A stretch of DNA of 64,000 nt from Oxalobacteraceae bacterium (lineage in GTDB: Bacteria > Pseudomonadota > Gammaproteobacteria > Burkholderiales > Burkholderiaceae_D): contig CANCDR010000010.1 of the NCBI GenBank assembly GCA_947374865.1, forward strand, positions 20,319 to 84,318. Direction: 5' to 3'. The notes below the pieces were generated by a model that did not search any database, was not told the origin of the DNA, and saw only the letters and a list, made by a program, of their open reading frames with translations. Every line of letters starts with the position of its first letter. Positions within the stretch are counted from its first letter, which is position 1. The translations under genes were made by a program, and so were the position numbers. Of this stretch, positions 1 through 64,000 are shown in pieces.

Positions 1-1023
1 ACCCTGCATGACATGACCCTGCGTGATGGCATGCACCCGAAACGGCATCAGATTTCGCTCGAACAGATGACCACGATTGCCCGCGGTCTCGATGAGGCCG
101 GTATGCCGCTCATCGAAGTCACCCACGGTGATGGTCTGGGCGGCGCCTCGGTCAACTACGGCTTTCCAACCCACAGCGATGAAGAGTATCTGGGCGCCGT
201 GATCCCGTTAATGAAAAATGCCAAAGTCTCGGCCCTGCTCATTCCCGGTATCGGCACCATCGAGCATCTGCACATGGTCAAGGAACTCGGCGTGCACACG
301 CTGCGTATAGCGACCCACTGCACCGAGGCCGACGTCTCCGAGCAGCACATTGCCCTGTCGCGCAAAAACGGCATGGACACGGTCGGCTTCCTGATGATGG
401 CGCACATGAACACGCCAGAAGATCTGGTCAAGCAGGCCAAGCTGATGGAAAGCTATGGCGCCAATTGCATTTACGTCGCCGATTCCGCCGGCTACATGCT
501 GCCCGATGAAGTCCGGCTGCGGGTGTCGATGGTCAAGGATGCGCTGCGCCCCGAGACCGAACTGGGCTTTCACGCGCACCATAATCTGGCCATGGGCATT
601 GCCAATTCACTCGCCGCGATTGAATGCGGCGCCAATCGCATCGATGCCGCCGCTGCTGGTCTGGGTGCGGGGGCTGGCAATACGCCGATGGAAGTTTTCG
701 TGGCCGTGTGCGAGCGCATGGGCATCGTCACCGGCGTTGACCTGTTCAAGATCAGCGACGTGGCCGAAGATTTAGTCGTGCCGATGATGGACCATATCGT
801 GCGCATCGACCGCGACGCGCTCACCCTAGGCTTTGCCGGTGTGTATTCGAGCTTCCTGTTATTCGCCAAACGGGCCGAGAAAAAATATGGCGTCAGTGCG
901 CGCTCGATTTTGCTCGAAATGGGGCGGCAAAAAATGGTCGGCGGTCAGGAAGACATGATCGAAGATACAGCGATCAACCTGGCGCGCGAAGCCGCACAGC
1001 TGTCGAAACAGCGCAGCGCCTAA
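1..1023 (+). CDS. dmpG: 4-hydroxy-2-oxovalerate aldolase (aromatic meta-cleavage pathway); 5' end cut by window edge
   Basis: Frame 1 is open from base 1 ([12 protein letters not shown]...), so the Met at 13 is internal. DmpG/MhpE-type motifs are present: [31 protein letters not shown]. Confidence 0.9.
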
Positions 1024-1237
1024 ATCATTGATACAAACGTCCCTGCTGTTCACGATCTTGCAGAGATCCTGAACGGCAGCGGGACGATTGCAGCCAATGC
1101 GAAGTCTGGCTGCTGAAATGTCAGCAGGCGCCACTGCCTGACGCGCATCGATTAAGTCGCGGCAAGGTGCGATCGCATTGGATTTCTTTAAAACAGATAT
1201 CATTGCAATTCACCTTTGCTTTTTTAAGCGACTCTGC

Positions 1238-3289
1238 ATGAAAAAAAATATCGCCCGTTTCATTCTTTTTGTCGCCCTCCATGCGCTGGCTTTATCGACC
1301 TGGGCAGCGGCTTCCAGTTCACCTGCGACGCCATTACCAGACCGTTTCCTAAACCTGCTAGAGGCCCAGGGAGTGTCCGGCCATGAAGACGAGGTGCGTG
1401 CGGCAGTACTTTCGCAGCTGCCGGACTGGGTCACACCGCAGATCGACCAGCTGGGCAATCTGATCATCACGCTCGGCAAAGGGGAGCCGCACGTTGCCAT
1501 CGTCGCAGCGCTGGATGAAAACGGCTACCTCATTTCGGGCATTACACCGGAAGGCTATCTGCGCCTACACCGCCATACCGCGCGCAATTCACATCCACTG
1601 CGCGAACAATTTTTCGTCGGCCAGCCGGTGCAAATTCGCAGCGCCAGCGGCAAATTGATTCCTGGTGTAACGACCACTCCCTCCACCCACCTGAGCCGTC
1701 TGCTGCCGGCAAACGAAACCAGTCGGGTACGAGACATGAGCGATTTATGGGTCGATGTCGGCGCGCCTGACCAGGCCACCGTTAGCCAGCTGGGACTGCG
1801 CATGCTGGATTCGGTCAATCTGCGTAATCGTGCCACGCGACTAGCCAATGACAAGGTCGCTGGCGTCGATAGCCAGCTGCGTGCCGGCGCGCAGACACTG
1901 ATTGAAATAGTGCGCGGTTATGCCTTGGCACCCCAAGTCAATGGCACGCTGACGCTGGCATGGGTGACACAGTCGCAGTTCGGCGATCATGGTCTTAACC
2001 GACTGGCGACCTCGGCCCGGCCGCAGCGCGCTTACCTGATCGGCGGTTCAGCAGGCGGTCTGCAATCCCCTCCCAAAGGCTGGGAAAATACCCGTATCGA
2101 ACTCAAGTCGGTGCCCTCACTGTTTGCGGAAACGCCGGTCGAAGTCATTGATACGCGACACATCACCGCATTGGCCAGCGAACTACAAAGCGCGGTCGGA
2201 CTGCCCACCCCTACGGTCTTACTGAGCGCCTTCAAGCAAAGTTCGAGCGCATCCCTCGCCGTCCATCCCGTCGCACCAGTTGGCTCGTTTGCCATCCTCA
2301 AGACCATGATTGAAGCATATGGCGTCTCCGAACACGAAGGCCCGGTTCGTGAAGCCATCCTCAAGGCTCTACCAGCCTGGGCCAAACCCGTGACCGACGA
2401 ACAGGGCAATCTGAGCGTAAGCTTCGGTAGCGGCGGCAAGGAACTGCTGTTCGTCGCCCATATGGACGAGGTGGGCTTCGATATCACTGGATTACGTGAA
2501 GATGGCAGCGCCCGGGTGCGGGTGCGCGGGGGGGTGTATCTGTCCCTCTACGAAGCACAGCCGGTACTGGTGCATACCGAACGTGGCATCGTGCGCGCCA
2601 TCATGACACCGCGTCCACGCTACAGTGCCGCCACCCGTTCGCAGCCCGAGATCGAAACGCTGAGCGTCTATTTTGGCACGGCATCCGCTGCCGAGACCCG
2701 TGCTCTGGGCGTGAATCCTGGCCAATCAATCACGGTACCCAAGGCCTTCGTCGAACTGGCCGCACCGCGCGCGACCGGTCGTTCCATGGACGACCGGGCT
2801 GGCGTAACTGCGCAGCTCATGGCACTGGCGACGCTGGATCCGACTAAAGTCAAAAATCAGGTGACATTTGCCTTCAGCGTGGGCGAAGAGATCGGCTTGG
2901 TCGGCGCGCGGGCACTGGCCAAACGTCTGCAGCCTGAGGTCGCCTTTGCGATCGATACGTTTGTCTCAACCGACACACCGACCGACCCGCATTATCTGGC
3001 CCATGCACCGCTCGGTGCAGGCGCCGTATTACGCGGCGTTGACAGCATGACGGTCGTACCCGCGCAAACCATGGATCGCATCACCAAACTAGCGCGCGAA
3101 AACAAGATTGCACTGCAAATCGGCGTGACCCAAGGCGGCACCGATGCCAGTGAATTCAGCAGCCGCGGTGCAATTGACGTCGGACTTTCCTGGCCAGGAC
3201 GCTACTCCCATTCCCCCGTCGAAGTGATCGACCGGCGCGACCTGGAGTCACTGGCACGTCTAATCAGCGTGCTGGCGCAGCAGTATTGA
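1238..3289 (+). CDS. Secreted tandem M42 (TET/FrvX-type) aminopeptidase fusion: degenerate N-terminal copy plus intact C-terminal copy
   Basis: ORF 1178..3289. The ATG at 1238 gives the signal peptide MKKNIARFILFVALHALALSTWA. The second half has M42 ligand motifs AHMDEVGF, SMDDRAG, VGEEIGLVGA, AFAIDTF, RYSHSPVE. The first half aligns to it but reads AALDENGY, ANDKVAG, TQSQFGDHG, AYLIGGS, LFAETPVE. Confidence 0.8.
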   Translation: MKKNIARFILFVALHALALSTWAAASSSPATPLPDRFLNLLEAQGVSGHEDEVRAAVLSQLPDWVTPQIDQLGNLIITLGKGEPHVAIVAALDENGYLISGITPEGYLRLHRHTARNSHPLREQFFVGQPVQIRSASGKLIPGVTTTPSTHLSRLLPANETSRVRDMSDLWVDVGAPDQATVSQLGLRMLDSVNLRNRATRLANDKVAGVDSQLRAGAQTLIEIVRGYALAPQVNGTLTLAWVTQSQFGDHGLNRLATSARPQRAYLIGGSAGGLQSPPKGWENTRIELKSVPSLFAETPVEVIDTRHITALASELQSAVGLPTPTVLLSAFKQSSSASLAVHPVAPVGSFAILKTMIEAYGVSEHEGPVREAILKALPAWAKPVTDEQGNLSVSFGSGGKELLFVAHMDEVGFDITGLREDGSARVRVRGGVYLSLYEAQPVLVHTERGIVRAIMTPRPRYSAATRSQPEIETLSVYFGTASAAETRALGVNPGQSITVPKAFVELAAPRATGRSMDDRAGVTAQLMALATLDPTKVKNQVTFAFSVGEEIGLVGARALAKRLQPEVAFAIDTFVSTDTPTDPHYLAHAPLGAGAVLRGVDSMTVVPAQTMDRITKLARENKIALQIGVTQGGTDASEFSSRGAIDVGLSWPGRYSHSPVEVIDRRDLESLARLISVLAQQY

Positions 3290-3411
3290 GCGGCTGAAAT
3301 GCGCGAGGATATTGCGATGCTTTTGGCACAGATGTGCAATTTGACTTATCTTGCTAATGCCTCTATATTCTCGCCATTCAAGATTTTTGACAAATTTAAC
3401 AAAGGCCATCT

Positions 3412-4206
3412 ATGAGTATCGCCGCACCAGTAAGTATTGCCAGCACCCCAGCGCCACTGCAGGACGTGGAACAGCATCTGCGTGATCAGGTCGCCGCCTG
3501 CACGCTGATGCTCAATGATCTGGAGATCATGGGCTATAGCGGCCACGTCAGCGCGCGTTTGCCTGAGGGTCGCGGCTTTTTGATCCAGTCGGTCGATCAG
3601 AGTCGTGCATCGCTGCGTCCGGAACTGTTACTGATCTGCGATATGGATGGCTATTTAGTATCCGGGCCAGCCGGTCTGCGTCCGCCATCAGAAGTATTCC
3701 TGCATTCGGAAATTTTCCGTGTGCGTCCGGACGTCAATTCGATCGCCCATTTTCATCATGACCGCACGGCCTCCTTTACCCTGGCCGATGGCCCGCAGTT
3801 AGTCCCGGTTAAAAATCATGCCGTGCGCTGGGCGAATGGCATACCGGTGCACCCGAATCCCAATCATGTCAATTCCCCGGAGCGCGGCCGTGCGCTGGCG
3901 ACTACCCTTGGCGCGTCGCACGCTGCACTGATCCGCGCCCATGGCCAGGTCATCGTCGCTGAGAGCGTGCCGGGAGTCTTGATCGACAGTGTGCATTTCG
4001 TCGAAAACGCCGAAGCCATGTACGATGCCTGTATGCTCGGCCGTGTACTCCCGCTGAGCGCGGAAGAAATCGCTTCCTTTAGCAAAGACATCAAGCGCGA
4101 AAAACATATCAATAAACTGTGGACTTATTATGTCGGTCGCGCACAGTCACTCGGATTGTTGCCGCAGACCTGGAACCTCCAACCGAAACTCAGTACTGCC
4201 GCGTAA
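3412..4206 (+). CDS. Class II aldolase/adducin family protein
   Basis: 264-aa ORF with family-typical segments GHVSARLPEG..FLIQS, PSEVFLHSEIFRVRPDVNSIAHFHH and ALIRAHGQVIVAES. Confidence 0.8.
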   Translation: MSIAAPVSIASTPAPLQDVEQHLRDQVAACTLMLNDLEIMGYSGHVSARLPEGRGFLIQSVDQSRASLRPELLLICDMDGYLVSGPAGLRPPSEVFLHSEIFRVRPDVNSIAHFHHDRTASFTLADGPQLVPVKNHAVRWANGIPVHPNPNHVNSPERGRALATTLGASHAALIRAHGQVIVAESVPGVLIDSVHFVENAEAMYDACMLGRVLPLSAEEIASFSKDIKREKHINKLWTYYVGRAQSLGLLPQTWNLQPKLSTAA

Positions 4207-4231
4207 TGAGGTTTTTGCCCTCGTGAATTGA

Positions 4232-4426
4232 GGGCAAGTCCTGCCAGCACTGCTCGGCAACGAACCGGGACAAGGTCTCAGCAATCTTGACGATGCGCCG
4301 CTGGCAGAAATCATAGGCCGCGTTCCCTGGGCAGCAGAAGTATTTAATTACAGTGCGCCCGATACCGGCAACATGGAATTGCTGCAGATGTTCGGCAGCC
4401 ATGAACAAAAAAGTCGCTGGCTCAAG
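4232..4426 (+). pseudogene. Remnant (~65 codons) of an acyl-CoA dehydrogenase (ACAD10/11-like) gene
   Basis: The frame-2 translation between stops reads [51 protein letters not shown]. This matches the conserved N-terminal ACAD block (..GLSNLEYAPLAE..GR...[14 protein letters not shown]...G...QK..WL.PLL). Similarity stops at WLK and there is no upstream or downstream continuation. Confidence 0.65.
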
Positions 4427-4542
4427 CAAACGAAGAAGCAACGAAAGTCTTCCTACGGATCATCATGCCGCCATCAGTGCTGCCACGATAAACCTGATTT
4501 TTTACCTTTGCCGAGGCATGTCTAAAGTTGAGTAGCCATGCT

Positions 4543-4992
4543 TTAGCCGATTTCGGTATCTGTGGCGAACTTAAGATTACGCCGCAAAACTACCGGCGTG
4601 CCGCCATAAGCCCGTTTTGCCATCCATTGTGCCAGCGGCGCATCGAGATAGTCGGCATGTCCTGGAAACCAGCGCACCAGTTCTGCGACCAGAGGACGAC
4701 AGCGTTCAACCAAGCCATCCTGACTGAGTTGGGCAATAACTTCACGGGTCGACTTCATGACCGCGGCATGCTCATCTACATGGCAATCCGTGGCAGGAAA
4801 GGCCGTCGAGATCATCCATTGTTTTTCTTGCTCGAAATGCTGCTCAAGGTGCTCAGCAAAATGTTTTAGCGCCGGCAAAAACGCTGACTCCGTCGCATTC
4901 AGCAGCGTCTGCACCCGCTCAACAAACTCATGGTGCGTATCATCCATCGGGCCGTAGCCAAGCAAAAAAGCGTCATTCCATTCAAATTCCAA
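4543..4992 (-). CDS. Bacteriohemerythrin / hemerythrin-like metal-binding protein
   Basis: 149 aa. It opens with FEWNDAFLLGYGPMDDTHHEFV, followed by HFAEHLEQHFEQE and CHVDEHAAV (His/Glu ligand pattern of hemerythrin). Confidence 0.85.
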   Translation of the reverse strand: MEFEWNDAFLLGYGPMDDTHHEFVERVQTLLNATESAFLPALKHFAEHLEQHFEQEKQWMISTAFPATDCHVDEHAAVMKSTREVIAQLSQDGLVERCRPLVAELVRWFPGHADYLDAPLAQWMAKRAYGGTPVVLRRNLKFATDTEIG

Positions 4993-5035
4993 TTGATTCT
5001 TTCATTTTTCAAAAGCATCAGCTTATCACTTGCTT

Positions 5036-5070
5036 AGCTTGTGGGGTCAAGTCTTGACATGACAGTTTTT
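5036..5070 (+). repeat. Copy 1 of the 28-nt element (variant GGGGTCAAGTCTTGACATGACAGTTTTT) with shared left flank AGCTTGT
   Basis: Direct reading. It matches 5151..5186 except for one A/G difference. Confidence 0.9.
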
Positions 5071-5150
5071 AAGCAAATCTCCCAGCTGCGTTGAGCACCA
5101 TTGATCGCCATTTATAGGGAAAGTGTTGACTCAAATAAGCCTTGTATTGT

Positions 5151-5186
5151 AGCTTGTGGGGTCAGGTCTTGACATGACAGTTTTTT
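5151..5186 (+). repeat. Copy 2 of the 28-nt element GGGGTCAGGTCTTGACATGACAGTTTTT
   Basis: Direct reading. It lies 54 nt upstream of the 5240 start codon. Confidence 0.9.
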
Positions 5187-5239
5187 AAATTTTTCCCACG
5201 CAAAACGCGTCCGCATTTACTCTTGCAACAATCAAACCA

Positions 5240-6370
5240 ATGCAAATACACATATTATTTTCACTTTTTCTCTTGTCGATTTTTCTCTCGCCTGCCGTCG
5301 GCGCAGATGTGCGCTTAAAAGATCTGCATGTACCGTCCGGTTTTAAGATCGAGGTTTTGACCGACGCTGTTCCCAACGCTCGGCAAATGGCGATCGGCGG
5401 CAATGTGGACGGGCGCACGGTGCTTTACGTTGGCAGCATGAAGGCTGGCAAGGTCTATGCGGTGGAGCTGGAAAAGGGGCAGGCGGTAAAAGTACACACA
5501 ATTGCCACCGACCTGCAGCTGCCCGTCGGACTAGCTTATCGCGATGGCAATTTGTATGTTTCCGCGGTATCCAGCATCTTGCGGTTTGAGCATATCGATA
5601 GCCGGCTAGCCAATCCGCCCAAGCCCCTCGTCATCACCGACCGCTTTCCACCAGAAACGCACCACGGCTGGAAATTTATCGCCTTCGGTCCCGATGGATG
5701 GCTGTACGTTCCGGTCGGCGCGCCTTGTAATATTTGCGATCCTGATCCGCGCTATGCCAATATTCAACGCATGAAGCCCGACGGTAGTGCGCTCGAAACC
5801 GTCGCCCGCGGCGTGCGCAATTCTGTGGGATTTGACTGGAATCCGCTCGATCAAAGTTTGTGGTTCACGGAAAATGGCCGCGACATGATGGGCGACGACA
5901 TGCCCAATGATGAGCTCAATCATCTTGAAAAATCGGGCCAGCATTTTGGCTATCCCTATTGTCATCAAGGCGATACGCCGGATCCGGAATTCGGCGCGAA
6001 GCGTCAATGCGGAGAATTTACACCGCCGGTGATCAAACTCGGCGCGCATGTCGCCTCCCTGGGAATGCGCTTTTACACCGGCAAACAATTTCCACAGGAA
6101 TATCGGAATAATATCTTTATCGCAGAACACGGCTCATGGAACCGCAGCATCAAAGTGGGCTACCGCATCGTGCGCGTCGCCTTGGATCCTGCTGGTCGTG
6201 TTTTGAAGCACGAGCCATTTGTGGATGGCTGGCTATACAAGGACGCTAGTGGCAAAGAGCTTGCTTGGGGACGTCCTGCAGATGTCCTCAATATGCCTGA
6301 TGGCTCATTGCTCATTAGTGATGATTTGGCAGGAGTCATTTATCGCGTGCGCTATGTTGGCGCGCAATAA
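5240..6370 (+). CDS. PQQ-dependent sugar dehydrogenase / sorbosone dehydrogenase family protein, secreted
   Basis: 376 aa with an N-terminal signal peptide (MQIHILFSLFLLSIFLSPAVGA). Family-typical blocks: HHGWKFIAFGPDGWLYVPVGAPCN, WFTENGRDMMGDDMPNDELNHL, GQHFGYPYCHQG. Confidence 0.85.
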   Translation: MQIHILFSLFLLSIFLSPAVGADVRLKDLHVPSGFKIEVLTDAVPNARQMAIGGNVDGRTVLYVGSMKAGKVYAVELEKGQAVKVHTIATDLQLPVGLAYRDGNLYVSAVSSILRFEHIDSRLANPPKPLVITDRFPPETHHGWKFIAFGPDGWLYVPVGAPCNICDPDPRYANIQRMKPDGSALETVARGVRNSVGFDWNPLDQSLWFTENGRDMMGDDMPNDELNHLEKSGQHFGYPYCHQGDTPDPEFGAKRQCGEFTPPVIKLGAHVASLGMRFYTGKQFPQEYRNNIFIAEHGSWNRSIKVGYRIVRVALDPAGRVLKHEPFVDGWLYKDASGKELAWGRPADVLNMPDGSLLISDDLAGVIYRVRYVGAQ

Positions 6371-6393
6371 ATAAGTTTGATGCATGACAACTT

Positions 6394-6422
6394 AAAAAAC
6401 TGTCATGTCAAGACCTGACCCC
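6394..6422 (-). repeat. Copy 3 of the 28-nt element, inverted orientation
   Basis: The + strand reads AAAAAACTGTCATGTCAAGACCTGACCCC. It overlaps the stop codon of the glycosyltransferase ORF. Confidence 0.9.
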
Positions 6423-7238
6423 ATGGTTTTTTAGGCCGCGGCTTGCTTCGATGGTGCGGTTTTGTGCGCGTGCGAGTACGAGGTCGCGGTTGCTTGATGC
6501 TTGGTCACGTTGGGCTTCGCGGTGCCAGAGGTGGAATACTTCGGTGGCGAAGGCGCCGTCTTTGCGCATCACGCCGGCGTTGAATAGCCTTACTACCAGG
6601 TCCGAATCTTCATGGCCCCAGCCGAGGAAGCTTTCATCAAAGCCATTTACGAGCGCCAAATCGCTGCGCCAGACACCCAGATTACAGCTCTTGATACGAC
6701 GCCAGCTAAAGCTTCGGCGTTCACGCCCCAAGTCAGGCCAGCGTAGCACCCACTGCAACAGTTTGTTGACGTGACCTTGCAAACGCCAACCTAGTTTGCT
6801 TGCCAGAGGAACGCGCGAGAGGTCGATCCCTTCGGCCATGACACGCTCGCTCAGTGCCGCACTCATGAGCACCCTGCTCCCCGAGACCAGAAAACCAGGT
6901 CGCGCCAGCTGGCGGTGACGCGCGACAAAATCACGTTGGGGTATGCAGTCCCCATCCAGAAAAACAATATACGCACCATGCGCTGCCAATGTGCCACGAT
7001 TGCGCGCCATCGCCGCACGAAAGCCTTCATCACTTTGCCAAACATGCACCAGCGACACCGGCGACTCAGCCCGCAAGCGGTCGATCATTTCCCTTGTGTT
7101 GGCAGTGGAGCCGTCATCGGCGATAATGATTTCAAAATGCTTCTCACTCTGCACAAAACAGGCCCGAATCACCGTCTCGAGCGCATCGGGTCGGTTATAT
7201 GTCGTAATGACAAGAGAAATAGTCGCGTCTAGATGCAT
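6408..7238 (-). CDS. Family 2 glycosyltransferase
   Basis: 276 aa. GT2 signature ISLVITTYNRPDALE...IIIADDGS...FLDGDCIP and a C-terminal GWGHEDSDL block. The last four codons plus the stop lie inside repeat copy 3. Confidence 0.85.
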   Translation of the reverse strand: MHLDATISLVITTYNRPDALETVIRACFVQSEKHFEIIIADDGSTANTREMIDRLRAESPVSLVHVWQSDEGFRAAMARNRGTLAAHGAYIVFLDGDCIPQRDFVARHRQLARPGFLVSGSRVLMSAALSERVMAEGIDLSRVPLASKLGWRLQGHVNKLLQWVLRWPDLGRERRSFSWRRIKSCNLGVWRSDLALVNGFDESFLGWGHEDSDLVVRLFNAGVMRKDGAFATEVFHLWHREAQRDQASSNRDLVLARAQNRTIEASRGLKNHGVRS

Positions 7239-7294
7239 GCTGTTTGATCGAACTTTTCACATACCAAAACAGCAGATTACCTATTTAAAGTTGC

Positions 7295-8551
7295 ATGAAC
7301 AATAGACTCAAGCAAATAATTTCACCAAAGCAGCTGGTCGCGGGCCTACTGGTGTTTTTGCTGCCATTTCTCAGCCTCGTGACCCTGTGGGGCGTGAGTG
7401 GCGTCAGCTTCGGCATTGCGGCTGTCGCTGCGCTGATCATCATCACCGGCCAGGGACGCAGCGTGATGGCACCACATTGGCGCGCCGTGCGTCCGGTGTG
7501 CTTGGCTTTCCTGCTTCATTTTCTATTCACTCTGGCTTGTCTGATTCTGCGTAGCGAGGCAATCCTGTCCGCGCTCGAAAGGCCGGCGCGCATGTTGTTG
7601 GCAATATCTGCGCTGATGCTGGTTTTGTGGGCACGTCCCGATCGTCGATTTCTTTGGTGGGGCGTTGCCGGCGGTGCCTTGGCGGGTGCTTTTCTGGTCG
7701 GTTATCAGAGGCTCGGTCTGGACATGGATCGTCCCGGTGGTTTGATGAATGCGATCACCTTTGGCGATATGTCGCTCTGTCTGGGTTTGATTTCGATCGC
7801 CGCCATGATCGACCAGCGCAGCGCGCGACAAATGATATGGCCCATCATCGGTCTGATCGCCGGTCTGGCCGGATCGGTCATGACAGGCACGCGGGGTGGC
7901 TGGCCTGCGTTGGCGTTGGCGGCTGTGATCATGGTTCGCTATAGTCATGCGCTCAATAGTCGGCGTGTGCGTGCCTGGGTAATCGTGAGTTTTGTCTTGG
8001 TCGGCGCTACCTATTTCATCCCTGGCAGCGGCGTGAGCGAGCGCGTCGACGAAGGTATCGCCGGGATCAGCAGTTATTTTAATGGTGGAAGTGTCTTCAC
8101 CATCATGGGTATCCGGCTCGAGCTCTGGAAGAGCGCCAGCATGCTGATCGCCGAACATCCCCTGCTGGGTATCGACTACCAGGCCGCTGCTGTGCGTATG
8201 ACCGAATGGGTCGCTGCAGGTCGTCTGGATCCCGTGGTACTGACCATGCCGCACTTACACAATGAATACTTACAGAAATGGGTGACGGGCGGTGCCGTCG
8301 GTTTGGTGATCTGGCTAGCGACCCTGATCACCCCAATAATTTTTTTCGCCCGCCAGCTCGCTCCAGGTGCTCAAGCAAACAAAACCGTCATCGCCTGCGC
8401 CCTCGCCGGCCAATTCGTCGTCACGAGCTATCTGTGCTTTGGCCTCACCGAAGTCATCTTCTGGTCAGTCAAAGCCAGCCTCTTCTATGCACTCATGGTC
8501 TTCCTACTCATGGGCCTCTGCCTCAACGAAACCCCTGGGGTCAGGTCTTGA
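7295..8551 (+). CDS. O-antigen ligase (Wzy_C) family membrane protein
   Basis: 418 aa and polytopic (about 10 or more hydrophobic segments). It has a Wzy_C-like central loop region (..GTRGGWPALALAAV..) and is divergent from the GT2 gene. The last four codons plus the stop lie inside repeat copy 4. Confidence 0.75.
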   Translation: MNNRLKQIISPKQLVAGLLVFLLPFLSLVTLWGVSGVSFGIAAVAALIIITGQGRSVMAPHWRAVRPVCLAFLLHFLFTLACLILRSEAILSALERPARMLLAISALMLVLWARPDRRFLWWGVAGGALAGAFLVGYQRLGLDMDRPGGLMNAITFGDMSLCLGLISIAAMIDQRSARQMIWPIIGLIAGLAGSVMTGTRGGWPALALAAVIMVRYSHALNSRRVRAWVIVSFVLVGATYFIPGSGVSERVDEGIAGISSYFNGGSVFTIMGIRLELWKSASMLIAEHPLLGIDYQAAAVRMTEWVAAGRLDPVVLTMPHLHNEYLQKWVTGGAVGLVIWLATLITPIIFFARQLAPGAQANKTVIACALAGQFVVTSYLCFGLTEVIFWSVKASLFYALMVFLLMGLCLNETPGVRS

Positions 8552-8564
8552 CATGACAGTTTTT
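8537..8564 (+). repeat. Copy 4 of the 28-nt element
   Basis: Direct reading: GGGGTCAGGTCTTGACATGACAGTTTTT. Confidence 0.9.
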
Positions 8565-8672
8565 CACAATCGATTAGCCGCATCTGCAACGCCACACACG
8601 CCCGGCGAATTAAATAGTACCAACGCATTCAATCCGCACTAATCGCACATCAGCCAATTCACCAGCAGGCTA

Positions 8673-8700
8673 AAAAACAAAAAAGCCTACAAGCTTGTGA
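8673..8700 (+). repeat. Left copy of a 28-bp direct repeat AAAAACAAAAAAGCCTACAAGCTTGTGA
   Basis: 27/28 identical to 16392..16419 in the same orientation. Sequence beyond CTTGTGA diverges. Confidence 0.9.
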
Positions 8701-8737
8701 TCTATACGCCTTTTTTCTCTATCGAATGCCCGTTTGA

Positions 8738-11710
8738 TTAGCCGTGCAAGCTGATCAGTCCACCCGGCGACACTGATGTCGCTACAGTAAACGAATAAAT
8801 ACCAATCAATTCAACGACAGAGTCATTCATCGAGATTGCCGAAGAACTAATATCATGCGCACTGACGATATACGTATTTCCTTGGAATACGAAAGCTTCC
8901 AAACTGCCATTATTTGAGGCGCTAGCAGCCCCAGTCGCCGCTGAAGCCATATTTGCCGCAGTCAACCATGTCGATAAAGACCTCGCATCCCCCGCAACAT
9001 TGGTAATTGTGTTGATTATCCCCATTCGCAGTAAATTATTATTTAATGTCATCGTCAGGGTATCTGAGGAAGTGGCCGTGTTGTTCAAGCCTGAAATAGT
9101 GCTGTAATGTATTCCATCAGTTATACCGACCGTCACCGCATCATGGGTAAAATTAGAGTGAGCGCCTAATTTAATTGTCAATGCATCACCCAATCCTGCG
9201 GCAATAATAGTTGCTGACCCACTACCAACTGTAATATTCCCAGACACGCCATTGCCGCTGGCTTTGATCGTTCCAAGTCCACCGTTACCCAGTGTGATAT
9301 CAATCGTGCCGACAGAGGATGTCATAACAGAATTATTGGCGCCATCACCTAAGTTCACTGTTTGGCTAGAACCAACAACGCCCGAACCTAAAATCACCGT
9401 ATCGTAAGCGCCATTCCCCATCGTGACTTTTACGACGTTTCCTGCTGCTGTGGCACCTGATAATGTCACGTAATTATGCGTTCCTGCATTGCCAGATACA
9501 TCCTTTGTCGTGATGCTGACATTGCCTACGGAGGCACCAGTTACATAGTCACCCAAGCCAGAACCTAATGCGACGACTTGAGTGGACCCAGCAACACCTG
9601 GTCCTAAAGTAACATAATCACCGATTCCATTTCCCATGGTTATGGTGTTCGTTGCTGTCGCTGAGGTTGCGCCAGCCAAGGTCGCATAATCGCCCGCACC
9701 ATTGCCAAATGTCAGCGTAACGTTGCCTGTAGATACAACCGTAGCATAATCGCCTACGCCAGCGCCCAAGGTGAAATTAATCGATCCGGCAGCAACAGCA
9801 GCACTGGTAATGTAATCACCCGCACCATTTCCCAGAATTACGGTTTGATTGCCAACATCTGAAGCACTAGACAAAACGACATAGTCCCCTGCATTCCCAC
9901 CCATTTTTACAGAATCGTTCGCAGCTGAAGCAAGCGTCACCGCTGTCCAAGCAGAAGCCACAGCATTGGCTGCATTAGTAGCCAAAATTCCCGCCGCAGT
10001 CACGGCATTCGTTGCAGCCAAGTCATCTGTCGTCACTGTTGTGAGCTTCGTTACCGCTATTAAGTTCGCCGCTGCCGTCACCGCTGATGCGGCTAAAGTC
10101 TGCGCGTCCAAGGCATTCTTCGATGCCAGTGTGGCAGCATCAACCGAGGCATTAGTCAAAGTAAGCGTGGTTGCAGAATCCGCTGCGGCGGTGGCCTTAG
10201 CAGCGTTTAACGTTGCCAAGGTTGCCGCCGTAACTGCACTATTCGCAGATGCGGTGTAAGTCGACAAGGCCAAATCCGCGTTCGCTTCACGCGACAATTC
10301 TAGGCTCACGACGGATAAATTGGTATTTGCTTTAGATAAGGCACTCTCAGCAGCAAGGACAACATTTTTAGCCTTCGTCACCATTACAGTCGCTGCATCG
10401 ACTGCGCTCGTCCCTGCGTCATCGTCGGTAAGAATCTTGGTAAGAACAGTCGCTGCTTTGTAAGTCGTGGCGGATGACATCACGCCTTTAGCCGCATCTT
10501 GGTAAGCATCGGCATTTGACTTTGCCAGCGTCGCCGCTGTGACGTATGCATTGGCATTCGCCAGTGATGTCGCAGCAAGATTTGCAGCAGATGTGGCCAA
10601 GTCACCATTCACGGTAGCCGCATCAGCAGCAGATGCAGCAAACAATTTAGCATTGTTAAAGCTGCCCAAGACTATCACCGCATTTTGTTCGTTGGCGACA
10701 TCTTTAGTCGCCTGTTGGGAATCTAGATTTGCTTGTAGCTTCCCTTGAACGCTGGCATTTTCTGCTGCAGCGACTACTTTTTGCTGACCCGCAGTAACGG
10801 CACTTGCCGCGACTGATTTTGACAATTTCGTCACCGCAATAGCGTTACTTGCCGCCACATCATCCGAGGTATCGCTAGTGGCATCCGTAGCAGCTTTCAA
10901 TTCGGCAGCAGCAGTCGATGCCAACGCAGCATAAGCAAAATAAGTTGCCGCTGTTGATGAAGCCAGATTTGCCGCAACAGTGGCCACTGCCGCCAAGGGA
11001 ACCGTGTTAGCAGCAAGTGCTGCATTATCAGCAGCAAGGGCAGCACTTGTAGCGGCGGTCGCATAAGTATTGACGTTTGCTGCAGCAATGCCGTAATTCT
11101 TCAAGGCAGATGTCGCGCTTATCGCCTTAAGAGCTTGCATGGCAGCGATTGCTTCGGCATTTGCTGTATCTGTCGCAGCGCGATAACCGGCATCAGCCGA
11201 ATAAGAAGCGGCAGCATTTGCAGCAGTGACGTCAGTCGATGTCACCAGTTTAAGAATGGCCGTAGCATCAGTTACGCTAGTGCCTTGTAATGTTGCGCCA
11301 AAATTTAAGGCAACCGCGACTTTATTCATAAACAGCGCTTGTGAGATATAGCCAGCTGCATCATTGCCAGCGTAATCCAAAACAGCAGCAATGAGTTTAA
11401 CGACAACGCCGCCAACACTGGCACCAGAGGCATTCAGTTCTGCAGTCCAATGCGCGAGTCCCTCAGCATCTGGCATGCGTCCCAGAACATTGGTATAGAA
11501 GTTAGTAACGATTTGTCCATTATTCAAATTCAATGGGTAAATCGTGCGTGCGGCTTCTGTTGTATACATTTGTTGTGCAATGGAGGAAAAGCTTGCCCCC
11601 TTGCCCATCAGGTCAACCCAGAAAGCCAAACCACTCGCTTCAGGGGCGCGTGCAAACAGGGATACGTAGAGTTGTGTTACTTGCGTCGTCATTGCGCTAT
11701 GCATAGCCAT
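8738..11710 (-). CDS. Large leaderless surface/secreted-type protein: N-terminal DUF4214-like module, Ala/Thr-rich central region, G-x-G-x-GDY repeat block, distinct C-terminal domain
   Basis: 990-aa ORF with no signal peptide and no Cys. N-terminal motifs are LYVSLFARAPEASGLAFWVDLM and FYTNVLGRMPDAEGLAHWTAEL. Repeats include GNAGDYVVL, GNGAGDYITS, GAGVGDYATV, GNGAGDYATL, GNGIGDYVTL, GSGLGDYVTG. Confidence 0.8.
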   Translation of the reverse strand: MAMHSAMTTQVTQLYVSLFARAPEASGLAFWVDLMGKGASFSSIAQQMYTTEAARTIYPLNLNNGQIVTNFYTNVLGRMPDAEGLAHWTAELNASGASVGGVVVKLIAAVLDYAGNDAAGYISQALFMNKVAVALNFGATLQGTSVTDATAILKLVTSTDVTAANAAASYSADAGYRAATDTANAEAIAAMQALKAISATSALKNYGIAAANVNTYATAATSAALAADNAALAANTVPLAAVATVAANLASSTAATYFAYAALASTAAAELKAATDATSDTSDDVAASNAIAVTKLSKSVAASAVTAGQQKVVAAAENASVQGKLQANLDSQQATKDVANEQNAVIVLGSFNNAKLFAASAADAATVNGDLATSAANLAATSLANANAYVTAATLAKSNADAYQDAAKGVMSSATTYKAATVLTKILTDDDAGTSAVDAATVMVTKAKNVVLAAESALSKANTNLSVVSLELSREANADLALSTYTASANSAVTAATLATLNAAKATAAADSATTLTLTNASVDAATLASKNALDAQTLAASAVTAAANLIAVTKLTTVTTDDLAATNAVTAAGILATNAANAVASAWTAVTLASAANDSVKMGGNAGDYVVLSSASDVGNQTVILGNGAGDYITSAAVAAGSINFTLGAGVGDYATVVSTGNVTLTFGNGAGDYATLAGATSATATNTITMGNGIGDYVTLGPGVAGSTQVVALGSGLGDYVTGASVGNVSITTKDVSGNAGTHNYVTLSGATAAGNVVKVTMGNGAYDTVILGSGVVGSSQTVNLGDGANNSVMTSSVGTIDITLGNGGLGTIKASGNGVSGNITVGSGSATIIAAGLGDALTIKLGAHSNFTHDAVTVGITDGIHYSTISGLNNTATSSDTLTMTLNNNLLRMGIINTITNVAGDARSLSTWLTAANMASAATGAASASNNGSLEAFVFQGNTYIVSAHDISSSAISMNDSVVELIGIYSFTVATSVSPGGLISLHG

Positions 11711-11835
11711 TAATAATCTCCATCAATTCAAAGTTGCGCCGCTATCGCAAGTGAGGTCATCATTGTTAGAATGTGCAATGTCAGCGTCGGTAAAGGTGTC
11801 GTCCCCAGTCAGGGGGGTGTATATGAGGGCTTATG

Positions 11836-11851
11836 AGCAGGAACTGTGCCA
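11836..11851 (-). promoter_or_regulatory. Candidate sigma-54 (-24/-12) promoter facing the 990-aa gene
   Basis: The - strand reads TGGCAC-AGTTC-CTGCT with GG-N10-GC spacing, about 125 nt upstream of the start codon at 11710. A sigma-54 activator gene lies 3 kb away. Confidence 0.55.
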
Positions 11852-11872
11852 TGCATTAAAAATGCATGGCAC
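11846..11872. repeat. Perfect 12-bp inverted repeat GTGCCATGCATT-AAA-AATGCATGGCAC overlapping the -24 element
   Basis: Direct reading. The two arms are exact reverse complements. Confidence 0.9.
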
Positions 11873-11966
11873 CCCCTATACTTTCAAAGAAAATTATAAA
11901 AGTGTGCGGGTATAGGTATTGCGGTTAAATGGGGTGACGACACCATAGTTAAGGTGAAAACTCCCG

Positions 11967-12443
11967 TCATGAAAGTAGCATTCCCCCTTGAGGGTGCATC
12001 TCCTTGCTATAACTCCTTGATGGGTCCCCCACTGGCAACTTGTCATATTGCCCCTCCAATACACGCTCTACCGCATCCATTAATATAAGTTGCGTGAAAG
12101 GTTTGATCAGGTAGGCGTCGCATTCAGCGGCCATCCCGCGTTCAACATCGTTACTGCGACTGAGTCCGGACATCAAAATGACGCGTGTTTGATGTTTTAA
12201 TATTGAATGCGTCTTGATGCGTTTGCAGACTTGATAACCATCCAAAAATCCTGGAAACATCACGTCTAGCAAGATGAGACAAGGTCGCAGATGTTGCACA
12301 ATACGCCAGGCATCGTCACCAGTATTCGCCTCATGCAGAATCCGCTTATTATCCTCAAGGCTTACCCTGAGAAGTCGGCGCATTTCAAACTGGTCATCGA
12401 CGATGAGAATATTCTGTATCATTGCCAAGCCTTTTTTATGCAT
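11967..12443 (-). CDS. Single-domain response regulator (CheY-like receiver)
   Basis: ILIVDDQFEMRRLL..., phospho-acceptor context LILLDVMFPG, and conserved Lys context AYLIKPF. The start may instead be the internal Met (MIQNILIVDD). Confidence 0.85.
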   Translation of the reverse strand: MHKKGLAMIQNILIVDDQFEMRRLLRVSLEDNKRILHEANTGDDAWRIVQHLRPCLILLDVMFPGFLDGYQVCKRIKTHSILKHQTRVILMSGLSRSNDVERGMAAECDAYLIKPFTQLILMDAVERVLEGQYDKLPVGDPSRSYSKEMHPQGGMLLS

Positions 12444-12541
12444 TATGTATTGGAGCGGCGGGGTCCGCGCTTTGCGACCGCGCAGGCATGGAATGGATCA
12501 ACGCGTTGGGTTGGGTCACGCGTTTTGTCTAACATCTAGTT

Positions 12542-12557
12542 AGCAAAAATCGCGCCA
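12542..12557 (-). promoter_or_regulatory. Candidate sigma-54 (-24/-12) promoter facing the CheY-like gene at 11967..12443
   Basis: The - strand reads TGGCGC-GATTT-TTGCT with GG-N10-GC spacing, about 100 nt upstream of the ORF start. Confidence 0.5.
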
Positions 12558-12696
12558 GCGTTTAAAGACGATGGATTACTTCGCTCGCTTGGCTTTGTTT
12601 GTGAAGAGGGTGACGGCGCACAGAAGAATAATTCCTCAATGGCGTAGTGGACTTAGGGCGTGACTGCTGACACTTTCGACTTTTTAAGCGAACAAA

Positions 12697-13110
12697 CTAG
12701 GGAGTCGTCGCCACAGTTGATGCATATCCTCCTCGCATTAATACCGCGCGAATGGATTTGATGATTTCATCATGACGAAATGGCTTAGCAACAAATGCTG
12801 AAATATGCCCCATTTTCAAACGTTGTTTAATAATGGCATCGTCTGCATAAAAAAATCCTGATACTAAAATAGCTGGCGCTAAGCATGTCGTCTCGTTACG
12901 AATCCGTATGATGAGTTCAAGGCCTTCAATGTCATTGAGCTTGGCATCGACCAACATGAGCTGGCAGCTGTGTTCGTGTAGCCATTGCATCGCCTCTTGA
13001 CCGCTAGCAGCTAGGGCAACGACAAAGCCATTTTTAAGTAGAATCATCTCCAGCACCCAACGCACATCGGGTTCGTCATCAACAACGAGTACAGTGATGC
13101 CCTCAGTCAT
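12697..13110 (-). CDS. Single-domain response regulator (CheY-like receiver)
   Basis: VLVVDDEPDVRWVL, LMLVDAKLNDIEG, AFVAKPF. The start overlaps the kinase stop by 4 nt. Confidence 0.85.
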   Translation of the reverse strand: MTEGITVLVVDDEPDVRWVLEMILLKNGFVVALAASGQEAMQWLHEHSCQLMLVDAKLNDIEGLELIIRIRNETTCLAPAILVSGFFYADDAIIKQRLKMGHISAFVAKPFRHDEIIKSIRAVLMRGGYASTVATTP

Positions 13111-14624
13111 GTGACTTGCGCTAATAAGGGTAGGCGTACAACAAATAAACTGCCCACGCCTACCTCACTGAATTCCACATTGATCGTTCCCTTGAGTTGC
13201 GCCACAATGGTGTGCGAAATGGATAAGCCGAGTCCTGTCCCCTGCCCTACAGGTCGAGTGGTAAAAAAGGGGTCGAATAACTTCGCCATAAGAGCAGGCG
13301 CAATGCCGCAGCCAGCATCACGCACGGAAAATACCGCCTCGTCATGCTCTTTCAGCATAGATACGATCACATCGCCACCGGTCGGCATTGACTGAGCGGC
13401 GTTTAAAATCAGATTCATCATCACCTGCCTTAGTAGACTTTCATTCCCCAACACAAATACAGGTGGATCTTCGTAGACTTCCAAAAAATTTATCTTGGTG
13501 AGCTTTGCTTGTGGCGTCAGAAAACTGACCGTATCTCGCGCCAAGTTGACAAGGTTGACTGATTCAATTTGATCGATAGTGGAAGGACGCGCAAAACGCA
13601 GCAAATTTTCAATAATCACAGAAGAGCGTTCAATGCCATCCACTATTTTCTTTACGCATGCCTGTTGAAACACGGCATCAATTTCTGGCTCGAGTAAAAA
13701 CTGCGCAGCCGAATAACTGACTGCCAGCGGATTACGCAACTCATGCGCTATCCCGCCGGCCATGACGCCAAGCGCAGCTAGTTTTTCTGACTGTCGTAGA
13801 TGCTCCTCTAGAGCACGGCTTTCAGACAAATCCTTACCCACAGCGACGAATCCATTGACCATACCAAAGTCGTCACGGATCGACGAAAACAACCATTTCA
13901 CCGGTATTCGCAATCCTGAACGGGTAACAAGATTAAGCTCCAAAAATGTTACCGTACCGCTTGTGACCAGTTCTCGAATCTGGCTCGACTCAGACTGCGT
14001 TGTCTCCCAAAAATCGCTTGACATACGACCTTGTACATCCTTTAAGCTATAACCAGAAATTCGTTCCGCATTAGCATTCCAACTGGTAATCATGCCATTA
14101 AAATCCGTTACGATAACTAGGTCGTTGCCACTTTCAATGACGCCCTCTAAATAACGTAAGTCCATTCTGGCTTTTGCACTGACCCTCAATTTTTCGGTAA
14201 CATCATCTAGTACAAGCATGACATTTTCAATGCTGTCTCCTGATTTTACCGGTATTAAGGTATACAAATAAATCCGGAGGGGCATCTTTGGCTGGCGATA
14301 AGTCATCAACGCACTGGGGATCACTACACCCTTGTCAAATAGTTTCGTAATGGCTGTTTCTAGCTGCGAAATTTCTAAGCCATCATCAGGCATGAGATCG
14401 CGCAAGCGCATGCCAACAGCACACCCTTCAGGACGACCAAAATTTTGATCAGCATGCCATTTTTCCGATATGACGCAAAGTGAGGGGTCGATAAGAATGA
14501 GTGAAAAAGGTAGGTTTTGCAAAAGCAGGTTGTACATTTTTTCATGCCATCCCGCCTCATGCAATACTGATGGCGGAATGTTCGCTACACTATTCGCCAA
14601 GCTACTAAGTTCGGGATTATTCAA
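13107..14624 (-). CDS. Cytoplasmic PAS-domain sensor histidine kinase
   Basis: 505 aa with no obvious TM segments. PAS-like regions are followed by the H-box GIAHELRNPL and HATPase_c motifs (N-box LILNAAQS, G-boxes RDAGCGI and GTGLGLSI). Confidence 0.85.
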   Translation of the reverse strand: MNNPELSSLANSVANIPPSVLHEAGWHEKMYNLLLQNLPFSLILIDPSLCVISEKWHADQNFGRPEGCAVGMRLRDLMPDDGLEISQLETAITKLFDKGVVIPSALMTYRQPKMPLRIYLYTLIPVKSGDSIENVMLVLDDVTEKLRVSAKARMDLRYLEGVIESGNDLVIVTDFNGMITSWNANAERISGYSLKDVQGRMSSDFWETTQSESSQIRELVTSGTVTFLELNLVTRSGLRIPVKWLFSSIRDDFGMVNGFVAVGKDLSESRALEEHLRQSEKLAALGVMAGGIAHELRNPLAVSYSAAQFLLEPEIDAVFQQACVKKIVDGIERSSVIIENLLRFARPSTIDQIESVNLVNLARDTVSFLTPQAKLTKINFLEVYEDPPVFVLGNESLLRQVMMNLILNAAQSMPTGGDVIVSMLKEHDEAVFSVRDAGCGIAPALMAKLFDPFFTTRPVGQGTGLGLSISHTIVAQLKGTINVEFSEVGVGSLFVVRLPLLAQVT

Positions 14625-14723
14625 GGGGAAATCCTTGTTGGACGTAGGTTTTAAAATAGGGGCAGCGTCTTGCTCGGATCACATCCCGACATTGCGCGTT
14701 TGCAGTACATTTAAATCGGCTCA

Positions 14724-16292
14724 TTACAAGGATGTGTCTTGCATGACCTGTAGCGTTGAAATCGAATGATCTTTGAGTTTTTTTAGCAAAGTCTTGTAAT
14801 CAATGTGCAGCATTCGCGCCGCCTTCGCTTTATTGCAGCGCGTCTGGCGCAGCACTTGAATGATGATTGCCCGCTCCATTTGCGCGTTCACCAACGTAGT
14901 CAATTCTTTTAATGGCAAATCGCTGCCGTGTTCAAGCAGCTCGGCAGCAGAGGAAAACAATGTTTTTACATTACCAAGGGCCTCATTAAACCAAGACTGT
15001 TCATCGGAGGATGTTTCAGCCGCTACCAGCGCAGCTTCAAGCCCGCCAATCATTCCCAAATGTTTGGGTGAAATAATGCCATCGTCGTCATCGCACATTA
15101 AAACGGCGCGGCGTAATTGATTTCGTAATTCCCGCGCATTGCCAGGCCAGCTATAGTGATGAATCAGATTCCATGCCGCCTGATTAAGCCCTTGTATCTG
15201 CTTGCCCAGTTCTTGATTGGTCATGCTGAGAAAGCGGGTGACAAGATAATTAAGATCATCGCTTCGCGACTGTAAAGAAGGAATAAATATCGTATATTCC
15301 GCAATCCGATGATAAAGGTCACCTCGGAAAGTCTGCATTTTCACCATCGCCAATAGATCAGCATTGGTGGCCGCCACCACGCGGAAATCAACTTCTAAGG
15401 TCTTACTGCTGCCAATACGATGAATGCGTCGCGTCTCCAGTACACGCAGTAATTTCCCTTGTGCTGATAAGGGTAAATTGCCGATTTCATCGAGAAAAAT
15501 CGTGCCGCCGGCTGCCAGCTCAAACGCGCCAGCTTTGGCTTGATGCGCACCCGTGAATGCCCCTTTTTCGTGGCCGAATAGTTCGCTTTCAATCAGGGTA
15601 TCGGGAATCGAGCCACAATCAAGCGCTACAAACGGTTGATTGCACCGAAGGCTGAGTGCATGAATCGCTTGGGAGACCAGTTCTTTACCTGTTCCTGATT
15701 CGCCAGTCACCATGACGGAAAAATTCGTTTTTGCCACGCGCTCTACGTCGGCTTGAATTTCCATTACCGCCGAACTGCTGCCCATTTGATCGACGAGTAA
15801 TCCGGGGGAAAATGCCGGCTGAAGAACTTGTAGAACATGACGTCTTGCATCAATCCCGATCAACGCATTGCGAAGCGTAAGGACGATATCCTGATTACTA
15901 AAGGGTTTGACCACGTAGTCAAAGGCGCCAGCATGGATTGCGCGCACCGCATCCATGGTGTTGCCATTTCCCGTGATCATAATGACAGGAATCGATCTAT
16001 CAATTGCCTTGAGTCGTTTGAGTACTTCAAAACCATCGATATCGGGTAAGCCAACATCGAGAAGTACAAGATCGGGCGGGGAATCTCGAATGATTTTGAG
16101 CGCCGCTTCCCCATCAGCGGCTTCAATGACGCGCATGCCGTTTTTAGTGACAATGTTAGATAAAATCCAGCGAACATCCTCTAGATCATCAACGATTAAA
16201 ATGCTGGATGCGACGGAGGCGATTTTGATTGATATCCTATTGATGAAGTTGCCATAAAGGAAATTAAATACCCTGCTGAAAAATAGTACCAT
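14724..16292 (-). CDS. Sigma-54-dependent response regulator (NtrC family enhancer-binding protein)
   Basis: Receiver ([25 protein letters not shown]), AAA+ sigma-54 interaction domain ([23 protein letters not shown]) and a C-terminal Fis-type HTH ([20 protein letters not shown]). The N-terminal 25 residues are uncertain. Confidence 0.9.
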
Positions 16293-16391
16293 TTAACTAT
16301 TGATTAGGATTTTATCGTTGGTATCAAATGCTTAGTCAAAATTTTATTATCCATTGGTACAGTGTGCATGGATTTAATTGACAGCTTCTCC

Positions 16392-16419
16392 AAAAACAAA
16401 AAAGCCTACAACCTTGTGA
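16392..16419 (+). repeat. Right copy of the 28-bp direct repeat AAAAACAAAAAAGCCTACAACCTTGTGA
   Basis: 27/28 identical to 8673..8700. It forms part of the tRNA-Pro terminator. Confidence 0.9.
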
Positions 16420-16428
16420 GTTGTAAGC
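16392..16428 (-). terminator. Intrinsic terminator of tRNA-Pro
   Basis: The - strand reads GCTTACAAC-TCACAAG-GTTGTAGGC followed by TTTTTTGTTTTT, immediately 3' of the tRNA. Confidence 0.75.
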
Positions 16429-16440
16429 TTTTGAATTAAT

Positions 16441-16517
16441 TGGTCGGGGCGAGAAGATTCGAACTTCCGACCCCATGCACCCCATGCATGTACGCTACCA
16501 GGCTGCGCTACGCCCCG
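16441..16517 (-). tRNA. tRNA-Pro (anticodon GGG)
   Basis: 77 nt. Acceptor CGGGGCG/CGCCCCG, discriminator A plus CCA, anticodon arm CATGC-ATGGGGT-GCATG, T-loop GTTCGAATC. Confidence 0.9.
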
Positions 16518-16606
16518 ACAAGCTTCGCATTATAGCAGAGCCAAGCCCGGGTTCGCCAAGGACATCCAACAAATCCACCTCGACCCTGCGCGCAGATTAA
16601 CGCAAA

Positions 16607-16975
16607 TTAACGCGTATTAGCATCAATATCGGCCAGCGACTCGCGACCACGCTGAGTAATGTCGAAGCCCTCGCCATTTTCGCGTACGGTGATATGACCT
16701 TTTTTGCCGAGAAAGGTGACCACGCCGTTGGAAAGCGCCACCACAGACTGCGTCGACACCGCCCGTAAGCCATCGATGCAGTGCTTGAGAAACAGGTTCT
16801 GCTCGCCCTTTTCAGTCAGACTCACATGCCCGTCCTTGGCAAAACTGATAAATTTAATGCCCGACAGACGTTTGGTGTTACGCGCAATGCAGGCCGAAGG
16901 ACGATCGCCGCGCTTGAGCTTGATGATCTGCTCGAGCGCCTCGTATTCATCCTTACTGAGTGATTCGTCTTTCAT
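16607..16975 (-). CDS. Hypothetical protein (about 122 aa)
   Basis: ORF 16607..17029. The internal Met at 16975 ([11 protein letters not shown]...) is preferred. There are two similar segments (..[15 protein letters not shown].. and ..[24 protein letters not shown]..). I do not recognise a family. Confidence 0.5.
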
Positions 16976-17114
16976 TCCTTGATTCCCTGATTCGTCGCCA
17001 TGAAGCCCGCATGGTACGCCCTCTGCCATGGCGGGGCAAATTTGCTTTTGGCTCCGGTCAACAAACCGGTATCATTTGGCTTTGTAAATCTATAACCATT
17101 AACGCCCGCCGGCC

Positions 17115-17732
17115 ATGAATGCTCTGACTGATCCTGTACTGCTGTTTGGCCTGTCGACGAGTCTGCTCGAAGGATTTTCATTCGTCTTATCCGTCATCAC
17201 CGTCTGGCTTAATATTCGTCAGTCGCATTGGGGCTGGCTGTTTGCGATCGTTTCCTGCGCCACCTACGGCGTGGTGTTTTATGACGCCCGTCTATATGGT
17301 GACATGGGCCTGCAAGTCGTATTTATCCTTGTATCGATATGGGGCTGGCATCAGTGGCTGCGCGGCGGCGATGGCGCCAGCCAGCTGCCGGTATCAGGGC
17401 TAGACCGAAGGGGCTGGCAAATATCGCTACTAGCCTGGATGCTGGGGTTTATCGTGCTGTGGTGGTTCCTGGCGCACTTTACTGATACCGACGTGCCGCA
17501 CGCCGATGGCTTTCTGACCGCTGGCAGTCTACTCGCGCAAGTCCTCATGTCGCGCAAGAAGTTGGAAAACTGGCACATCTGGATTGCCGTTGATGTGCTC
17601 TACGTCGGGCTTTATGTTTATAAGCAGCTCATGCTCACAGCGGGTCTGTACGCATTATTTATTTTGATGGCCTATGCGGGTTTGCTGGCCTGGAAAAAGT
17701 CGGTGATCGTTCATGCGGAACTGACTCGGTGA
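17115..17732 (+). CDS. pnuC: PnuC-family transporter (nicotinamide riboside or related vitamin)
   Basis: 205 aa and polytopic. PnuC-like blocks: LNIRQSHWGWLFAIVS, YGDMGLQVVFILVSIWGW, NWHIWIAVDVLYVGLY. Confidence 0.8.
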   Translation: MNALTDPVLLFGLSTSLLEGFSFVLSVITVWLNIRQSHWGWLFAIVSCATYGVVFYDARLYGDMGLQVVFILVSIWGWHQWLRGGDGASQLPVSGLDRRGWQISLLAWMLGFIVLWWFLAHFTDTDVPHADGFLTAGSLLAQVLMSRKKLENWHIWIAVDVLYVGLYVYKQLMLTAGLYALFILMAYAGLLAWKKSVIVHAELTR

Positions 17733-18271
17733 ATCGATCCGCGCCACGACGGATCGCTATTCTAGGCGCGGAATCCTCCGGCAAATCAACGCTGGCCGAG
17801 GCGCTCGCCAAATACTACCAATGCGTCTGGGTAGCAGAATATTTGCGCGAATTTGTGCAAACCACCCAGCGCGTACCGCAGGAGCATGAACAAATTCTGA
17901 TCGCCAGAATGCAGATCGAGCGCGAGGACGTAGCGCTCACGCAGACGCAGCGTTTTTTGTTTTGCGATACCACACCAGTGATGACGGAGATTTATAGCCG
18001 CTATTGTTTTGGTCGGCCGGATCTGGCGGTGCGCGCTTTAGCGCATAGTCATACTTATGATCTGACGCTGGTGACGGCACCGGATACGCCTTGGGTGGCC
18101 GATGGCATACAACGGGTTTCAGATCAGGTGCGCCAGGATATTCATTTGGAGCTTATGCGGACCCTGAATGCGATGGGGGTACAGTATTCCTTGATCACCG
18201 GGTCAGTGGCAGAGCGACTTGGGCAGGTGATTGCGTTGCTGGAGGCGTCGCCTCATTACGAGTGTACTTAA
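17729..18271 (+). CDS. P-loop kinase resembling the ribosylnicotinamide kinase domain of NadR (no HTH or NMNAT domains)
   Basis: 180 aa with Walker A ILGAESSGKSTLAEAL, then WVAEYLREF. The start overlaps the pnuC stop by 4 nt. Confidence 0.7.
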   Translation: MNRSAPRRIAILGAESSGKSTLAEALAKYYQCVWVAEYLREFVQTTQRVPQEHEQILIARMQIEREDVALTQTQRFLFCDTTPVMTEIYSRYCFGRPDLAVRALAHSHTYDLTLVTAPDTPWVADGIQRVSDQVRQDIHLELMRTLNAMGVQYSLITGSVAERLGQVIALLEASPHYECT

Positions 18272-18316
18272 AGCCGTGCACACCCTGCGTTGAGGGGTGC
18301 ACGGCTTGCCAGGCTT

Positions 18317-20440
18317 TTAGAAATCCAATTGCCCTGTTGCCTTGTACGTGCGTGGAGCGCCTGGGAAGAGATAGCCGCCCAGTGCTGGGGTGACGTCGCG
18401 CCAGTAAAATTGGTTCGCGACGTTATCAACGCCAGCGCGCAAAGTCAGCATACTGCCGGCTACCCGTAGACCATAACGCAGTCCCAGATTAAACACATGA
18501 TAGGACGGCACGATGACGCTATTGTCGACGTTAAACGCCTTGTCCGAAGCGTACTGCCAGGTCCCGTTCACATGCAGACCGGCCAGCTGCGGCAAGTCAT
18601 AGTCGAGGCCAACGGTCGATTTCAATTTCGGCACATTCGTCACCCGCTTACCATCCAGCGCGCGATCGCCAGTCCCCTGCTGCTCTGCATTGAGCGCCGC
18701 CATGCTGGCCGAAATGTGCAGATCACGCGTGAGCTTACCCTGCGATGATAATTCCAGACCACGATGGACGGCATCACCCGAGCGCGCAAAATAATTCGCC
18801 GCATTGGTGATTTCCAGCGGCTTGTGAATCGCAAACAGCGCAGCGCTCACATTCCAGTCCGCACGAATATCCGCTTTCACCCCGGCTTCTATCTGACGCG
18901 ATTTATTCGGACTGAGCTGTTGCGTTACATTCTTTGTTCCCAGTGGCGCAATACCGCCCGCTTCCAGACCCTGCGAATACGCGCCATAGACCGACCAGTG
19001 CATTTGCGGATTCCACACCAGCGCTAGATTAGGCAAGAGTGCAGACTGCGAATACGTATCGCGCTCAATGCGGCTGGCACGTAATCCTGCATGCAGTTTC
19101 ACCCCAGCGCCAAAGCCAATGATGTCTTGCACGAAGGCTGCACGTTCCGCATCTGAGCGCTGCAACATCACAGGCCCCGTCGAAATCGTTGACCCCGGCA
19201 CCACTACCGGACGATAAATATTGCTCGTGCCGTTGGACATCGAACCATAACAATCCATGGTGCCATAAACGCAGTCACCAAAATAATCACGCCGGCGATT
19301 CGTCGCCAGACCCGCGGTGAAAGACTGCGTCAAACTACCGCTGCGCAAGGTACCGGTAATGAAAGCCTGCGAAGCAAACAGCTGCTTGGATTCATTCGTA
19401 CTTTGGTAGTCGTAGACATCGTAATTACCATTCGCGCAAAAGCCCGGGAATAACTCTGCCGAGGCGCAGCCATAGGGGAAGGCGGCATAATCATCACGCT
19501 GAAAATGGTGAAGATTGGCGGCTACCACGGCACGCCAGTCACGGCCAAGCTGGTAATCAAACCGCAGACCCACATTACTGCTGTGCGTGGACACAGGTTT
19601 GCTCCATGGCTGATTATTGAGCATGGTCGCCGGATCAATACCGACCGGCAGTGAGACACCATTAATGAGCTGAAAGCCGGGCTGCGAGAGCTGTGATTTT
19701 TGATTCGTATCCATATCCAACTGCAGCAGCGCCGCAGGTGAAATTTGCCAGTCGAATGCGACCGATACCAGCTGCCGTTCGCCGTTCGCATCCTTGACGT
19801 AGGAGCGTAAGTTTTCATTTGCCAGATTGATGCGATAGCCAAAACGCGCATCGGCAAATTTACCGCCCACATCCAGCGCCACATAACGCGTCCCGCGTTC
19901 GCTCACACCAAACACGACCGACATCAGCGGATTAACGCTAGGTCGCTTGGTGACATAATTGATCACGCCACCGGGCGCTGCCAAGCCTAACTGTAAGCCG
20001 GCCAGTCCCTTGAGGATGTCGATCTGTTCCTTGTTTTCCAGCGGGATCGCGCCATCACCCGGGATGATCAGGCCATCCTTGCGATAGCTGCGCGCATTAT
20101 CCAGCGCAAAACCGCGAATCGAAAATTGTTCGGCATAACCGACGGCGTTATAGGCATCACTCACGCTGGCGTCGAGCTTGACCGCATCGGTGGTGCTACG
20201 GATCTGCAGGTCTTGCATTTGTTGGCGGGTAATGACGGATATGGCGGCAGGCGTTTGCAGTAAGGGCTCCTCGCTCCAGCTACTAACGGCAGAAAATTCG
20301 CCGCGCTCACCGTTGAGCTTGTTGGCCGAGATAACGATCTCTGGCGTAGTTTTGGTACTCGTTTGCGCAAAGCTCGTCGCGCAACTCGCCAGTCCGCACA
20401 GGCAGGCGATGGTCATCGTACTTAAATTATTGTGGGTCAT
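18317..20440 (-). CDS. TonB-dependent outer-membrane receptor
   Basis: 707 aa. It has a signal peptide, a plug domain (VISANK...TPAAISVITRQQM), a beta-barrel and a C-terminal ...TYKATGQLDF ending in an aromatic residue. Confidence 0.9.
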   Translation of the reverse strand: MTHNNLSTMTIACLCGLASCATSFAQTSTKTTPEIVISANKLNGERGEFSAVSSWSEEPLLQTPAAISVITRQQMQDLQIRSTTDAVKLDASVSDAYNAVGYAEQFSIRGFALDNARSYRKDGLIIPGDGAIPLENKEQIDILKGLAGLQLGLAAPGGVINYVTKRPSVNPLMSVVFGVSERGTRYVALDVGGKFADARFGYRINLANENLRSYVKDANGERQLVSVAFDWQISPAALLQLDMDTNQKSQLSQPGFQLINGVSLPVGIDPATMLNNQPWSKPVSTHSSNVGLRFDYQLGRDWRAVVAANLHHFQRDDYAAFPYGCASAELFPGFCANGNYDVYDYQSTNESKQLFASQAFITGTLRSGSLTQSFTAGLATNRRRDYFGDCVYGTMDCYGSMSNGTSNIYRPVVVPGSTISTGPVMLQRSDAERAAFVQDIIGFGAGVKLHAGLRASRIERDTYSQSALLPNLALVWNPQMHWSVYGAYSQGLEAGGIAPLGTKNVTQQLSPNKSRQIEAGVKADIRADWNVSAALFAIHKPLEITNAANYFARSGDAVHRGLELSSQGKLTRDLHISASMAALNAEQQGTGDRALDGKRVTNVPKLKSTVGLDYDLPQLAGLHVNGTWQYASDKAFNVDNSVIVPSYHVFNLGLRYGLRVAGSMLTLRAGVDNVANQFYWRDVTPALGGYLFPGAPRTYKATGQLDF

Positions 20441-20514
20441 AATGGCTCTTCACATCGCTGATTAAAAAAACCAGAGCGAATAAGAGCAAGCAAAGAAGAT
20501 CTCAACGAGAACTT

Positions 20515-20593
20515 GGCGCTCCCTGCGCTGGCATTATCCAGATCAGGTTCGGAGGGTATTTCTCACCCGCAAAAAAATTCGCAGGACCCCTGG
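20515..20593 (-). promoter_or_regulatory. TPP (THI-box) riboswitch in the leader of the TonB-dependent receptor gene
   Basis: The - strand reads CAGGGGTCCTGCGAATTTTTTTGCGGGTGAGAAATACCCTCCGAACCTGATCTGGATAATGCCAGCGCAGGGAGCGCC. This contains the conserved (C/G)TGAGA...ACCC and ACCTGATCTGGATAATGCCAGCG.AGGGA blocks seen in E. coli thiM/thiC leaders. Confidence 0.9.
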
Positions 20594-20873
20594 CAGGTAT
20601 TACTTTACCATAAAATTCCCAAGGTCAATTTTGTCTCCCTGGAAATGCGTATTGCACAGCCTGCTATCTCAGAATCGTTCTTTCAGCAGGATTGCCGACA
20701 GCATGCTCAAAGTCATTAAACAAGAAGTCGTATGGAGGACCGATTGTAAGACCGCTTGCTCGACGATCTTTGGAACATTTTCCAAGTCAAATTTTTATTC
20801 ATCCGAGCAAATTGACGATGATGCAAGACAATTATTGCCAACTCAAACATCATCATCGCCATCAAAAAATTCT

Positions 20874-20913
20874 CTCAAGAAAATTTAAAATTCCCTCAAG
20901 AAAATTTAAAATT
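20874..20913 (+). repeat. Two tandem copies of CTCAAGAAAATTTAAAATT, period 21 bp
   Basis: Direct reading: 20874..20892 and 20895..20913. They sit in an AT-rich region about 115 bp upstream of the GGDEF-EAL gene. Confidence 0.9.
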
Positions 20914-21027
20914 TCCATCGAGGAATTTTAATTTTTTAGTAGTTGTAAATCAACGAATGATGCATGGAATTGATTTCAAATCAGCATTTTTACGTTTAAG
21001 ATAATCCCAGACTTTCAACGCCTCATC

Positions 21028-22524
21028 ATGCTGGACGAATCACAGGGCAAGCGTATGGCTGAACTAAGTATCGAATCCTGTCTGGACTTATGTCATCAAG
21101 CCCGCTCTCTCGACGGTGCCGCGCTAGCAGAGACGCTCAACGCATTGCAAACGGCGCTCGAACAATATCAGCTGCACCAGCCAATTCCCAGCGGTGAAAA
21201 TTCTGCCTCAGCGACTTTGCCGCCGGAGTCTGTGTCTGATGCGCTGCTCGACGATGTATTGGCGAGCTCTGCTAGTGAAAGTCGCCAGTCTGCCGTGCTG
21301 ATCGTGACGCTTGAACGTGTCGTCGCTTTTCGTTATTCGCTCGGCCAGCTGTTCTCCGATCAGCTCGTCATACAGGCCAGTCGGCGATTACGCGAGGTCC
21401 TTGAACAAGAGGATGTGTTAATTCGTAAAGGTACCGGCAAACTGACCATCGCTCTGTCGCACATAAAGGATCGCCATCAAGTCGCCCACGTGACGCAAAA
21501 AATTCTCGACAGTCTGCATCTACCGATCATTATTGACGGTAACGATTTCTGCCTGAGCGCCCATATCGGCATTGCCCTCTTTCCGCAAGACGGACGCGAC
21601 GCGAGTTCACTGGTGCGCTGTGCCGAATCCGCGATGACGCGTGTGAAGGAAGAAAGCGACATCCCTTATCTATTTTATCGACCGGAAATGCAGCAACACG
21701 CGCGTGAATCGCTGCGCATGGAATCAGAGCTACGGCGCGCCCTCCTCACCCATCAGCTACAGCTTTATTATCAGCCCAAGGTCAGCCTGCGCAGCGGTCG
21801 CATCGTCGGCGCAGAGGCCCTGATACGCTGGCGCCATCCAGTGCATGGCATGATGATGCCGGCAGAATTTTTACCGATGGCCGAACAGACCGGTTTGATC
21901 ATCGAATTGGGTAGTTGGGTACTTGATGAAGCCTGCCGACAAATTCGACTTTGGCAGGATGGTGGCATGAGTAGCTTGCCGATCGCCGTCAATATCGCTT
22001 CACGCCAGTTTGATCGCCATCTACCAGAACAGGTGCGTGACGCGCTGATGCGTCATCAGGTCAGCCCCGGCTGCCTCAAATTGGAAATCACCGAAAATCT
22101 CCTGCTGCGCGCTGCAGAAAACGTGATTTCAATCATGAACGAACTGGTGGCAATGGGCGTCGAACTGGCGCTCGATGATTTTGGTACGGGCTATTCGAGT
22201 CTGGCCTATCTGCAGAAATTCCCGATCAGTACGATCAAAATTGACCGTTCCTTCGTAGTCGGCTTACCGCATGCTAAAACCGACTGCGCGATCGCCGGCG
22301 CCATCGTCACGATTGGCCAGGAATTACGACAAGAAATCGTCGCCGAGGGCGTCGAGAACCTCGAGCAGATGCAATTTTTGCGCGAACTTGGCTGCAATCA
22401 GGTACAAGGTTATCTGTTTAGTCCTGCCGTGCCGGCGCAGGATTTTGAGCTGATGGTGCGGCAAGCCCGACGACTGTCATTCAATACCGGTTACACTCTC
22501 GCCTCACGTATCATTCATGGATAA
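21028..22524 (+). CDS. Degenerate-GGDEF / EAL domain protein (likely c-di-GMP phosphodiesterase)
   Basis: EAL motifs are intact (GAEALIRW, DDFGTGYSSL, KIDRSF, EGVE, QGYLFS). The GGDEF position reads RKGTGKLTI. Confidence 0.85.
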   Translation: MLDESQGKRMAELSIESCLDLCHQARSLDGAALAETLNALQTALEQYQLHQPIPSGENSASATLPPESVSDALLDDVLASSASESRQSAVLIVTLERVVAFRYSLGQLFSDQLVIQASRRLREVLEQEDVLIRKGTGKLTIALSHIKDRHQVAHVTQKILDSLHLPIIIDGNDFCLSAHIGIALFPQDGRDASSLVRCAESAMTRVKEESDIPYLFYRPEMQQHARESLRMESELRRALLTHQLQLYYQPKVSLRSGRIVGAEALIRWRHPVHGMMMPAEFLPMAEQTGLIIELGSWVLDEACRQIRLWQDGGMSSLPIAVNIASRQFDRHLPEQVRDALMRHQVSPGCLKLEITENLLLRAAENVISIMNELVAMGVELALDDFGTGYSSLAYLQKFPISTIKIDRSFVVGLPHAKTDCAIAGAIVTIGQELRQEIVAEGVENLEQMQFLRELGCNQVQGYLFSPAVPAQDFELMVRQARRLSFNTGYTLASRIIHG

Positions 22525-22530
22525 ACCGCT

Positions 22531-23637
22531 TTGATCGAATGGGAAGAAAACGGCGCACCGCAATCTGCGCTCTGGCGCTCAGAAGCCGGCGTACCCACGC
22601 CACGACGGGTGATAATTGCCGATGATCGCCTGCGCGCCGATGCCGCCTTCCGACTCGCCAGCGAAGGCACCGCTTTGCTATGGCGCGGCGATTATCAAAA
22701 TGCCCGTCAGCTTTTGCAGGCCATGGGCCGGCGCGCCGAGACCAAAGCGCGCAAGCCTGCCGCCACGCCGCTAGAAGCCTTCAATCAACATCGGCAAATA
22801 CAGTCGCAACGCGCCCGTACCCTGGGCATGCTGCTACTGCCCTTCGATGCCGATTACACGATTCCGCTGCGCCGCGCGCCCGATGTCAAGCTCGCCTGTG
22901 AGCAAGCCTGGGGCGCCCCAACGCAGGCCAGCGTCGCCTCGCTGCGCGAACTGCAGGGCCTCATCGGCGCCCATGAATGGTATAAAAAAGGCGTCGACAT
23001 CGCCGTCCTGGGCGCGCGCATCCATCCCGGCTATGGCGTATTTTCTCCTCTGCGCGGCGAATATCTCGAGCTGATCGCCAACGCGCCCTTACCGAGCCTG
23101 GAGCGGGCATTTGATATCGGCACCGGCAGCGGCGTGATTGCCGCCCTGCTCGCCCAACGCGGCGTGCAACATATCGTGGCCACCGATCTGGATCCACGCG
23201 CGCTGCAATGCGCGCAAGCCAATCTCGATCGACTTGGCTATGCTGCAAAAGTCGAACTTCTGCAAGCCGATTTATTTCCTCCCGGCCGCGCACCGCTCAT
23301 CGTCTGTAATCCGCCCTGGATACCCGCGCGGCCAAGTTCGCCCATCGAACACGCCATCTTTGACCCCGACCACGCCATGCTGCGCGGATTTCTCAACGGC
23401 TTGCCCCCCCACCTCACCCCCAAAGGTGAGGGCTGGCTGATCATGTCCGATCTGGCTGAGCATCTTGGCCTGCGTGCACCCGGTGCCCTGCTGACGATGA
23501 TCGATGCTGCCGGGCTGCAGGTACTGGGACGCAGCGACATTCGTCCGCTTCACCCCAAGGCAAGTGACCCGAGTGACCCGCTGCATCTGGCGCGCAAAGC
23601 GGAGCTGACTTCGCTGTGGCGTCTGGGTGCACGCTGA
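22531..23637 (+). CDS. Class I SAM-dependent methyltransferase with NPPW motif
   Basis: 368 aa. SAM-binding DIGTGSGVIAA and catalytic LIVCNPPWIP. The start is non-ATG (TTG) as given by the ORF track, so it is uncertain. Confidence 0.7.
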   Translation: MIEWEENGAPQSALWRSEAGVPTPRRVIIADDRLRADAAFRLASEGTALLWRGDYQNARQLLQAMGRRAETKARKPAATPLEAFNQHRQIQSQRARTLGMLLLPFDADYTIPLRRAPDVKLACEQAWGAPTQASVASLRELQGLIGAHEWYKKGVDIAVLGARIHPGYGVFSPLRGEYLELIANAPLPSLERAFDIGTGSGVIAALLAQRGVQHIVATDLDPRALQCAQANLDRLGYAAKVELLQADLFPPGRAPLIVCNPPWIPARPSSPIEHAIFDPDHAMLRGFLNGLPPHLTPKGEGWLIMSDLAEHLGLRAPGALLTMIDAAGLQVLGRSDIRPLHPKASDPSDPLHLARKAELTSLWRLGAR

Positions 23638-23847
23638 GGCTGACAAAAATTACCCCTTGACGAGCCTTGTCGAGCAGCGGCAAAAATTACCATCTGGCAC
23701 TATAATCTTTGACAATTGCTGCTGAGTGGATTCACTCAAGCTGATGACCTCCAGCATCGCTTTTGCAAGCGCATTCCTAGTCGCACGAACAAACACCCGA
23801 ACAAACGTCCTAAAAAACGCCCTGATAAACCTAGCCAGAAAGCCCTT

Positions 23848-25467
23848 ATGAACCGCAGAGATTTCGTCAAAGCCAGTCTGGGCAGCGCCGCCGTTGCCGC
23901 CGCCAGCCAAGCCGCCCCAGCATTTGCCGCCCAGTCAGGCGCGCACGCTGCGCACAGTTCTATTGTAGAAGCCGACATCACGCAACTGCAATTGGCCATG
24001 CAGTCTGGCAAACAGAGCGCGCAATCGCTCACCAAGCTCTACCTCAAACGCATTGCCGCCTTCGACAAGGCCGGACCGCGCCTGAACGCCATCATCGAGC
24101 TTAATCCCGACGCGCTGGCGATCGCCAAAGCGCTCGACGTGGAGCGTGCCAGCAAAGGCCCGCGCGGTCCCCTGCACGGCATTCCCATCCTCCTCAAGGA
24201 CAACATTGCCACCTCGGACAAGATGAGTAACAGCGCCGGGTCAATGGCCTTAGCCGGTGCCCATCCGCCCCTCGACGCGCATGTCGTGCAGCGTTTGCGG
24301 GAAGCCGGTGCGGTCATTCTCGGCAAAACCAATCTCTCGGAATGGGCCAATCTGCGTTCTACGCGCTCGACTTCCGGCTGGAGCGGACGCGGCGGCCTCA
24401 CCCTGAACCCGTATGCGCTGGACCGTAATACCAGTGGCTCATCCTCCGGCTCCGCCTCGGCCATCGCTGCCAGTCTGGCCGCCGTGGCCGTCGGTACCGA
24501 GACCAATGGATCGATCGTCTCACCGGCCTCGATTTGCGGTCTGGTCGGCATCAAGCCTACGGTCGGGCTGGTGAGCCGCAGTGGCATCATCCCGCTCTCG
24601 CATACGCAAGATACCGCTGGACCGATGGCGCGTACAGTGAGCGATGCGGCCCTGCTATTGGGCGGCATGACGGGCGTGGATGCCAATGATGCAGTGACCA
24701 ACGACCGCGCAAACACGCACAGGGATTTTTCTGTTTACCTGAAAAAAGACAGCCTGCGCGGCGCGCGCATCGGTGTGGTGCGCAATTATTTTGGCGGCCG
24801 TAAGGATCTGGTCGACCCGGTGATTGAGAAGGCGCTGTCGGTATTACGTCAGCAAGGCGCCATCTTGATTGACTGCGAAATGCCCAACGTCGGTAAAGCC
24901 GGCAATGATGGGCTGGAGGTTCTGCTGTATGAATTCAAAGCCGGGCTGGCCAGCTATCTTAAAACTTACGCCCCCGACGCGCCGATCAAAAATATGGCGG
25001 ATCTGATCGCCTACAATCTTCAGCATCAGGACCGCGAGTTGCCTTATTTCGGCCAGGAATACCTCATCCGCGCGCAAGCCAAGGGGGACCTCACGAGCCA
25101 GGAATATCTGGATGCGCTGGCCAATGTACGGCGTTATTCTCGCACCGAAGGCATCGACCAGCTGATGAACCTGCATCAGCTCGATGCCCTCGTCGCTCCC
25201 ACCAACGGTACCGCCTGGCTGACTGACTTGATCAATGGCGACAGTTCCGGCGCCAGCTTTGCCGGCCCGGCCGCAGTCGCCGGCTACCCGCACATCACCG
25301 TACCTGCCGGCCAGGTACATGGATTACCGGTCGCCCTCTCCTTCGTCGGCCGTGCCTGGTCAGAACCGACATTGATCGGACTGGCCTATAGCTACGAACA
25401 GGCATCACTGGCCCGTCGCCCGCCAACGTATGCGCGCAGTTTATCCTTGCGGGCGGGTTCTGTTTAA
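23848..25467 (+). CDS. Amidase-signature family amidase, Tat-exported
   Basis: ORF 23716..25467. The ATG at 23848 gives the twin-arginine leader MNRRDFVKASLGSAAVAAASQAAPAFA. AS motifs are GIPILLKDNI and GSSSGSASAIAA. Confidence 0.85.
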   Translation: MNRRDFVKASLGSAAVAAASQAAPAFAAQSGAHAAHSSIVEADITQLQLAMQSGKQSAQSLTKLYLKRIAAFDKAGPRLNAIIELNPDALAIAKALDVERASKGPRGPLHGIPILLKDNIATSDKMSNSAGSMALAGAHPPLDAHVVQRLREAGAVILGKTNLSEWANLRSTRSTSGWSGRGGLTLNPYALDRNTSGSSSGSASAIAASLAAVAVGTETNGSIVSPASICGLVGIKPTVGLVSRSGIIPLSHTQDTAGPMARTVSDAALLLGGMTGVDANDAVTNDRANTHRDFSVYLKKDSLRGARIGVVRNYFGGRKDLVDPVIEKALSVLRQQGAILIDCEMPNVGKAGNDGLEVLLYEFKAGLASYLKTYAPDAPIKNMADLIAYNLQHQDRELPYFGQEYLIRAQAKGDLTSQEYLDALANVRRYSRTEGIDQLMNLHQLDALVAPTNGTAWLTDLINGDSSGASFAGPAAVAGYPHITVPAGQVHGLPVALSFVGRAWSEPTLIGLAYSYEQASLARRPPTYARSLSLRAGSV

Positions 25468-25526
25468 GGAACTAAGTGATGCAGGTCAAATACAATCCCT
25501 GAAGCCAGACCGATGCTGACCTGGCC

Positions 25527-26108
25527 TCAGTTATTCATACAATTGACCTCGATATTATTGACGGCCTGCGTGCTCATGACGGCCGTACCATTCTTCACCG
25601 TGCAGGTTTGTCCTGCCGGTTGGCTCAAGATCGCAACACCATACACGGCACCGATATCGACCAGACCTGAAAAGGTGAATGTGCTCTTACCTGCGGCGAT
25701 GTCCATGTGATCCGGGCCATTCACCAATTGCAGTCCAGACCCTGTTAATCCAATGATGTTGCCGCTGATGGCGTAAGCGTTCACTTGGCAGACGACATCC
25801 GCTGTCGTGATGGCAATGCCGGTCGTCGTCCCATTCGGACCTGAAATCTGGCAGTGTAGTCCCGGTGGCTGCTGTACTACCTGGATGCTATAAGAATGAC
25901 GTGCATCGACATTCTCTGCAAAGACATAGGCATGGGTATTGGCGGGAATGACGAGTAACTGTGCATCATTTTCAATGATCAATCCATCTGCCGTCAGACC
26001 GACCACATCTCCACCCAGGCTCACTGTCGAATAACCCCCGCAGGCAGTCAGGGATGTGAGAAGTGCCAGGATGCCTATCCGGCAAAATGCCTCGTAAAAT
26101 GTTTTCAT
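25527..26108 (-). CDS. Lipoprotein A: two tandem ~85-aa Cys-bracketed beta-type domains (paralogue of 27282..27857)
   Basis: Lipobox LTSLTACGG. Each half ends in a Q(Q/S)P.G..C.(I/V)..(P/K)NGT....A......V.C pattern, e.g. QPAGQTCTVKNGTAVMSTQAVNNIEVNC. Confidence 0.75.
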   Translation of the reverse strand: MKTFYEAFCRIGILALLTSLTACGGYSTVSLGGDVVGLTADGLIIENDAQLLVIPANTHAYVFAENVDARHSYSIQVVQQPPGLHCQISGPNGTTTGIAITTADVVCQVNAYAISGNIIGLTGSGLQLVNGPDHMDIAAGKSTFTFSGLVDIGAVYGVAILSQPAGQTCTVKNGTAVMSTQAVNNIEVNCMNN

Positions 26109-26275
26109 GTTTTCCCCTAGTGCTCATCGAAAATCGGATTGTTGAAAATTTAAAATTACTTGTAGAAATAAATAGTGTGATCAATACAGTGATTAATAAA
26201 ATGGATAGATTCAAAAATTCATAGAGCTACACCGCAGGTGATATATGAATAAAAAAGGGTTTTAAATGTAGTGCT

Positions 26276-26884
26276 TTAAATGCAGTTAATTTCAATATTA
26301 CGGATGGCGTCCGTGCCCATCGTCCCGGAACCATTGACGACGCTGCAGTGGCGCAGATCAGGCTGTGTCTTGACTGAAACGCCATAGCGCACACCCGGAA
26401 AAAGTTTGGTAGGAAAGCTAAAGTTTTTGCTCGCCGATGTCAGCTTCACCGTATCGGTCCCATTCGCCAGAGTCAGTACCTGGCCATCTGTCAAACCAGT
26501 GACGACCCCACCCAAGCTATTCTCAACCCCACAGGTCACGTTGACCGGCGTGTTATTTTCCAGTGAGGCGGTATGAAATCGTTGGTCCACATAACATTGA
26601 AGACCGACTGGTTGAGCCAGAATGTTCACGCTAAAAATCAAATCGGCATTCATGTGAGTCGGAAATGAAAACGTCGTCGCATTGGTCGGCACAGTGATGG
26701 CATTCAAGCCATCTGAAAGCGATAAACCATCATTAGAGAATCCGCTCACGGTGCCTGTCACAATCACCATGCTGGGCCCAGAACTGCCGCCACAGGCGCT
26801 TAAGCACAGCAGCAATAACAGCGTGGCGGCTGATTTTATGCAGGGGATTGTTTGCCAATGAGGCAGCAGTATTGCGTTATGCAT
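26276..26884 (-). CDS. Lipoprotein B: two tandem Cys-bracketed domains (paralogue of 27895..28482)
   Basis: Lipobox LCLSACGG, followed by TGTVSGFSNDGLSLSDGLNAITVP...FSFP..., QPVGLQCYV.. and QPDLRHCSVVNGSGTMGTDAIRNIEINC. Confidence 0.75.
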   Translation of the reverse strand: MHNAILLPHWQTIPCIKSAATLLLLLCLSACGGSSGPSMVIVTGTVSGFSNDGLSLSDGLNAITVPTNATTFSFPTHMNADLIFSVNILAQPVGLQCYVDQRFHTASLENNTPVNVTCGVENSLGGVVTGLTDGQVLTLANGTDTVKLTSASKNFSFPTKLFPGVRYGVSVKTQPDLRHCSVVNGSGTMGTDAIRNIEINCI

Positions 26885-27033
26885 TGAATTGTCCCAGAAG
26901 ATGGAGATCCGCTCCCAGCTCCACTACATTCAGGTGAAATACAGGAAGCCCCTGGAAAAATTATGCCGCAATTTGATTAACAAAATGGAAAGTTAAAGGT
27001 TTAAATTTTTGCGTGTCGACTGCTATCGACACG

Positions 27034-27075
27034 CAAAAAAATACGGCCTCCAAAGCAAACAATGCTTTGGAGGCC
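27034..27075 (-). terminator. Intrinsic terminator of tRNA-Leu
   Basis: Perfect 13-bp stem GGCCTCCAAAGCA/TGCTTTGGAGGCC (27045..27075), followed on the - strand by GTATTTTTTT. Confidence 0.8.
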
Positions 27076-27085
27076 GCATCAATAT

Positions 27086-27178
27086 TGGTACCTGAGACCG
27101 GACTTGAACCGGGACGCCCCCTCTCGGGTAAGCGGCGGATTTTAAGTCCGCTGTGTCTACCAATTTCACCACTCAGGC
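27086..27178 (-). tRNA. tRNA-Leu (anticodon TAA), type II with a long variable arm
   Basis: The - strand reads GCCTGAGTGGTGAAATTGGTAGACAC...GCGGA-CTTAAAA-TCCGC...GGTTCAAGTCCGG...CTCAGGT-A-CCA. At 93 nt it is longer than usual, so boundaries should be confirmed with tRNAscan-SE. Confidence 0.8.
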
Positions 27179-27281
27179 GGTGTGAAGTGCGCGTAAATAT
27201 GCCATTTATGCGCAAAATTTACTGCAAACGGATTGTAGCATTTAACCCGTCACTTTGACGCATTCAAGCGTCAGTGCAGGA

Positions 27282-27857
27282 TCAAATACAGGTGATCGCG
27301 ATATTCGTTACCGCTGCTGAGCCCATGGTGGAGGTGCCATTTTTTAACGTGCAGGTCTGGCCGGCTGGCTGCGACAGGATCGCCACGCCATACACCGAGC
27401 CGTCAGAGACCGGCGTAGGCATGGTGAATAAGGAGGTACTACCGGCAATCGTCAGATTATCGGCACCATTCGTGAGCGACAGCCCTTCGCTCGTCAGACC
27501 CGTAATACTTCCACCAACAGTGTACGCATTGAGTGAACAGTAAATGTTTGCCGTGTTAATCGCGATGCCCGTCGTCGTGCCTGCGGCGCCGGAGATCATA
27601 CAAGTCAGACGCGGCGGCTGTGCGTCAATCGTGATGGCATAGGTGCCATGGTCGTCAATTTGTTTTGGAAACACATAGGTCGTAGCATTAATCGGCACCG
27701 CCAGCGACTGGCCGGCGTTGCTGATCACCAGGCCAGAGGTAATCAAACCGCTCACCGCTCCGCCCAGGTTGACCGTCGTATAGCCACCGCAGGCTAGCAG
27801 TGTGAGCGTCAGTAAGCTTGCGAATAAATACCCTGTCTTTTTTACAGCATTCTTCAT
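27282..27857 (-). CDS. Lipoprotein C: two tandem Cys-bracketed domains (paralogue of 25527..26108)
   Basis: Lipobox LTLLACGG. It shares long blocks with A: ACGGY.TV.LGG.V.GL, TTTGIAI.TA, VYGVAILSQPAGQTCT.KNGT. Confidence 0.75.
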   Translation of the reverse strand: MKNAVKKTGYLFASLLTLTLLACGGYTTVNLGGAVSGLITSGLVISNAGQSLAVPINATTYVFPKQIDDHGTYAITIDAQPPRLTCMISGAAGTTTGIAINTANIYCSLNAYTVGGSITGLTSEGLSLTNGADNLTIAGSTSLFTMPTPVSDGSVYGVAILSQPAGQTCTLKNGTSTMGSAAVTNIAITCI

Positions 27858-27894
27858 TTTCTCTCCGAGTGACCAACATGGTCAGCAGTAATCA

Positions 27895-28482
27895 TTAGGC
27901 TTTTGTGCAGGTGACATTCACCGTGGTGACGTCTATTTGACCCATCGTGGCAGCACCATTCGTAACGCTGCAGATCTGTCCGGCGGGCTGAGTCAGTACG
28001 GTGACACCATAAGTAACGCCAGCCATGACTTTGTTGGGAAAGACAAACGTGCTCGAGTTAGCCGTTACAGCGACCGTGTTGGCGCCATTCGCCAGCACCA
28101 GTCCACTGCCGGTCAGGCCAGTGATTTTTCCACCTAAATTATTATTTGTTGCGCACGTGACAACGATCGCAGTAGTGTCGCTGTAACCGGCGGTACCGGC
28201 GCCATTCGCGACCAAACAGGTGTACCCTGCAGGCGGCGACAACACAGTGACGTTGTAGCTGATGCCTAAGTTCATGCGATTAGGAAAAGAGAAGGTCGTC
28301 GAGCCCATCGGAATATTGACCGTGCTCAGCCCATTGCTCAGCGACAGGTTGCCGGTCGTCAGGCCACTGACCGTACCGCTCATGACGACGGTGTTAATGT
28401 CAGAGGAACCGCCACATGCGGCCAACGATAGCAGCGCACCTACCAAGGCCAATGTTCGCATTGGCTTTAAAAAACCCATCAT
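27895..28482 (-). CDS. Lipoprotein D: two tandem Cys-bracketed domains (paralogue of 26276..26884)
   Basis: ORF 27895..28542. The Met at 28482 (MMGFLKPMRTLALVGALLSLAACGG) is preceded by GGAGAG. It shares SGTVSG....LSLS.GL....P...TTFSFP and QP....C.V.NG.GT blocks with B. Confidence 0.75.
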   Translation of the reverse strand: MMGFLKPMRTLALVGALLSLAACGGSSDINTVVMSGTVSGLTTGNLSLSNGLSTVNIPMGSTTFSFPNRMNLGISYNVTVLSPPAGYTCLVANGAGTAGYSDTTAIVVTCATNNNLGGKITGLTGSGLVLANGANTVAVTANSSTFVFPNKVMAGVTYGVTVLTQPAGQICSVTNGAATMGQIDVTTVNVTCTKA

Positions 28483-28903
28483 GAATCTCTCCAAAAATTG
28501 TGGCTGCAGTGTAATGCAAAAAAGCATTTGATTCAAAATCAAAACGAGATTGTACAGTGCCCGACGGCATTCTTAGCGACTTCTAGAAAAAGCCTTCATT
28601 CAGCGCTATTTCTGAGCCAACATATTACAAGATGAAAAGGTCTATGTGCGCCTATCTGAATCAGCCAAGAAGCCCTTCCCCTATTAAATTGCGCTTTTGC
28701 GCGAAACCTCAATCAAGTTTCTCGCCAGGCATTGCAGCTCGACGAGGATGCCTTTACAAAGAAATACCAGCGACGTCTTCTGCATCCCGCCCTTTTGGTA
28801 GATATCGTCCCGGGAAATGTCTTATCGGCCAATGACACGGGTAGCAGGACGGACTTGCCTTACTAGGTCATGGTGATTACCGAGGAAGTCCGAGGAGAAA
28901 AAG

Positions 28904-29593
28904 ATGCAGCACGATGACATGCATGCGCCATTTGGCCGCTTTAAGGATCGTCAGCATGCTGGCAGCCTGCTGGCACAAAAGCTGCACGCCTATGCTGGTC
29001 ACAGGGATGTGATCGTGGTGGCTTTGTCGCGCGGTGGGGTGCCGGTCGGTTTTGCACTTGCCAAGGCGCTGCATGTGCCGCTGGATGTGATGGTAGTCCG
29101 TAAGCTCGGCGCACCAGGTCATGCGGAATATGCCATCGGGGCGCTCGCCAGCGGTGGTCAGCGGGTATTGCAGGATGAAATCATTCAAGCCTTGCACATT
29201 TCGCCGCACATGATCGCCGCAATGACAAAGCAAGAAATGGTGATCATCGAAGCGCGCGAGAAAGCCTATCGCGCCGTGCGACACGCATTGCCTTTGACTG
29301 GACGCACCGTCATCCTCGTCGACGATGGACTGGCGACCGGGACCACCATGCGGGTTGCCATTCAGAAGGTGCGAATGAGCTCACCGGCGCGCCTGATCGT
29401 GGCGGTGCCGGTATCCGCGCGCGAAACCCGCAACGCACTCGCGCCATTGGTGGACGAGCTGATCTGTTTGCGCACGCCAGAACATTTTTATGCTGTCGGT
29501 TTGTGGTACGAGGATTTTGCTCAAACTAGCGATGAAGAGGTCTGCAATTTACTGCGGCAATCGCAAAAAAGACCGTTTTCTCCCTTGCCATGA
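28904..29593 (+). CDS. Phosphoribosyltransferase-fold family protein (function unknown)
   Basis: 229 aa. It has the PRPP-binding-type loop VILVDDGLATGTTMRVAI and an N-terminal F.DR..AG..LA block typical of the 'putative phosphoribosyl transferase' family. Confidence 0.75.
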   Translation: MQHDDMHAPFGRFKDRQHAGSLLAQKLHAYAGHRDVIVVALSRGGVPVGFALAKALHVPLDVMVVRKLGAPGHAEYAIGALASGGQRVLQDEIIQALHISPHMIAAMTKQEMVIIEAREKAYRAVRHALPLTGRTVILVDDGLATGTTMRVAIQKVRMSSPARLIVAVPVSARETRNALAPLVDELICLRTPEHFYAVGLWYEDFAQTSDEEVCNLLRQSQKRPFSPLP

Positions 29594-29665
29594 AGAGCGC
29601 AGGAGAAGCCGTCTTCTGTGCATTTCGCCACTCCAGCAACGCATGGAGTGGCCTGTTTCATTTGC

Positions 29666-31738
29666 TCAAAGGATCAGGTTGACTGAGGAAACGCCAATCA
29701 AGCCCAGGGCTTCCGTCATATCCGTTGGCGAGATGGCACCCGCGATCGCCATGCCTTGCGTGATCGAGGCATCGGCAGTGGCAAAACTGAGTCCCCAGTC
29801 GACGGCAAATTTCTGCGCCACGGCAATTTTATTATCGAGCAAATTGGCGACCCAGCCCCAGGTCGCATCGCCTTTGTAGGCATGTGCGCCACCCAAGATT
29901 GCTGATACCAGTGAGCCGCGTGTTTCTGTGCCGGCAACGAGCAGATCGCTCCAGTATTTCATGCCGCCTTCGTCCGCACCTTCTGGGCGGCCCAGTACAT
30001 TTTTATAGACCACATTGATGAAATCCGCCGTCGTCATGCTGGCACTAAAGCCGGTCAGGCTGGCATATTGCACGCCAACACCGTAAAACGTCTCGGCGAT
30101 CTGCTTGGTCGTTTGTCCGCCGGTGAGCTGATCGATCCAGTAGGCCATACCATCACCGTCCGGAATCCGGTTAAAGAAAGCGACGTACAGCTCCATCAGA
30201 CGCTGCACATCGGCCGCCGGTGCCGCTGCGGCCTTGGCCTGCACCGTCAGATTCACCGTCAGATCAGCAAATTTGAGTGATTCCACGTTGGTAATGAGGT
30301 CAATCCCGTCCTTGCCCGAGTTATCGGTGACCTGGTAGGTTGAGCCGGAATGTCGCAGCGTATAGTTAGCCAGATTGCCGCTAAAGACGAGCGTATCAAA
30401 GCCAGCGCCGCCATTGACGACGTCATTGAGTTCAGTGGTTTTAAGGGTGTCAGGACCGTTGGTACCGTTAATGACTGGCGCAGCCACGACCAGCGGATCA
30501 ACGATCGCCAGAGAGGCCCCTAAAATAATTTTGTCGATGACCTGCTTAGCCGTTGCATTCGGCGATTGCTGAAACAGTAAGGCGGCCAATCCGGCGACAT
30601 AAGCCGACGCGGTCGCACTATCGCCATCTTTTGAGGTGGCATAGCTGCCATCACTGGTCGGCACATAGCCGGTCGAGCTTGCCAATACCCAAGGGAATGG
30701 TGTTGTACCCGGCAGATTGGCGGTATCCACGGGTAATGCAGTCAGCGAATTGTAATTGCCTACATCAATGCATTCACTGCTCGTCAGTGCACTCAACCCA
30801 GGACCGCTTGGTCCCACATTGCCAAAGTCACCGCCCATGACGACGACCACAACATTATGTACATACGCATTATGAATAGCGCTGGCAACGGTGGCGAAAA
30901 ATGCGCTATTGAGGGTACTTTGCACAGGAAGGCAGATCACCTTGGCACCGTTATCGACGGCGTAATTGATGCCCTTGACGATGTTGCCCAATGTCGAGCC
31001 ACTCGCGTCACCGATACGCACATTGAGAATCGATGCGTCTGGCGCTACGCCCTGCGTATCTTGCCCCGTGCGCGTGGTGTGGCTAGCAGCAATGACCGAT
31101 GCCAGTCCGAGCGCATGATCTTGATTGACGCCGGCGCTGGGTTGGGGATTGGTGTCATTATCGACAAAGTCATAGCCGCCAGTAATATTGCTATTAATTT
31201 CTGCATTGGCCGCGATGCCCAAATCGAGCACGGCAACAGTCACGCCCTTACCCGTAATACCTGCCGTCCAGGCTGATGGCGCATGAATCAGATTTAGCGC
31301 TAGATTATTGTTTTGACCGCTCGTCGCCAATGCCGCACCGGTATCCTTAACACCGAGTGAGGTCGCGACATTAATTAAACCAAAGCCCCGCGTTGCAGAC
31401 CAGTCGTCGGTAGTGGTGCGGATAATTCTGCCAGTGACTTCCTGAAAGTTATTCGCCGTATCGGTAACGTTAATATCTCCCGAGGTTTCAGGAAAAAACT
31501 TAAAGCCGATTAATCCATCACCCGACTTGACCTCCCAGACATGACTCGACATCGACGCTTCGACGACTTTTTGCCCTGGCAAAATGGTCGCAAATGGGAC
31601 TTCGAGGCCGTTACGATCCAGCCAATAAATACTTAGGATGGAGGCCGAGTTATTAGTGAGGGTAAATTCAACCGGAGCGCCATTGTCGGCACTGATCACT
31701 TTGGAGGTAATTGGTAGAAAACTAATGGTGGAGGCCAT
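29666..31738 (-). CDS. Leaderless subtilisin-like (S8) serine protease with an N-terminal VHL-beta-like region, an RTX-like segment and a C-terminal DUF4214-like module
   Basis: 690 aa. Catalytic contexts are VAVLDLGI (Asp), NQDHALGLASVIAA (His) and DGDSATASAYVAGLAALL (Ser). It also has GGAGFDTLVF, and the C-terminal LYVAFFNRIPDGDGMAYWIDQL ... VYKNVLGRPEGADEGGMKYWSDLL. There is no signal peptide. Confidence 0.8.
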   Translation of the reverse strand: MASTISFLPITSKVISADNGAPVEFTLTNNSASILSIYWLDRNGLEVPFATILPGQKVVEASMSSHVWEVKSGDGLIGFKFFPETSGDINVTDTANNFQEVTGRIIRTTTDDWSATRGFGLINVATSLGVKDTGAALATSGQNNNLALNLIHAPSAWTAGITGKGVTVAVLDLGIAANAEINSNITGGYDFVDNDTNPQPSAGVNQDHALGLASVIAASHTTRTGQDTQGVAPDASILNVRIGDASGSTLGNIVKGINYAVDNGAKVICLPVQSTLNSAFFATVASAIHNAYVHNVVVVVMGGDFGNVGPSGPGLSALTSSECIDVGNYNSLTALPVDTANLPGTTPFPWVLASSTGYVPTSDGSYATSKDGDSATASAYVAGLAALLFQQSPNATAKQVIDKIILGASLAIVDPLVVAAPVINGTNGPDTLKTTELNDVVNGGAGFDTLVFSGNLANYTLRHSGSTYQVTDNSGKDGIDLITNVESLKFADLTVNLTVQAKAAAAPAADVQRLMELYVAFFNRIPDGDGMAYWIDQLTGGQTTKQIAETFYGVGVQYASLTGFSASMTTADFINVVYKNVLGRPEGADEGGMKYWSDLLVAGTETRGSLVSAILGGAHAYKGDATWGWVANLLDNKIAVAQKFAVDWGLSFATADASITQGMAIAGAISPTDMTEALGLIGVSSVNLIL

Positions 31739-31989
31739 CGTGACTCTTTTCTTTAAATTGGTGATGAATACGCTATATCTGTATTTTTAATCAAAACGCG
31801 CCGTCGCCTTTGCTCAGTTACCGGCACTTTCCCGCGCTTGTTCAATTTTGAAGGGGGACATTACAGAAAATTACACTGTCAGTTGCCAACAGATCATACA
31901 TTTTCCGTAACAAAATGGGGAAATTATGTAGGCAATAAGAATACAATATTCTTATAGGCAATAATTAAGCGCTAGATTTAATGGGATTT

Positions 31990-32063
31990 TGGAGGCGGGG
32001 GTCGGGATCGAACCGGCGTCTACGGCTTTGCAGGCCGCTGCATAACCACTTTGCTACCCCGCC
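31990..32063 (-). tRNA. tRNA-Cys (anticodon GCA)
   Basis: 74 nt. The - strand reads GGCGGGGTAGCAAAGTGG...CCTGCAAAG...GGTTCGATCCCGACCCCCGCC-T-CCA. Confidence 0.9.
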
Positions 32064-32162
32064 ATGGGGACACAGCCTGAACTGCAGCTGTGAAGGTCTG
32101 AAATACGCAGGGCACATAAGGAATGCACCCTTAATACTAAGCGAAAAGACGCTTTTAAAATG

Positions 32163-32238
32163 TGGAGCGGGAGAAGAGTCTCGAACTCTCGACCTCAACC
32201 TTGGCAAGGTTGCGCTCTACCAACTGAGCTACTCCCGC
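32163..32238 (-). tRNA. tRNA-Gly (anticodon GCC), copy 1
   Basis: 76 nt. The - strand reads GCGGGAGTAGCTCAGTTGGTAGAGCGCAACCTTGCCAAGGTTGAGGTCGAGAGTTCGAGACTCTTCTCCCGC-T-CCA. Confidence 0.92.
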
Positions 32239-32348
32239 GTTGTCTTACAAAATCACTACCACCGAACTCAAATACAAGCTGCTTAAAAAAACAGCAGCAA
32301 ACCACCCCGCAATAAAAAAAGGAAGCCGGTAAGCTTCCTATCCGAATT

Positions 32349-32424
32349 TGGAGCGGGAGAAGAGTCTCGAACTCTCGACCTCAACCTTGGCAAGGTTGCG
32401 CTCTACCAACTGAGCTACTCCCGC
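32349..32424 (-). tRNA. tRNA-Gly (anticodon GCC), copy 2
   Basis: Identical in sequence to 32163..32238. Confidence 0.92.
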
Positions 32425-32538
32425 ATGAACAACAGCCACGGATTATAAAGTAATGCCGCTCCATGTCAAGCAAAGTCGCCTTAAAAGTTTGACATTTTTG
32501 CCTTCATTTAGCTCTGTCAGCGGTGGAAGCTTACGCTG

Positions 32539-33120
32539 TTACGTTCCACCGTTACGCTCCTTGATCATCGGCCAAGCCTTGCGCAAATAATAAAGCATGG
32601 ACCAGACCGTGAGCACGGTGGCGATATTGAGCAGCCAGGATCCCAGCGCCGGGGTCCAAATGTCGCCCAACAGCATGTCGTAGTACAGCAGCATGGGAAT
32701 CGCGACCATCTGCGCGATCGTCTTGATCTTACCTAATGAACTGACGGCGATTGATTTTGACGCGCCAATTTGCGCCATCCATTCGCGTAGCGCCGATATG
32801 GCAATTTCGCGGCCAATAATCACGAAGGCAATCACGGCATCGACGCGCCCCAGCTGGACCAATACCAGCAAGGCGCCGGCGACCATGAGTTTGTCGGCGA
32901 CCGGATCGAGAAAGGCGCCAAAGGACGAAGTCTGATTCCAGCGCCGCGCCAGAAAGCCATCAATCCAGTCCGTCAAGGCGGCGACGACGAAAATCGTGGT
33001 CGATGCCACGCCCTGATAAAACGGCGACAGCCAGTCAGGCGGCAAATAAAATACGCCCACCACGAGGGGAATGAGCGCCATTCGAAGCCAGGTCAGCAAA
33101 ATGGGAATATTGAAAGGCAT
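32539..33120 (-). CDS. pgsA: CDP-diacylglycerol--glycerol-3-phosphate 3-phosphatidyltransferase
   Basis: CDP-alcohol phosphotransferase motif DGFLARRWNQTSSFGAFLDPVADK. The preferred start is MPFNIPILLTWLR. Position downstream of uvrC and next to tRNA-Gly/Cys matches E. coli. Confidence 0.9.
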   Translation of the reverse strand: MPFNIPILLTWLRMALIPLVVGVFYLPPDWLSPFYQGVASTTIFVVAALTDWIDGFLARRWNQTSSFGAFLDPVADKLMVAGALLVLVQLGRVDAVIAFVIIGREIAISALREWMAQIGASKSIAVSSLGKIKTIAQMVAIPMLLYYDMLLGDIWTPALGSWLLNIATVLTVWSMLYYLRKAWPMIKERNGGT

Positions 33121-33170
33121 AAAATTCAATTCAGATGGAAAGAAAGCAATCAAGCTGATAGTGTACTAAT

Positions 33171-35090
33171 TTAATGCAATTGCTTGTAGATATCTTCTGC
33201 TAACTGACGCGAGATGCCTTCCACCGTTGTCAGATCCTCAACGCTGGCGTCCATCACGCCGCGCAGGCCACCGAAACGGGCGAGCAATTTTTGCCGCCGC
33301 TTTGCACCAATGCCTTCGATTTCTTCCAGTCGTGAGGTTTGCCGCGCCTTGGCCCGCTTGGCCCGCATGCCGGTAATGGCGAAGCGATGTGCCTCGTCGC
33401 GGATCTGCGCGATCAACATCAGGGCCGCTGACTGCTTACCCAGTTCCTGCGCGGCGCGGCCATCGGCAAAGATTAGCGTCTCCAGACCAACCCGCCGCCC
33501 CTCGCCCTTGGCCACGCCGACGATCAAGCTAATATCGAGACCGAGCTCGGACAAAACCTGACGCGCCATTTCAACCTGCCCCTTACCACCATCAACGAGC
33601 ACAATCTCCGGCATGACGCCGTCGCCGTTGGCGACTTTTTCATAGCGCCGCATGAGCACCTGACGCATCGCCGCATAATCGTCGCCAGGCGTGATGTCGT
33701 TGATGTTGTAGCGCCGGTATTGCGCATTTTGCATGGCGTGATGTTGAAAGACGACGCACGAAGCCTGGGTCGCTTCGCCCTGGGTATGACTGATATCAAA
33801 ACATTCCACGCGCAGTAAGTCGATGTCGGGCAGATCAAGCCCCAAGGCATCGGCCAGGGCGCGGGTGCGTGACTGCTGTGAGCCCTGCTCCGAAAGTAAG
33901 CGAGCGAGCGCAATCTGGGCGCCCTTCTGCGCCATCTCCAGCCAGGGACGGCGCGCCTCCTGCGGTTGAAATACCAGATGAATGCGATGCCCGCATTGCT
34001 CTGACAAGGCTAATATCAGCGCCGGTTCGTCGAGTTCGACGTTCAGGATCAGGGTGCCGGGGATGAAGGTATCGATGTAATGCTGCGCCAGAAAAGCCTT
34101 GAGTACCTCTTGGCTGATGTGATCGTCATCGCTGACGGATACATCCACGTGGGTGGGAAAATACGCCCGGTCACCCAGATGACGGCCACCGCGTACCATT
34201 GCCAGATTCACGCAGGCCCTGCCCCCTTCCACGACGACGGCAATGATGTCGAGATCGGCATCGCCGACGGTTTCCATGCTTTGCTGGTGCAGAATGCGCG
34301 ACAGCGCTGAGATTTGATTACGCGCCAGTGCGGCCTGCTCAAACTTCAATTCACCCGCCAGGGCGTGCATCTTTTGTTCCAGCGTTTGCATGACTTCGCC
34401 CTGACGTCCGCGCAAAAATTTGGCGGCGTTGTCGACATCGGCGGCATAGTCTTGCGGACTAATCGCGTTCACACACGGACCACTGCAGCGATGAATCTGA
34501 TGCAGCAGACAGGGCCGGGTACGATTGGCAAATACCGAATCTTCGCAGCTGCGCAGTAAAAAAACCTTCTGCAAAATTTGCATCGATTCCTTGACCGCCC
34601 AGGCACTCGGGAAGGGGCCAAAGAACTGATTTTTTTTATCCACCGCGCCACGGTAATACAGCATGCGCGGCGAAGCCTCGTTGGTAATTTTGAGATAAGG
34701 GTAAGATTTATCGTCGCGAAACAGAATGTTGTAGCGAGGTTGCAGCGATTTGATCAGGTTATTTTCCAGCAGCAGTGCCTCGGCTTCACTGCGCGTGACC
34801 GTCGTTTCCAGACGCACGATACGCTCAACCATCATGGCAATCCGCGGACTGGCCAGGGTCTTTTGAAAATAACTCGCGACGCGTTTTTTTAAGTCGCGCG
34901 CCTTGCCGACGTAGAGCACCCGGTCTTCGCTGTCAAAGTAGCGATACACGCCGGGCAGATGCGGCAGTTTGGCGACGGTCGCCAGCACGATGGCGCGCCG
35001 ATCGTCGACGACCTCCTTGGCAGGCGGATTTGGCGCAGCAGTGCCCTCCTCCACCGGCGACCTTGCATCAGATGGCGTGGTCGATGTCAC
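33171..35090 (-). CDS. uvrC: Excinuclease ABC subunit C
   Basis: 639 aa. GIY-YIG start (PGVYRYFD...VLYVGKA), UVR domain and C-terminal HhH ([13 protein letters not shown]). The GTG start overlaps the acpS stop. Confidence 0.95.
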
Positions 35091-35527
35091 TGGCGCAGCT
35101 CACGCGTAAGACTGGCCGGATCGACGACTTTTTCGACCACTTTTTCAACCACTACAAAGGCCACCGCGTAGTCGACCTCATCGCTGATACTCACCTGCGC
35201 GATCAAACCATTCTGGGTCATGAAGTCAGCCAGCACGCCGCTAGTCAACGCCACCGGTTTGCCACTTGATGTATTGAGAACCTGCATGGCACGCCAGCTC
35301 ATGGGCATACGCATGCCCAAACCGAGCGCTTTCGAAAACGCTTCCTTGGCGGCGAAGCGAGTCGCCAGATAGCGCACGCCACGCGAAGCCACTTTGGCAC
35401 TGCGACGCTGATACTCCTGCAATTCTTCTGGACCTAAAATTTTTTCAGCCAGCCGGTGTCCTCTGCGCGCGAGACTATCCATCAGACGCGCAATCCGCAG
35501 GATGTCGGTGCCAATGCCGTAGATCAC
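35087..35527 (-). CDS. acpS: Holo-[acyl-carrier-protein] synthase
   Basis: [14 protein letters not shown]..., [12 protein letters not shown]. The GTG at 35527 overlaps the pdxJ stop (GTGA). The longer ORF to 35593 runs into pdxJ. Confidence 0.85.
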
Positions 35528-36291
35528 ACCCGGCTCGCCGACAGTCGTGCCTGCAGCATAATGGCCTTCATCTCGCGCACGGCATTTTCCCAACCCACAA
35601 ACAGCGCGTGGGCAACGATGGCATGGCCGATATTGAGCTCAACAATATCCGGTAAGGCGGCGATGGCCTGTACGTTCGTGTAATGTAAGCCGTGTCCTGC
35701 GTTGACGATCAGGCCATGCTGCACACCGCGCAACACACCTTCTCGAACACGTTGTAACTCGATCTCTTGTTCGTGTGCGTTGTGCGCATCGGCGTAGCGT
35801 CCGGTGTGTAATTCAATGACCGGTGCGCCGGCTTCGGCTGCTGCGGCGATTTGCTCATCATCGGCATCGATAAATAAAGAGACACGAATACCGGCCTCGC
35901 TGAGCTGCCGCACTGCCGCCTGCACTTTAGTGAAATGCGACCGAACATCGAGCCCGCCTTCGGTGGTGATCTCGGCCCGATTTTCCGGTACCAGACACAC
36001 GTCTTGCGGTAATACGCGGCAGGCAAAATCGAGCATGGCATTCGTTACCGCCGATTCAAAATTCATGCGCGTGGTGAGCTGCGCGCGAATGATTTCGACG
36101 TCGGCGTCCTTGATATGCCGTCGGTCTTCGCGCAGATGGAGGGTGATACCGTCAGCGCCCGCCTGCTCGGCCAGTAAGGCGGCCTTAAGCGGATCAGGGT
36201 ACGTCGTGCCGCGCGCATTCCGCAGGGTCGCCACATGATCGATATTGACACCGAGGGCGAGAGTGCCGGGAACTGGGGAGAGAAAGCTCAT
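35524..36291 (-). CDS. pdxJ: Pyridoxine 5'-phosphate synthase
   Basis: [47 protein letters not shown]. Confidence 0.95.
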
Positions 36292-36295
36292 AATG

Positions 36296-37108
36296 TCATA
36301 ACTGGGTAAGGTCGATCAGAATCTGTCGCGTATTCAAGCTGGCCCCACCCAAATGGTGAGCGAGCAAAAAACGCATCAGGAATTTACTTTGTAATTGGGT
36401 CGTACTGTCGTCGTAATCTTCGCGCTCCATGTCGAGCAGTGTCTTGCCGCTCACTCTGGGCCAGATGTCGGCCGGATGCGCAGGCCGCGGGCCGCGTTCC
36501 GGGTCCAACACATAAATGTGATCCGCCTCGACCGGTTCCCTGGTCGCAGTGCAGATGCTGAAATCACTGGCCACACCGGTTTCCTTGAGCAGTGCGCGTT
36601 CAAATTTACGCAAGACGATCGGCGCCGGTTCATCGTGCGCCAGCTGATTCAGGGTCGATACATAGTGGTCAAAGAGCGCCGGATGCGGATCATCGCGGGC
36701 GAGTAATTTGACCAGTAATTCATTGAGATAGAACCCGCACAGTAGCGCCGATTTTTCTAGTGGCAGCATACCGCCGACCCATTCGGCACCGGTTAGGGTG
36801 CGTAACTCTGCCTTGCCAGTCCAGCTGACGGCCAGCGGCTGAAACGTCTGCAAAACACCGCGTAATTGGGAATGCGGCCGCTTAGCACCCTTGGCCACCA
36901 AGGCGACCCGGCCATGGGTGCGCGAAAAAACATCAATGATGAGACTGGTTTCTTTGTAGGGGTAACTGTGCAAGACGAAGCCGGGTTCGTGCGCGATGCG
37001 CAGTGAGGGCGCCCTGCTCCGTTTGGGTGCTAGTGCTGGTGCTTGCGCTGCGCTGGGCAACACAGCCTCGGGCGGCAAGGCGGCAGGATCGACGAGAATC
37101 AAGTCCAT
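36296..37108 (-). CDS. recO: DNA repair protein RecO
   Basis: 270 aa. [35 protein letters not shown]... It occupies the position between pdxJ and era. Confidence 0.9.
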
Positions 37109-37154
37109 GTATCCAGATGGGTGGTGCTAATTGGGGAGTCAAAAATCGGGCGGT

Positions 37155-38057
37155 TTATTCGTAGCCGTAGGCGCGTAATCCAGCTTCATTATCTGCCCAA
37201 CCTGATTTTACCTTGACCCAGACTTCCAGGTACACCGGCCCGCCAAACAGCTTTTCCATGTCGAGGCGCGATTGGGTGGAGATCTCTTTTAATCGTGCGC
37301 CCTTCTGGCCGATCAGCATCGACTTATGGCTGTCGCGTTGCACCAGGATGGCGATGAAGATCCGCCGCAAATTGCCTTCCTGTTCGAATTTTTCGAGCAT
37401 GACGGTGCTGGTATAGGGCAGCTCGTCACCGACCAGACGAAAGACTTTTTCACGCACGATTTCGGTGGCGAGAAACTTTTCGCTGCGATCCGTAATGTCG
37501 TCTTCATCGAAGATGGCGGCATTTTCTGGCAGTATTTTGCGGATCTCACCTTGCAGACTATCGAGCTGAAAGCGCAGCTTGGCCGAGACCGGCACGATGG
37601 CCACAAAATTATGCAGGGCCGCGACTTTTTGCGCGAACGGCATCAGCGCGCCCTTATCCTTGATGTAGTCGGATTTATTAATCACCAACACGCAAGGTAC
37701 GTCGTCCGGGATCAGGTCGAGCACCTGTTGATCAGCTTCGCCGAACATGCCGGCCTCGACGATGAACAGGATGACATCCGATGCGATCAGGGTATTGGTG
37801 ACGGTCTTGTTCAGATTCTTGTTCAGCGCGTGGGTGTGGCGAGTCTGAAAGCCCGGCGTATCAACATAGATAAACTGCGCATCGGCCTCAGTCTGGATGC
37901 CAGTAATCCGGTGGCGCGTCGTTTGCGCCTTGCGTGACGTGATGCTGACCTTGGCGCCGATGAGCGCATTCATGAGTGTGGATTTGCCCACATTCGGCCG
38001 GCCAACGATGGCGATATAGCCGCAACGGAAAGGGGTACTGCTAGGAGTTTGGGTCAT
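37155..38057 (-). CDS. era: GTPase Era
   Basis: G1 motif [17 protein letters not shown] and a C-terminal KH domain. Overlaps the rnc stop. Confidence 0.95.
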
Positions 38058-38998
38058 TCGTGGTCCGGATCGGCGGGGCTGGTCTGGTGATCGGATGGTG
38101 AGGCGGCGAGTTTAGCCTCCTCAGCCAGCGCGGCTTTGGTGATGGGTTTGGCGTCGGTTTTGGCTGGCGCTTTGCTGCTGGCTTTGACTGGCTTGTGCGC
38201 TTCGACGACCGGCAGATCCGGCTGAACCGTGGCGATGCCAGCCAGTTTCATTTGTGAGGTGCGGGCTTTGGCCTTGCGGGCAGCAGCCGGTGTCAATTCC
38301 ATGGCGGCCTGTACAGCCTGTAGCGCCAGCTTGGCGGCGGCCTGCTCACCTGCACGGCGACTGCCGCCGGAGCCGAAGACCTGGACATCGAGCTTGGGCA
38401 CCAGGCATTCGATTTCAAATTCCTGGCTGTGCGCCGCACCGTGGGTCGCCACGACGTTGTACTGCGGCAGAGCGATTTTTTTACCCTGTAAAAATTCCTG
38501 CAGCAGTGTTTTGGCATCCTTGCCCAGGGTACTCGGATCGACAGTATCGAGAATCGGAATGTACAAGGCGCGGATCACCTGGCTGGCGACATCAAAACCG
38601 GCGTCAATATAAATCGCGCCAAACAGTGCTTCGAGGGTATCGGCGAGAATCGATGGGCGACGAAATCCGCCAGATTTTAACTCGCCCTCCCCCAGCCGCA
38701 GATCGTGCGAGAGTTCCAGTCGCTGGGCGATTTCGTACAGCGTTTGCTGCTTGACCAGATTGGCCCGCACGCGCGAAAGATCGCCTTCATCAATCTTGGC
38801 GTAGCGATCATAGAGCAAGGAAGCGACTACACAGTTAAGAATCGAGTCGCCCAGAAATTCCAGCCTCTCGTTGTGCAGCGGGCTATGACTGCGATGCGTC
38901 AGCGCCAACTGCAGCAAGGTGCAATCCTTAAACTGGTGGCCTAGCCGGGTCTGTAAAGCAGAAAAATCCATGTTCAATCCATTGGCGCCGTGAATCAC
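38054..38998 (-). CDS. rnc: Ribonuclease III with an Ala/Lys/Pro-rich C-terminal tail
   Basis: Signature [12 protein letters not shown] plus a dsRBD, followed by an ~85-aa low-complexity tail. The start may be the Met at 38971 ([11 protein letters not shown]). Confidence 0.92.
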
Positions 38999-39019
38999 CT
39001 GGCTCAGGGCGGTGGTGCT

Positions 39020-39415
39020 TCACTTTTTGGCGTTTTTATCGGTGTTTTTTTCGGTCGAGCCAGCATAATCAATCAGCAAACTGACCGGTCCAAACAGCGT
39101 TATCTTTTTTTGATAGGCAAAGCTGATCTCCAGCTGCTCACCATTTTTACGCATTTCCAAATCTTTGCCAGCAATCGCCGTGACACCATTCACGCTCGAC
39201 TGACGGTCGAAATAATTTTGTGTCTCTCGCACCGTGCCGCCACTGGCTTTGGCGGATTCGATGCTACGTTGAATCGTCAAGTACTCCGTTATCGTGGGCA
39301 CGACCTTGGCCGCAAACAGTCCACTCATACCCAGCAAGAACAAAACCAACATCAGGCCAGTCAGGGACAGCCCGCGCTGGCTGGTCATCCGACGATGTGC
39401 TTTCATGGTCTGCAT
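39020..39415 (-). CDS. DUF4845-type small membrane-anchored protein
   Basis: N-terminal TM segment (GLSLTGLMLVLFLLGMSGLFAAKVVP). It sits between lepB and rnc, as is typical for Burkholderiales. The start was chosen at MQTMKAH. Confidence 0.65.
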   Translation of the reverse strand: MQTMKAHRRMTSQRGLSLTGLMLVLFLLGMSGLFAAKVVPTITEYLTIQRSIESAKASGGTVRETQNYFDRQSSVNGVTAIAGKDLEMRKNGEQLEISFAYQKKITLFGPVSLLIDYAGSTEKNTDKNAKK

Positions 39416-39469
39416 TATTTGCGCTCCTAGGCGAATCCGCAAATTCATGGTGCATCAAGCTGCGGCAAA

Positions 39470-40381
39470 TTACTGAAAACTACCAATGCGCTTGAGATTA
39501 CTCATATTCATCCAGACGAAAAATGCTTTTCCCACCACATTTTTATCTGGTACAAAACCCCAATACCGGCTGTCTTGGCTGTTATCCCGATTATCCCCCA
39601 TCATGAAGTAATGTCCAGCGGGGACGGTGCAGGTAAATCCCTCGATATCAAAACTGCAATTTTCATTGCCGGGGAAGGTATGATTATCCGGCACGTAGGC
39701 TGGTGCACCTTCGTAATTGAGGATATTGTGATTCACGCCGGTCAGATTTTCACTGAACTGCTTGGCGTAGGTCAGCCGTTCCTCATCCAGAAAATCGGGC
39801 AAGACCTGGTAGGACACGCTGCTGCCATTAATGCTTAAACGCTTATTCTGATAGCGCACAGTGTCGCCCGGCACACCGACCACGCGCTTGATGTAGTCCA
39901 CCGAAGGGTCGACCGGATATTTAAATACCATCACGTCGCCACGCTGCGGGTCACCCAGCTGAATGATCTTTTTGTTAATCACCGGCAGACGAATACCATA
40001 GACGAATTTATTGACCAGGATCAGATCGCCGATATGCAGGGTCGGCACCATCGAGCTGGAAGGGATTTTGAAGGGTTCAAAGAGGAAGGAGCGCAGACCA
40101 AACACCAGCGCGATGACGGGGAAAAAACTGCCCGAATATTCGATCCAGTTGGGTATGCGCAGTAATCCTGCCTCCAGCGCCGCGCGACCGTTTTGATCCA
40201 TTTTGATATTGTCTGCAGCCAGTTTGGCAGTGCGGGCGTCAAATTCGGCCAGCGCTGCATCGGCCCGGGCGCGCCGTTGGCGGGCCAGATAAAACACGTC
40301 GATGCACCAGATAACGCCGGTGACGACCATCAGGGTGAATAAAATCAGGGCAAAATTACCGAGGATGTCTTGCAGGTTCAT
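39470..40381 (-). CDS. lepB: Signal peptidase I
   Basis: SSSMVPTL (catalytic Ser), [11 protein letters not shown] (Lys), [17 protein letters not shown]. Confidence 0.95.
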
Positions 40382-42171
40382 TTGTCTTCCACTTGAAGGA
40401 TGGCGAGGAAGGCTTCTTGTGGAATTTCCACCGAGCCGACTTGTTTCATACGTTTTTTACCTGCTTTTTGTTTCTCAAGCAGTTTGCGCTTGCGGCTGAT
40501 ATCGCCGCCATAGCATTTTGCCAGAACGTTCTTACGCAAGGCTTTGACGTTTTCGCGCGAAATAATATTGGCGCCAATGGCCGCCTGGATCGCCACGTCA
40601 AACATCTGGCGCGGAATCAGTTCGCGCATTTTCGCCGCCACTGCCCGACCGCGATAATTACTATTGGCTCGGTGGACGATGATGGCTAAAGCATCGACTT
40701 TTTCAGAGTTGATCAGCATGTCGACTTTGACCACGTCGGCGGCACGATATTCCTTGAATTCATAATCCATCGAGGCATAACCGCGTGAGGTGGATTTGAG
40801 GCGATCAAAGAAATCGAGCACGATCTCGGCCATCGGCATTTCGTAGGTCAGTTTCACCTGCTTGCCGTGATAATTCATGTCGATCTGCACGCCGCGCTTG
40901 GAGGTGCACAGCGTGATGACTGCGCCGACATATTCTTGCGGCATGTACAGATTGACCGTGACGATGGGCTCGCGCACTTCTTCAATCTTGGACGGGTCGG
41001 GCATCTTGGAAGGATTATCGACCATCAGGGTCGTGCCATCGCGCTGCACCACTTCGTAAATCACCGTCGGTGCGGTGGTGATGAGGTCCATGTCGAACTC
41101 GCGCTCGAGACGTTCCTGGACGATTTCCATGTGCAGCAAACCCAGAAAGCCGCAGCGAAAGCCAAAGCCCAGCGCCTGCGAGACTTCCGGCTCGTACTGC
41201 AAGGCGGCGTCGTTCAATTTGAGTTTTTCGAGCGAGTCACGCAGGGCATCGTATTGATTTGCTTCGACCGGAAACAGACCGGCAAAGACCTGCGGCTGCA
41301 CTTCTTTAAAGCCGGGCAAAGGCTCGCTGGCCGGTTTGCTCAGGAGCGTGACCGTATCACCGACCTTGGCCGCTTTAAGTTCCTTGATGCCGGCGATGAT
41401 GAAACCCACCTGGCCGGCCGAGAGCGTTTCGCGCGCCATCGACTTGGGGGTAAAGACGCCCACGCTTTCAGTCAGATGCTGTGAGCCGTTGGCCATCAGC
41501 AGAATCTTGTCTTTCGGGCGCAGTGTGCCATTCACGACGCGCACCAGCATCACGACACCGACATAATTATCGAACCAGGAATCGACGATTAAGGCCTGTA
41601 ATGGCGCATCCGGATCACCTTTTGGCGGAGGCACTTTGACGATCAGGGCTTCCAGCACATCCTGCACACCGAGACCGGTCTTGGCCGAGCAATGCACCGC
41701 ATCGGTGGCGTCAATGCCGATCACTTCTTCGATTTCGGCGATAGCGTTTTCCGGATCGGCTGAGGGCAGATCGATCTTGTTGAGCACCGGGACGACTTCC
41801 ACATTGAGCTCAATGGCGGTATAGCAGTTGGCCACCGTTTGCGCTTCCACGCCCTGGGATGCATCGACGACCAGCAGCGCGCCCTCACAGGCCGACAGCG
41901 AGCGACTGACTTCATAGCTGAAATCAACGTGTCCCGGGGTGTCGATCAGATTGAGATTGTAAATTTTCCCGTCGCGCGCCTTGTAGCTCAGGGCCGCTGT
42001 CTGCGCCTTGATGGTAATGCCGCGCTCGCGTTCAATGTCCATCGAATCGAGGACCTGGGCTTCCATTTCACGATCGGAAAGTCCGCCGCACAATTGAATG
42101 ATGCGATCGGCGAGCGTGGATTTACCATGGTCGATGTGGGCAATAATCGAAAAATTACGAATGTTATTCAC
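40378..42171 (-). CDS. lepA: Elongation factor 4
   Basis: [32 protein letters not shown] and the LepA C-terminal domain. Confidence 0.97.
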
Positions 42172-42185
42172 GAATGTTCATTTAA

Positions 42186-42234
42186 ATCAAAAGAAAAGGC
42201 GCTCGAAGCCGAGAACGTCCCCAGCGAGCGCCTT
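42186..42234 (-). terminator. Intrinsic terminator after the mucD/grx-like operon
   Basis: Perfect 10-bp stem AAGGCGCTCG/CGAGCGCCTT, followed on the - strand by TTCTTTTGATTT. Confidence 0.6.
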
Positions 42235-42366
42235 GTTACGGAAGATGGTCCAATCCCGCATTTTACCGGATTTCAAGAGGGAAAACCCATGCTGGCACCC
42301 TACCGCATCGAATAAACGAACATCGAACGAACTTCAAGCGCACTTCTGACGAACTTCGGCCGCAAA

Positions 42367-42636
42367 TCAGCCTGCCAGCCAGGCGGCCACCCGCCCGGCG
42401 TCGAGATGGTAGTGACATAGCCGGGCTTCGACCCCCGCACGATGGCCGGTCAATACTGGTACCCATTCGTCGTACTCAGCCAGCCAGGCCACATTGGGGG
42501 CTAAATCGATATCAATCACTTGCACATCGAGAATATATCGCTCCCCAAATGTGGCCTGCAGGGCCTGCAGCATGGCCTCGCACAGATGACAATAACTGCG
42601 CGAGTACAGGCTTAGTGCATGCCGGGGTTCACTCAC
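42367..42636 (-). CDS. Glutaredoxin-like (thioredoxin-fold, DUF836-type) protein
   Basis: 89 aa with a CxxC motif in LYSRSYCHLCEAM and WVPVL later on. Overlaps the mucD stop. Confidence 0.7.
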   Translation of the reverse strand: MSEPRHALSLYSRSYCHLCEAMLQALQATFGERYILDVQVIDIDLAPNVAWLAEYDEWVPVLTGHRAGVEARLCHYHLDAGRVAAWLAG

Positions 42637-44126
42637 TGCGCAGTCGGTCGGATGACGATGAACTGCGAAACCTCACCCCGGCGCACCAGCACCGATGCCA
42701 CTTTTTTGGGATCCAGCTTGGCCACCAGGGCATTAAATTGTTTGACGTCCTTAAAGTCGGCATTATTGAGTCGCAGAATAATGTCGCCGGAACGCAAACC
42801 TGCCCGTGCTGCAGCGCCCTCGGTAGCGTCGACCAAGACTCCGCCTTCGATCTTCAATTCCTTGCGCTGGGCATCGCTCAGATCCGATAAAGTCAGACCG
42901 AGAGAATTGGCATTTTGCTCCGCTTTGGATTTTTTCTCTTCTTTCTTGCTGGTTTTATCGGCTTCCATCTCGGCGATATTGACCATCAGTTCGCGCGCAG
43001 TACCTTTGCGCCAGACCGACAGGGTGGCCTTGGTGCCGGGCTTGGTCGCGCCGACCAGTCGCGGCAGTTCGGTGGCCTTGTCGATGATGGTGGCGTTAAA
43101 TTTCATGATGATGTCGCCCTCTTGCAGCCCCGCCTTTTCGGCCGGACCACCGGCTTCAACGCGGGTCACCAAAGCACCTTGTGCACGTGTCAGGCCGAGC
43201 GATTCGGCGACTTCTTTGGCGACTTCGCCAATCTGCACGCCGATGCGGCCACGAGTAACCCTGCCGGATGCCTTGAGCTGCTCCGATACCCGGATCGCCT
43301 CGTCGATCGGCACCGCGAAGGAAATGCCCATGTAGCCACCCGAGCGGCTATAAATTTGTGAGTTGATGCCGACCACTTCGCCGCGCATATTGATCAGCGG
43401 CCCGCCGGAATTGCCGGGATTGACGGCCACATCGGTTTGAATAAGCGGCACATAATCGCCGGTATCGCGCGCCTTGGCCGAGATGATGCCGGCCGATACG
43501 CTGTTTTCCAGACCGAAAGGCGAGCCGATGGCGATCACCCACTCACCGGCGCGAATTTTATTTGAATCGCCGAGTGGCAGGCGGGGCAGATTCACGCCTT
43601 CGATCTTGACCACCGCCACGTCGGTGCGGGCATCGGCGCCGATGATCTTGGCTTTGAATTCGCGTTTATCGGTCAGGGTGACATACACCTCGTCGGCGCC
43701 ATCGACCACATGGGCGTTGGTGAGGATGGTGCCATCAGCCGAAATGAGAAAGCCCGAGCCGATACCGCGCGGGACTTCTTCTTCCGTTTGCGGCGCAGGC
43801 TGGCGACCGTTGCGCGGGCTGCGCTCTGGCTGTTGACGCTGCCCTGGCACGGGTACACCGAAAAAACGGCGCAAGAACTCCTGCATTTCATCGTCATCGC
43901 CACCGGGCGCAATACGGCCACGAACGGCCGTGCTGGTGCGGGCGGTCGTGCGAATGTTGACGACGGCGGGTCCGGCGCGCTCCACCATGTCGGTAAAATC
44001 GGGCAATCCGGCGGCGGCCACGGCGGCGTGGGCAACAGCCTGACCTGCCATCGGCAACATCAAACCACTGCCAAGGAGGATCGCGCTGGCCAGAATAGAT
44101 TTCTGCAGAGAGGAAATTAGTTTCAT
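42633..44126 (-). CDS. mucD: Periplasmic Do/DegQ/MucD-family serine endoprotease with two PDZ domains
   Basis: Signal peptide, TNAHVV (His), DVAVV (Asp), GNSGGPL (Ser) and two PDZ regions. Confidence 0.92.
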   Translation of the reverse strand: MKLISSLQKSILASAILLGSGLMLPMAGQAVAHAAVAAAGLPDFTDMVERAGPAVVNIRTTARTSTAVRGRIAPGGDDDEMQEFLRRFFGVPVPGQRQQPERSPRNGRQPAPQTEEEVPRGIGSGFLISADGTILTNAHVVDGADEVYVTLTDKREFKAKIIGADARTDVAVVKIEGVNLPRLPLGDSNKIRAGEWVIAIGSPFGLENSVSAGIISAKARDTGDYVPLIQTDVAVNPGNSGGPLINMRGEVVGINSQIYSRSGGYMGISFAVPIDEAIRVSEQLKASGRVTRGRIGVQIGEVAKEVAESLGLTRAQGALVTRVEAGGPAEKAGLQEGDIIMKFNATIIDKATELPRLVGATKPGTKATLSVWRKGTARELMVNIAEMEADKTSKKEEKKSKAEQNANSLGLTLSDLSDAQRKELKIEGGVLVDATEGAAARAGLRSGDIILRLNNADFKDVKQFNALVAKLDPKKVASVLVRRGEVSQFIVIRPTAQ

Positions 44127-44338
44127 TTTTGCTCTTGACTATCTCAGGTTAAATTGATTTGAATGGGCACTTCGAACACGTTGAAAAATCGGTATTGCAG
44201 CTACTATGGTAAGCCAAAAATCAGTCGCTCGCCTAGCGCGCGGCAACACTGAACTGGCGCATGGGCGCTGATTTTTCATCTGTACGCCAGCCTCACTTTG
44301 GGACTGATTTCGTTAATACAAGATGGGTAAACCGGTGA

Positions 44339-44608
44339 TTAATTCCGGTCGCGCTGGGTACAATCGATTTGCAGCAGCGCATCTGACTGGGGATCGCGCA
44401 GGATATCGCCGATCAGGTGGTAAATGGCCCATTGGGCCCGGCCCTCGGCGCATTGCAGCAACGCCAGTGCCGGACCTGCGTGAGCATGGCCTAGCTCGCC
44501 GTCCATCAGGGCGGAGAGGTCTTCGTGGCTTGGTTCAGTCCTGTTTGTCACAATGATAAGTCTCCCCGCACAAGTTTTTTTATTGTTCCCTGGCGGCCTG
44601 AGCGTCAC
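44339..44608 (-). CDS. Anti-sigma-E factor RseA/MucA N-terminal domain only (truncated; no TM or periplasmic part)
   Basis: Contains LSALMDGEL...AQWAIYHLIGDILRD (RseA_N signature) and stops about 20 residues later. The GTG at 44608 overlaps the rpoE stop (GTGA). An alternative GTG at 44551 is preceded by GGGGAGA. Confidence 0.7.
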   Translation of the reverse strand: MTLRPPGNNKKTCAGRLIIVTNRTEPSHEDLSALMDGELGHAHAGPALALLQCAEGRAQWAIYHLIGDILRDPQSDALLQIDCTQRDRN

Positions 44609-45237
44609 CAGCGTTTGTCGATCGCAGTGCCTAGCAAGGGTCGTAATTTTTCTGCAATCGCTTCACGGGCACGAAATATCCGGCTGCGCACGGTACCAAT
44701 TGGACAGTGCATGACATCGGCGATCTCATCGTAGCTTAATCCTTCAATTTCACGCAAGGTAATAGCAATTCGTAATTCTTCCGGCAAGGCATCCATCGCC
44801 ACATTCACCGTCTCAGCAATTTGCTTGGTAGCCATCATTGATTCTGGTGTATTGATATCTCTTAGATGCTCTCCGTCATCAAAAGTTTCCGCTTCTTCAG
44901 CATCAGCTTCGGTGGAGGTAGGCGCGCGTCGGCCTTGGGTGACGAGGTAATTTTTGGCGGTATTGATACCGATCCGGTACAGCCAGGTATAAAAAGCCGA
45001 ATCACCGCGAAACTGCGGTAATGCACGATAGGCTTTGATGAAGGCTTCCTGTACGACATCCTCGGCTTCCGCCTGGTCTCTCACCAGCCGGGAAACAAGG
45101 CGCATCAATTTTCTCTGGTACTTCATGACCAGAAGTTCGAATGCTTTTTTATCGCCCCGCTGGACCCGCTCCACGAGCAATTGGTCAATGTCGCGTTCTG
45201 TCGTCAATCGGCATACCCTTGTTTCTTCGTAACACAT
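44605..45237 (-). CDS. rpoE: ECF sigma factor RpoE/AlgU (sigma-24)
   Basis: LVERVQRGDKKAFELLVMKYQRKL, region 2 DVVQEAFIKAY, region 4 LREIEGLSYDEIADVMHCPIGTVRSR. The true start may be the TTG at 45207. Confidence 0.92.
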   Translation of the reverse strand: MCYEETRVCRLTTERDIDQLLVERVQRGDKKAFELLVMKYQRKLMRLVSRLVRDQAEAEDVVQEAFIKAYRALPQFRGDSAFYTWLYRIGINTAKNYLVTQGRRAPTSTEADAEEAETFDDGEHLRDINTPESMMATKQIAETVNVAMDALPEELRIAITLREIEGLSYDEIADVMHCPIGTVRSRIFRAREAIAEKLRPLLGTAIDKRW

Positions 45238-45276
45238 ACGCGCATCAGGATATAGACTTGCCGAACTCCCGAAAGT

Positions 45277-45783
45277 TCACGTATCTGCTGACTTTTCTGG
45301 CAAACCGTCTGTCTCGCCACGCACAGGACGATTGGCGATCCAGCGAAGCGCCACCGACAATGCCCGCATACCGTCCTGGTCAACACTGTCTGGCAGGATG
45401 CGTAAGGATATCGTCCGACGGTCTTCCGTTTGCAAACGCAAAAGGAGCAGGTTCGGCCACAAAGTCGAGCCTGCCATCAGTTCGACAAGCACCGTGCTTG
45501 CCGTTGAGGGCTGCGCCCCTACGACATCTTCGGTCAAGCGAATTTGTCCATTCTCGGAAATATCAATAAGGTGTGATTTTTTATCGCGAAATGCGTGGAT
45601 TGCTGTGAAAATCGCGGCAAAAATGCAGGCGAATGCGAGTATCAGGCGGATTGGCGCGGGCATTTCTCCCACCGCGTCGACACTGATGGCCAGACCAATC
45701 GCAAAAACGCCCGCACACATGCCAAGCGTGCAGGCGATTAAAATCCGCGAGGGCCTGAGCACGACCGATACGGCGATCGACAT
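45277..45783 (-). CDS. Two-TM membrane protein, possibly YgfX/CptA-like
   Basis: 168 aa. It has two N-terminal hydrophobic helices, then ..WPNLLLLRLQTEDRRTISLRILPDSV..MRALSVALRWI. The family assignment is by resemblance only. Confidence 0.5.
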   Translation of the reverse strand: MSIAVSVVLRPSRILIACTLGMCAGVFAIGLAISVDAVGEMPAPIRLILAFACIFAAIFTAIHAFRDKKSHLIDISENGQIRLTEDVVGAQPSTASTVLVELMAGSTLWPNLLLLRLQTEDRRTISLRILPDSVDQDGMRALSVALRWIANRPVRGETDGLPEKSADT

Positions 45784-45830
45784 GGCGTAGTCCGGGCAAA
45801 AGAAAGGGAAATGGTCGTCGGGTGACGACC

Positions 45831-45857
45831 AAAAACAGACGCCGGTCGGCGCCTGTC
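45831..45857 (-). terminator. Intrinsic terminator after fabF
   Basis: The - strand reads ACAGGCGCC-GACC-GGCGTCTGT followed by TTTTT. Confidence 0.6.
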
Positions 45858-45860
45858 AGA

Positions 45861-47108
45861 TCAGATTTTAGCGAAAATCAGCGTACCGTTGGTACCACCG
45901 AAGCCAAAAGAATTTTTAACCGCAATGTTGATCGGCACATCGCGCGCCGTGTTGGCGCAATAATCAAGATCGCATTCCGGATCCTGATTAAAAATGTTAA
46001 TTGTTGGTGGGGAGAGCTGATGATGCACGGCCAGCACCGTTACTACCGACTCGAGTCCACCGGCGCCGCCGAGAAGATGGCCGGTCATCGATTTGGTCGA
46101 GTTGACGACGATGTTTTTTGCATGCTCGCCCAGAGCGCGCTTGATCGCTACGGTTTCTGCCTTGTCGCCCAGGGGGGTCGAGGTACCGTGTGCATTCACA
46201 TAATTGACTTGATCGGCATTGATGCCGGCATTGGTCATGGCGGACACCATGCAGCGTCGGGCGCCTTCGCCATCTTCTAAGGGGGCGGTCATGTGATGGG
46301 CATCGGCGCTCATACCAAAGCCGAGCAGTTCAGCGTAAATGGTGGCGCCGCGTGCCTTGGCATGCTCATATTCTTCGAGCACCATCACGCCGGCACCTTC
46401 GCCGAGTACAAAGCCGTCACGGTCCTTGTCCCACGGCCGTGATGCAGTGACCGGATCATCATTGCGCGATGACAGCGCACGCGCCGAGGCGAAGCCACCC
46501 AAGCCCAACGGTGAAACGGTTGATTCGGCACCGCCGGCAATCATGACATCGGCATCGCCGTATTCGATCATGCGTCCTGCCATGCCGATACAGTGAAGCC
46601 CGGTCGTACAAGCGGTGACGATGGCCAGGTTCGGCCCGCGCAGTCCGTACTTGATCGACAGGTGACCGGAGATCATGTTGATGATCGAGGCCGGCACAAA
46701 GAATGGCGAAATGCGGCGTGGGCCGCGCTTGGTCAGTTCTTCGTGAGTTTGTTCGATGAGTGGCAAGCCGCCAATGCCGGAACCGACGATAACGCCGATA
46801 CGATCGGCATTTTCATCAGTGACGACCAAGCCGCTGTCCTGCATGGCCTGCATCCCTGCGGCCATACCGTAATGGATGAAGTGATCCATGTGACGGGCTT
46901 CTTTGGCGGGGATGTAATCCTCGATATTGAAGCCCTTCACCTCACCGGCAAAATGGGTGGAGAACGGCGTCGCATCAAACTTGGTGATGGTAGCAATGCC
47001 GGATTTACCAGCGGTCAAAGCAGCCCAAGACTCTTTGACAGTATGACCGACCGGTGAAACACATCCAAGACCAGTTACGACGACACGACGTTGACGCTGA
47101 TGACTCAA
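45861..47108 (-). CDS. fabF: 3-oxoacyl-ACP synthase II
   Basis: 415 aa. RVVVTGLG..., active-site context [26 protein letters not shown]. Confidence 0.96.
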
Positions 47109-47158
47109 GCAGCTCTCCTTGATACAGGCGGGTGAAACGGTAACAATTTAACGGTGAA

Positions 47159-47401
47159 TCAGGCAGCCTTGACGTTCGCTGTCGCGTAGTCGATCGCTTG
47201 CTTAACCGTGGTGATTTTCTCAGCTTGTTCGTCAGGGATTTCCATTTCGAACTCATCTTCGAGCGCCATCACGAGTTCCACGGTATCGAGGGAGTCAGCG
47301 CCAAGGTCATCCACAAACGAGGATTCGATTTTGATATCTGCTTCCGCGACGCCGAGTTGTTCAGCGACGATTTTCTTAACGCGTTGTTCGATGTCAGACA
47401 T
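47159..47401 (-). CDS. acpP: Acyl carrier protein
   Basis: [18 protein letters not shown]...[20 protein letters not shown]-type motif. Confidence 0.97.
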
Positions 47402-47534
47402 AGTGATAACTCCAAGGTGGTTACAGAAAGTGCGCGCATTTTAGCAGGTTTGCGCGTTGAAAATTCAATTTTGACGTTTGTTGGGCATTATGCAGCAACG
47501 CCGGTCAAAGTGAAGGCATTTTAACAATCATAGT

Positions 47535-48290
47535 TCAACTCATGTACATTCCGCCGTTGACGTGCAGGGTCGTGCCGGTAATATAGCTCGCCAGAGGGGA
47601 TGCTAAAAAGGCCACCGCATGGGCAATATCCTGCGGCTGACCGAAGCGTCCGAGCGGAATTTGCTGCTGCAAGGCGCCGATTTGTTCGGCGTTGAGGGCC
47701 TTGGTCATGTCGGTATCGATGAAGCCCGGGGCGATGCAATTGACGGTGATATTCCGGCTACCGATCTCGCGCGCGAGGGCCCGGCTCATGCCCGCGACAC
47801 CGGCTTTGGCGGCAGCATAATTCATTTGACCGGCATTACCGGCCGAGCCGACTACCGAGGTGATGTTGATGATGCGTCCCGTTTTGGCCTTCATCATGCC
47901 GCGCAATACACCGCGTGAGAGGCGCGCGACGGCGCTCAGATTGGTGGCGATGACGGCTTCCCATTCGTCTTCTTTCATGCGCATGGCGAGCTGATCCTGG
48001 GTGATGCCGGCGTTATTGACCAGTATCGACACCGCACCAAAGCTTTGCTGCACTGATTCAATCGCAGCGGCACAGCCGGCCACATCGCACACATCGAGCA
48101 GCAAGCCCTGACCACAGCCTGGCTGCAGCGCATTGAGGTAGTCGGTGATCGCCGCCGCGCCGGCCTCGGTGGTGGCGGTACCGACCACCTTGGCGCCCTG
48201 GCGGGCCAGTTCTTCTGCAATCGCCCGGCCAATGCCGCGTGAGGCGCCGGTAACGAGGGCGATTTGTCCGCTAAGAATGTTGTTTTGCAT
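47535..48290 (-). CDS. fabG: 3-oxoacyl-ACP reductase
   Basis: VTGASRGIGRAIA, NNAGIT, YAAAKAG, and position in the fab cluster. Confidence 0.95.
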   Translation of the reverse strand: MQNNILSGQIALVTGASRGIGRAIAEELARQGAKVVGTATTEAGAAAITDYLNALQPGCGQGLLLDVCDVAGCAAAIESVQQSFGAVSILVNNAGITQDQLAMRMKEDEWEAVIATNLSAVARLSRGVLRGMMKAKTGRIINITSVVGSAGNAGQMNYAAAKAGVAGMSRALAREIGSRNITVNCIAPGFIDTDMTKALNAEQIGALQQQIPLGRFGQPQDIAHAVAFLASPLASYITGTTLHVNGGMYMS

Positions 48291-48310
48291 GGGCTTTTCC
48301 TGTTTAACGC

Positions 48311-49243
48311 TTATTTGACCAAGGCCAATATTTTTTCCAATGATAGCTGGTCAAGCATTGCCTCGCCAGTGAGTTCACTGTTAATTCGTTTCGTTAAGCC
48401 GGCCAGCACCTTGCCCGGACCGCATTCAATGACCTGTGTGACGCCCTGGGCGGCCATGGCTTGCACCACCTCGACCCAGCGCACCGGACGGGCTGCCTGT
48501 CTTACCAGGGCATCCTTGATACGCTCAGGATCGGTTTCTGTGGCGACGTCGACATTGTTGATCAATGTAATATTCGGGGCACTAAAGCTGACGTCCTGTA
48601 AATACGTGCGCAGACGGTCCGAAGCCGGCTGCAGCAGTGAAGAGTGAAATGGCGCTGATACTGGCAGCGTCAGCGCCCGTTTGGCACCGCGCTCTTTGGC
48701 AAGCACACAGGCGCGCTCCACCGCGGCCTTGCTGCCGGCGATGACGACCTGTGCCGGGGCATTAAAATTGACCGCTTCCACCACTTCACCTTGGGCCGCA
48801 TCAGCGCACAGGGCGAGTACTTCTGCATCGGTCAGGCCAAGAATGGCCGCCATTCCGCCCTGCCCGACCGGCACGGCTTCCTGCATGGCCTGGGCGCGAA
48901 ACCGGACCAATGGCAAGGCATCGGCAAAACGGATCACGCCGGCTGCGACCAAGGCGGCGTATTCACCAAGGCTATGGCCGGCCACAATAGCGGGCAGCGG
49001 GCCGCCTGCGGCACACCAGGCGCGGTAAGTAGCAATGCCAGCGGTGAGCATCAGCGGCTGGGTATTAGTGGTCAGGTCGAGGTCTTCTTTGGGCCCCTCG
49101 GCGATCATCTTGCCCAGATCAAAGCCGAGCACGCTGGAGGCTTCTTCCACCGTCTGCTGCACCACAGGATGATCGGCAAAGCCATTGAGCATGCCAATGG
49201 CTTGCGAGCCCTGACCGGGAAATACAAAGGCAAATTTATTCAT
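48311..49243 (-). CDS. fabD: Malonyl-CoA-ACP transacylase
   Basis: FVFPGQGSQ, GHSLGEYAAL, and position in the fab cluster. Confidence 0.95.
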   Translation of the reverse strand: MNKFAFVFPGQGSQAIGMLNGFADHPVVQQTVEEASSVLGFDLGKMIAEGPKEDLDLTTNTQPLMLTAGIATYRAWCAAGGPLPAIVAGHSLGEYAALVAAGVIRFADALPLVRFRAQAMQEAVPVGQGGMAAILGLTDAEVLALCADAAQGEVVEAVNFNAPAQVVIAGSKAAVERACVLAKERGAKRALTLPVSAPFHSSLLQPASDRLRTYLQDVSFSAPNITLINNVDVATETDPERIKDALVRQAARPVRWVEVVQAMAAQGVTQVIECGPGKVLAGLTKRINSELTGEAMLDQLSLEKILALVK

Positions 49244-49331
49244 ACGTTTTTGATCAAGTCAAAATAAAAAAAGTGGCAAAAAAATAAGTCATTTGAATGC
49301 GTCATTTAAATAGCCAAGCTAAATGCGCACG

Positions 49332-50318
49332 TTACAACCGGAACAGAGCGGCACCCCAGGTAAAGCCACCGCCCACGCCTTCAACCAGCACCAGCTGTCC
49401 GGGCTGAATCCGGCCATCGCGTACCGCCACGTCGAGCGCGAGCGGAATCGAGGCGGCGGAGGTATTGCCATGCTGATCAACGGTCACGATCATTTTTTCC
49501 ATCGGCAGTCCGAGCTTTTTGGCGGTTCCCTGCATGATGCGAATATTGGCCTGATGCGGCACTAACCAGTCGACCTGCGCGGCCTGCAGATTGGCCTGTT
49601 CCAGCACTTCATGGGCCACCTTGTCGAGCACCGAAACAGCCAGCTTGAACACCGCCGAACCATCCATGGTCAAGAAGGCGCCACCGGCGATGGCCCCCTC
49701 AGCGACATTACCGGGGACGCAAAGAATGCCGGCGTATTTGCCATCAGCATGCAGTTTGGTGGCGAGTACACCGGGCGTATTGGCCGCGCTCATGACCACC
49801 GCGCCGGCGCCATCGCCGAACAAGACGCAGGTCGTGCGGTCGGTAAAATCGATAATGCGGGAAAAAACTTCTGCACCAACGATCAGGACATTTTTGTGCG
49901 CGCCCGTCTTGATAAAACTGTCAGCGATCGACATCGCGTACACAAAGCCGCTGCAGACCGCATTCACATCCATCGCCGCGGCACCATTGGTGATGCCGAG
50001 TTTGGCCTGCAAAATACATGCCGTACTGGGAAAGCCACCCAGATGATCAGGGGTGGACGTAGCGAGAATGATGAGGTCGATGTCGTTGGCTTGCATGCCG
50101 GCCATCTCAAGCGCCTTGAGCGAGGCCTGGTAAGCCAGTTCGCTCGACGGCACGCCAGGCTCAACGTAATGGCGGGCAGATATGCCGCTACGGGAAAGAA
50201 TCCATTCGTCCGAGGTTTCGATGCCGGCCAATGCCAGCTGCTGCGCTAGATCTTCATTGGTGACGCGCTTGGGCGGAAGATAGCTGCCGGTTCCGACAAT
50301 TTTACTAAAGAGTGTCAT
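49332..50318 (-). CDS. fabH: 3-oxoacyl-ACP synthase III
   Basis: Active-site contexts [27 protein letters not shown]. Confidence 0.95.
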
Positions 50319-51451
50319 GCTATGTGTTGTCCTGATTGATCGGTCGACGGTGTTGATGAGGCACGGGCTGATGCGCTGGCCGATGTGTCGTCCTGCTGGG
50401 CCCGGGGCAGCGTCTGCAAGGCGGCAAATTTGGCACTGATCGTTTCTAATACGTCACTGTTGGCAGCATCGAAGGCGCGCCGGATAGCCCACGTAAAACC
50501 ATCGATATCGGCGCCACCGTGGCTTTTGAAAACCAGTCCACGCAGTCCGAGCAAACTGGCGCCGTTGTAGCGCGAAGGATTCATGCGATTGGAAAAAGAC
50601 TTGAGTGCGCGGTAACTGAGTAAGGCGCCCAGCATACTGAACGGGCTGCGCTTGAATTCGCTCGTGAGGGATTGCTTGACGAAGCGGCCCAGGCCTTCCG
50701 ATGCCTTGAGCACGATGTTACCGACAAACCCATCGCAGACCACGATGTCGGTCGTGCCGGCAAAAATATCATGGCCTTCGACATTGCCATAAAAATTGAG
50801 TAATCCCTGCGCATGATCGGCGCGCAATAACTCGGCGGTCCGTTTGACGAGGTCGTTACCCTTGATGTCTTCTTCGCCGACATTGAGCAGGCCGACTGTG
50901 GGCCGTGGATTACCATCGGTCGAGGACACCAGCGCCGAACCCATGAGGGCAAACTGACGCAGATGGTCCGGCTCGCAATCCACATTGGCGCCCAGGTCGA
51001 GCATATAGGTCGGTTTATCTTTTTGATTCGGTAGCGGGAAACAGATCGCGGGCCGGTCCACGCCGGGGATCGTTTTGAGAACGTAGCGCGAGATCGCCAT
51101 CAGGGCGCCGGTATTGCCGGCCGAGACGCAGGCCTTGACGTCACCCTCTTTGAGCAGATTGAGCGCGACGCGCATGGATGAATCTTTTTTACGCCGCAAG
51201 GCGATCTCGAGCGGATCGTCCATGGTTACCACTTCGCTCGCAGGGCAAATGCGCAGGCGCGGGTGCTGTTCGGCGTGATGTTTTTTCAGCTCCGCGCGCA
51301 GAATTTCTTCCATGCCGACCAACACCAGTTCTGCTGTCGGCGCATGCTTAAGAAAGGCGAGTGCTGCAGGAATTGTGACTGCGGGGCCGTGATCCCCACC
51401 CATACAGTCAATGGATAATTTAGTGGTCATGTAGGTTGATTCATTGCCCAT
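50315..51451 (-). CDS. plsX: Phosphate acyltransferase PlsX
   Basis: [25 protein letters not shown]. The start may be the Met at 51430. It has a Ser/Ala-rich C-terminal tail. Confidence 0.93.
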
Positions 51452-51597
51452 GCCGGCCGGATAAGCGGCCAGTGAAGGCTTGATTCACGATGACTAAATA
51501 CACTCTCAGCCATGTGAAAAAAGCGGCGTCAGGTCAGAAACTCTGTGCACCGCTTTCTTGGGCTTATCAATGCGTTTGATAGGACGCAACGAGAAAA

Positions 51598-51780
51598 TTA
51601 TTCGTCGTTTTTCGTCTTGAGCACTTTACGACCACGGTAGTAGCCGTTCGGGCTGATGTGGTGACGCATGTGCGTCTCACCTGTCGTTGGCTCGGTACCC
51701 AATTGTGGGGCGACCAGAAAATCGTGTGAACGGTGCATGCCGCGCTTTGATGGGGACTTCTTGTTCTGTTGGACTGCCAT
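51598..51780 (-). CDS. rpmF: 50S ribosomal protein L32
   Basis: [20 protein letters not shown].... Confidence 0.97.
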
Positions 51781-51874
51781 GATGACTCCTGAATTTCTGA
51801 AAACGATAATTTTAACATATCCGTTTTAACAAACCTGTCAAAACGGGAACTGCAACACTAAACTGCACCACACA

Positions 51875-52387
51875 TTACATACTTTTTAAATTCTTGAGTG
51901 CCGCAAACGGGGAAGGCTTGGCCGTCGCCTTGAGGCGCTCCAGATCTTCCGGGTCCGGACAAACATCGTGCTTGGGCGCCAGAGGCAATGCCAGCAAGGC
52001 TTCGTCCTCGATCAACTCCAGCACATCCATTACCGCTGAACCGAGGATCACGTCGACACCTTCGTCTTCGAGAATCGCATCGATGCCTTCGATCTCGACT
52101 TCTGCCTTGGCGAGAATCAGCGAAGACGTCGAATCAATCTCAAACGCAAAGGCAGTCAGGCAGCGCTGGCACATTAACTGCACCTTGCCCTTGACCTGCA
52201 AATCGAGCCGCGCATGACCGAGTTGATCCGTGCCGCCCTGTAAAACCCAATGCAACTCACCGGAACCATCTGCGGTATCTTCTTCCAGGCGGGGTAAATC
52301 GGCCACGGCTATCACGCCCTCCCGGTGCTCACCAAGACGGCAAAACGCAAAGCTGTCGATGACCAAAGGATTCATGGATAAAGCCAA
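51875..52387 (-). CDS. yceD: YceD/DUF177 family protein
   Basis: It has CQRCL...C..D cysteine pairs and sits immediately upstream of rpmF. The start is uncertain (Met at 52387 or 52375). Confidence 0.85.
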   Translation of the reverse strand: MALSMNPLVIDSFAFCRLGEHREGVIAVADLPRLEEDTADGSGELHWVLQGGTDQLGHARLDLQVKGKVQLMCQRCLTAFAFEIDSTSSLILAKAEVEIEGIDAILEDEGVDVILGSAVMDVLELIEDEALLALPLAPKHDVCPDPEDLERLKATAKPSPFAALKNLKSM

Positions 52388-52480
52388 ACCTGGAAAGCCT
52401 GCGATAATAGCTGTCTTTTCCGTTCGCTGTCAAAGACTTACAGCGGTTTTAATGCCTAAATACTCAATTAACCGTAAAAA

Positions 52481-53101
52481 ATGACTTTCCCTGCCAATTT
52501 ACCGCGTCTGATCCTGGGCTCGAGCTCGCCTTATCGTAAAGAATTGCTATCCCGCCTGGCCCTGCCTTTTGAGGTGATCGTGCCAGCCATCGACGAAGCG
52601 CCGTGGGCAAATGAACTGCCGGAACAGACCGCGCTGCGTCTGGCGCGCGAAAAAGCACAGGCCGTGGCCAACATAGCACCTGACGCACTCATCATCGGCT
52701 CCGACCAGGTCGCCACGCTTGACGGTGAACAGATCGGCAAGCCGGGCAGCCATGCCAAAGCGCTCGAACAGCTGCAGCGCATGCGCGGCCGGCAGGTGAT
52801 CTTTCATAGCGCGCTGTGTTTATTTGATGGAAGGCAGAGCCAGCCCGAGCTGCGCATTCAACTGCAAAACATCCAGACCTTTGTGCGCTTTCGCGATTTG
52901 CCGGATGCCGAGCTGGACGCCTATCTGCGCATCGAACAGCCCTACGACGTCGCCGGCAGCGCCAAAAATGAAGGACTGGGGATCGCGATTCTGGAAAATA
53001 TTGACAGCAGCGATCCGACTGCCTTAACGGGTCTGCCCTTAATCAGCTTATGCAGCATGCTGCGGCAGGTGGGCTATCCCTTTTTCAGCGGGGCAGTATG
53101 A
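52481..53101 (+). CDS. maf: Maf-like nucleoside triphosphate pyrophosphatase (YceF type)
   Basis: LILGSSSPYRKELL, GSDQV, AGSAKNEGLGI. Confidence 0.9.
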   Translation: MTFPANLPRLILGSSSPYRKELLSRLALPFEVIVPAIDEAPWANELPEQTALRLAREKAQAVANIAPDALIIGSDQVATLDGEQIGKPGSHAKALEQLQRMRGRQVIFHSALCLFDGRQSQPELRIQLQNIQTFVRFRDLPDAELDAYLRIEQPYDVAGSAKNEGLGIAILENIDSSDPTALTGLPLISLCSMLRQVGYPFFSGAV

Positions 53102-53847
53102 GCGGCATTCTTTACCTGATCCCTAATACGCTCGGCACGGCTGATGGTGCGACCGATCCTCTGCTGTCGATTATTCCCGAACAAGTTCAGGCCATCACTG
53201 CACAGCTGGATTACTTTGTCGCTGAAAACGCCAAGACCACGCGCGCCTTTCTCAAGCTGATCGCGGCCAAGCGGCCATTAAAAACCACGCTGCAGGAAAT
53301 TCAGATCGACGAACTGAACGTCAATACCCCTGCCAGCGCGCTCACGGCATTGCTGGCGCCGCTACTGGCCGGTCGTGATGCCGGTCTGATTTCTGAAGCG
53401 GGCGTGCCGGCTGTGGCGGATCCGGGGGCTAATCTGGTCCGGCTGGCGCATGCCCATGGGGTGCGCGTCAGACCGCTGGTCGGGCCGTCTTCTTTGCTGC
53501 TGGCGGTGATGGCCAGTGGCCTGAATGGCCAAAGCTTTGCCTTTAACGGTTACCTGCCCACCGATGCCGCCCTGCGCTTAAAACGGATCAAAGAGCTTGA
53601 GCAGCGTTCGCGCAGCGAAAGCCAGACCCAGCTATTTATTGAGACGCCCTACCGCAATGGCGCTCTGCTCGACGCACTGATCAATGGCTGCCAGCCGGGG
53701 ACGCTGATTTGCTGCGCCACGGATTTGACGCTGCCGTCGGAGTCGATTCGGACCCTCACTGCATCGCAGTGGAAGGCTGAACTCGCGGCCGGCAAAACAC
53801 CGGACTTTCATAAAAAGCCGACGGTGTTTTTATTGCTGGGGCATTAG
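53098..53847 (+). CDS. SAM-dependent methyltransferase, tetrapyrrole-methylase (TP_methylase) superfamily
   Basis: The ATG at 53098 overlaps the maf stop (ATGA). GILYLIPNTLG..., SEAGVPAVADPG, ETPYRN. Confidence 0.7.
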   Translation: MSGILYLIPNTLGTADGATDPLLSIIPEQVQAITAQLDYFVAENAKTTRAFLKLIAAKRPLKTTLQEIQIDELNVNTPASALTALLAPLLAGRDAGLISEAGVPAVADPGANLVRLAHAHGVRVRPLVGPSSLLLAVMASGLNGQSFAFNGYLPTDAALRLKRIKELEQRSRSESQTQLFIETPYRNGALLDALINGCQPGTLICCATDLTLPSESIRTLTASQWKAELAAGKTPDFHKKPTVFLLLGH

Positions 53848-53862
53848 TTTAGCTACCAATAC

Positions 53863-54906
53863 TTAATGCAGTGTCAACCGCGCATCACTCGACAAGGATT
53901 TGATCGCCCCCGCACCCATGGCGGCGCCGAATTTTTTCAATACGCGTTCGGACAAACCTTCGTGGGTCGTATAGTCGACGATGTCTTCGGCTTTGAACAC
54001 ATCGCGCGCGACGCTGTCGACGTTGCCAAAACCATCGGCTAAACCGAGTTCAACCGCTTTGGCACCGGTCCAGAACAAGCCGGAAAACATCTCGGGCGTT
54101 TCTTTCAGCCGCTTACCGCGACCGCTGCGCACAACGTGAATAAATTGCTGGTGAATTTCGTTGAGCATCGATTGGGTAAATTCCTTTTGTTTCGCCGTCT
54201 GCGGGCTGAAGGGATCCATGAATCCCTTGTTTTCGCCCGCCGTGAGCAAACGCCGTTCGACGCCGAGTTTATCCATCAGGCCGGTAAAACCAAAGCCATC
54301 CATGAGGACGCCAATCGAGCCAATGATACTGGCCTTGTTGACGTAAATGCGCTCGGCACTGGCGGCAATATAGTAGCCGCCAGATGCGCAGATTTCATCG
54401 ACGACGACATACAAGGGCTTATTGGGATTAGCTGCTCGTAGACGCATGATTTCGTCATTGATCATGCCAGCCTGGACCGGACTGCCGCCGGGGCTGTTGA
54501 TGTGCAGGATAATGCCGACCGAGGCGGTATCGGCAAACGCCCGACCCAGCGCCGGGATCACGGCTTGCGCCGAACCAGGTCCGCCGCTGTCGATGGCACC
54601 TTCAATTTCGATCAGTGCGGTATGGGGCGTGAGGGTTTCGACTTCCTTATTACCAAGATCAAGCAGATTCCACATGCCGACGCACACCACGACCAGCGTT
54701 GCCAGTTTAAAAAAGATGCCCCAGCGACGGCGTGCGCGCTGTTCCGCCAGCGTGGCGAAGGCGAGGTTTTCCAGTACTTCGCGCTCCCATCCCTGGGCAT
54801 TTTTGGCCGGCGCCTTGCTCGCTGTTGACCCGGGGGCAGATTTTGCTGCAGGTTCGGCGGCAGGTTCGGCGGAATTTTGGGGTGTTTCGAATTGGTCGTT
54901 GCTCAT
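53863..54906 (-). CDS. sppA: Signal peptide peptidase SppA (S49, 36K type)
   Basis: It has an N-terminal TM segment and the blocks INSPGGSPVQ, CASGGYYIA and GSIGV. Confidence 0.88.
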   Translation of the reverse strand: MSNDQFETPQNSAEPAAEPAAKSAPGSTASKAPAKNAQGWEREVLENLAFATLAEQRARRRWGIFFKLATLVVVCVGMWNLLDLGNKEVETLTPHTALIEIEGAIDSGGPGSAQAVIPALGRAFADTASVGIILHINSPGGSPVQAGMINDEIMRLRAANPNKPLYVVVDEICASGGYYIAASAERIYVNKASIIGSIGVLMDGFGFTGLMDKLGVERRLLTAGENKGFMDPFSPQTAKQKEFTQSMLNEIHQQFIHVVRSGRGKRLKETPEMFSGLFWTGAKAVELGLADGFGNVDSVARDVFKAEDIVDYTTHEGLSERVLKKFGAAMGAGAIKSLSSDARLTLH

Positions 54907-54923
54907 ATTGGCTAGTCAGTTTG

Positions 54924-55325
54924 TTAAGCGTCTATTTTAGGGGATTCTTGTACTGCTTGTCCGACCTGCGTGTCGGGTTGCCAAAATAAAGTCTGCTCTT
55001 GCTCGTAGACCTTAATTGGCTGCAGGCGTTTGCCGCGACATGGCCCACCCAGACAATGTCCGGACTCCGGATCATACACAGCGCCGTGGGTGGAACACAT
55101 CAGATACAGGCCGCTGGAATCAAAGAACTCGCCGGCATTCCAATCCAGCTCGATCGGCACATGCGCACAGCGGTTCACATATGCTTTTGCCACACCATTA
55201 AATCGCACCACAAATCCGGTCGTTTGGTGGCCATCTGCCGTAATGGGGAAACGCACCCCCAAGCCACCTTCGAGCACATCGGCCGCAGGGCAAATTGGGA
55301 CAGCTTGCTGCGTCGCTTCAGGCAT
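54924..55325 (-). CDS. Rieske (2Fe-2S) domain protein
   Basis: CAHVPIEL and CSTHGAVYD ligand boxes. The preferred start is the Met at 55325 (MPEATQQ), which overlaps the upstream gene end by 8 nt. Confidence 0.8.
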   Translation of the reverse strand: MPEATQQAVPICPAADVLEGGLGVRFPITADGHQTTGFVVRFNGVAKAYVNRCAHVPIELDWNAGEFFDSSGLYLMCSTHGAVYDPESGHCLGGPCRGKRLQPIKVYEQEQTLFWQPDTQVGQAVQESPKIDA

Positions 55326-55977
55326 GGGTATTGAGCCAGGCGTGCAAGTCGGCGACATTGGCCGCGACGTGTATTGGCTGCAAGGCGCGCAGGGCAGCTT
55401 CCGGATGTGCGCCATAAGTCACGGCAATACTGGCCGCGCCGGCGTTGATCGCCATCTGCAGATCATGCGTGGTGTCGCCGACCATCAGGGTGCGCTGCAG
55501 GGGCTGGCCGAGTTCGCGTCCGAGCTCTTGCAACATCGCTGGATGGGGTTTGGAAAAGGTCTCGTCGGCACAGCGACTGGCGTCAAATAGCGATAACAAA
55601 CCCGTTTGATTCAGTGCGCGATTGAGCCCTACCCGTCCCATGCCGGTAGCGACCGCCAGAAAATAGCCTTGCTGTGACAGGTCGAGCAACATCTCCCGCA
55701 CGCCTTCAAAGAGCGACGATTCCTGATCCTGCGCCAGCATGTGGTAATGATAACGATCCGTCAGTTTGGCATGATGCTCGGGCAAGACGTCCGGCAGAAT
55801 CGTTTGGATAGCACGCCGCAAATCGAGCCCGATCACCGACAGTGCGGCCCGCTGGGGCGGCACGGCCAGACCAAGATCACGCGCGGCAGCTTGAATGCAT
55901 TTGCCGATCACGGCGGTGCTATCCATTAAGGTCCCGTCCCAATCGAAGACGATCAGGTCAAACAAGGCTTTGTTCAT
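55318..55977 (-). CDS. HAD-family hydrolase (phosphoglycolate phosphatase-like)
   Basis: The Met at 55977 gives MNKALFDLIVFDWDGTLMDS (DxDGT motif), with a later VGDTTHD. Confidence 0.85.
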   Translation of the reverse strand: MNKALFDLIVFDWDGTLMDSTAVIGKCIQAAARDLGLAVPPQRAALSVIGLDLRRAIQTILPDVLPEHHAKLTDRYHYHMLAQDQESSLFEGVREMLLDLSQQGYFLAVATGMGRVGLNRALNQTGLLSLFDASRCADETFSKPHPAMLQELGRELGQPLQRTLMVGDTTHDLQMAINAGAASIAVTYGAHPEAALRALQPIHVAANVADLHAWLNTHA

Positions 55978-56070
55978 GGCATTCTGCTCGTCAAAGCAGC
56001 GTTTCTCTTCAGTTAAAGGGAGCACAGGGCAAATTTGTCGTGCTGTGTGCACCTGCTCTATATATGGTGG

Positions 56071-57057
56071 CTATTCTAGCGTGCCTAAAAATCGCTCGCA
56101 TTCGGGTGGCAAAGCGGCTTTTAAGGTGAGCGGTTTGCCGCTCTCCGGATGAATAAAGGTAATCTGCCAGGCATGCAAAAACATCCGTTTAAGCGCGCCG
56201 CGCGTTGCATCTGCCTTAAGTAAGGCCCGGTTCAGCGCAAAGTCGCCATATTTGTCATCGCCAGCAATGGCAAAGCCGCTGGCCGATAAATGCACCCGTA
56301 TTTGATGCGTCCTGCCGGTCTTGAGTTCAGCTTCCAGCAAGGCGTAATCCGGATATTTTTTGAGCAGATTAAAAACGGTATGCGATGCCTGACCGCCCTC
56401 GGCTTGTACGCGGACCCGACGTTCGCCATCGGCGGTCGTATATTTATAGAGCGGTAACTTAATATGCTGCTTCTGGTTTTTCCAGTCGCCGTGGACCAGT
56501 ACCTTGTAGCGCTTGTCAATTTCACCAGACCTGATCTGTTCATGTAAGTTGGTTAAGGCGGATCGCTTTTTTGCCAGCACCAGGATACCGGAAGTTTCGC
56601 GGTCGAGCCGGTGCACTAGTTCGAGAAACTTGGCGTCTGGACGCGAAGCGCGCAGCTGTTCGATCACCCCATACGAAATACCGGAGCCGCCATGGACAGC
56701 CACGCCCGCAGGTTTATCGATCACCAGCAGATGCGCGTCTTCCAGCAAAATCGTGAATTCTGCGCCGGGTGCTGTGGGCGTTGTCTTTTCGGCCACGCGA
56801 ATCGGCGGTATGCGCACCACGTCGCCATCTTTTAAACGATAAGTCTGATCGATGCGGCCTTTGTTGACGCGCACTTCGCCGGATCGCAAGACGCGATAAA
56901 GATGACTTTTTGGCACGCCCTTACAGATTCGCAGTAAAAAATTATCGATGCGCTGACCCGCGGTCTCCTCTGAAATCGTGATCAGTTGAACCTGGGGCGG
57001 CGGTGTACTCGGGCTGAATTCAGCCTTTCCACCAGAAAAGCGTTCTAAGTCCTTCAT
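56071..57057 (-). CDS. rluC: 23S rRNA pseudouridine synthase RluC
   Basis: S4 domain (RIDNFLL...S.LYRVLRSGEVRVN), catalytic HRLDRETSG, and divergent pairing with rne as in E. coli. The start was chosen at the Met at 57057. Confidence 0.88.
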   Translation of the reverse strand: MKDLERFSGGKAEFSPSTPPPQVQLITISEETAGQRIDNFLLRICKGVPKSHLYRVLRSGEVRVNKGRIDQTYRLKDGDVVRIPPIRVAEKTTPTAPGAEFTILLEDAHLLVIDKPAGVAVHGGSGISYGVIEQLRASRPDAKFLELVHRLDRETSGILVLAKKRSALTNLHEQIRSGEIDKRYKVLVHGDWKNQKQHIKLPLYKYTTADGERRVRVQAEGGQASHTVFNLLKKYPDYALLEAELKTGRTHQIRVHLSASGFAIAGDDKYGDFALNRALLKADATRGALKRMFLHAWQITFIHPESGKPLTLKAALPPECERFLGTLE

Positions 57058-57635
57058 TTGAATATATAATTGTTCTGCCGTAGTCTTGAGACTGCGGCTA
57101 GTGTATGAATAAGAACGCATTCTACACAGGGGCGTCTCCATCGGCCTCGCCAATTTTGCAAATTCGATGGAAAAGATGTGTACGCATCATCCTTTCGCGA
57201 GTCAGGGTTGCACCGCTGTTGTAATCGGATAGCGCGCAGGGATGACGGACAAGATCGTCTGGAATGTTAGAATAAATCTGGCAAGCTCGCCGCAAGAACC
57301 TCACCGTTCTTTAGTCGGAAGCTCGCTGGTGTTGATGTTGAACCCGAATGCCGTCTTGCCGGATGTCCCGTTTTGTCCGGCTCGAATGAAGAGGTCTGAA
57401 GTGCCTGTCGCCTTCGCGCTTTGTAATAAAGTCGCAGTGACGCGCACCACCGGTATCCCCTCCATGCGGCTACACGCTCGATATCACGTGCGCCCCGTTG
57501 CAGCTTTGCCGCTTTTTGCGGTCGATACTGCACATCAAGGCAATTCCTTCTCCGACCTCTTCGTTCTCGCGTGCATCCTGGTACTTTACTGTTAAGACGG
57601 TAATAAATGACCTACGGGTCGCGGAGCACAAAAAA
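57058..57635 (+). promoter_or_regulatory. Long rluC-rne intergenic region containing the rne promoter and 5' leader
   Basis: 578 nt with no credible ORF. In E. coli the long rne leader mediates autoregulation. The structure here was not resolved by eye. Confidence 0.4.
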
Positions 57636-60600
57636 ATGAAACGCATGCTATTTAACGCAACGCAGCAAGAAGAACTGCGCGTTGCCATCGTCGATGGGCA
57701 AAAACTCATCGATATCGATATTGAAACCACCGGACGCGAGCAACGTAAGTCCAACATCTATCAAGGTGTCATCACCCGCATTGAACCCTCCCTGGAAGCC
57801 TGCTTCGTTAATTATGGCGAAGAGCGGCATGGCTTTTTACCCTTCAAGGAAGTCGCCCGGACTTACTTCAAAGAAGGCGTCGATGTCCGTACCGCCTCGA
57901 TCAAGGAAGCCCTGCGCGAAGGCCAGGAAATCATGGTCCAGGTCGAAAAAGAAGAGCGCGGCAATAAGGGCGCAGCCCTCACCTCCTTTGTTTCGCTGGC
58001 CGGCCGTTACCTGGTTCTGATGCCGAATAATCCACGTGGCGGCGGTGTATCGCGTCGGGTGGAAGGCGAAGATCGCCAGGAATTACGTGAAACCATGGAC
58101 AAGCTCGACCTGCCAGGCGGCATGTCAGTGATTGCCCGTACCGCCGGCATCGGCCGCAATGTCGATGAATTGCAGTGGGACTTAAACTACCTGATGCAAC
58201 TCTGGCGTGCCATCGAAGGCGCCGGCAAATCGGCCTCGGGCGCTTTCCTGATTTATCAGGAATCCTCCCTGGTGATTCGCGCGATTCGCGACTACTTCCA
58301 GCCCGATATCGGCGAAATCCTCATCGATACCGACGACATCTACGAACAAGCGCAACAGTTCATGAGCCACGTGATGCCCGACATGGTGCACCGTGTAAAA
58401 CGCTATCGGGATGACGTGCCGCTGTTCTCGCGCTTCCAGATCGAGCATCAGATCGAAACCGCCTACTCACGTACCGTGCCCCTGCCATCCGGCGGCGCGA
58501 TCGTCATCGATCATACCGAAGCCCTGGTATCGGTCGACGTCAACTCGGCGCGCGCTACCCGTGGTAGTGACATCGAGACCACCGCCTTTAATACCAATCT
58601 TGAAGCCGCCGAAGAAGTCGCCCGTCAGTTACGCCTGCGTGATCTGGGTGGTCTGATCGTGATTGACTTCATCGATATGGAGAACAGTAAAAATCAGCGT
58701 GAGGTGGAATCACGCCTGAAAGATGCGCTGCATTACGACCGCGCCCGGGTTCAGATGGGCAAGATTTCCCGCTTCGGCCTGATGGAATTGTCACGCCAGC
58801 GCCTGCGTCCTTCGCTGTCGGAAGGCAGCCATGTGACCTGCCCGCGTTGTAACGGCACCGGTCATATCCGCGATACCGAATCCTCTGCATTGCAAGTCCT
58901 GCGCATCATTCAGGAAGAGGCAATGAAAGAAAATTCCGCCGCGATTCACGTCCAGTCACCGGTCGATGTGGCCGCTTTCCTGCTCAATGAAAAGCGCGGC
59001 GAGATCCTCAAGATCGAGACGCGTCATCGGGTGAACGTGATCCTGATTCCGAACAAGCATTTGGAAACGCCGCACTATAAGCTCGACCGCCTTAAGCATG
59101 ACGATCCGCGCCTGGAAGAAATCCACGCCAGCTACGCCATGGCAGAAGAAGCCGAGACCGATATTGGCTACAACAAACGACAAAAGGATGACGTGAAACA
59201 GCGTCAGGAAGCCGTCGTCAAAGGGATTACACCGGATCAGCCAGCCCCGATCGTCGAGCGCAAATTAGCTGCGCCTGCCATCGCTGCAGGTCAGCCAGCC
59301 GGCGAAGGTTTCCTGGCACGACTGTTTGGCATGTTCCGCACCAAGCCTGCCGCCGCGACAGTGGCCGCACCAGCGGGTGAGGAAAAATCCAAGAACCAGC
59401 GCGATCGGAATGATCGCAGTGGTCGTGGTCAGCGTAGCCGAACGCGCGGCCGTGGTCGGGATAAGGACGATAGCGCAGCCGCTCCGGCACGTGATGAAGC
59501 GACGGCCAAAGTTGCGCAGGAAGCAGCGCCAGCGCGGCCACCACGTCCACCGCGGGAGCCACGCGAAGCGAAAGAACCACGTGAGCCACGCGAAGCTAAA
59601 GAGCCACGCGAAGGCGGCGAAGGTCGTCAACGTGGTGAACGCCAGCCTCGAGCTGCACGTGAAGAACGCGCACCGAAGGAAGCCGCCGCGACCGCGACCG
59701 AGAATCAATGGGAAGATCTGCTCGGCAGCTCGACTGTCAGCGCGCCTGAAGGTCAGGCGCCCGTGGCAGTCCAGGCAGCTGTTGTCGGTACGGATGTGAA
59801 TCCTGAAAATGCACCCGCCGGCGTTGAAGCAGCCGAGCAAAACGGTGATGAGCCGCGTCGTCGTCGTCGTCGTGGCGGTCGTAACCGTAATCGTCGCGAC
59901 CGTGATGGTAATGAAGTGATGGATTCGGCTGAATCGTCGGAATCTGCGGAATCTGCTGAATCGGGCGTGGCAGCGGATGCGCAAGCACCAGCCAGTTCAT
60001 TCATCGCAACAGCGTCGGCTGCTTTGCCGGTCGAGGCAGTCGCTGCGCCAGTCGTGGCAAGCCCTGTGCTTGAGGTGGCAGTCGCTGCGCCAGTCGAGGC
60101 GCCTGCAGTTCAGGTCGCTGCACCGGTGGCTCAGGAAACTGCGCCAGTGCTTGAAGTCGCAGCACCTGTAGCGCAGCTTACAGCAGCTTTGGTGCAGGAG
60201 GCCGCGCCTGCTGTTGAGGAAGCAGTCAAGCCAGTACAGCATGAAATCGCTTTCCAGGCTGAACCTGTCGCTTATGCCGCACCAGCTGTAGTCGCACCGG
60301 TAGCAGCTCCGGTAGTGGCTCCGGTAGTGGCTCCGGTAGTGGCTCCGGTAGTGACTCCTGTGGTTGAGGCGGTGGCCGAAGCTGTCGCCGCTCCTGTTGT
60401 GGTGGCTGCACCAGTTTTGGCACCAGCTCCAACTCCAGCCCCAGCAGTCATACCGGCACCACTGGCCGCCGCTGAACTCACCGATTTATTGAGCGAAGCA
60501 GGCCTGGTTCTGGCAGCGACCGATCCGGCTAAACTGGCAGCAGCGAATCAGGCAGCCCCAGCAGCGCCGGCCCCGAGTGGGCGTCAGCCACGCTCACGCA

Positions 60601-60650
60601 AGCCGCCGGTCGTTGCTGAACCACTGCAGCAGGTTGAAACACGTAATTAA
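57636..60650 (+). CDS. rne: Ribonuclease E
   Basis: The ATG at 57636 gives [24 protein letters not shown]. There is an S1 domain, a catalytic core, the Zn-link CPRCNGTG, and a low-complexity Arg/Pro/Glu/Ala-rich C-terminal half. Confidence 0.95.
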
Positions 60651-60670
60651 TTGCGCGAATTGATGCGGTC

Positions 60671-60724
60671 GTATTCAAGCGTTTGTATTTAAGCTTTTGT
60701 ATTTAAGTTTTTGTATTTAATCGA
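60671..60724 (+). repeat. Four tandem 14-bp units (GTATT(C/T)AAG(C/T)NTTT) just downstream of the rne stop
   Basis: Direct reading: GTATTCAAGCGTTT GTATTTAAGCTTTT GTATTTAAGTTTTT GTATTTAATCGACT. Confidence 0.85.
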
Positions 60725-60790
60725 CTTTATATAATCGTTTGGTTTGAAGCGTACGTATTGAAGCCATAGCAATTAAGCGCGGTATCAACA

Positions 60791-60821
60791 AAAAAAGGAG
60801 AGCCGTGCGCTCTCTTTTTTT
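60791..60821 (+). terminator. Intrinsic (bidirectional-looking) terminator after rne
   Basis: A-run, stem GGAGAGC-CGTGC-GCTCTCT, then TTTTTTT. Confidence 0.7.
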
Positions 60822-60892
60822 ATGCGAAATCCGTCCCGACTGTGCAAACTTTCTGCGCAAATCGGGCAGAAGGTTTTAAGATAGCCAACATC

Positions 60893-62212
60893 ATGACGCC
60901 ACTCTCGCCTCCCGCTCCGGTCAGCATCGCACAAGCCTTCTGGTACTGGCTAAAACTAGGCTGCATCAGTTTTGGCGGACCTGCCGGCCAGATCGCCATG
61001 ATGCACGATGAGCTGGTCGAAAAACGCCGCTGGATTTCCGATCAACGCTTTCTCCATGCGCTGAACTATTGCATGGTCTTGCCGGGGCCGGAAGCGACCC
61101 AGCTGGCGGTCTACATCGGCTGGCTGATGCACCGCAGCTGGGGTGGCGTGATGGCCGGCGTCTTGTTTGTGCTGCCCTCTCTGCTGCTATTGATCGGTCT
61201 GTCGTGGGTCTATATGGCGTATGGCGCCCTGCCGCTGATTACCGCGATTTTCTATGGCATCAAACCGGCGGTCGTGGCGATCGTGCTGGCGGCGGCGTGG
61301 CGGATTGGATCGCGTACTTGCCGTAATGTCTGGCTACTGGGTATTGCGATCGCAGCGTTTTTTTCCATTAGCCTTCTGCAGTGGCCGTTTCCCTTTATTT
61401 TGCTGAGCGCGGCTTTGTTGGGTGGACTGGGTGCACAATGGCGTCCGCAGATTTTTCAGGTCGGTGATGGACATGGCGGCAAAGTCGTCGCCCGTGGCCC
61501 GGCGTTGATTGATGACGATACCCCGACGCCCGCGCATGCGCGCTTTTCCTGGATGAAGTTACTGATCATGGCCGGCACCGGCATCGCGCTTGGAATAGCA
61601 GTTTGGATAGCTCTGGTCTGGCAGTTTGGTCTGGCCTCGCCGTTTGCACAGATGGGGCTGTTTTTTACCAAGGCTGCCCTGCTGACGTTTGGCGGCGCGT
61701 ATGCCGTGCTGCCTTACGTGTATCAGGGAGCGGTGGAACATTATCACTGGCTGCAGCCGCAACAGATGATGGATGGCTTGGCGCTGGGCGAAACCACGCC
61801 GGGGCCGCTGATCATGGTGGTGGCCTTTGTTGGCTTCCTGGGTGGCTGGGGCAAGGACAGCCTGTTACTGGCCGGCGTCATCGGCGCCTGCGTCGCGACT
61901 TTTTTCACCTTTCTGCCATCCTTTATTTTTATCCTGGCTGGCGGCCCGCTGGTGGAATCGACGCGCGATAATTTTCGTCTGACTGCCCCACTCACGGCCA
62001 TCTCGGCGGCGGTGGTCGGCGTGATCGTCAGTCTGGCGCTGTTTTTTGCGCAGGCGATTTTTCACCTCGCTCAGCCAGTGCAGTCATGGGACTGGGTCGC
62101 CATTCTCATCACCGTCGCGGCCTGTGTGGCCCTGTTTCGCTATCGGATCAATACGCTGATTTTAATCGCCGCCTGTGCAGTCACGGGCCTTATGGTATCT
62201 TCGCTGCACTAA
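60893..62212 (+). CDS. chrA: Chromate transporter ChrA (two-domain CHR family)
   Basis: The Met at 60893 gives MTPLSPPAP...WLKLGCISFGGPAGQIAMMHDELVEKRRWI. A second CHR repeat reads FFTKAALLTFGGAYAVLPYV. Confidence 0.88.
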   Translation: MTPLSPPAPVSIAQAFWYWLKLGCISFGGPAGQIAMMHDELVEKRRWISDQRFLHALNYCMVLPGPEATQLAVYIGWLMHRSWGGVMAGVLFVLPSLLLLIGLSWVYMAYGALPLITAIFYGIKPAVVAIVLAAAWRIGSRTCRNVWLLGIAIAAFFSISLLQWPFPFILLSAALLGGLGAQWRPQIFQVGDGHGGKVVARGPALIDDDTPTPAHARFSWMKLLIMAGTGIALGIAVWIALVWQFGLASPFAQMGLFFTKAALLTFGGAYAVLPYVYQGAVEHYHWLQPQQMMDGLALGETTPGPLIMVVAFVGFLGGWGKDSLLLAGVIGACVATFFTFLPSFIFILAGGPLVESTRDNFRLTAPLTAISAAVVGVIVSLALFFAQAIFHLAQPVQSWDWVAILITVAACVALFRYRINTLILIAACAVTGLMVSSLH

Positions 62213-62235
62213 GTTAATCGCCACGGTCCCTCTTT

Positions 62236-63339
62236 TTGAAAATCATTCCTGTCACCGATGTACGCCACAAGGCGGCTACGATCCCTGCGCTGGCCGAAGC
62301 GCCGACGGGTCTGCTCACGGATCAGCTGACCAGACCGCTGCGAGATTTGCGTATTTCGGTCACCGATCGCTGCAATTTTCGCTGTGTTTACTGCATGCCC
62401 AAGCAGGTCTTTGACAAGAATTACGTCTTCCTGCCGCAGACCGATCTGCTGTCATTCGAAGAAATTCTGCGCCTCGCTACCCTGTTCGTCGCCCACGGCG
62501 TTGAAAAAATTCGCTTGACTGGCGGCGAGCCGCTGTTACGCAAACATATCGAAAAACTCATTGCGCAGTTAAGCCGCCTGACGACGCCGGAAGGGCGGCC
62601 GCTCGATCTCACGCTCACGACTAACGGTGCCCTGCTGGCCAAGAAGGCCCAGTCACTCAAGGATGCCGGACTGCGGCGCGTCACCGTCTCGCTCGACTCA
62701 CTCGATGACACGACGTTTCGGCGCATGAATGATGTGGATTTTCCGGTGACCGATGTATTGCATGGCATCGATGCAGCACATGCCGTCGGACTGTCATCGA
62801 TCAAAGTCAATATGGTGGTCAAGGGCGGCGTGAATGATCAGGAAATTCTGCCCATGGCACGCCACTTCAAGGGCTCACCATTTATTTTACGCTTCATTGA
62901 ATACATGGACGTTGGTGCCTCGAATGGCTGGCAGATGGATGAGGTGATTTCCTCGGCCCAGGTGATCGAGCGCATTCACGCGCACATGCCTTTGGCCCCG
63001 ATCGAGGCTAATTATGCCGGCGAAACCGCGGCACGCTGGCGCTACCTTGATGGCGGCGGCGAAGTCGGTGTGATCTCCAGCGTAACCCAATCGTTTTGCC
63101 ATGAATGCACGCGGGCCCGCTTATCGACCGAGGGCAAACTGTTTACCTGTTTGTTCGCCACCCAGGGCCATGATCTGCGCGCCTTACTGCGCGCCGGCCA
63201 TACCGATGCGGACATCAGCGGCGCCATCAGCCATCTCTGGCGTGCACGCAGCGATCGTTACTCGGAACTTCGTAGTCAGCAAACGGCAAATCTGGAACAG
63301 CCTTTGCGGCGGGTTGAGATGTCTTACATTGGCGGATAA
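62236..63339 (+). CDS. moaA: GTP 3',8-cyclase MoaA
   Basis: Radical-SAM cluster motif [17 protein letters not shown], and C-terminal cluster [10 protein letters not shown]. The TTG start from the ORF track is uncertain. Confidence 0.92.
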
Positions 63340-63342
63340 CTG

Positions 63343-63381
63343 AGATGAGTCACGCAGATGAGTAACGCAGATGAGTAACAT
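63343..63381 (+). repeat. Three tandem 13-bp units AGATGAGT(C/A)AC(G/A)(C/T), each containing an ATG; the last ATG is the mobA start
   Basis: Direct reading: ATGs at 63345, 63358 and 63371 with period 13. Confidence 0.9.
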
Positions 63382-63988
63382 CACGACCCAGCCGATGCTG
63401 TCGGCTTCGGCAGTCACCGGACTGATTCTGGCCGGCGGACGCGGTGTGCGTATGGGCAGTGTCGACAAGGGACTGCAGCCTTTACACGGCAAAGCGCTGG
63501 TCCAACATGCGATCGATCGCTTACAGCCACAGGTCGGGCAAATGATGATCAATGCGAATCAAAATCTACCGCTTTATCAAGCCTTTTGTCAGCCTGTCGT
63601 GGCTGATTCCACGGCCAATTTTGCCGGCCCTTTGGCGGGTATTCAGGCGGGACTGCAGCATTGCAGCACGCCCTATCTGGTGACCGTGCCATGCGATTCA
63701 CCCTTCTTTCCGCACGATCTGGTGGCGCGACTGGCGGCCGGTCTGCTGCAGGCTGACGCCGACATTGCCTACGCGATGACCGGCACGGTCGAACATCCTG
63801 AACGCCAGCCGGTGTTTGCCCTGCTCAAAACCACCCTGTTGCCGCAGCTCAATCACTTTCTGAAAGATGATGGCCACAAGATGATGGCGTGGTTTGCAAG
63901 ATGCAAACCGGTCGGTGTGCTGTTCGCCGATGCGCAGGCATTCGATAACATCAACACGCTGGAACAATTGCACGATTTGGAGCACTGA
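63371..63988 (+). CDS. mobA: Molybdenum cofactor guanylyltransferase MobA
   Basis: GLILAGGRGVRMG, VDKGL, TVPCDSPFFP, and position after moaA. Confidence 0.88.
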   Translation: MSNITTQPMLSASAVTGLILAGGRGVRMGSVDKGLQPLHGKALVQHAIDRLQPQVGQMMINANQNLPLYQAFCQPVVADSTANFAGPLAGIQAGLQHCSTPYLVTVPCDSPFFPHDLVARLAAGLLQADADIAYAMTGTVEHPERQPVFALLKTTLLPQLNHFLKDDGHKMMAWFARCKPVGVLFADAQAFDNINTLEQLHDLEH

Positions 63989-64000
63989 ATGCCCACGCAA

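Follow-up and report, generated by a model that had tools for sequence, protein, structure and literature searches.

In the genome of a freshwater Oxalobacteraceae bacterium (~3.3 Mb, assembled in 44 contigs), the pgsA-linked tRNA cluster is divided, and tRNA-Leu(UAA) is separated from tRNA-Cys by several accessory genes. The best explanation, with a probability of about 0.65, is that an ancestral block was opened at the spacer between these two tRNA genes in an ancestor of the lineage and was then filled piecemeal. Assembly of the segment would have taken two steps at the least, and probably three or more; two is the minimum because a lipoprotein gene pair adjoining tRNA-Leu is common to three other species while one of them has no counterpart of a second pair. 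The locus is judged to be unexceptional: genes accumulated step by step, long ago, in a permissive tRNA spacer, and such genome variation is ordinary at tRNA genes.

Organisation of the locus

The window (the whole 64,000-nucleotide stretch of DNA that was analysed) was annotated with ARAGORN and Pfam, which bore out the gene order proposed by an earlier, sequence-only reading. The genes uvrC, pgsA, two tRNA-Gly(GCC) and tRNA-Cys(GCA) are contiguous on the minus strand (31990..35090). The core gene uvrC (33171..35090, Pfam UvrC domains) is syntenic and 85-86% identical in the only same-genus genome (G001) and in a more distant relative (G003), and the core gene pgsA (32539..33153; CDP-OH_P_transf, PF01066, 1.4e-36) is 80-86% identical in Undibacterium spp. 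A sigma-70 promoter that matches the consensus at 12/12 positions (TTGACA-16-TATAAT, 32442..32469, minus strand) is predicted for the Gly/Gly/Cys unit, and the same 12/12 promoter precedes the first tRNA-Gly in Undibacterium L001 and in G003. The two tRNA-Gly copies (32349..32424 and 32163..32238) share 99% identity over 80 nt, and the conserved block ends at tRNA-Cys (31990..32063), which is present in a single genomic copy.

The next tRNA gene on the same strand is the 93-nt tRNA-Leu(UAA) (27086..27178), the sole copy in the genome, so that the gap spans 27179-31989 (4,811 bp). From the Cys side to the Leu side it holds a junction spacer (31739..31989), a VHL-beta-like/S8/DUF4214 protease gene (29666..31738, minus strand), a phosphoribosyltransferase-family (PRTase) gene on the opposite strand (28904..29593, plus; PF00156, 1.4e-15) and the minus-strand lipoprotein genes lipoD (27895..28542, real start probably 28482) and lipoC (27282..27857). 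These are the four intervening genes of the earlier reading; Pfam supports the protease and PRTase assignments, and lipoprotein D has a lipobox. The strong terminator ascribed to tRNA-Leu was also found, as two tandem hairpins immediately 3' of the gene (27006..27080, minus strand; -54.9 kcal/mol, z -12.5).

Beyond these hairpins lie two further minus-strand lipoprotein genes, B (26276..26884, a D-type paralogue) and A (25527..26108, a C-type paralogue), followed on the plus strand by a gene with Pfam support for a Tat-signal amidase (23716..25467). The B-A pair is a related copy of the D-C pair, and the accessory block does not stop at tRNA-Leu because the lipoprotein family continues past it. 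At the DNA level the two pairs resemble each other (57-59%) only within coding sequence, and no duplication boundaries could be detected through homology of their flanks.

Comparison with mobile islands

The interval is not recognisable as a mobile island. As the sequence-only reading had noted, there is no integrase gene: no integrase or recombinase domain was found by Pfam in any ORF of at least 120 aa between 23.7 and 35 kb. Flanking tRNA-fragment repeats, which that reading had not found by eye, and att repeats did not emerge from a repeat search or from short-word BLAST over positions 20000-32100 with four kinds of query (tRNA-Leu, tRNA-Cys, tRNA-Gly and the Cys-Leu spacer of Undibacterium), in which the best hits were 10-nt chance matches (E >=0.3). 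No flanking repeat family was found around the interval, phage comparison of the segment gave no match and plasmid comparison gave weak matches to the PRTase gene only. The compositional profile, proposed as a check on insertion, gave no island signal: the interval lies at the 13th-66th percentile of the genome in tetranucleotide distance and has a GC content of 0.53-0.56 (genome mean 0.546), and a tRNA-Pro islet in the same window lies at the 93rd-99th percentile. The locus is best described as an immobile, long-resident accessory islet, and not an active island, because its composition is host-like and it has neither a mobility gene nor an att scar.

The full-length S8/DUF4214 protein has no counterpart in any of the 40 relatives compared, and its C-terminal module has ~20 paralogues. 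Its homologues in Massilia/Telluria are 46-57% identical and occur singly, in varied contexts. The PRTase gene is patchy in the family, is not present in G001 and occurs alone elsewhere; its nearest homologue among 5.8 billion proteins is 62% identical. The two genes look like separate acquisitions. A defence-system search with PADLOC returned nothing at the locus beyond a generic PRTase-fold match, and assignment of the PRTase to the Shosta system (ShosT) was rejected, since the match is partial (21 bits) and limited to the part that binds PRPP, and no adjacent gene resembles ShosA.

A single integrase-mediated island carrying S8-PRTase-D-C could nevertheless have integrated just 3' of tRNA-Cys, with later loss of the integrase and att repeats and a drift in composition towards that of the host. 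The segment does lie immediately 3' of a tRNA gene, as do classical integrase islands at tRNA and tmRNA genes, its genes are accessory, and among informative contigs the closest S8 homologues travel as cargo in tmRNA-integrated islands that also encode a P4-type integrase, AlpA and YagK; one of these islands (L144) carries a homologue 56-57% identical to the S8 protease. However, the window segment lacks the integrase (even as a fragment), AlpA, YagK, the att repeats and the compositional signal of the L144-type island, and its four genes are never found together elsewhere. Furthermore, the D-C-tRNA-Leu arrangement is common to species whose lipoC genes are 55-82% identical, yet the database, whose assemblies are fragmentary, holds no S8 or PRTase orthologues above 62% identity, and one of those species (L158) has an unrelated gene upstream of its lipoD orthologue. 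A single island is accordingly considered unlikely. The proposal that a tRNA operon had suffered an insertion stands insofar as the split is derived and the genes are accessory and patchy; it is not supported as regards one island, or a spacer in the interior of a tight operon.

Lipoprotein pairs in sister species

The order of events could be approached through three contigs from other uncultured species, each only 1.4-2.1 kb long and each stopping short of tRNA-Cys. The lipoC orthologues on these contigs are 82% (L154), 74% (L155) and 55% (L158) identical to that of the window, and each is followed by tRNA-Leu(UAA). L154 reads D'-C'-Leu-terminator-start of B', and L158 has its unrelated gene and then D'-C'-Leu; their lipoD orthologues, upstream of lipoC, are 78% and 53% identical, respectively. 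L155 reads C'-Leu-small ORF-amidase, with B-A absent, and ends in the C-terminus of an amidase that is 81% identical to the downstream neighbour of tRNA-Leu in the window and has the same relative orientation. By gene order, a D-C-Leu core is common to the window and these three species, and B-A would have arrived later, 3' of tRNA-Leu, because L155 has C-Leu-amidase without it. A metagenome scan with lipoD as query gave no matches.

The lipoprotein pair also occurs alone, away from tRNAs, in nine genomes. In G001 the D-C pair lies elsewhere, in a variable region of its own with no tRNA beside it, and there is no orthologue of the Tat-signal amidase; the tRNA-Gly repeats mark the end of the G001 contig, and the assembly of G001 contains no tRNA-Cys and no tRNA-Leu(UAA). 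In a phylogenetic tree, A paired with C to the exclusion of G001 (96/91 and 97/97), and B grouped with D and the D-type gene of G001. With more taxa, A fell in a polytomy outside a well-supported clade of the C genes of L155, the window and L154. This placement would be explained equally well by a duplication of greater age followed by loss in L155, by transfer of B-A from a relative, or by long-branch distortion.

The tRNA-Leu(UAA) unit

Between lipoC and tRNA-Leu lies a 22-nt block, CGGGTTAAATGCTACAATCCGT (27228..27249, minus strand), which the window shares letter for letter with L154 and L155 while the spacer around it diverges. It contains an extended -10 element (TGcTACAAT), and L158 has TGaTACAAT upstream of its tRNA-Leu; this conservation suggests that the block is a putative tRNA-Leu promoter. 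The tRNA-Leu itself matches those of L154 and L155 at 92/93 positions, and the first terminator hairpin keeps its pairing in L154 via a compensatory change. A metagenome scan with a 21-nt promoter block as query gave no matches. A further motif, CCATTTTRTTA, is enriched locally (3/7 genomic copies are at the locus), and was rejected as a junction scar or shared operator, being conserved neither in L154 nor upstream of homologues elsewhere.

In place of an insertion, tRNA-Leu(UAA) might have been relocated, by copying or by a move, to the 3' side of a lipoprotein pair, the original beside tRNA-Cys then being deleted. In many Oxalobacteraceae (for example G002 and G004) tRNA-Leu(UAA) stands by itself, apart from tRNA-Cys, the gene here has its own promoter-like element, and the L154, L155 and L158 contigs show no tRNA-Cys. 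Against relocation, only 4.8 kb separate tRNA-Leu from tRNA-Cys, both are on one strand and the ancestral order is kept, a coincidence estimated at roughly 0.15% for random placement in a 3.3-Mb genome. No tRNA-Leu remnant was found beside tRNA-Cys, which does not discriminate, as an old deletion would leave none. Relocation is regarded as rather improbable, a shade more so than a single island, and we infer insertion in situ.

The Cys-Leu junction in relatives

The synteny comparison that the sequence-only reading had called for was made in close and distant relatives, and in both tRNA-Cys was found directly followed by tRNA-Leu(UAA). A 93-94-nt tRNA-Leu(taa) lies within 13-76 nt of tRNA-Cys in four Undibacterium (L001, L002, L003, L006), one Oxalobacteraceae MAG and two more Burkholderiales genomes (L010, G003 and G028 between them). 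The tRNA-Cys of the window is 100% identical to those of the four Undibacterium, and its tRNA-Leu matches the G003 copy, which is contiguous with tRNA-Cys, at 85/93 positions. The order is Cys-Gly-Leu in Rhodocyclaceae and glyW-cysT-leuZ in E. coli. The intervening and flanking genes of the window are accessory and patchy among relatives. The comparison shows that Cys-Leu contiguity is ancestral and the split the derived state.

In contiguous-type relatives a terminator-like hairpin is already present between Cys and Leu, and for this reason the spacer is better regarded as a permissive site than as the interior of a tight operon. In the window that hairpin is gone from the spacer after tRNA-Cys; what remains is a weak, AT-rich hairpin (-7.2 kcal/mol, z -0.28) within a 10-nt direct repeat (31929-31964) that occurs nowhere else in the genome. 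The same junction has been opened repeatedly and independently in other Burkholderiales, in each case, as here, by a few kilobases of unrelated genes. In Nitrosospira, Cys and Leu are separated by recQ and others (3.2-3.8 kb), and in Ralstonia/Cupriavidus by an antiporter, a LysR gene and others (3.8 kb), with tRNA-Leu on the opposite strand, whereas it is on the same strand here. Gene content in both differs from that of the window, so these splits are independent events.

Most other Oxalobacteraceae and Burkholderiaceae sampled have no tRNA-Leu after tRNA-Cys, which would be expected if the split were ancestral for the group and contiguity in Undibacterium and G003 had been regained by deletion. 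However, outgroup comparison disfavours this explanation, since contiguity with homologous 93-94-nt tRNAs extends over E. coli, Rhodocyclaceae, G028, G003 and Undibacterium, each split lineage has different intervening genes, and repeated exact deletion restoring the ancestral spacing would be unparsimonious; it is held to be very improbable. The chance that the split reflects chimeric assembly across the highly conserved tRNA-Cys or tRNA-Gly genes is negligible: tRNA-Cys is 100% identical in several species, the genome is in 44 contigs and the tRNA-Gly repeats are precisely where the assembly of G001 breaks, but six records that come from different samples and were assembled independently (five NCBI MAGs and one from ENA) are colinear with the window from pgsA to the amidase gene at >=99.93% identity over 7-22 kb, and the split is real.

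Proposed history and relation to known loci

Piecemeal filling of an opened spacer would have proceeded as follows. An ancestral proteobacterial block, uvrC-pgsA-tRNA-Gly(n)-tRNA-Cys-tRNA-Leu(UAA), would have been opened at the Cys-Leu spacer, and the D-C pair would have come to sit directly upstream of tRNA-Leu, the state common to the three other uncultured species. Equipped with an extended -10 promoter-like element and a strong terminator of its own, tRNA-Leu would no longer have needed the Gly promoter. A second copy of the pair, the fast-evolving B-A, may then have been placed between tRNA-Leu and the amidase gene. The S8/DUF4214 protease and PRTase genes may at some stage have been added separately beside tRNA-Cys.

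The E. coli K-12 order cited in the sequence-only reading was verified in NC_000913. The E. coli locus, uvrY-uvrC-pgsA-glyW-cysT-leuZ, shares with the window its flanking core genes, three anticodons, order and strand: uvrC-pgsA is directly upstream on the same strand, and Gly, Cys and Leu follow in that order on one strand. E. coli has no second gene for the anticodon of either cysT or leuZ (PMC11480407), and tRNA-Cys and tRNA-Leu(UAA) are likewise single-copy in the genome studied here. In contrast to E. coli, the window has two tRNA-Gly genes, a Cys-Leu distance of 4.8 kb instead of 12 nt, and a tRNA-Leu with its own promoter-like element and lipoprotein genes on either side. Given the 4,811-bp gap, the opposite-strand gene and the separate putative promoter, the three tRNAs are not expected to form one transcription unit of the glyW-cysT-leuZ type. 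In Dickeya, variable biosynthetic clusters are flanked by the same tRNAs, glyW-cysT-leuZ (PMC9765074). Such islets resemble the window in having patchy accessory genes beside the same tRNAs, with content varying between related species; unlike them, the window has its accessory DNA between two tRNAs of the cluster and not beside it, lacks integrase or transposase remnants, is host-like in composition and shares D-C across species.

The lipoprotein pair-tRNA-Leu unit, with its own extended -10, has been kept in four species while its surroundings changed. It is conceivable, if a long shot, that the unit is functionally coupled, or that cargo-only, scar-free insertions recur at tRNA 3' flanks. 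Were coupling true, the sole UUA-decoding tRNA would have been freed from the Gly/Cys promoter and possibly co-transcribed with the lipoprotein genes, and UUA decoding could be tuned with a surface-protein programme (the lipoproteins and the VHL-beta/S8 protease), an arrangement that would loosely resemble bldA-type control in Streptomyces.

Under the preferred explanation, piecemeal filling of the opened spacer, the locus implies no new mechanism or function. It provides a worked example in which an island-like gap in a conserved tRNA cluster is read as an old, stepwise mosaic and not a mobile element, and in which short metagenomic contigs of sister species sufficed to order the steps. It adds one more independent case of the pgsA-linked Gly-Cys-Leu triad being opened at its spacers, a pattern that is wide in Proteobacteria, and suggests that an essential single-copy tRNA gene may leave its ancestral operon and gain a putative promoter of its own.

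Organization of the locus

The genes uvrC (33171-35090), pgsA (32539-33153), two copies of tRNA-Gly(gcc) (32163-32238 and 32349-32424) and tRNA-Cys(gca) (31990-32063) are contiguous in the window, with uvrC directly upstream of pgsA, pgsA directly upstream of the tRNAs, and all of the tRNAs located on the reverse strand by ARAGORN. tRNA-Leu(taa) (27086-27178) is on the same strand and is separated from tRNA-Cys by 4,811 bp containing four genes: an S8/DUF4214 protease of 690 amino acids (29666-31738, reverse), a phosphoribosyltransferase-family (PRTase) gene (28904-29593, forward) and the lipobox proteins D (27895-28482/28542, reverse) and C (27282-27857, reverse). Beyond tRNA-Leu are two lipoproteins of the same family as D and C, namely B (26276-26884) and A (25527-26108), and past these a Tat-signal amidase (23716-25467, forward). 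The uninterrupted uvrC-pgsA-Gly-Gly-Cys block, the displaced same-strand tRNA-Leu(UAA) and the four intervening genes described by the sequence-only reading were all recovered by ARAGORN and by gene and domain calls, and its E. coli order, uvrC-pgsA-glyW-cysT-leuZ(UAA), was correct. tRNA-Leu(UAA) and tRNA-Cys(GCA) are each present once in the 3.27-Mb, 44-contig genome.

An exact-protein search with the S8 protease found six records from independent assemblies, five of them NCBI MAGs (GCA_9473/9474 series) and the sixth from ENA. Each has the order pgsA-(tRNAs)-S8-PRTase-D-C-(Leu)-B-A-amidase-methyltransferase-GGDEF/EAL and is gaplessly colinear with the window at 99.93-99.99% identity across 7-22 kb. 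An assembly chimera joined at the conserved tRNA genes is therefore ruled out in practice.

Two bases set this assembly apart. Position 27113 is G on the forward strand (C in tRNA-Leu), so that the first T-stem pair becomes a C.U mismatch private to this assembly; five sister assemblies and two related species (metagenomic contigs L154 and L155) have a paired A. Position 32340 lies in the hairpin that follows the first tRNA-Gly and is A here, against T in six of six sister assemblies. Each difference is a strain SNP or a consensus error.

The contiguous Cys-Leu arrangement is ancestral

Eighty loci around pgsA homologues were taken from one-genome-per-species contigs, and 60 were scanned for tRNAs. 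In Undibacterium sp. Ji83W, U. pigrum, U. curvum and Undibacterium sp. Tian12W, tRNA-Cys is followed 54-76 nt on by a tRNA-Leu(taa) of 93-94 nt, and an Oxalobacteraceae MAG (L010) has the same contiguity within the same range of spacing. The two tRNAs are also contiguous in a genome from a different genus of the family (G003, 60-nt spacer) and in one from a different family of the order (G028, 13-nt spacer); the order is Cys-Gly-Leu in two Rhodocyclaceae. The synteny comparison proposed by the sequence-only reading found tRNA-Leu(UAA) next to tRNA-Cys in related Burkholderiales. On the pgsA side (32.5-45 kb), the window shares its gene order with G003 and the same-genus genome G001 up to the tRNAs (75-94% protein identity). 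With E. coli as the outgroup, these comparisons indicate that contiguity is ancestral and that the split in the window is derived.

The G001 assembly breaks exactly within the tRNA-Gly repeats after pgsA, at the end of its contig C4 (10583-10707 of the extracted locus), and contains neither tRNA-Cys(GCA) nor tRNA-Leu(UAA). This break shows, by example, how often the locus drops out of MAGs.

The interval lacks the hallmarks of a mobile island

No ORF of the interval contained an integrase or transposase domain. A search for direct repeats derived from tRNA-Cys, tRNA-Leu or tRNA-Gly, or matching the Undibacterium spacer, gave 10-nt chance matches at best. The sequence-only reading had likewise reported no integrase gene and, by eye, no tRNA-fragment repeats. 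Composition was also unremarkable: the tetranucleotide distance of the interval in 2-kb windows was at the 13th-66th percentile of the genome distribution, and its GC content ranged over 0.53-0.56 (genome mean 0.546, sd 0.032). A tRNA-Pro islet in the same window (8683-16000), used as an internal positive control for foreign composition, was strongly atypical (93rd-99th percentile; GC 0.46-0.51). The interval had no phage matches, its plasmid matches were limited to the PRTase gene (64-73% identity), and PADLOC returned only a 21-bit generic PRTase-fold match to ShosT. Of the proposed island insertion into a tRNA operon, the derived state and the accessory content stand, given contiguity in relatives and the patchy distribution of the genes; a recognisable mobile island does not, as no hallmark of one was found.

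A lipoprotein pair and tRNA-Leu form a core shared with other species

The lipoprotein pair normally stands alone, as a single two-gene unit in 10 of 40 relatives; at none of nine such loci, each examined over 15-20 kb, was there a tRNA nearby. A search among 5.8 billion proteins found lipoprotein C orthologues that are followed by tRNA-Leu(taa) in three related species, each known from a short metagenomic contig: L154 (ENA ERZ28593269; 82% identity), L155 (JGI 3300047306; 74%) and L158 (ENA ERZ28593642; 55%). On L154, a partial D orthologue (78%) and a C orthologue precede a 103-nt spacer, tRNA-Leu, a terminator and the beginning of a B orthologue. B-A is missing from L155, where a C orthologue and tRNA-Leu are followed by a different terminator, an ORF of 108 aa and the C-terminal end of an amidase orthologue (81%), with the relative orientation seen in the window. 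In L158 an unrelated gene is followed by D (53%) and C orthologues and tRNA-Leu, and the spacer contains a 10-N scaffold gap.

The tRNA-Leu genes of L154 and L155 match that of the window at 92 of 93 positions. All three have the acceptor stem GCCUGAG...CUCAGGU, a compensatory double change from the GCCCGAG...CUCGGGC of other relatives; L158 and the contiguous-type relatives retain GCCCGAG. The derived stem marks the sub-clade of the window, L154 and L155. From these contigs, the position of D-C upstream of tRNA-Leu is older than this species, and B-A came later, between tRNA-Leu and the amidase.

An alternative is that tRNA-Leu relocated and the original copy next to tRNA-Cys was then lost. 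The three metagenomic contigs are short and end before tRNA-Cys, which leaves room for such a move. tRNA-Leu is only 4.8 kb from tRNA-Cys, shares its strand and keeps the ancestral order, a placement that a random new site in 3.3 Mb would yield with a probability of about 0.15% by our own estimate. Relocation is therefore unlikely, and insertion in place is preferred.

A first tree paired A with C as sisters (96/91) and left the G001 orthologue outside them (97/97). B and D fell into one clade with the G001 D-type gene, and A and B were long-branched. With metagenomic orthologues added, A and the 92%-identical P0129 fell in an unresolved polytomy with the C of L158 and a well-supported C clade of L155, the window and L154; G001 and L160, with no adjacent tRNA, formed the sister group. 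The trees suggest that B-A was copied from the same pair, in this lineage or a close relative. DNA similarity between D-C and B-A is 57-59% and ends at the coding regions. A local duplication distorted by fast evolution and import from a related genome would fit these data equally well.

The protease and PRTase genes look separately acquired

Among the 40 relatives, the full-length S8 protein was found in this genome only. Its C-terminal 270 residues (421-690; window 29666-30476) comprise an expanded module, an RTX-like stretch plus DUF4214, with about 20 paralogues in this genome (contigs C13, C1, C21, C5, C37 and C14; the nearest, on C13, 77% identical) and 18 in G001, joined to varied N-terminal domains. 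Most full-length homologues (46-57%) come from Massilia, Telluria, Duganella and Pseudoduganella. The nearest (56-57% identical) are cargo of a tmRNA-adjacent island. The closest on a long contig is P0004, whose island on L144 (10001-18190) adjoins tmRNA and encodes a P4-type integrase (16415-17668), AlpA, YagK_YfjJ, a resolvase and the nucleases Mrr and SNIPE; P0003 (on L156) is beside the same AlpA and YagK-like genes. Other S8 homologues are in ordinary chromosomal contexts, and in none was a PRTase or lipoprotein gene alongside.

G001 lacks the PRTase gene, which has a patchy distribution in the family (35-58% identity). The highest identity to it found anywhere is 62%, and the protein family is huge and spans many phyla. 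Both S8 and PRTase look separately acquired. Lipoproteins C and A have orthologues at 74-92% in the 5.8-billion-protein database and S8 and PRTase have none above 62%, in assemblies that are fragmentary, which hints weakly that S8 and PRTase may have arrived later than D-C.

The motif CCATTTTRTTA is found upstream of S8, lipoprotein B and lipoprotein A (31908-31918, 26978-26988 and 26194-26204, reverse strand). These are three of only seven copies in the whole genome (1.7 expected); it is conserved neither in L154 nor upstream of homologues elsewhere.

Probable expression of the separated tRNAs

A consensus sigma-70 promoter (12/12; 32469-32442) precedes the two tRNA-Gly genes and tRNA-Cys, and recurs in G003 and an Undibacterium locus (L001). 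A 22-nt block, CGGGTTAAATGCTACAATCCGT (27249-27228), lies ahead of tRNA-Leu; its sequence does not vary among the window, L154 and L155, whereas the remaining spacer diverges. The block holds an extended -10 element, TGcTACAAT (TGaTACAAT in L158), ending 54 nt before the mature 5' end of tRNA-Leu and absent from contiguous-type Cys-Leu spacers; it is a putative promoter of tRNA-Leu. As no terminator is predicted between lipoprotein C and tRNA-Leu, transcription of D-C running into tRNA-Leu is also possible.

Two tandem hairpins lie 3' of tRNA-Leu (27006-27080; -54.9 kcal/mol, z -12.5). Pairing of the first is kept in L154 (approximately 1260-1320) through a compensatory C:G to U:A change. T and A runs flank the second, as in a bidirectional terminator.

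The Cys-Leu junction in other lineages

In most other Oxalobacteraceae and Burkholderiaceae, including Massilia, Janthinobacterium, Herbaspirillum, Paraburkholderia, Burkholderia and the genomes G010, G012 and G020, no tRNA-Leu was found downstream of tRNA-Cys within the 5-9 kb covered at most loci (about 3 kb in G020). In Ralstonia and Cupriavidus, tRNA-Leu(taa) is 3.8 kb from tRNA-Cys on the opposite strand, with antiporter-like, LysR-type and another gene between; two Nitrosospira/Nitrosomonadaceae MAGs have it on the same strand, separated from tRNA-Cys by 3.2-3.8 kb that carry recQ and small ORFs. From one Undibacterium species to another, the whole region 3' of tRNA-Leu is different. A solanimycin cluster in Dickeya is flanked by the same three tRNAs, and other strains have other clusters there (PMC9765074).

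In contiguous-type spacers a stable hairpin with a T-run already follows tRNA-Cys (z -3.8, -3.0); in the window a weak AT-rich hairpin alone remains (z -0.28), and the repeat beside tRNA-Cys is unique in the genome and folds into a weak hairpin only. The variable neighbours and the hairpin after tRNA-Cys imply that the Cys-Leu spacer is a boundary between units and a permissive landing place for DNA. The junction is fragile in general, and the 4.8 kb found there in the window form no recognisable mobile island but a mosaic islet of an ordinary kind, long resident at a permissive tRNA spacer.

Follow-up and report, generated by a model that had tools for sequence, protein, structure and literature searches.

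A VHL beta-type domain with a conserved hydroxyproline-type pocket, fused to a most likely non-catalytic subtilase fold in an uncultured Oxalobacteraceae bacterium

Nearly all that is known about the beta domain of VHL comes from PROTAC chemistry and from the study of oxygen sensing in animals. In human pVHL (PF01847), the substrate receptor of the CRL2-VHL ubiquitin ligase, the hydroxyproline site is defined as W88, Y98, S111, H115 and W117 (PMC9528729), and W117 also forms part of the structural aromatic core of the protein together with F76, F119 and F136 (PMC3688787). The domain also occurs in prokaryotes, where the accessory protein of type X retrons combines an IHF-like region, a transmembrane segment and a VHL beta domain; no ligand is known for the non-metazoan VHL domains (PMC7736814). 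Further points of reference are the exoproteases that leave the cell through type I systems (serralysin-like enzymes), which have no N-terminal signal peptide and carry RTX-like motifs followed by a C-terminal tail, and the pseudo-protease homologues of subtilases. PCSK9, which keeps its triad for self-processing, acts biologically by binding and not by cleavage. Here, we describe a gene of an uncultured Oxalobacteraceae bacterium, located in a window of 64,000 nucleotides (the whole stretch of DNA analysed), whose product joins a VHL beta-type domain to an S8 fold, an RTX-like module and a DUF4214-containing tail (Table 1).

The reading frame starts with ATG, and upstream of it a stop is met before any other start. 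All of the sequence strings on which the original prediction was based were located in this ORF and their codon positions verified: SADNGAPVEF...GLIGF corresponds to residues 16-79 of the 690-aa protein, DHALGLASVIAA to residues 207-218, GDSATASAYVAG to residues 372-383 and GGAGFDTLVF to residues 443-452. Three NCBI MAG assemblies carry the identical protein. The full-length AF2 model has a pLDDT of 85.8 and a pTM of 0.63. Between the first two domains, the linker and N-terminal extension of the S8 domain are conserved at 90% or more in 15 columns of the family alignment, where the consensus WSTAxGYGLINVAKSLGV is represented in our protein by WSATRGFGLINVATSLGV; the model places short strands at residues 105-107 and 112-114 and helices at 124-128 and 145-150.

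Table 1. Location of the gene, its modules and key codons within the window
Feature	Residues	Coordinates	Strand	Basis
Whole gene (VHL-beta / S8-fold / RTX-like / DUF4214 protein, 690 aa; stop codon 29666-29668)		29666..31738	-	ORF list
VHL beta-type beta-sandwich domain, beginning at the first residues	1-104	31427..31738	-	Profile, hhalign, PF01847, AF2, Foldseek
Pocket codons equivalent to the pVHL hydroxyproline site		31535..31624	-	Register: residue number + 49 = pVHL numbering
Pocket codon	W39	31622-31624	-	Verified
Pocket codon	F49	31592-31594	-	Verified
Pocket codon	S62	31553-31555	-	Verified
Pocket codon	H66	31541-31543	-	Verified
Pocket codon	W68	31535-31537	-	Verified
Linker and N-terminal extension of the S8 domain	105-150	31289..31426	-	Conserved columns, model
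Subtilase (S8) fold domain	151-410	30509..31288	-	PF00082, thermitase, family columns, model
Catalytic Asp, kept	D172	31223-31225	-	
Catalytic His, kept	H208	31115-31117	-	
Asp in place of the oxyanion Asn	D304	30827-30829	-	Family column
Ala at the nucleophile position (S374 lies one residue earlier)	A375	30614-30616	-	Family column
Beta-rich module with a single RTX-like nonapeptide (GGAGFDTLVF)	420-496	30251..30481	-	PF00353, SapA, model
All-helical DUF4214-containing tail	497-690	29669..30250	-	PF13946, tail identity, model

Our analyses have shown that the first ~100 residues are a true homologue of the VHL beta domain (PF01847 superfamily). This assignment rests on family profiles and on the structural model, since the N-terminus of this protein by itself lies below every Pfam threshold (no match even at E<=10). 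A phmmer search with the N-terminus alone reached pVHL at E~1.4, in the same register as the alignment originally drawn by eye. When a profile of 45 family sequences was run against 177,635 PDB sequences, pVHL chains were the sole matches (E=0.003), and hhalign against human pVHL gave a probability of 94.7% (E=5.8e-8) over 62 columns; both matches span pVHL residues 63-124, which is the first part of its beta domain only. Among the 45 orthologue N-termini, 37 matched PF01847 at E<=1 and 16 at E<=1e-4 (best E 7.7e-8), and at the stricter level no other family matched. The AF2 model of the domain (pLDDT 89.3, pTM 0.80) contains eight strands, and the top 50 Foldseek matches to it in the PDB were all pVHL (E~1e-5, probability 1.00, TMq 0.54-0.68, rmsd ~2 A over ~90 columns). 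Thus, a resemblance first judged by eye is beyond chance, and the profile and fold searches that could have pointed to an I9 propeptide fold instead led to VHL alone. A search of BFVD with the model returned weak matches to giant-virus ORFans.

Two other identities were considered for this part of the protein. An I9 propeptide was rejected because there was no PF05922 match and the model is all-beta and resembles pVHL. A pVHL-like E3 adaptor was also rejected: the homology stops near residue 100 and gives way directly to the S8 fold, with short strands only at residues 101-119 of the full-length model before the S8 core. Since no alpha domain with a BC-box is found after this point, the protein is not a ubiquitin-ligase adaptor.

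The ungapped HMMER and hhalign alignments set the register used in Table 1, in which N29, W39, F49, S62, H66 and W68 correspond to pVHL N78, W88, Y98, S111, H115 and W117. Four of the five hydroxyproline-site residues are therefore identical, and at the fifth F49 is without the hydroxyl of Tyr98. Among ungapped family members, the five columns contain W in 64/64, Y or F in 62/64, S or T in 63/65, H in 62/65 and W in 65/65, and the column of N29 is N in 27/27 aligned members. Over 425 domains from 146 proteins, these pocket residues are the most conserved signature (N 98%, W 90%, T/S 94%, H 85%, W 93%). In support of the original reading, the hydroxyproline-pocket residues are kept in this protein and conserved across its family. 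Part of this conservation may be structural, because W117 is also a core residue of pVHL.

The second module matches PF00082 (E 3.6e-15, 56.5 bits against a cut-off of 21.8) and thermitase (E 2.4e-21), and its core has high pLDDT in the full-length model. Across 71 family members, the active-site columns hold Asp in 69, His in 69, Asn in 70 and Ser in 69. The S8 core had been predicted to keep Asp, His and Ser. The first two are indeed present, but the Ser originally pointed to, S374, proved to be misaligned; the nucleophile column holds A375, which aligns without a gap against all 70 relatives. HMMER pairs S374 with the catalytic Ser of thermitase in a second alignment, and only by inserting a gap. 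In the AF2 model, helix 374-391 begins at S374, and this places A375 at the Ser position. The surrounding motif is altered as a block (GTSFAGP to DSATASA), and the Asp that replaces the oxyanion Asn is a change unique among the 71 members. Only Asp and His therefore remain of the D-H-N-S set at canonical positions. Both substitutions are shared by the 96%-identical variant P0268. The PADLOC and PHROG subtilase models match the orthologue P0008 but not our protein. Based on the loss of the nucleophile Ser to Ala and of the oxyanion Asn to Asp, we infer that catalytic activity has most likely been lost. Residual activity may persist, as D172 and H208 are kept and S374 adjoins the nucleophile position.

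Despite its lost nucleophile, the gene is under strong purifying selection. Compared with P0268 (dS 0.40), dN/dS is 0.049 overall, 0.042 in the S8 domain and 0.061 in the VHL domain. A decaying pseudogene was rejected in view of this dN/dS of 0.05 and of an intact ORF in two lineages.

Downstream of the S8 domain, a DUF4214-like module and an RTX-like segment had been predicted. The former is confirmed by Pfam (PF13946, 1e-16, 61.2 bits against a cut-off of 23.2, in two stretches). The RTX motif is weak and below the cut-off (PF00353, E=0.0098, 16.3 bits against 23), and the NCBIfam SapA region matches residues 419-518 at 1.9e-14. In the model, a disordered hinge (residues 413-419) leads into strands 422-496, followed by helices 497-680 in the tail. 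P0071-P0075, proteins with M10/serralysin, Big_5 and RTX domains, have C-termini that are 57-61% identical to this tail, and distant members of the subfamily carry multiple canonical RTX repeats. No signal peptide was found in our protein, as had been predicted, and there is no alternative start; residues 1-9 belong to the VHL-type fold, and F7 is invariant in 27 aligned members and conserved at 90% or more in larger sets. From these sequence features, the protein is probably exported, and the RTX-like and DUF4214 cassette probably provides type I secretion and/or surface retention.

A word-indexed homologue search recovered relatives when run with the full-length protein, but none when run with its N-terminus by itself. 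Intact orthologues are present in bacteria of the Massilia group (Massilia, Duganella and Pseudoduganella) and also in two jumbo phages, the latter from metagenome and IMG/VR contigs. The INPHARED collection contained no full-length relative; the matches there were partial, lay in the S8 region and came from Bacillus and Moorella phages. In all aligned members the VHL-type domain directly precedes the S8 core, and several orthologues have already been annotated automatically as VHL. The bacterial orthologues are otherwise annotated as 'S8 family serine peptidase / DUF4214 domain-containing protein'. A VHL-type domain fused to a bacterial subtilase had been thought unusual. It is less so than supposed, since PF01847-type modules occur in 5,058 clusters of microbial proteins, fused to lipases, lectins and peptidases, and the same domain with a conserved pocket is also seen in tandem arrays and with crystallin-like domains. 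The lectin, lipase and peptidase fusions are in keeping with a role in binding.

In the ORFs of the window that were scanned (~40 of the 70 that are 150 aa or longer), there was no prolyl hydroxylase or 2OG oxygenase and no type I secretion (ABC/MFP/TolC) gene. Prolyl hydroxylase and type I secretion genes were likewise absent beside four annotated family loci (this one, P0008, P0030 and P0268) and beside the tail-sharing protein P0071, and the four family loci also showed no 2OG oxygenase gene in their flanks. An all-against-all ORF comparison found no conserved neighbour gene shared by the flanks of 12 family loci, and PADLOC assigned our protein to no defence system.

Taken together, these observations lead us to favor, with moderate confidence, a four-module protein in which the VHL pocket is the recognition exosite of the family and our protein is a dead protease kept for binding. 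In the wider family (Massilia, Duganella, Pseudoduganella and the two jumbo phages), the first module would most likely act as a ligand or substrate exosite, its surface pocket of pVHL-type hydroxyproline-holding residues keeping a target beside the attached subtilase. In the Oxalobacteraceae lineage, the subtilase module is most likely dead, and the protein, derived from a VHL-targeted protease, would be retained for binding, as a decoy or as an adaptor, with its VHL pocket and substrate cleft still in use. Its last two modules, a cassette common to RTX metalloproteases, would probably serve type I secretion and/or surface retention. The original prediction of a VHL-guided protease as a targeting device thus fits the orthologues and not the protein for which it was made, which is probably inactive through A375 and D304. 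That protein could still be an active serine protease, with S374 as the nucleophile one residue upstream and the VHL domain targeting a live enzyme. We consider this unlikely but credible. The retained D172 and H208, the low dN/dS of the S8 domain and the second thermitase alignment speak for it; the ungapped A375, the unique loss of the oxyanion Asn, the block change of the motif and the helix that starts at S374 speak against it. In subtilisin, S221A and substitutions of N155 lower kcat by orders of magnitude, which is a further argument against an active enzyme.

The remaining alternatives concern the N-terminal domain itself. It could be a structural spacer or a generic adhesion beta-sandwich, whose pVHL-type residues serve folding and not the binding of a hydroxyproline-like ligand. 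The place of W117 in the aromatic core of pVHL, the absence of a linked prolyl hydroxylase at any examined locus and the Phe at the position of Y98 are all consistent with such a role. However, the polar residues that bond the hydroxyproline hydroxyl are among the best conserved (S/T and H, over the 425 domains), which is unusual for purely structural surface positions, and P0058 and P0061 lose the pocket His together with their catalytic residues. We therefore regard a spacer as improbable. We give even less credence to the idea that the beta-sandwich substitutes for I9 and, rather than reading a ligand, serves as an intramolecular chaperone or inhibitor until maturation removes it. It does occupy the usual place of a subtilase propeptide, immediately before the S8 core in every member and with no I9 present. 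Nevertheless, the same domain and pocket accompany lipases, lectins and crystallin-like domains and form tandem arrays, none of which need a propeptide; the domain remains under purifying selection in a protein whose protease has lost its nucleophile; and its fold is VHL-like, unlike the alpha/beta fold of I9. A more far-reaching proposal is that bacterial and phage VHL-beta domains read hydroxyproline, or another modified or unmodified proline degron, with the intact orthologues as degron reader and protease in a single polypeptide and our protein as a protease-dead reader or decoy. This is speculative, and we rate it as improbable.

These possibilities differ in what they would mean. Should the proline-degron proposal be true, the hydroxyproline pocket of animal oxygen sensing would be an ancient microbial ligand-binding module, and phages and bacteria would pick their protein targets with it; surface proteins that are collagen-like or rich in hydroxyproline are examples. 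Should the pocket be merely structural, the secreted pseudo-protease would simply carry a commonplace accessory beta-sandwich. No other feature is as well conserved as the pocket residues in this large microbial domain family, which had no prior experimental study. The Oxalobacteraceae family also provides a matched pair, an intact VHL-protease fusion and a protease-dead copy that is maintained by selection and keeps the pocket. Such a pair is convenient for studying which ligand the ancestral pocket takes up, and also whether the VHL ligands already available could probe or inhibit microbial proteins.

Compared with human pVHL, our protein has the same beta-sandwich fold and an ungapped sequence match over ~60 residues, in which W88, S111, H115 and W117 are identical and Y98 is replaced by F. 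It differs in being bacterial, with relatives in phages, in having its domain fused directly to a subtilase fold with no prolyl hydroxylase linked, and in lacking the alpha domain and BC-box, so that there is no coupling to Elongin C or Cullin. The retron type X accessory protein is likewise bacterial and belongs to the same Pfam family; it is a DNA-binding, cytoplasmic protein, whereas ours has a protease fold with an RTX-like and DUF4214 cassette and is probably exported. Intact relatives of the same build are the orthologues P0006, P0026, P0030 and P0039 and the two IMG/VR jumbo-phage copies. The Massilia, Duganella and Pseudoduganella orthologues and the phage copies are 41-47% identical to our protein over ~88% of its length and share its architecture, its lack of a signal peptide and its VHL pocket. 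In contrast to A375 and D304, they have the full D-H-N-S set and end in a shorter DUF4214 tail (...GFxYxPYHG), while the longer tail of our protein is borrowed from RTX metalloproteases. The RTX exoproteases of type I systems are similar in having no signal peptide and in the order of RTX-like motif and C-terminal tail, the latter 57-61% identical to that of the M10/RTX proteins P0071-P0075. Our protein differs from them in its one degenerate nonapeptide, in having no adjacent ABC/MFP/TolC genes and in its serine-protease fold, which takes the place of a metalloprotease. By analogy with the pseudo-protease homologues of subtilases, its fold may be retained under selection without the need to turn over an external substrate. 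Even here there is a difference, since PCSK9 keeps its triad, whereas in our protein the nucleophile itself has been replaced.

The N-terminus of the VHL-S8 protein (the query) was originally predicted, by eye, to resemble the VHL beta domain, and this resemblance is real. A phmmer search of the PDB with residues 1-133 recovered pVHL at E~1.4, in the register first proposed; on its own this match is suggestive only, and Pfam matched no family to the N-terminus alone. A full-length search retrieved about 70 orthologues (600-690 aa, 41-47% identity) from Massilia, Telluria, Duganella and Pseudoduganella. Several carry a precomputed PF01847 match, and one is named 'von Hippel-Lindau disease tumor suppressor protein' by NCBI. 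A profile (A2) was built from 45 of the orthologous N-termini and run against 177,635 distinct PDB sequences; all 24 sequences retrieved were pVHL (E=0.003, ungapped over 59 residues). Alignment of A2 to human pVHL with hhalign gave a probability of 94.7% (E=5.8e-8). Taken individually, 37 of the 45 N-termini matched PF01847 at E<=1 and 16 at E<=1e-4, a threshold at which no other family was matched. The AlphaFold2 model of residues 1-104 was confident (pLDDT 89.3, pTM 0.80, eight strands), and its best 50 Foldseek matches in the PDB were all pVHL chains (E 9e-6 to 1e-4, probability 1.00), superposing with TMq up to 0.68 and an rmsd of ~2 A over ~90 columns. The PDB profile search, hhalign, PF01847 and Foldseek agree, and the profile and fold searches return pVHL, not an I9 propeptide. 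As to homology the original prediction was sound; as to function it was right only in part.

It had also been proposed that the S8 core keeps Asp, His and Ser. D172 and H208 are indeed kept, but the nucleophile column holds A375, not Ser; the DHALG His motif, thought to be an oddity of the query, is a family-wide trait. The orthologues' Ser motif is DGGTSFAGPYVAG, with the canonical GTS, and the query's is DGDSATASAYVAG. Since the two are equal in length, the nucleophile column is occupied by A375, and S374 aligns with the Thr before it. Among 71 family members the catalytic columns hold Asp in 69, His in 69, oxyanion Asn in 70 and Ser in 69. The query is the sole member with Asp (D304) at the oxyanion column and shares Ala at the Ser column with just one other. 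Of the 105 conserved S8 columns it departs at 14 (median 2), with clusters at 304, 339-340 and 373-379; of the 13 conserved VHL-domain columns it departs at only 1. A rival reading is that the query is a live enzyme with S374 as its nucleophile, and alignment to thermitase with HMMER does pair the catalytic Ser with either S374 or A375, according to gap placement. In the full-length model (pLDDT 85.8), however, the post-nucleophile helix runs from S374, H208 lies at a helix start and D172 at a strand end, a predicted layout that matches canonical S8 geometry with A375 in the Ser position. The PADLOC and PHROG subtilase models gave no match to the query; they do match P0008, an orthologue on a viral contig.

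P0268, a variant representing a second lineage, has 96% identity to the query (25 differences, mostly conservative) and retains both A375 and D304. By the Nei-Gojobori method, the gene pair has an overall dN/dS of 0.049, with dS 0.40 (VHL domain 0.061, S8 0.042, tail 0.061). The shared substitutions rule out sequencing error as the cause of the active-site changes and, together with the low dN/dS, a decaying pseudogene. The query is a maintained protein, and its S8 domain has most likely lost the ability to hydrolyse substrates, although some residual activity through S374 may persist. Two orthologues, P0058 and P0061, form another lineage with degenerate catalytic residues: His is replaced by Asn in both, Ser by Ala in P0061 and Asp by Ser in P0058. 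In both, the VHL pocket His has also become Asp, so that, unlike in the query, loss of catalysis and pocket change coincide.

Domain and gene features are collected in the table. Query residues 419-690 share 57-61% identity with the C-termini of P0071-P0075, proteins that consist N-terminally of M10/serralysin-type metalloprotease, Big_5 and RTX domains, whereas most orthologues carry another, shorter DUF4214 tail. A tail common to unrelated proteins yet differing in most orthologues indicates a swappable cassette, and in the query (C-terminal 270 residues, 29669-30481(-)) it looks like a recent swap. Distant members of the query's S8 subfamily, from a Gammaproteobacteria MAG and a Caulobacteraceae MAG, have many canonical RTX repeats. 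These repeats and the lack of a signal peptide point to export by type I secretion, although neither the window ORFs that were scanned nor the surroundings of P0071 yielded any ABC/MFP/TolC genes. A second DUF4214 protein (8738-11710(-), 990 aa) has its domain at residues 45-95, the remainder being unannotated. It adjoins a family-2 glycosyltransferase gene and a Wzy_C O-antigen-ligase-like gene (6408-7238(-), 7295-8551(+)), which hints at a link between DUF4214 and cell-surface polysaccharide.

Features of the VHL-S8 gene and protein, and the two viral copies
Feature	Position	Details
VHL-S8 gene	29666..31738	minus strand; 690 aa, ATG start; coordinates as originally predicted
Peptidase_S8	query residues 163-406	Pfam 3.6e-15
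Hinge	query residues 413-419	disordered in full-length model
Beta module with single RTX-like nonapeptide	query residues 422-496	full-length model
RTX motif	query residues 423-450	Pfam E=0.0098, sub-threshold
All-helical region	query residues 497-680	full-length model
DUF4214		query; Pfam 1e-16
First viral copy	L004 10001-11875 (= L088 5001-6785)	322,570-bp contig
Second viral copy	L089 5001-6779	263,413-bp contig

All peptide strings first quoted for the query are present (residues 16-79, 207-218, 372-383 and 443-452; codons verified). Its ATG is the first start after an upstream in-frame stop, so no N-terminal extension is possible, and a purine-rich stretch, AAAGAAAAGAG, lies directly 5′ of it. 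The identical protein occurs in the same context in three NCBI MAG assemblies. On one side of the gene is a uvrC-pgsA-tRNA(Gly, Gly, Cys) cluster; on the other is a convergent phosphoribosyltransferase gene, beyond which four paralogous lipoprotein-like genes and a tRNA-Leu lie in DNA of slightly reduced G+C. The neighbouring UvrC is 83-85% identical to those of Herminiimonas, Noviherbaspirillum and Herbaspirillum, which places the host as an uncultured member of the Oxalobacteraceae. A G+C-rich palindrome (29627-29652, 9-bp stem) between the convergent stops of the phosphoribosyltransferase (29593) and VHL-S8 (29666) genes is likely a bidirectional terminator. G+C is 0.495-0.54 at about 26000-32000 and 0.55-0.59 in the flanks. 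This stretch, flanked by tRNA genes (Cys, Gly, Gly at 31990-32424; Leu at 27086) and with no integrase seen, is possibly a small islet of acquired DNA that comprises the VHL-S8 gene, the phosphoribosyltransferase and the lipoprotein paralogues. The four tandem paralogues (25527-28542(-); 193, 202, 191 and 215 aa) have no Pfam match, are split by tRNA-Leu(taa) (27086-27178) and are kept in a related strain (locus L086). Lipobox-like N-termini and internal repeats are present in at least 27282-27857 and 27895-28542, the two translations read. Elsewhere, a 703-aa ORF (1178-3289(+)) has an M42/M20/M28 aminopeptidase domain confined to residues ~410-700; its N-terminal ~400 residues have no Pfam match at E<=1e-5, and its TTG start may lie too far upstream.

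Only about ten of 185,579 reference species yielded full-length relatives, nearly all of them from the Massilia group; the query's own species is absent from that set. No neighbour gene is conserved across the 12 family loci compared. The contig of P0008 is listed in IMG/VR, and nine of ten flanking genes match phage families, PHROG matches including head maturation protease, DNA polymerase, dCTP deaminase and tRNA nucleotidyltransferase. A second, distinct IMG/VR contig carries a copy 51% identical to that of the first. Both contigs are jumbo-phage-sized, and both copies are full-length orthologues in which the WYTHW pocket is complete and the D-H-N-S set intact.

The hydroxyproline site of pVHL comprises Trp88, Tyr98, His110, Ser111, His115 and Trp117, where Ser111 and His115 bond the hydroxyl of Hyp and the hydroxyl of Tyr98 bonds its carbonyl (PMC9528729). 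In the ungapped register (query residue + 49 = pVHL residue), the counterparts are W39, F49, A61, S62, H66 and W68. Counting only ungapped members of the 71-member alignment, the pocket columns hold W in 64/64, Y/F in 62/64, S/T in 63/65, H in 62/65 and W in 65/65. Searched against 1.84 billion representative proteins, A2 matched 5,058 clusters at E<=1e-3, of which 534 reached E<=1e-10; many have 2-24 tandem VHL-beta-like copies (P0121-P0267, e.g. P0126 and P0128), including proteins of ~2,000 aa. All ten proteins sampled match PF01847 far over the cut-off. Their partner domains are ricin-type (ricin B) lectin, beta/gamma-crystallin, class-3 lipase (lipase_3), M90-like peptidase and DPP-IV N-terminal, and two, multi-copy and of 925 and 432 aa, come from the chytrid fungus Phlyctochytrium bullatum. 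Over 425 domains from 146 proteins of this search, no other feature marks the superfamily as a whole as strongly as the pVHL-site positions do: N78 98%, W88 90%, Y98 63% Y plus 7% F, S111 78% T plus 16% S, H115 85% and W117 93%.

This pocket conservation makes a hypothetical role as hydroxyproline reader attractive for the VHL-beta domain, although neither the window ORFs that were scanned nor the annotated flanks of the query, P0008, P0268 and a further relative, P0030, revealed a 2OG oxygenase or prolyl hydroxylase. Alternatively, the beta-sandwich could be purely structural, or could serve in a propeptide-like chaperone role. W117 is also a core residue in pVHL (PMC3688787), so the conservation is partly structural, an explanation that fits the polar S/T and His positions less well. 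Taken together, the best-supported reading is that the family would combine a VHL-beta exosite with an exported subtilase in one polypeptide, and that the query would be a protease-dead derivative kept as a binder, decoy or adaptor.

In the searchable literature, prokaryotic VHL beta domains receive passing mention only, with their function given as unknown (PMC7736814). Automatic annotation already picks out the component domains and the way they are combined. New here are the probable pseudo-protease state, the pocket signature that runs through the superfamily and the copies on jumbo-phage-sized contigs.
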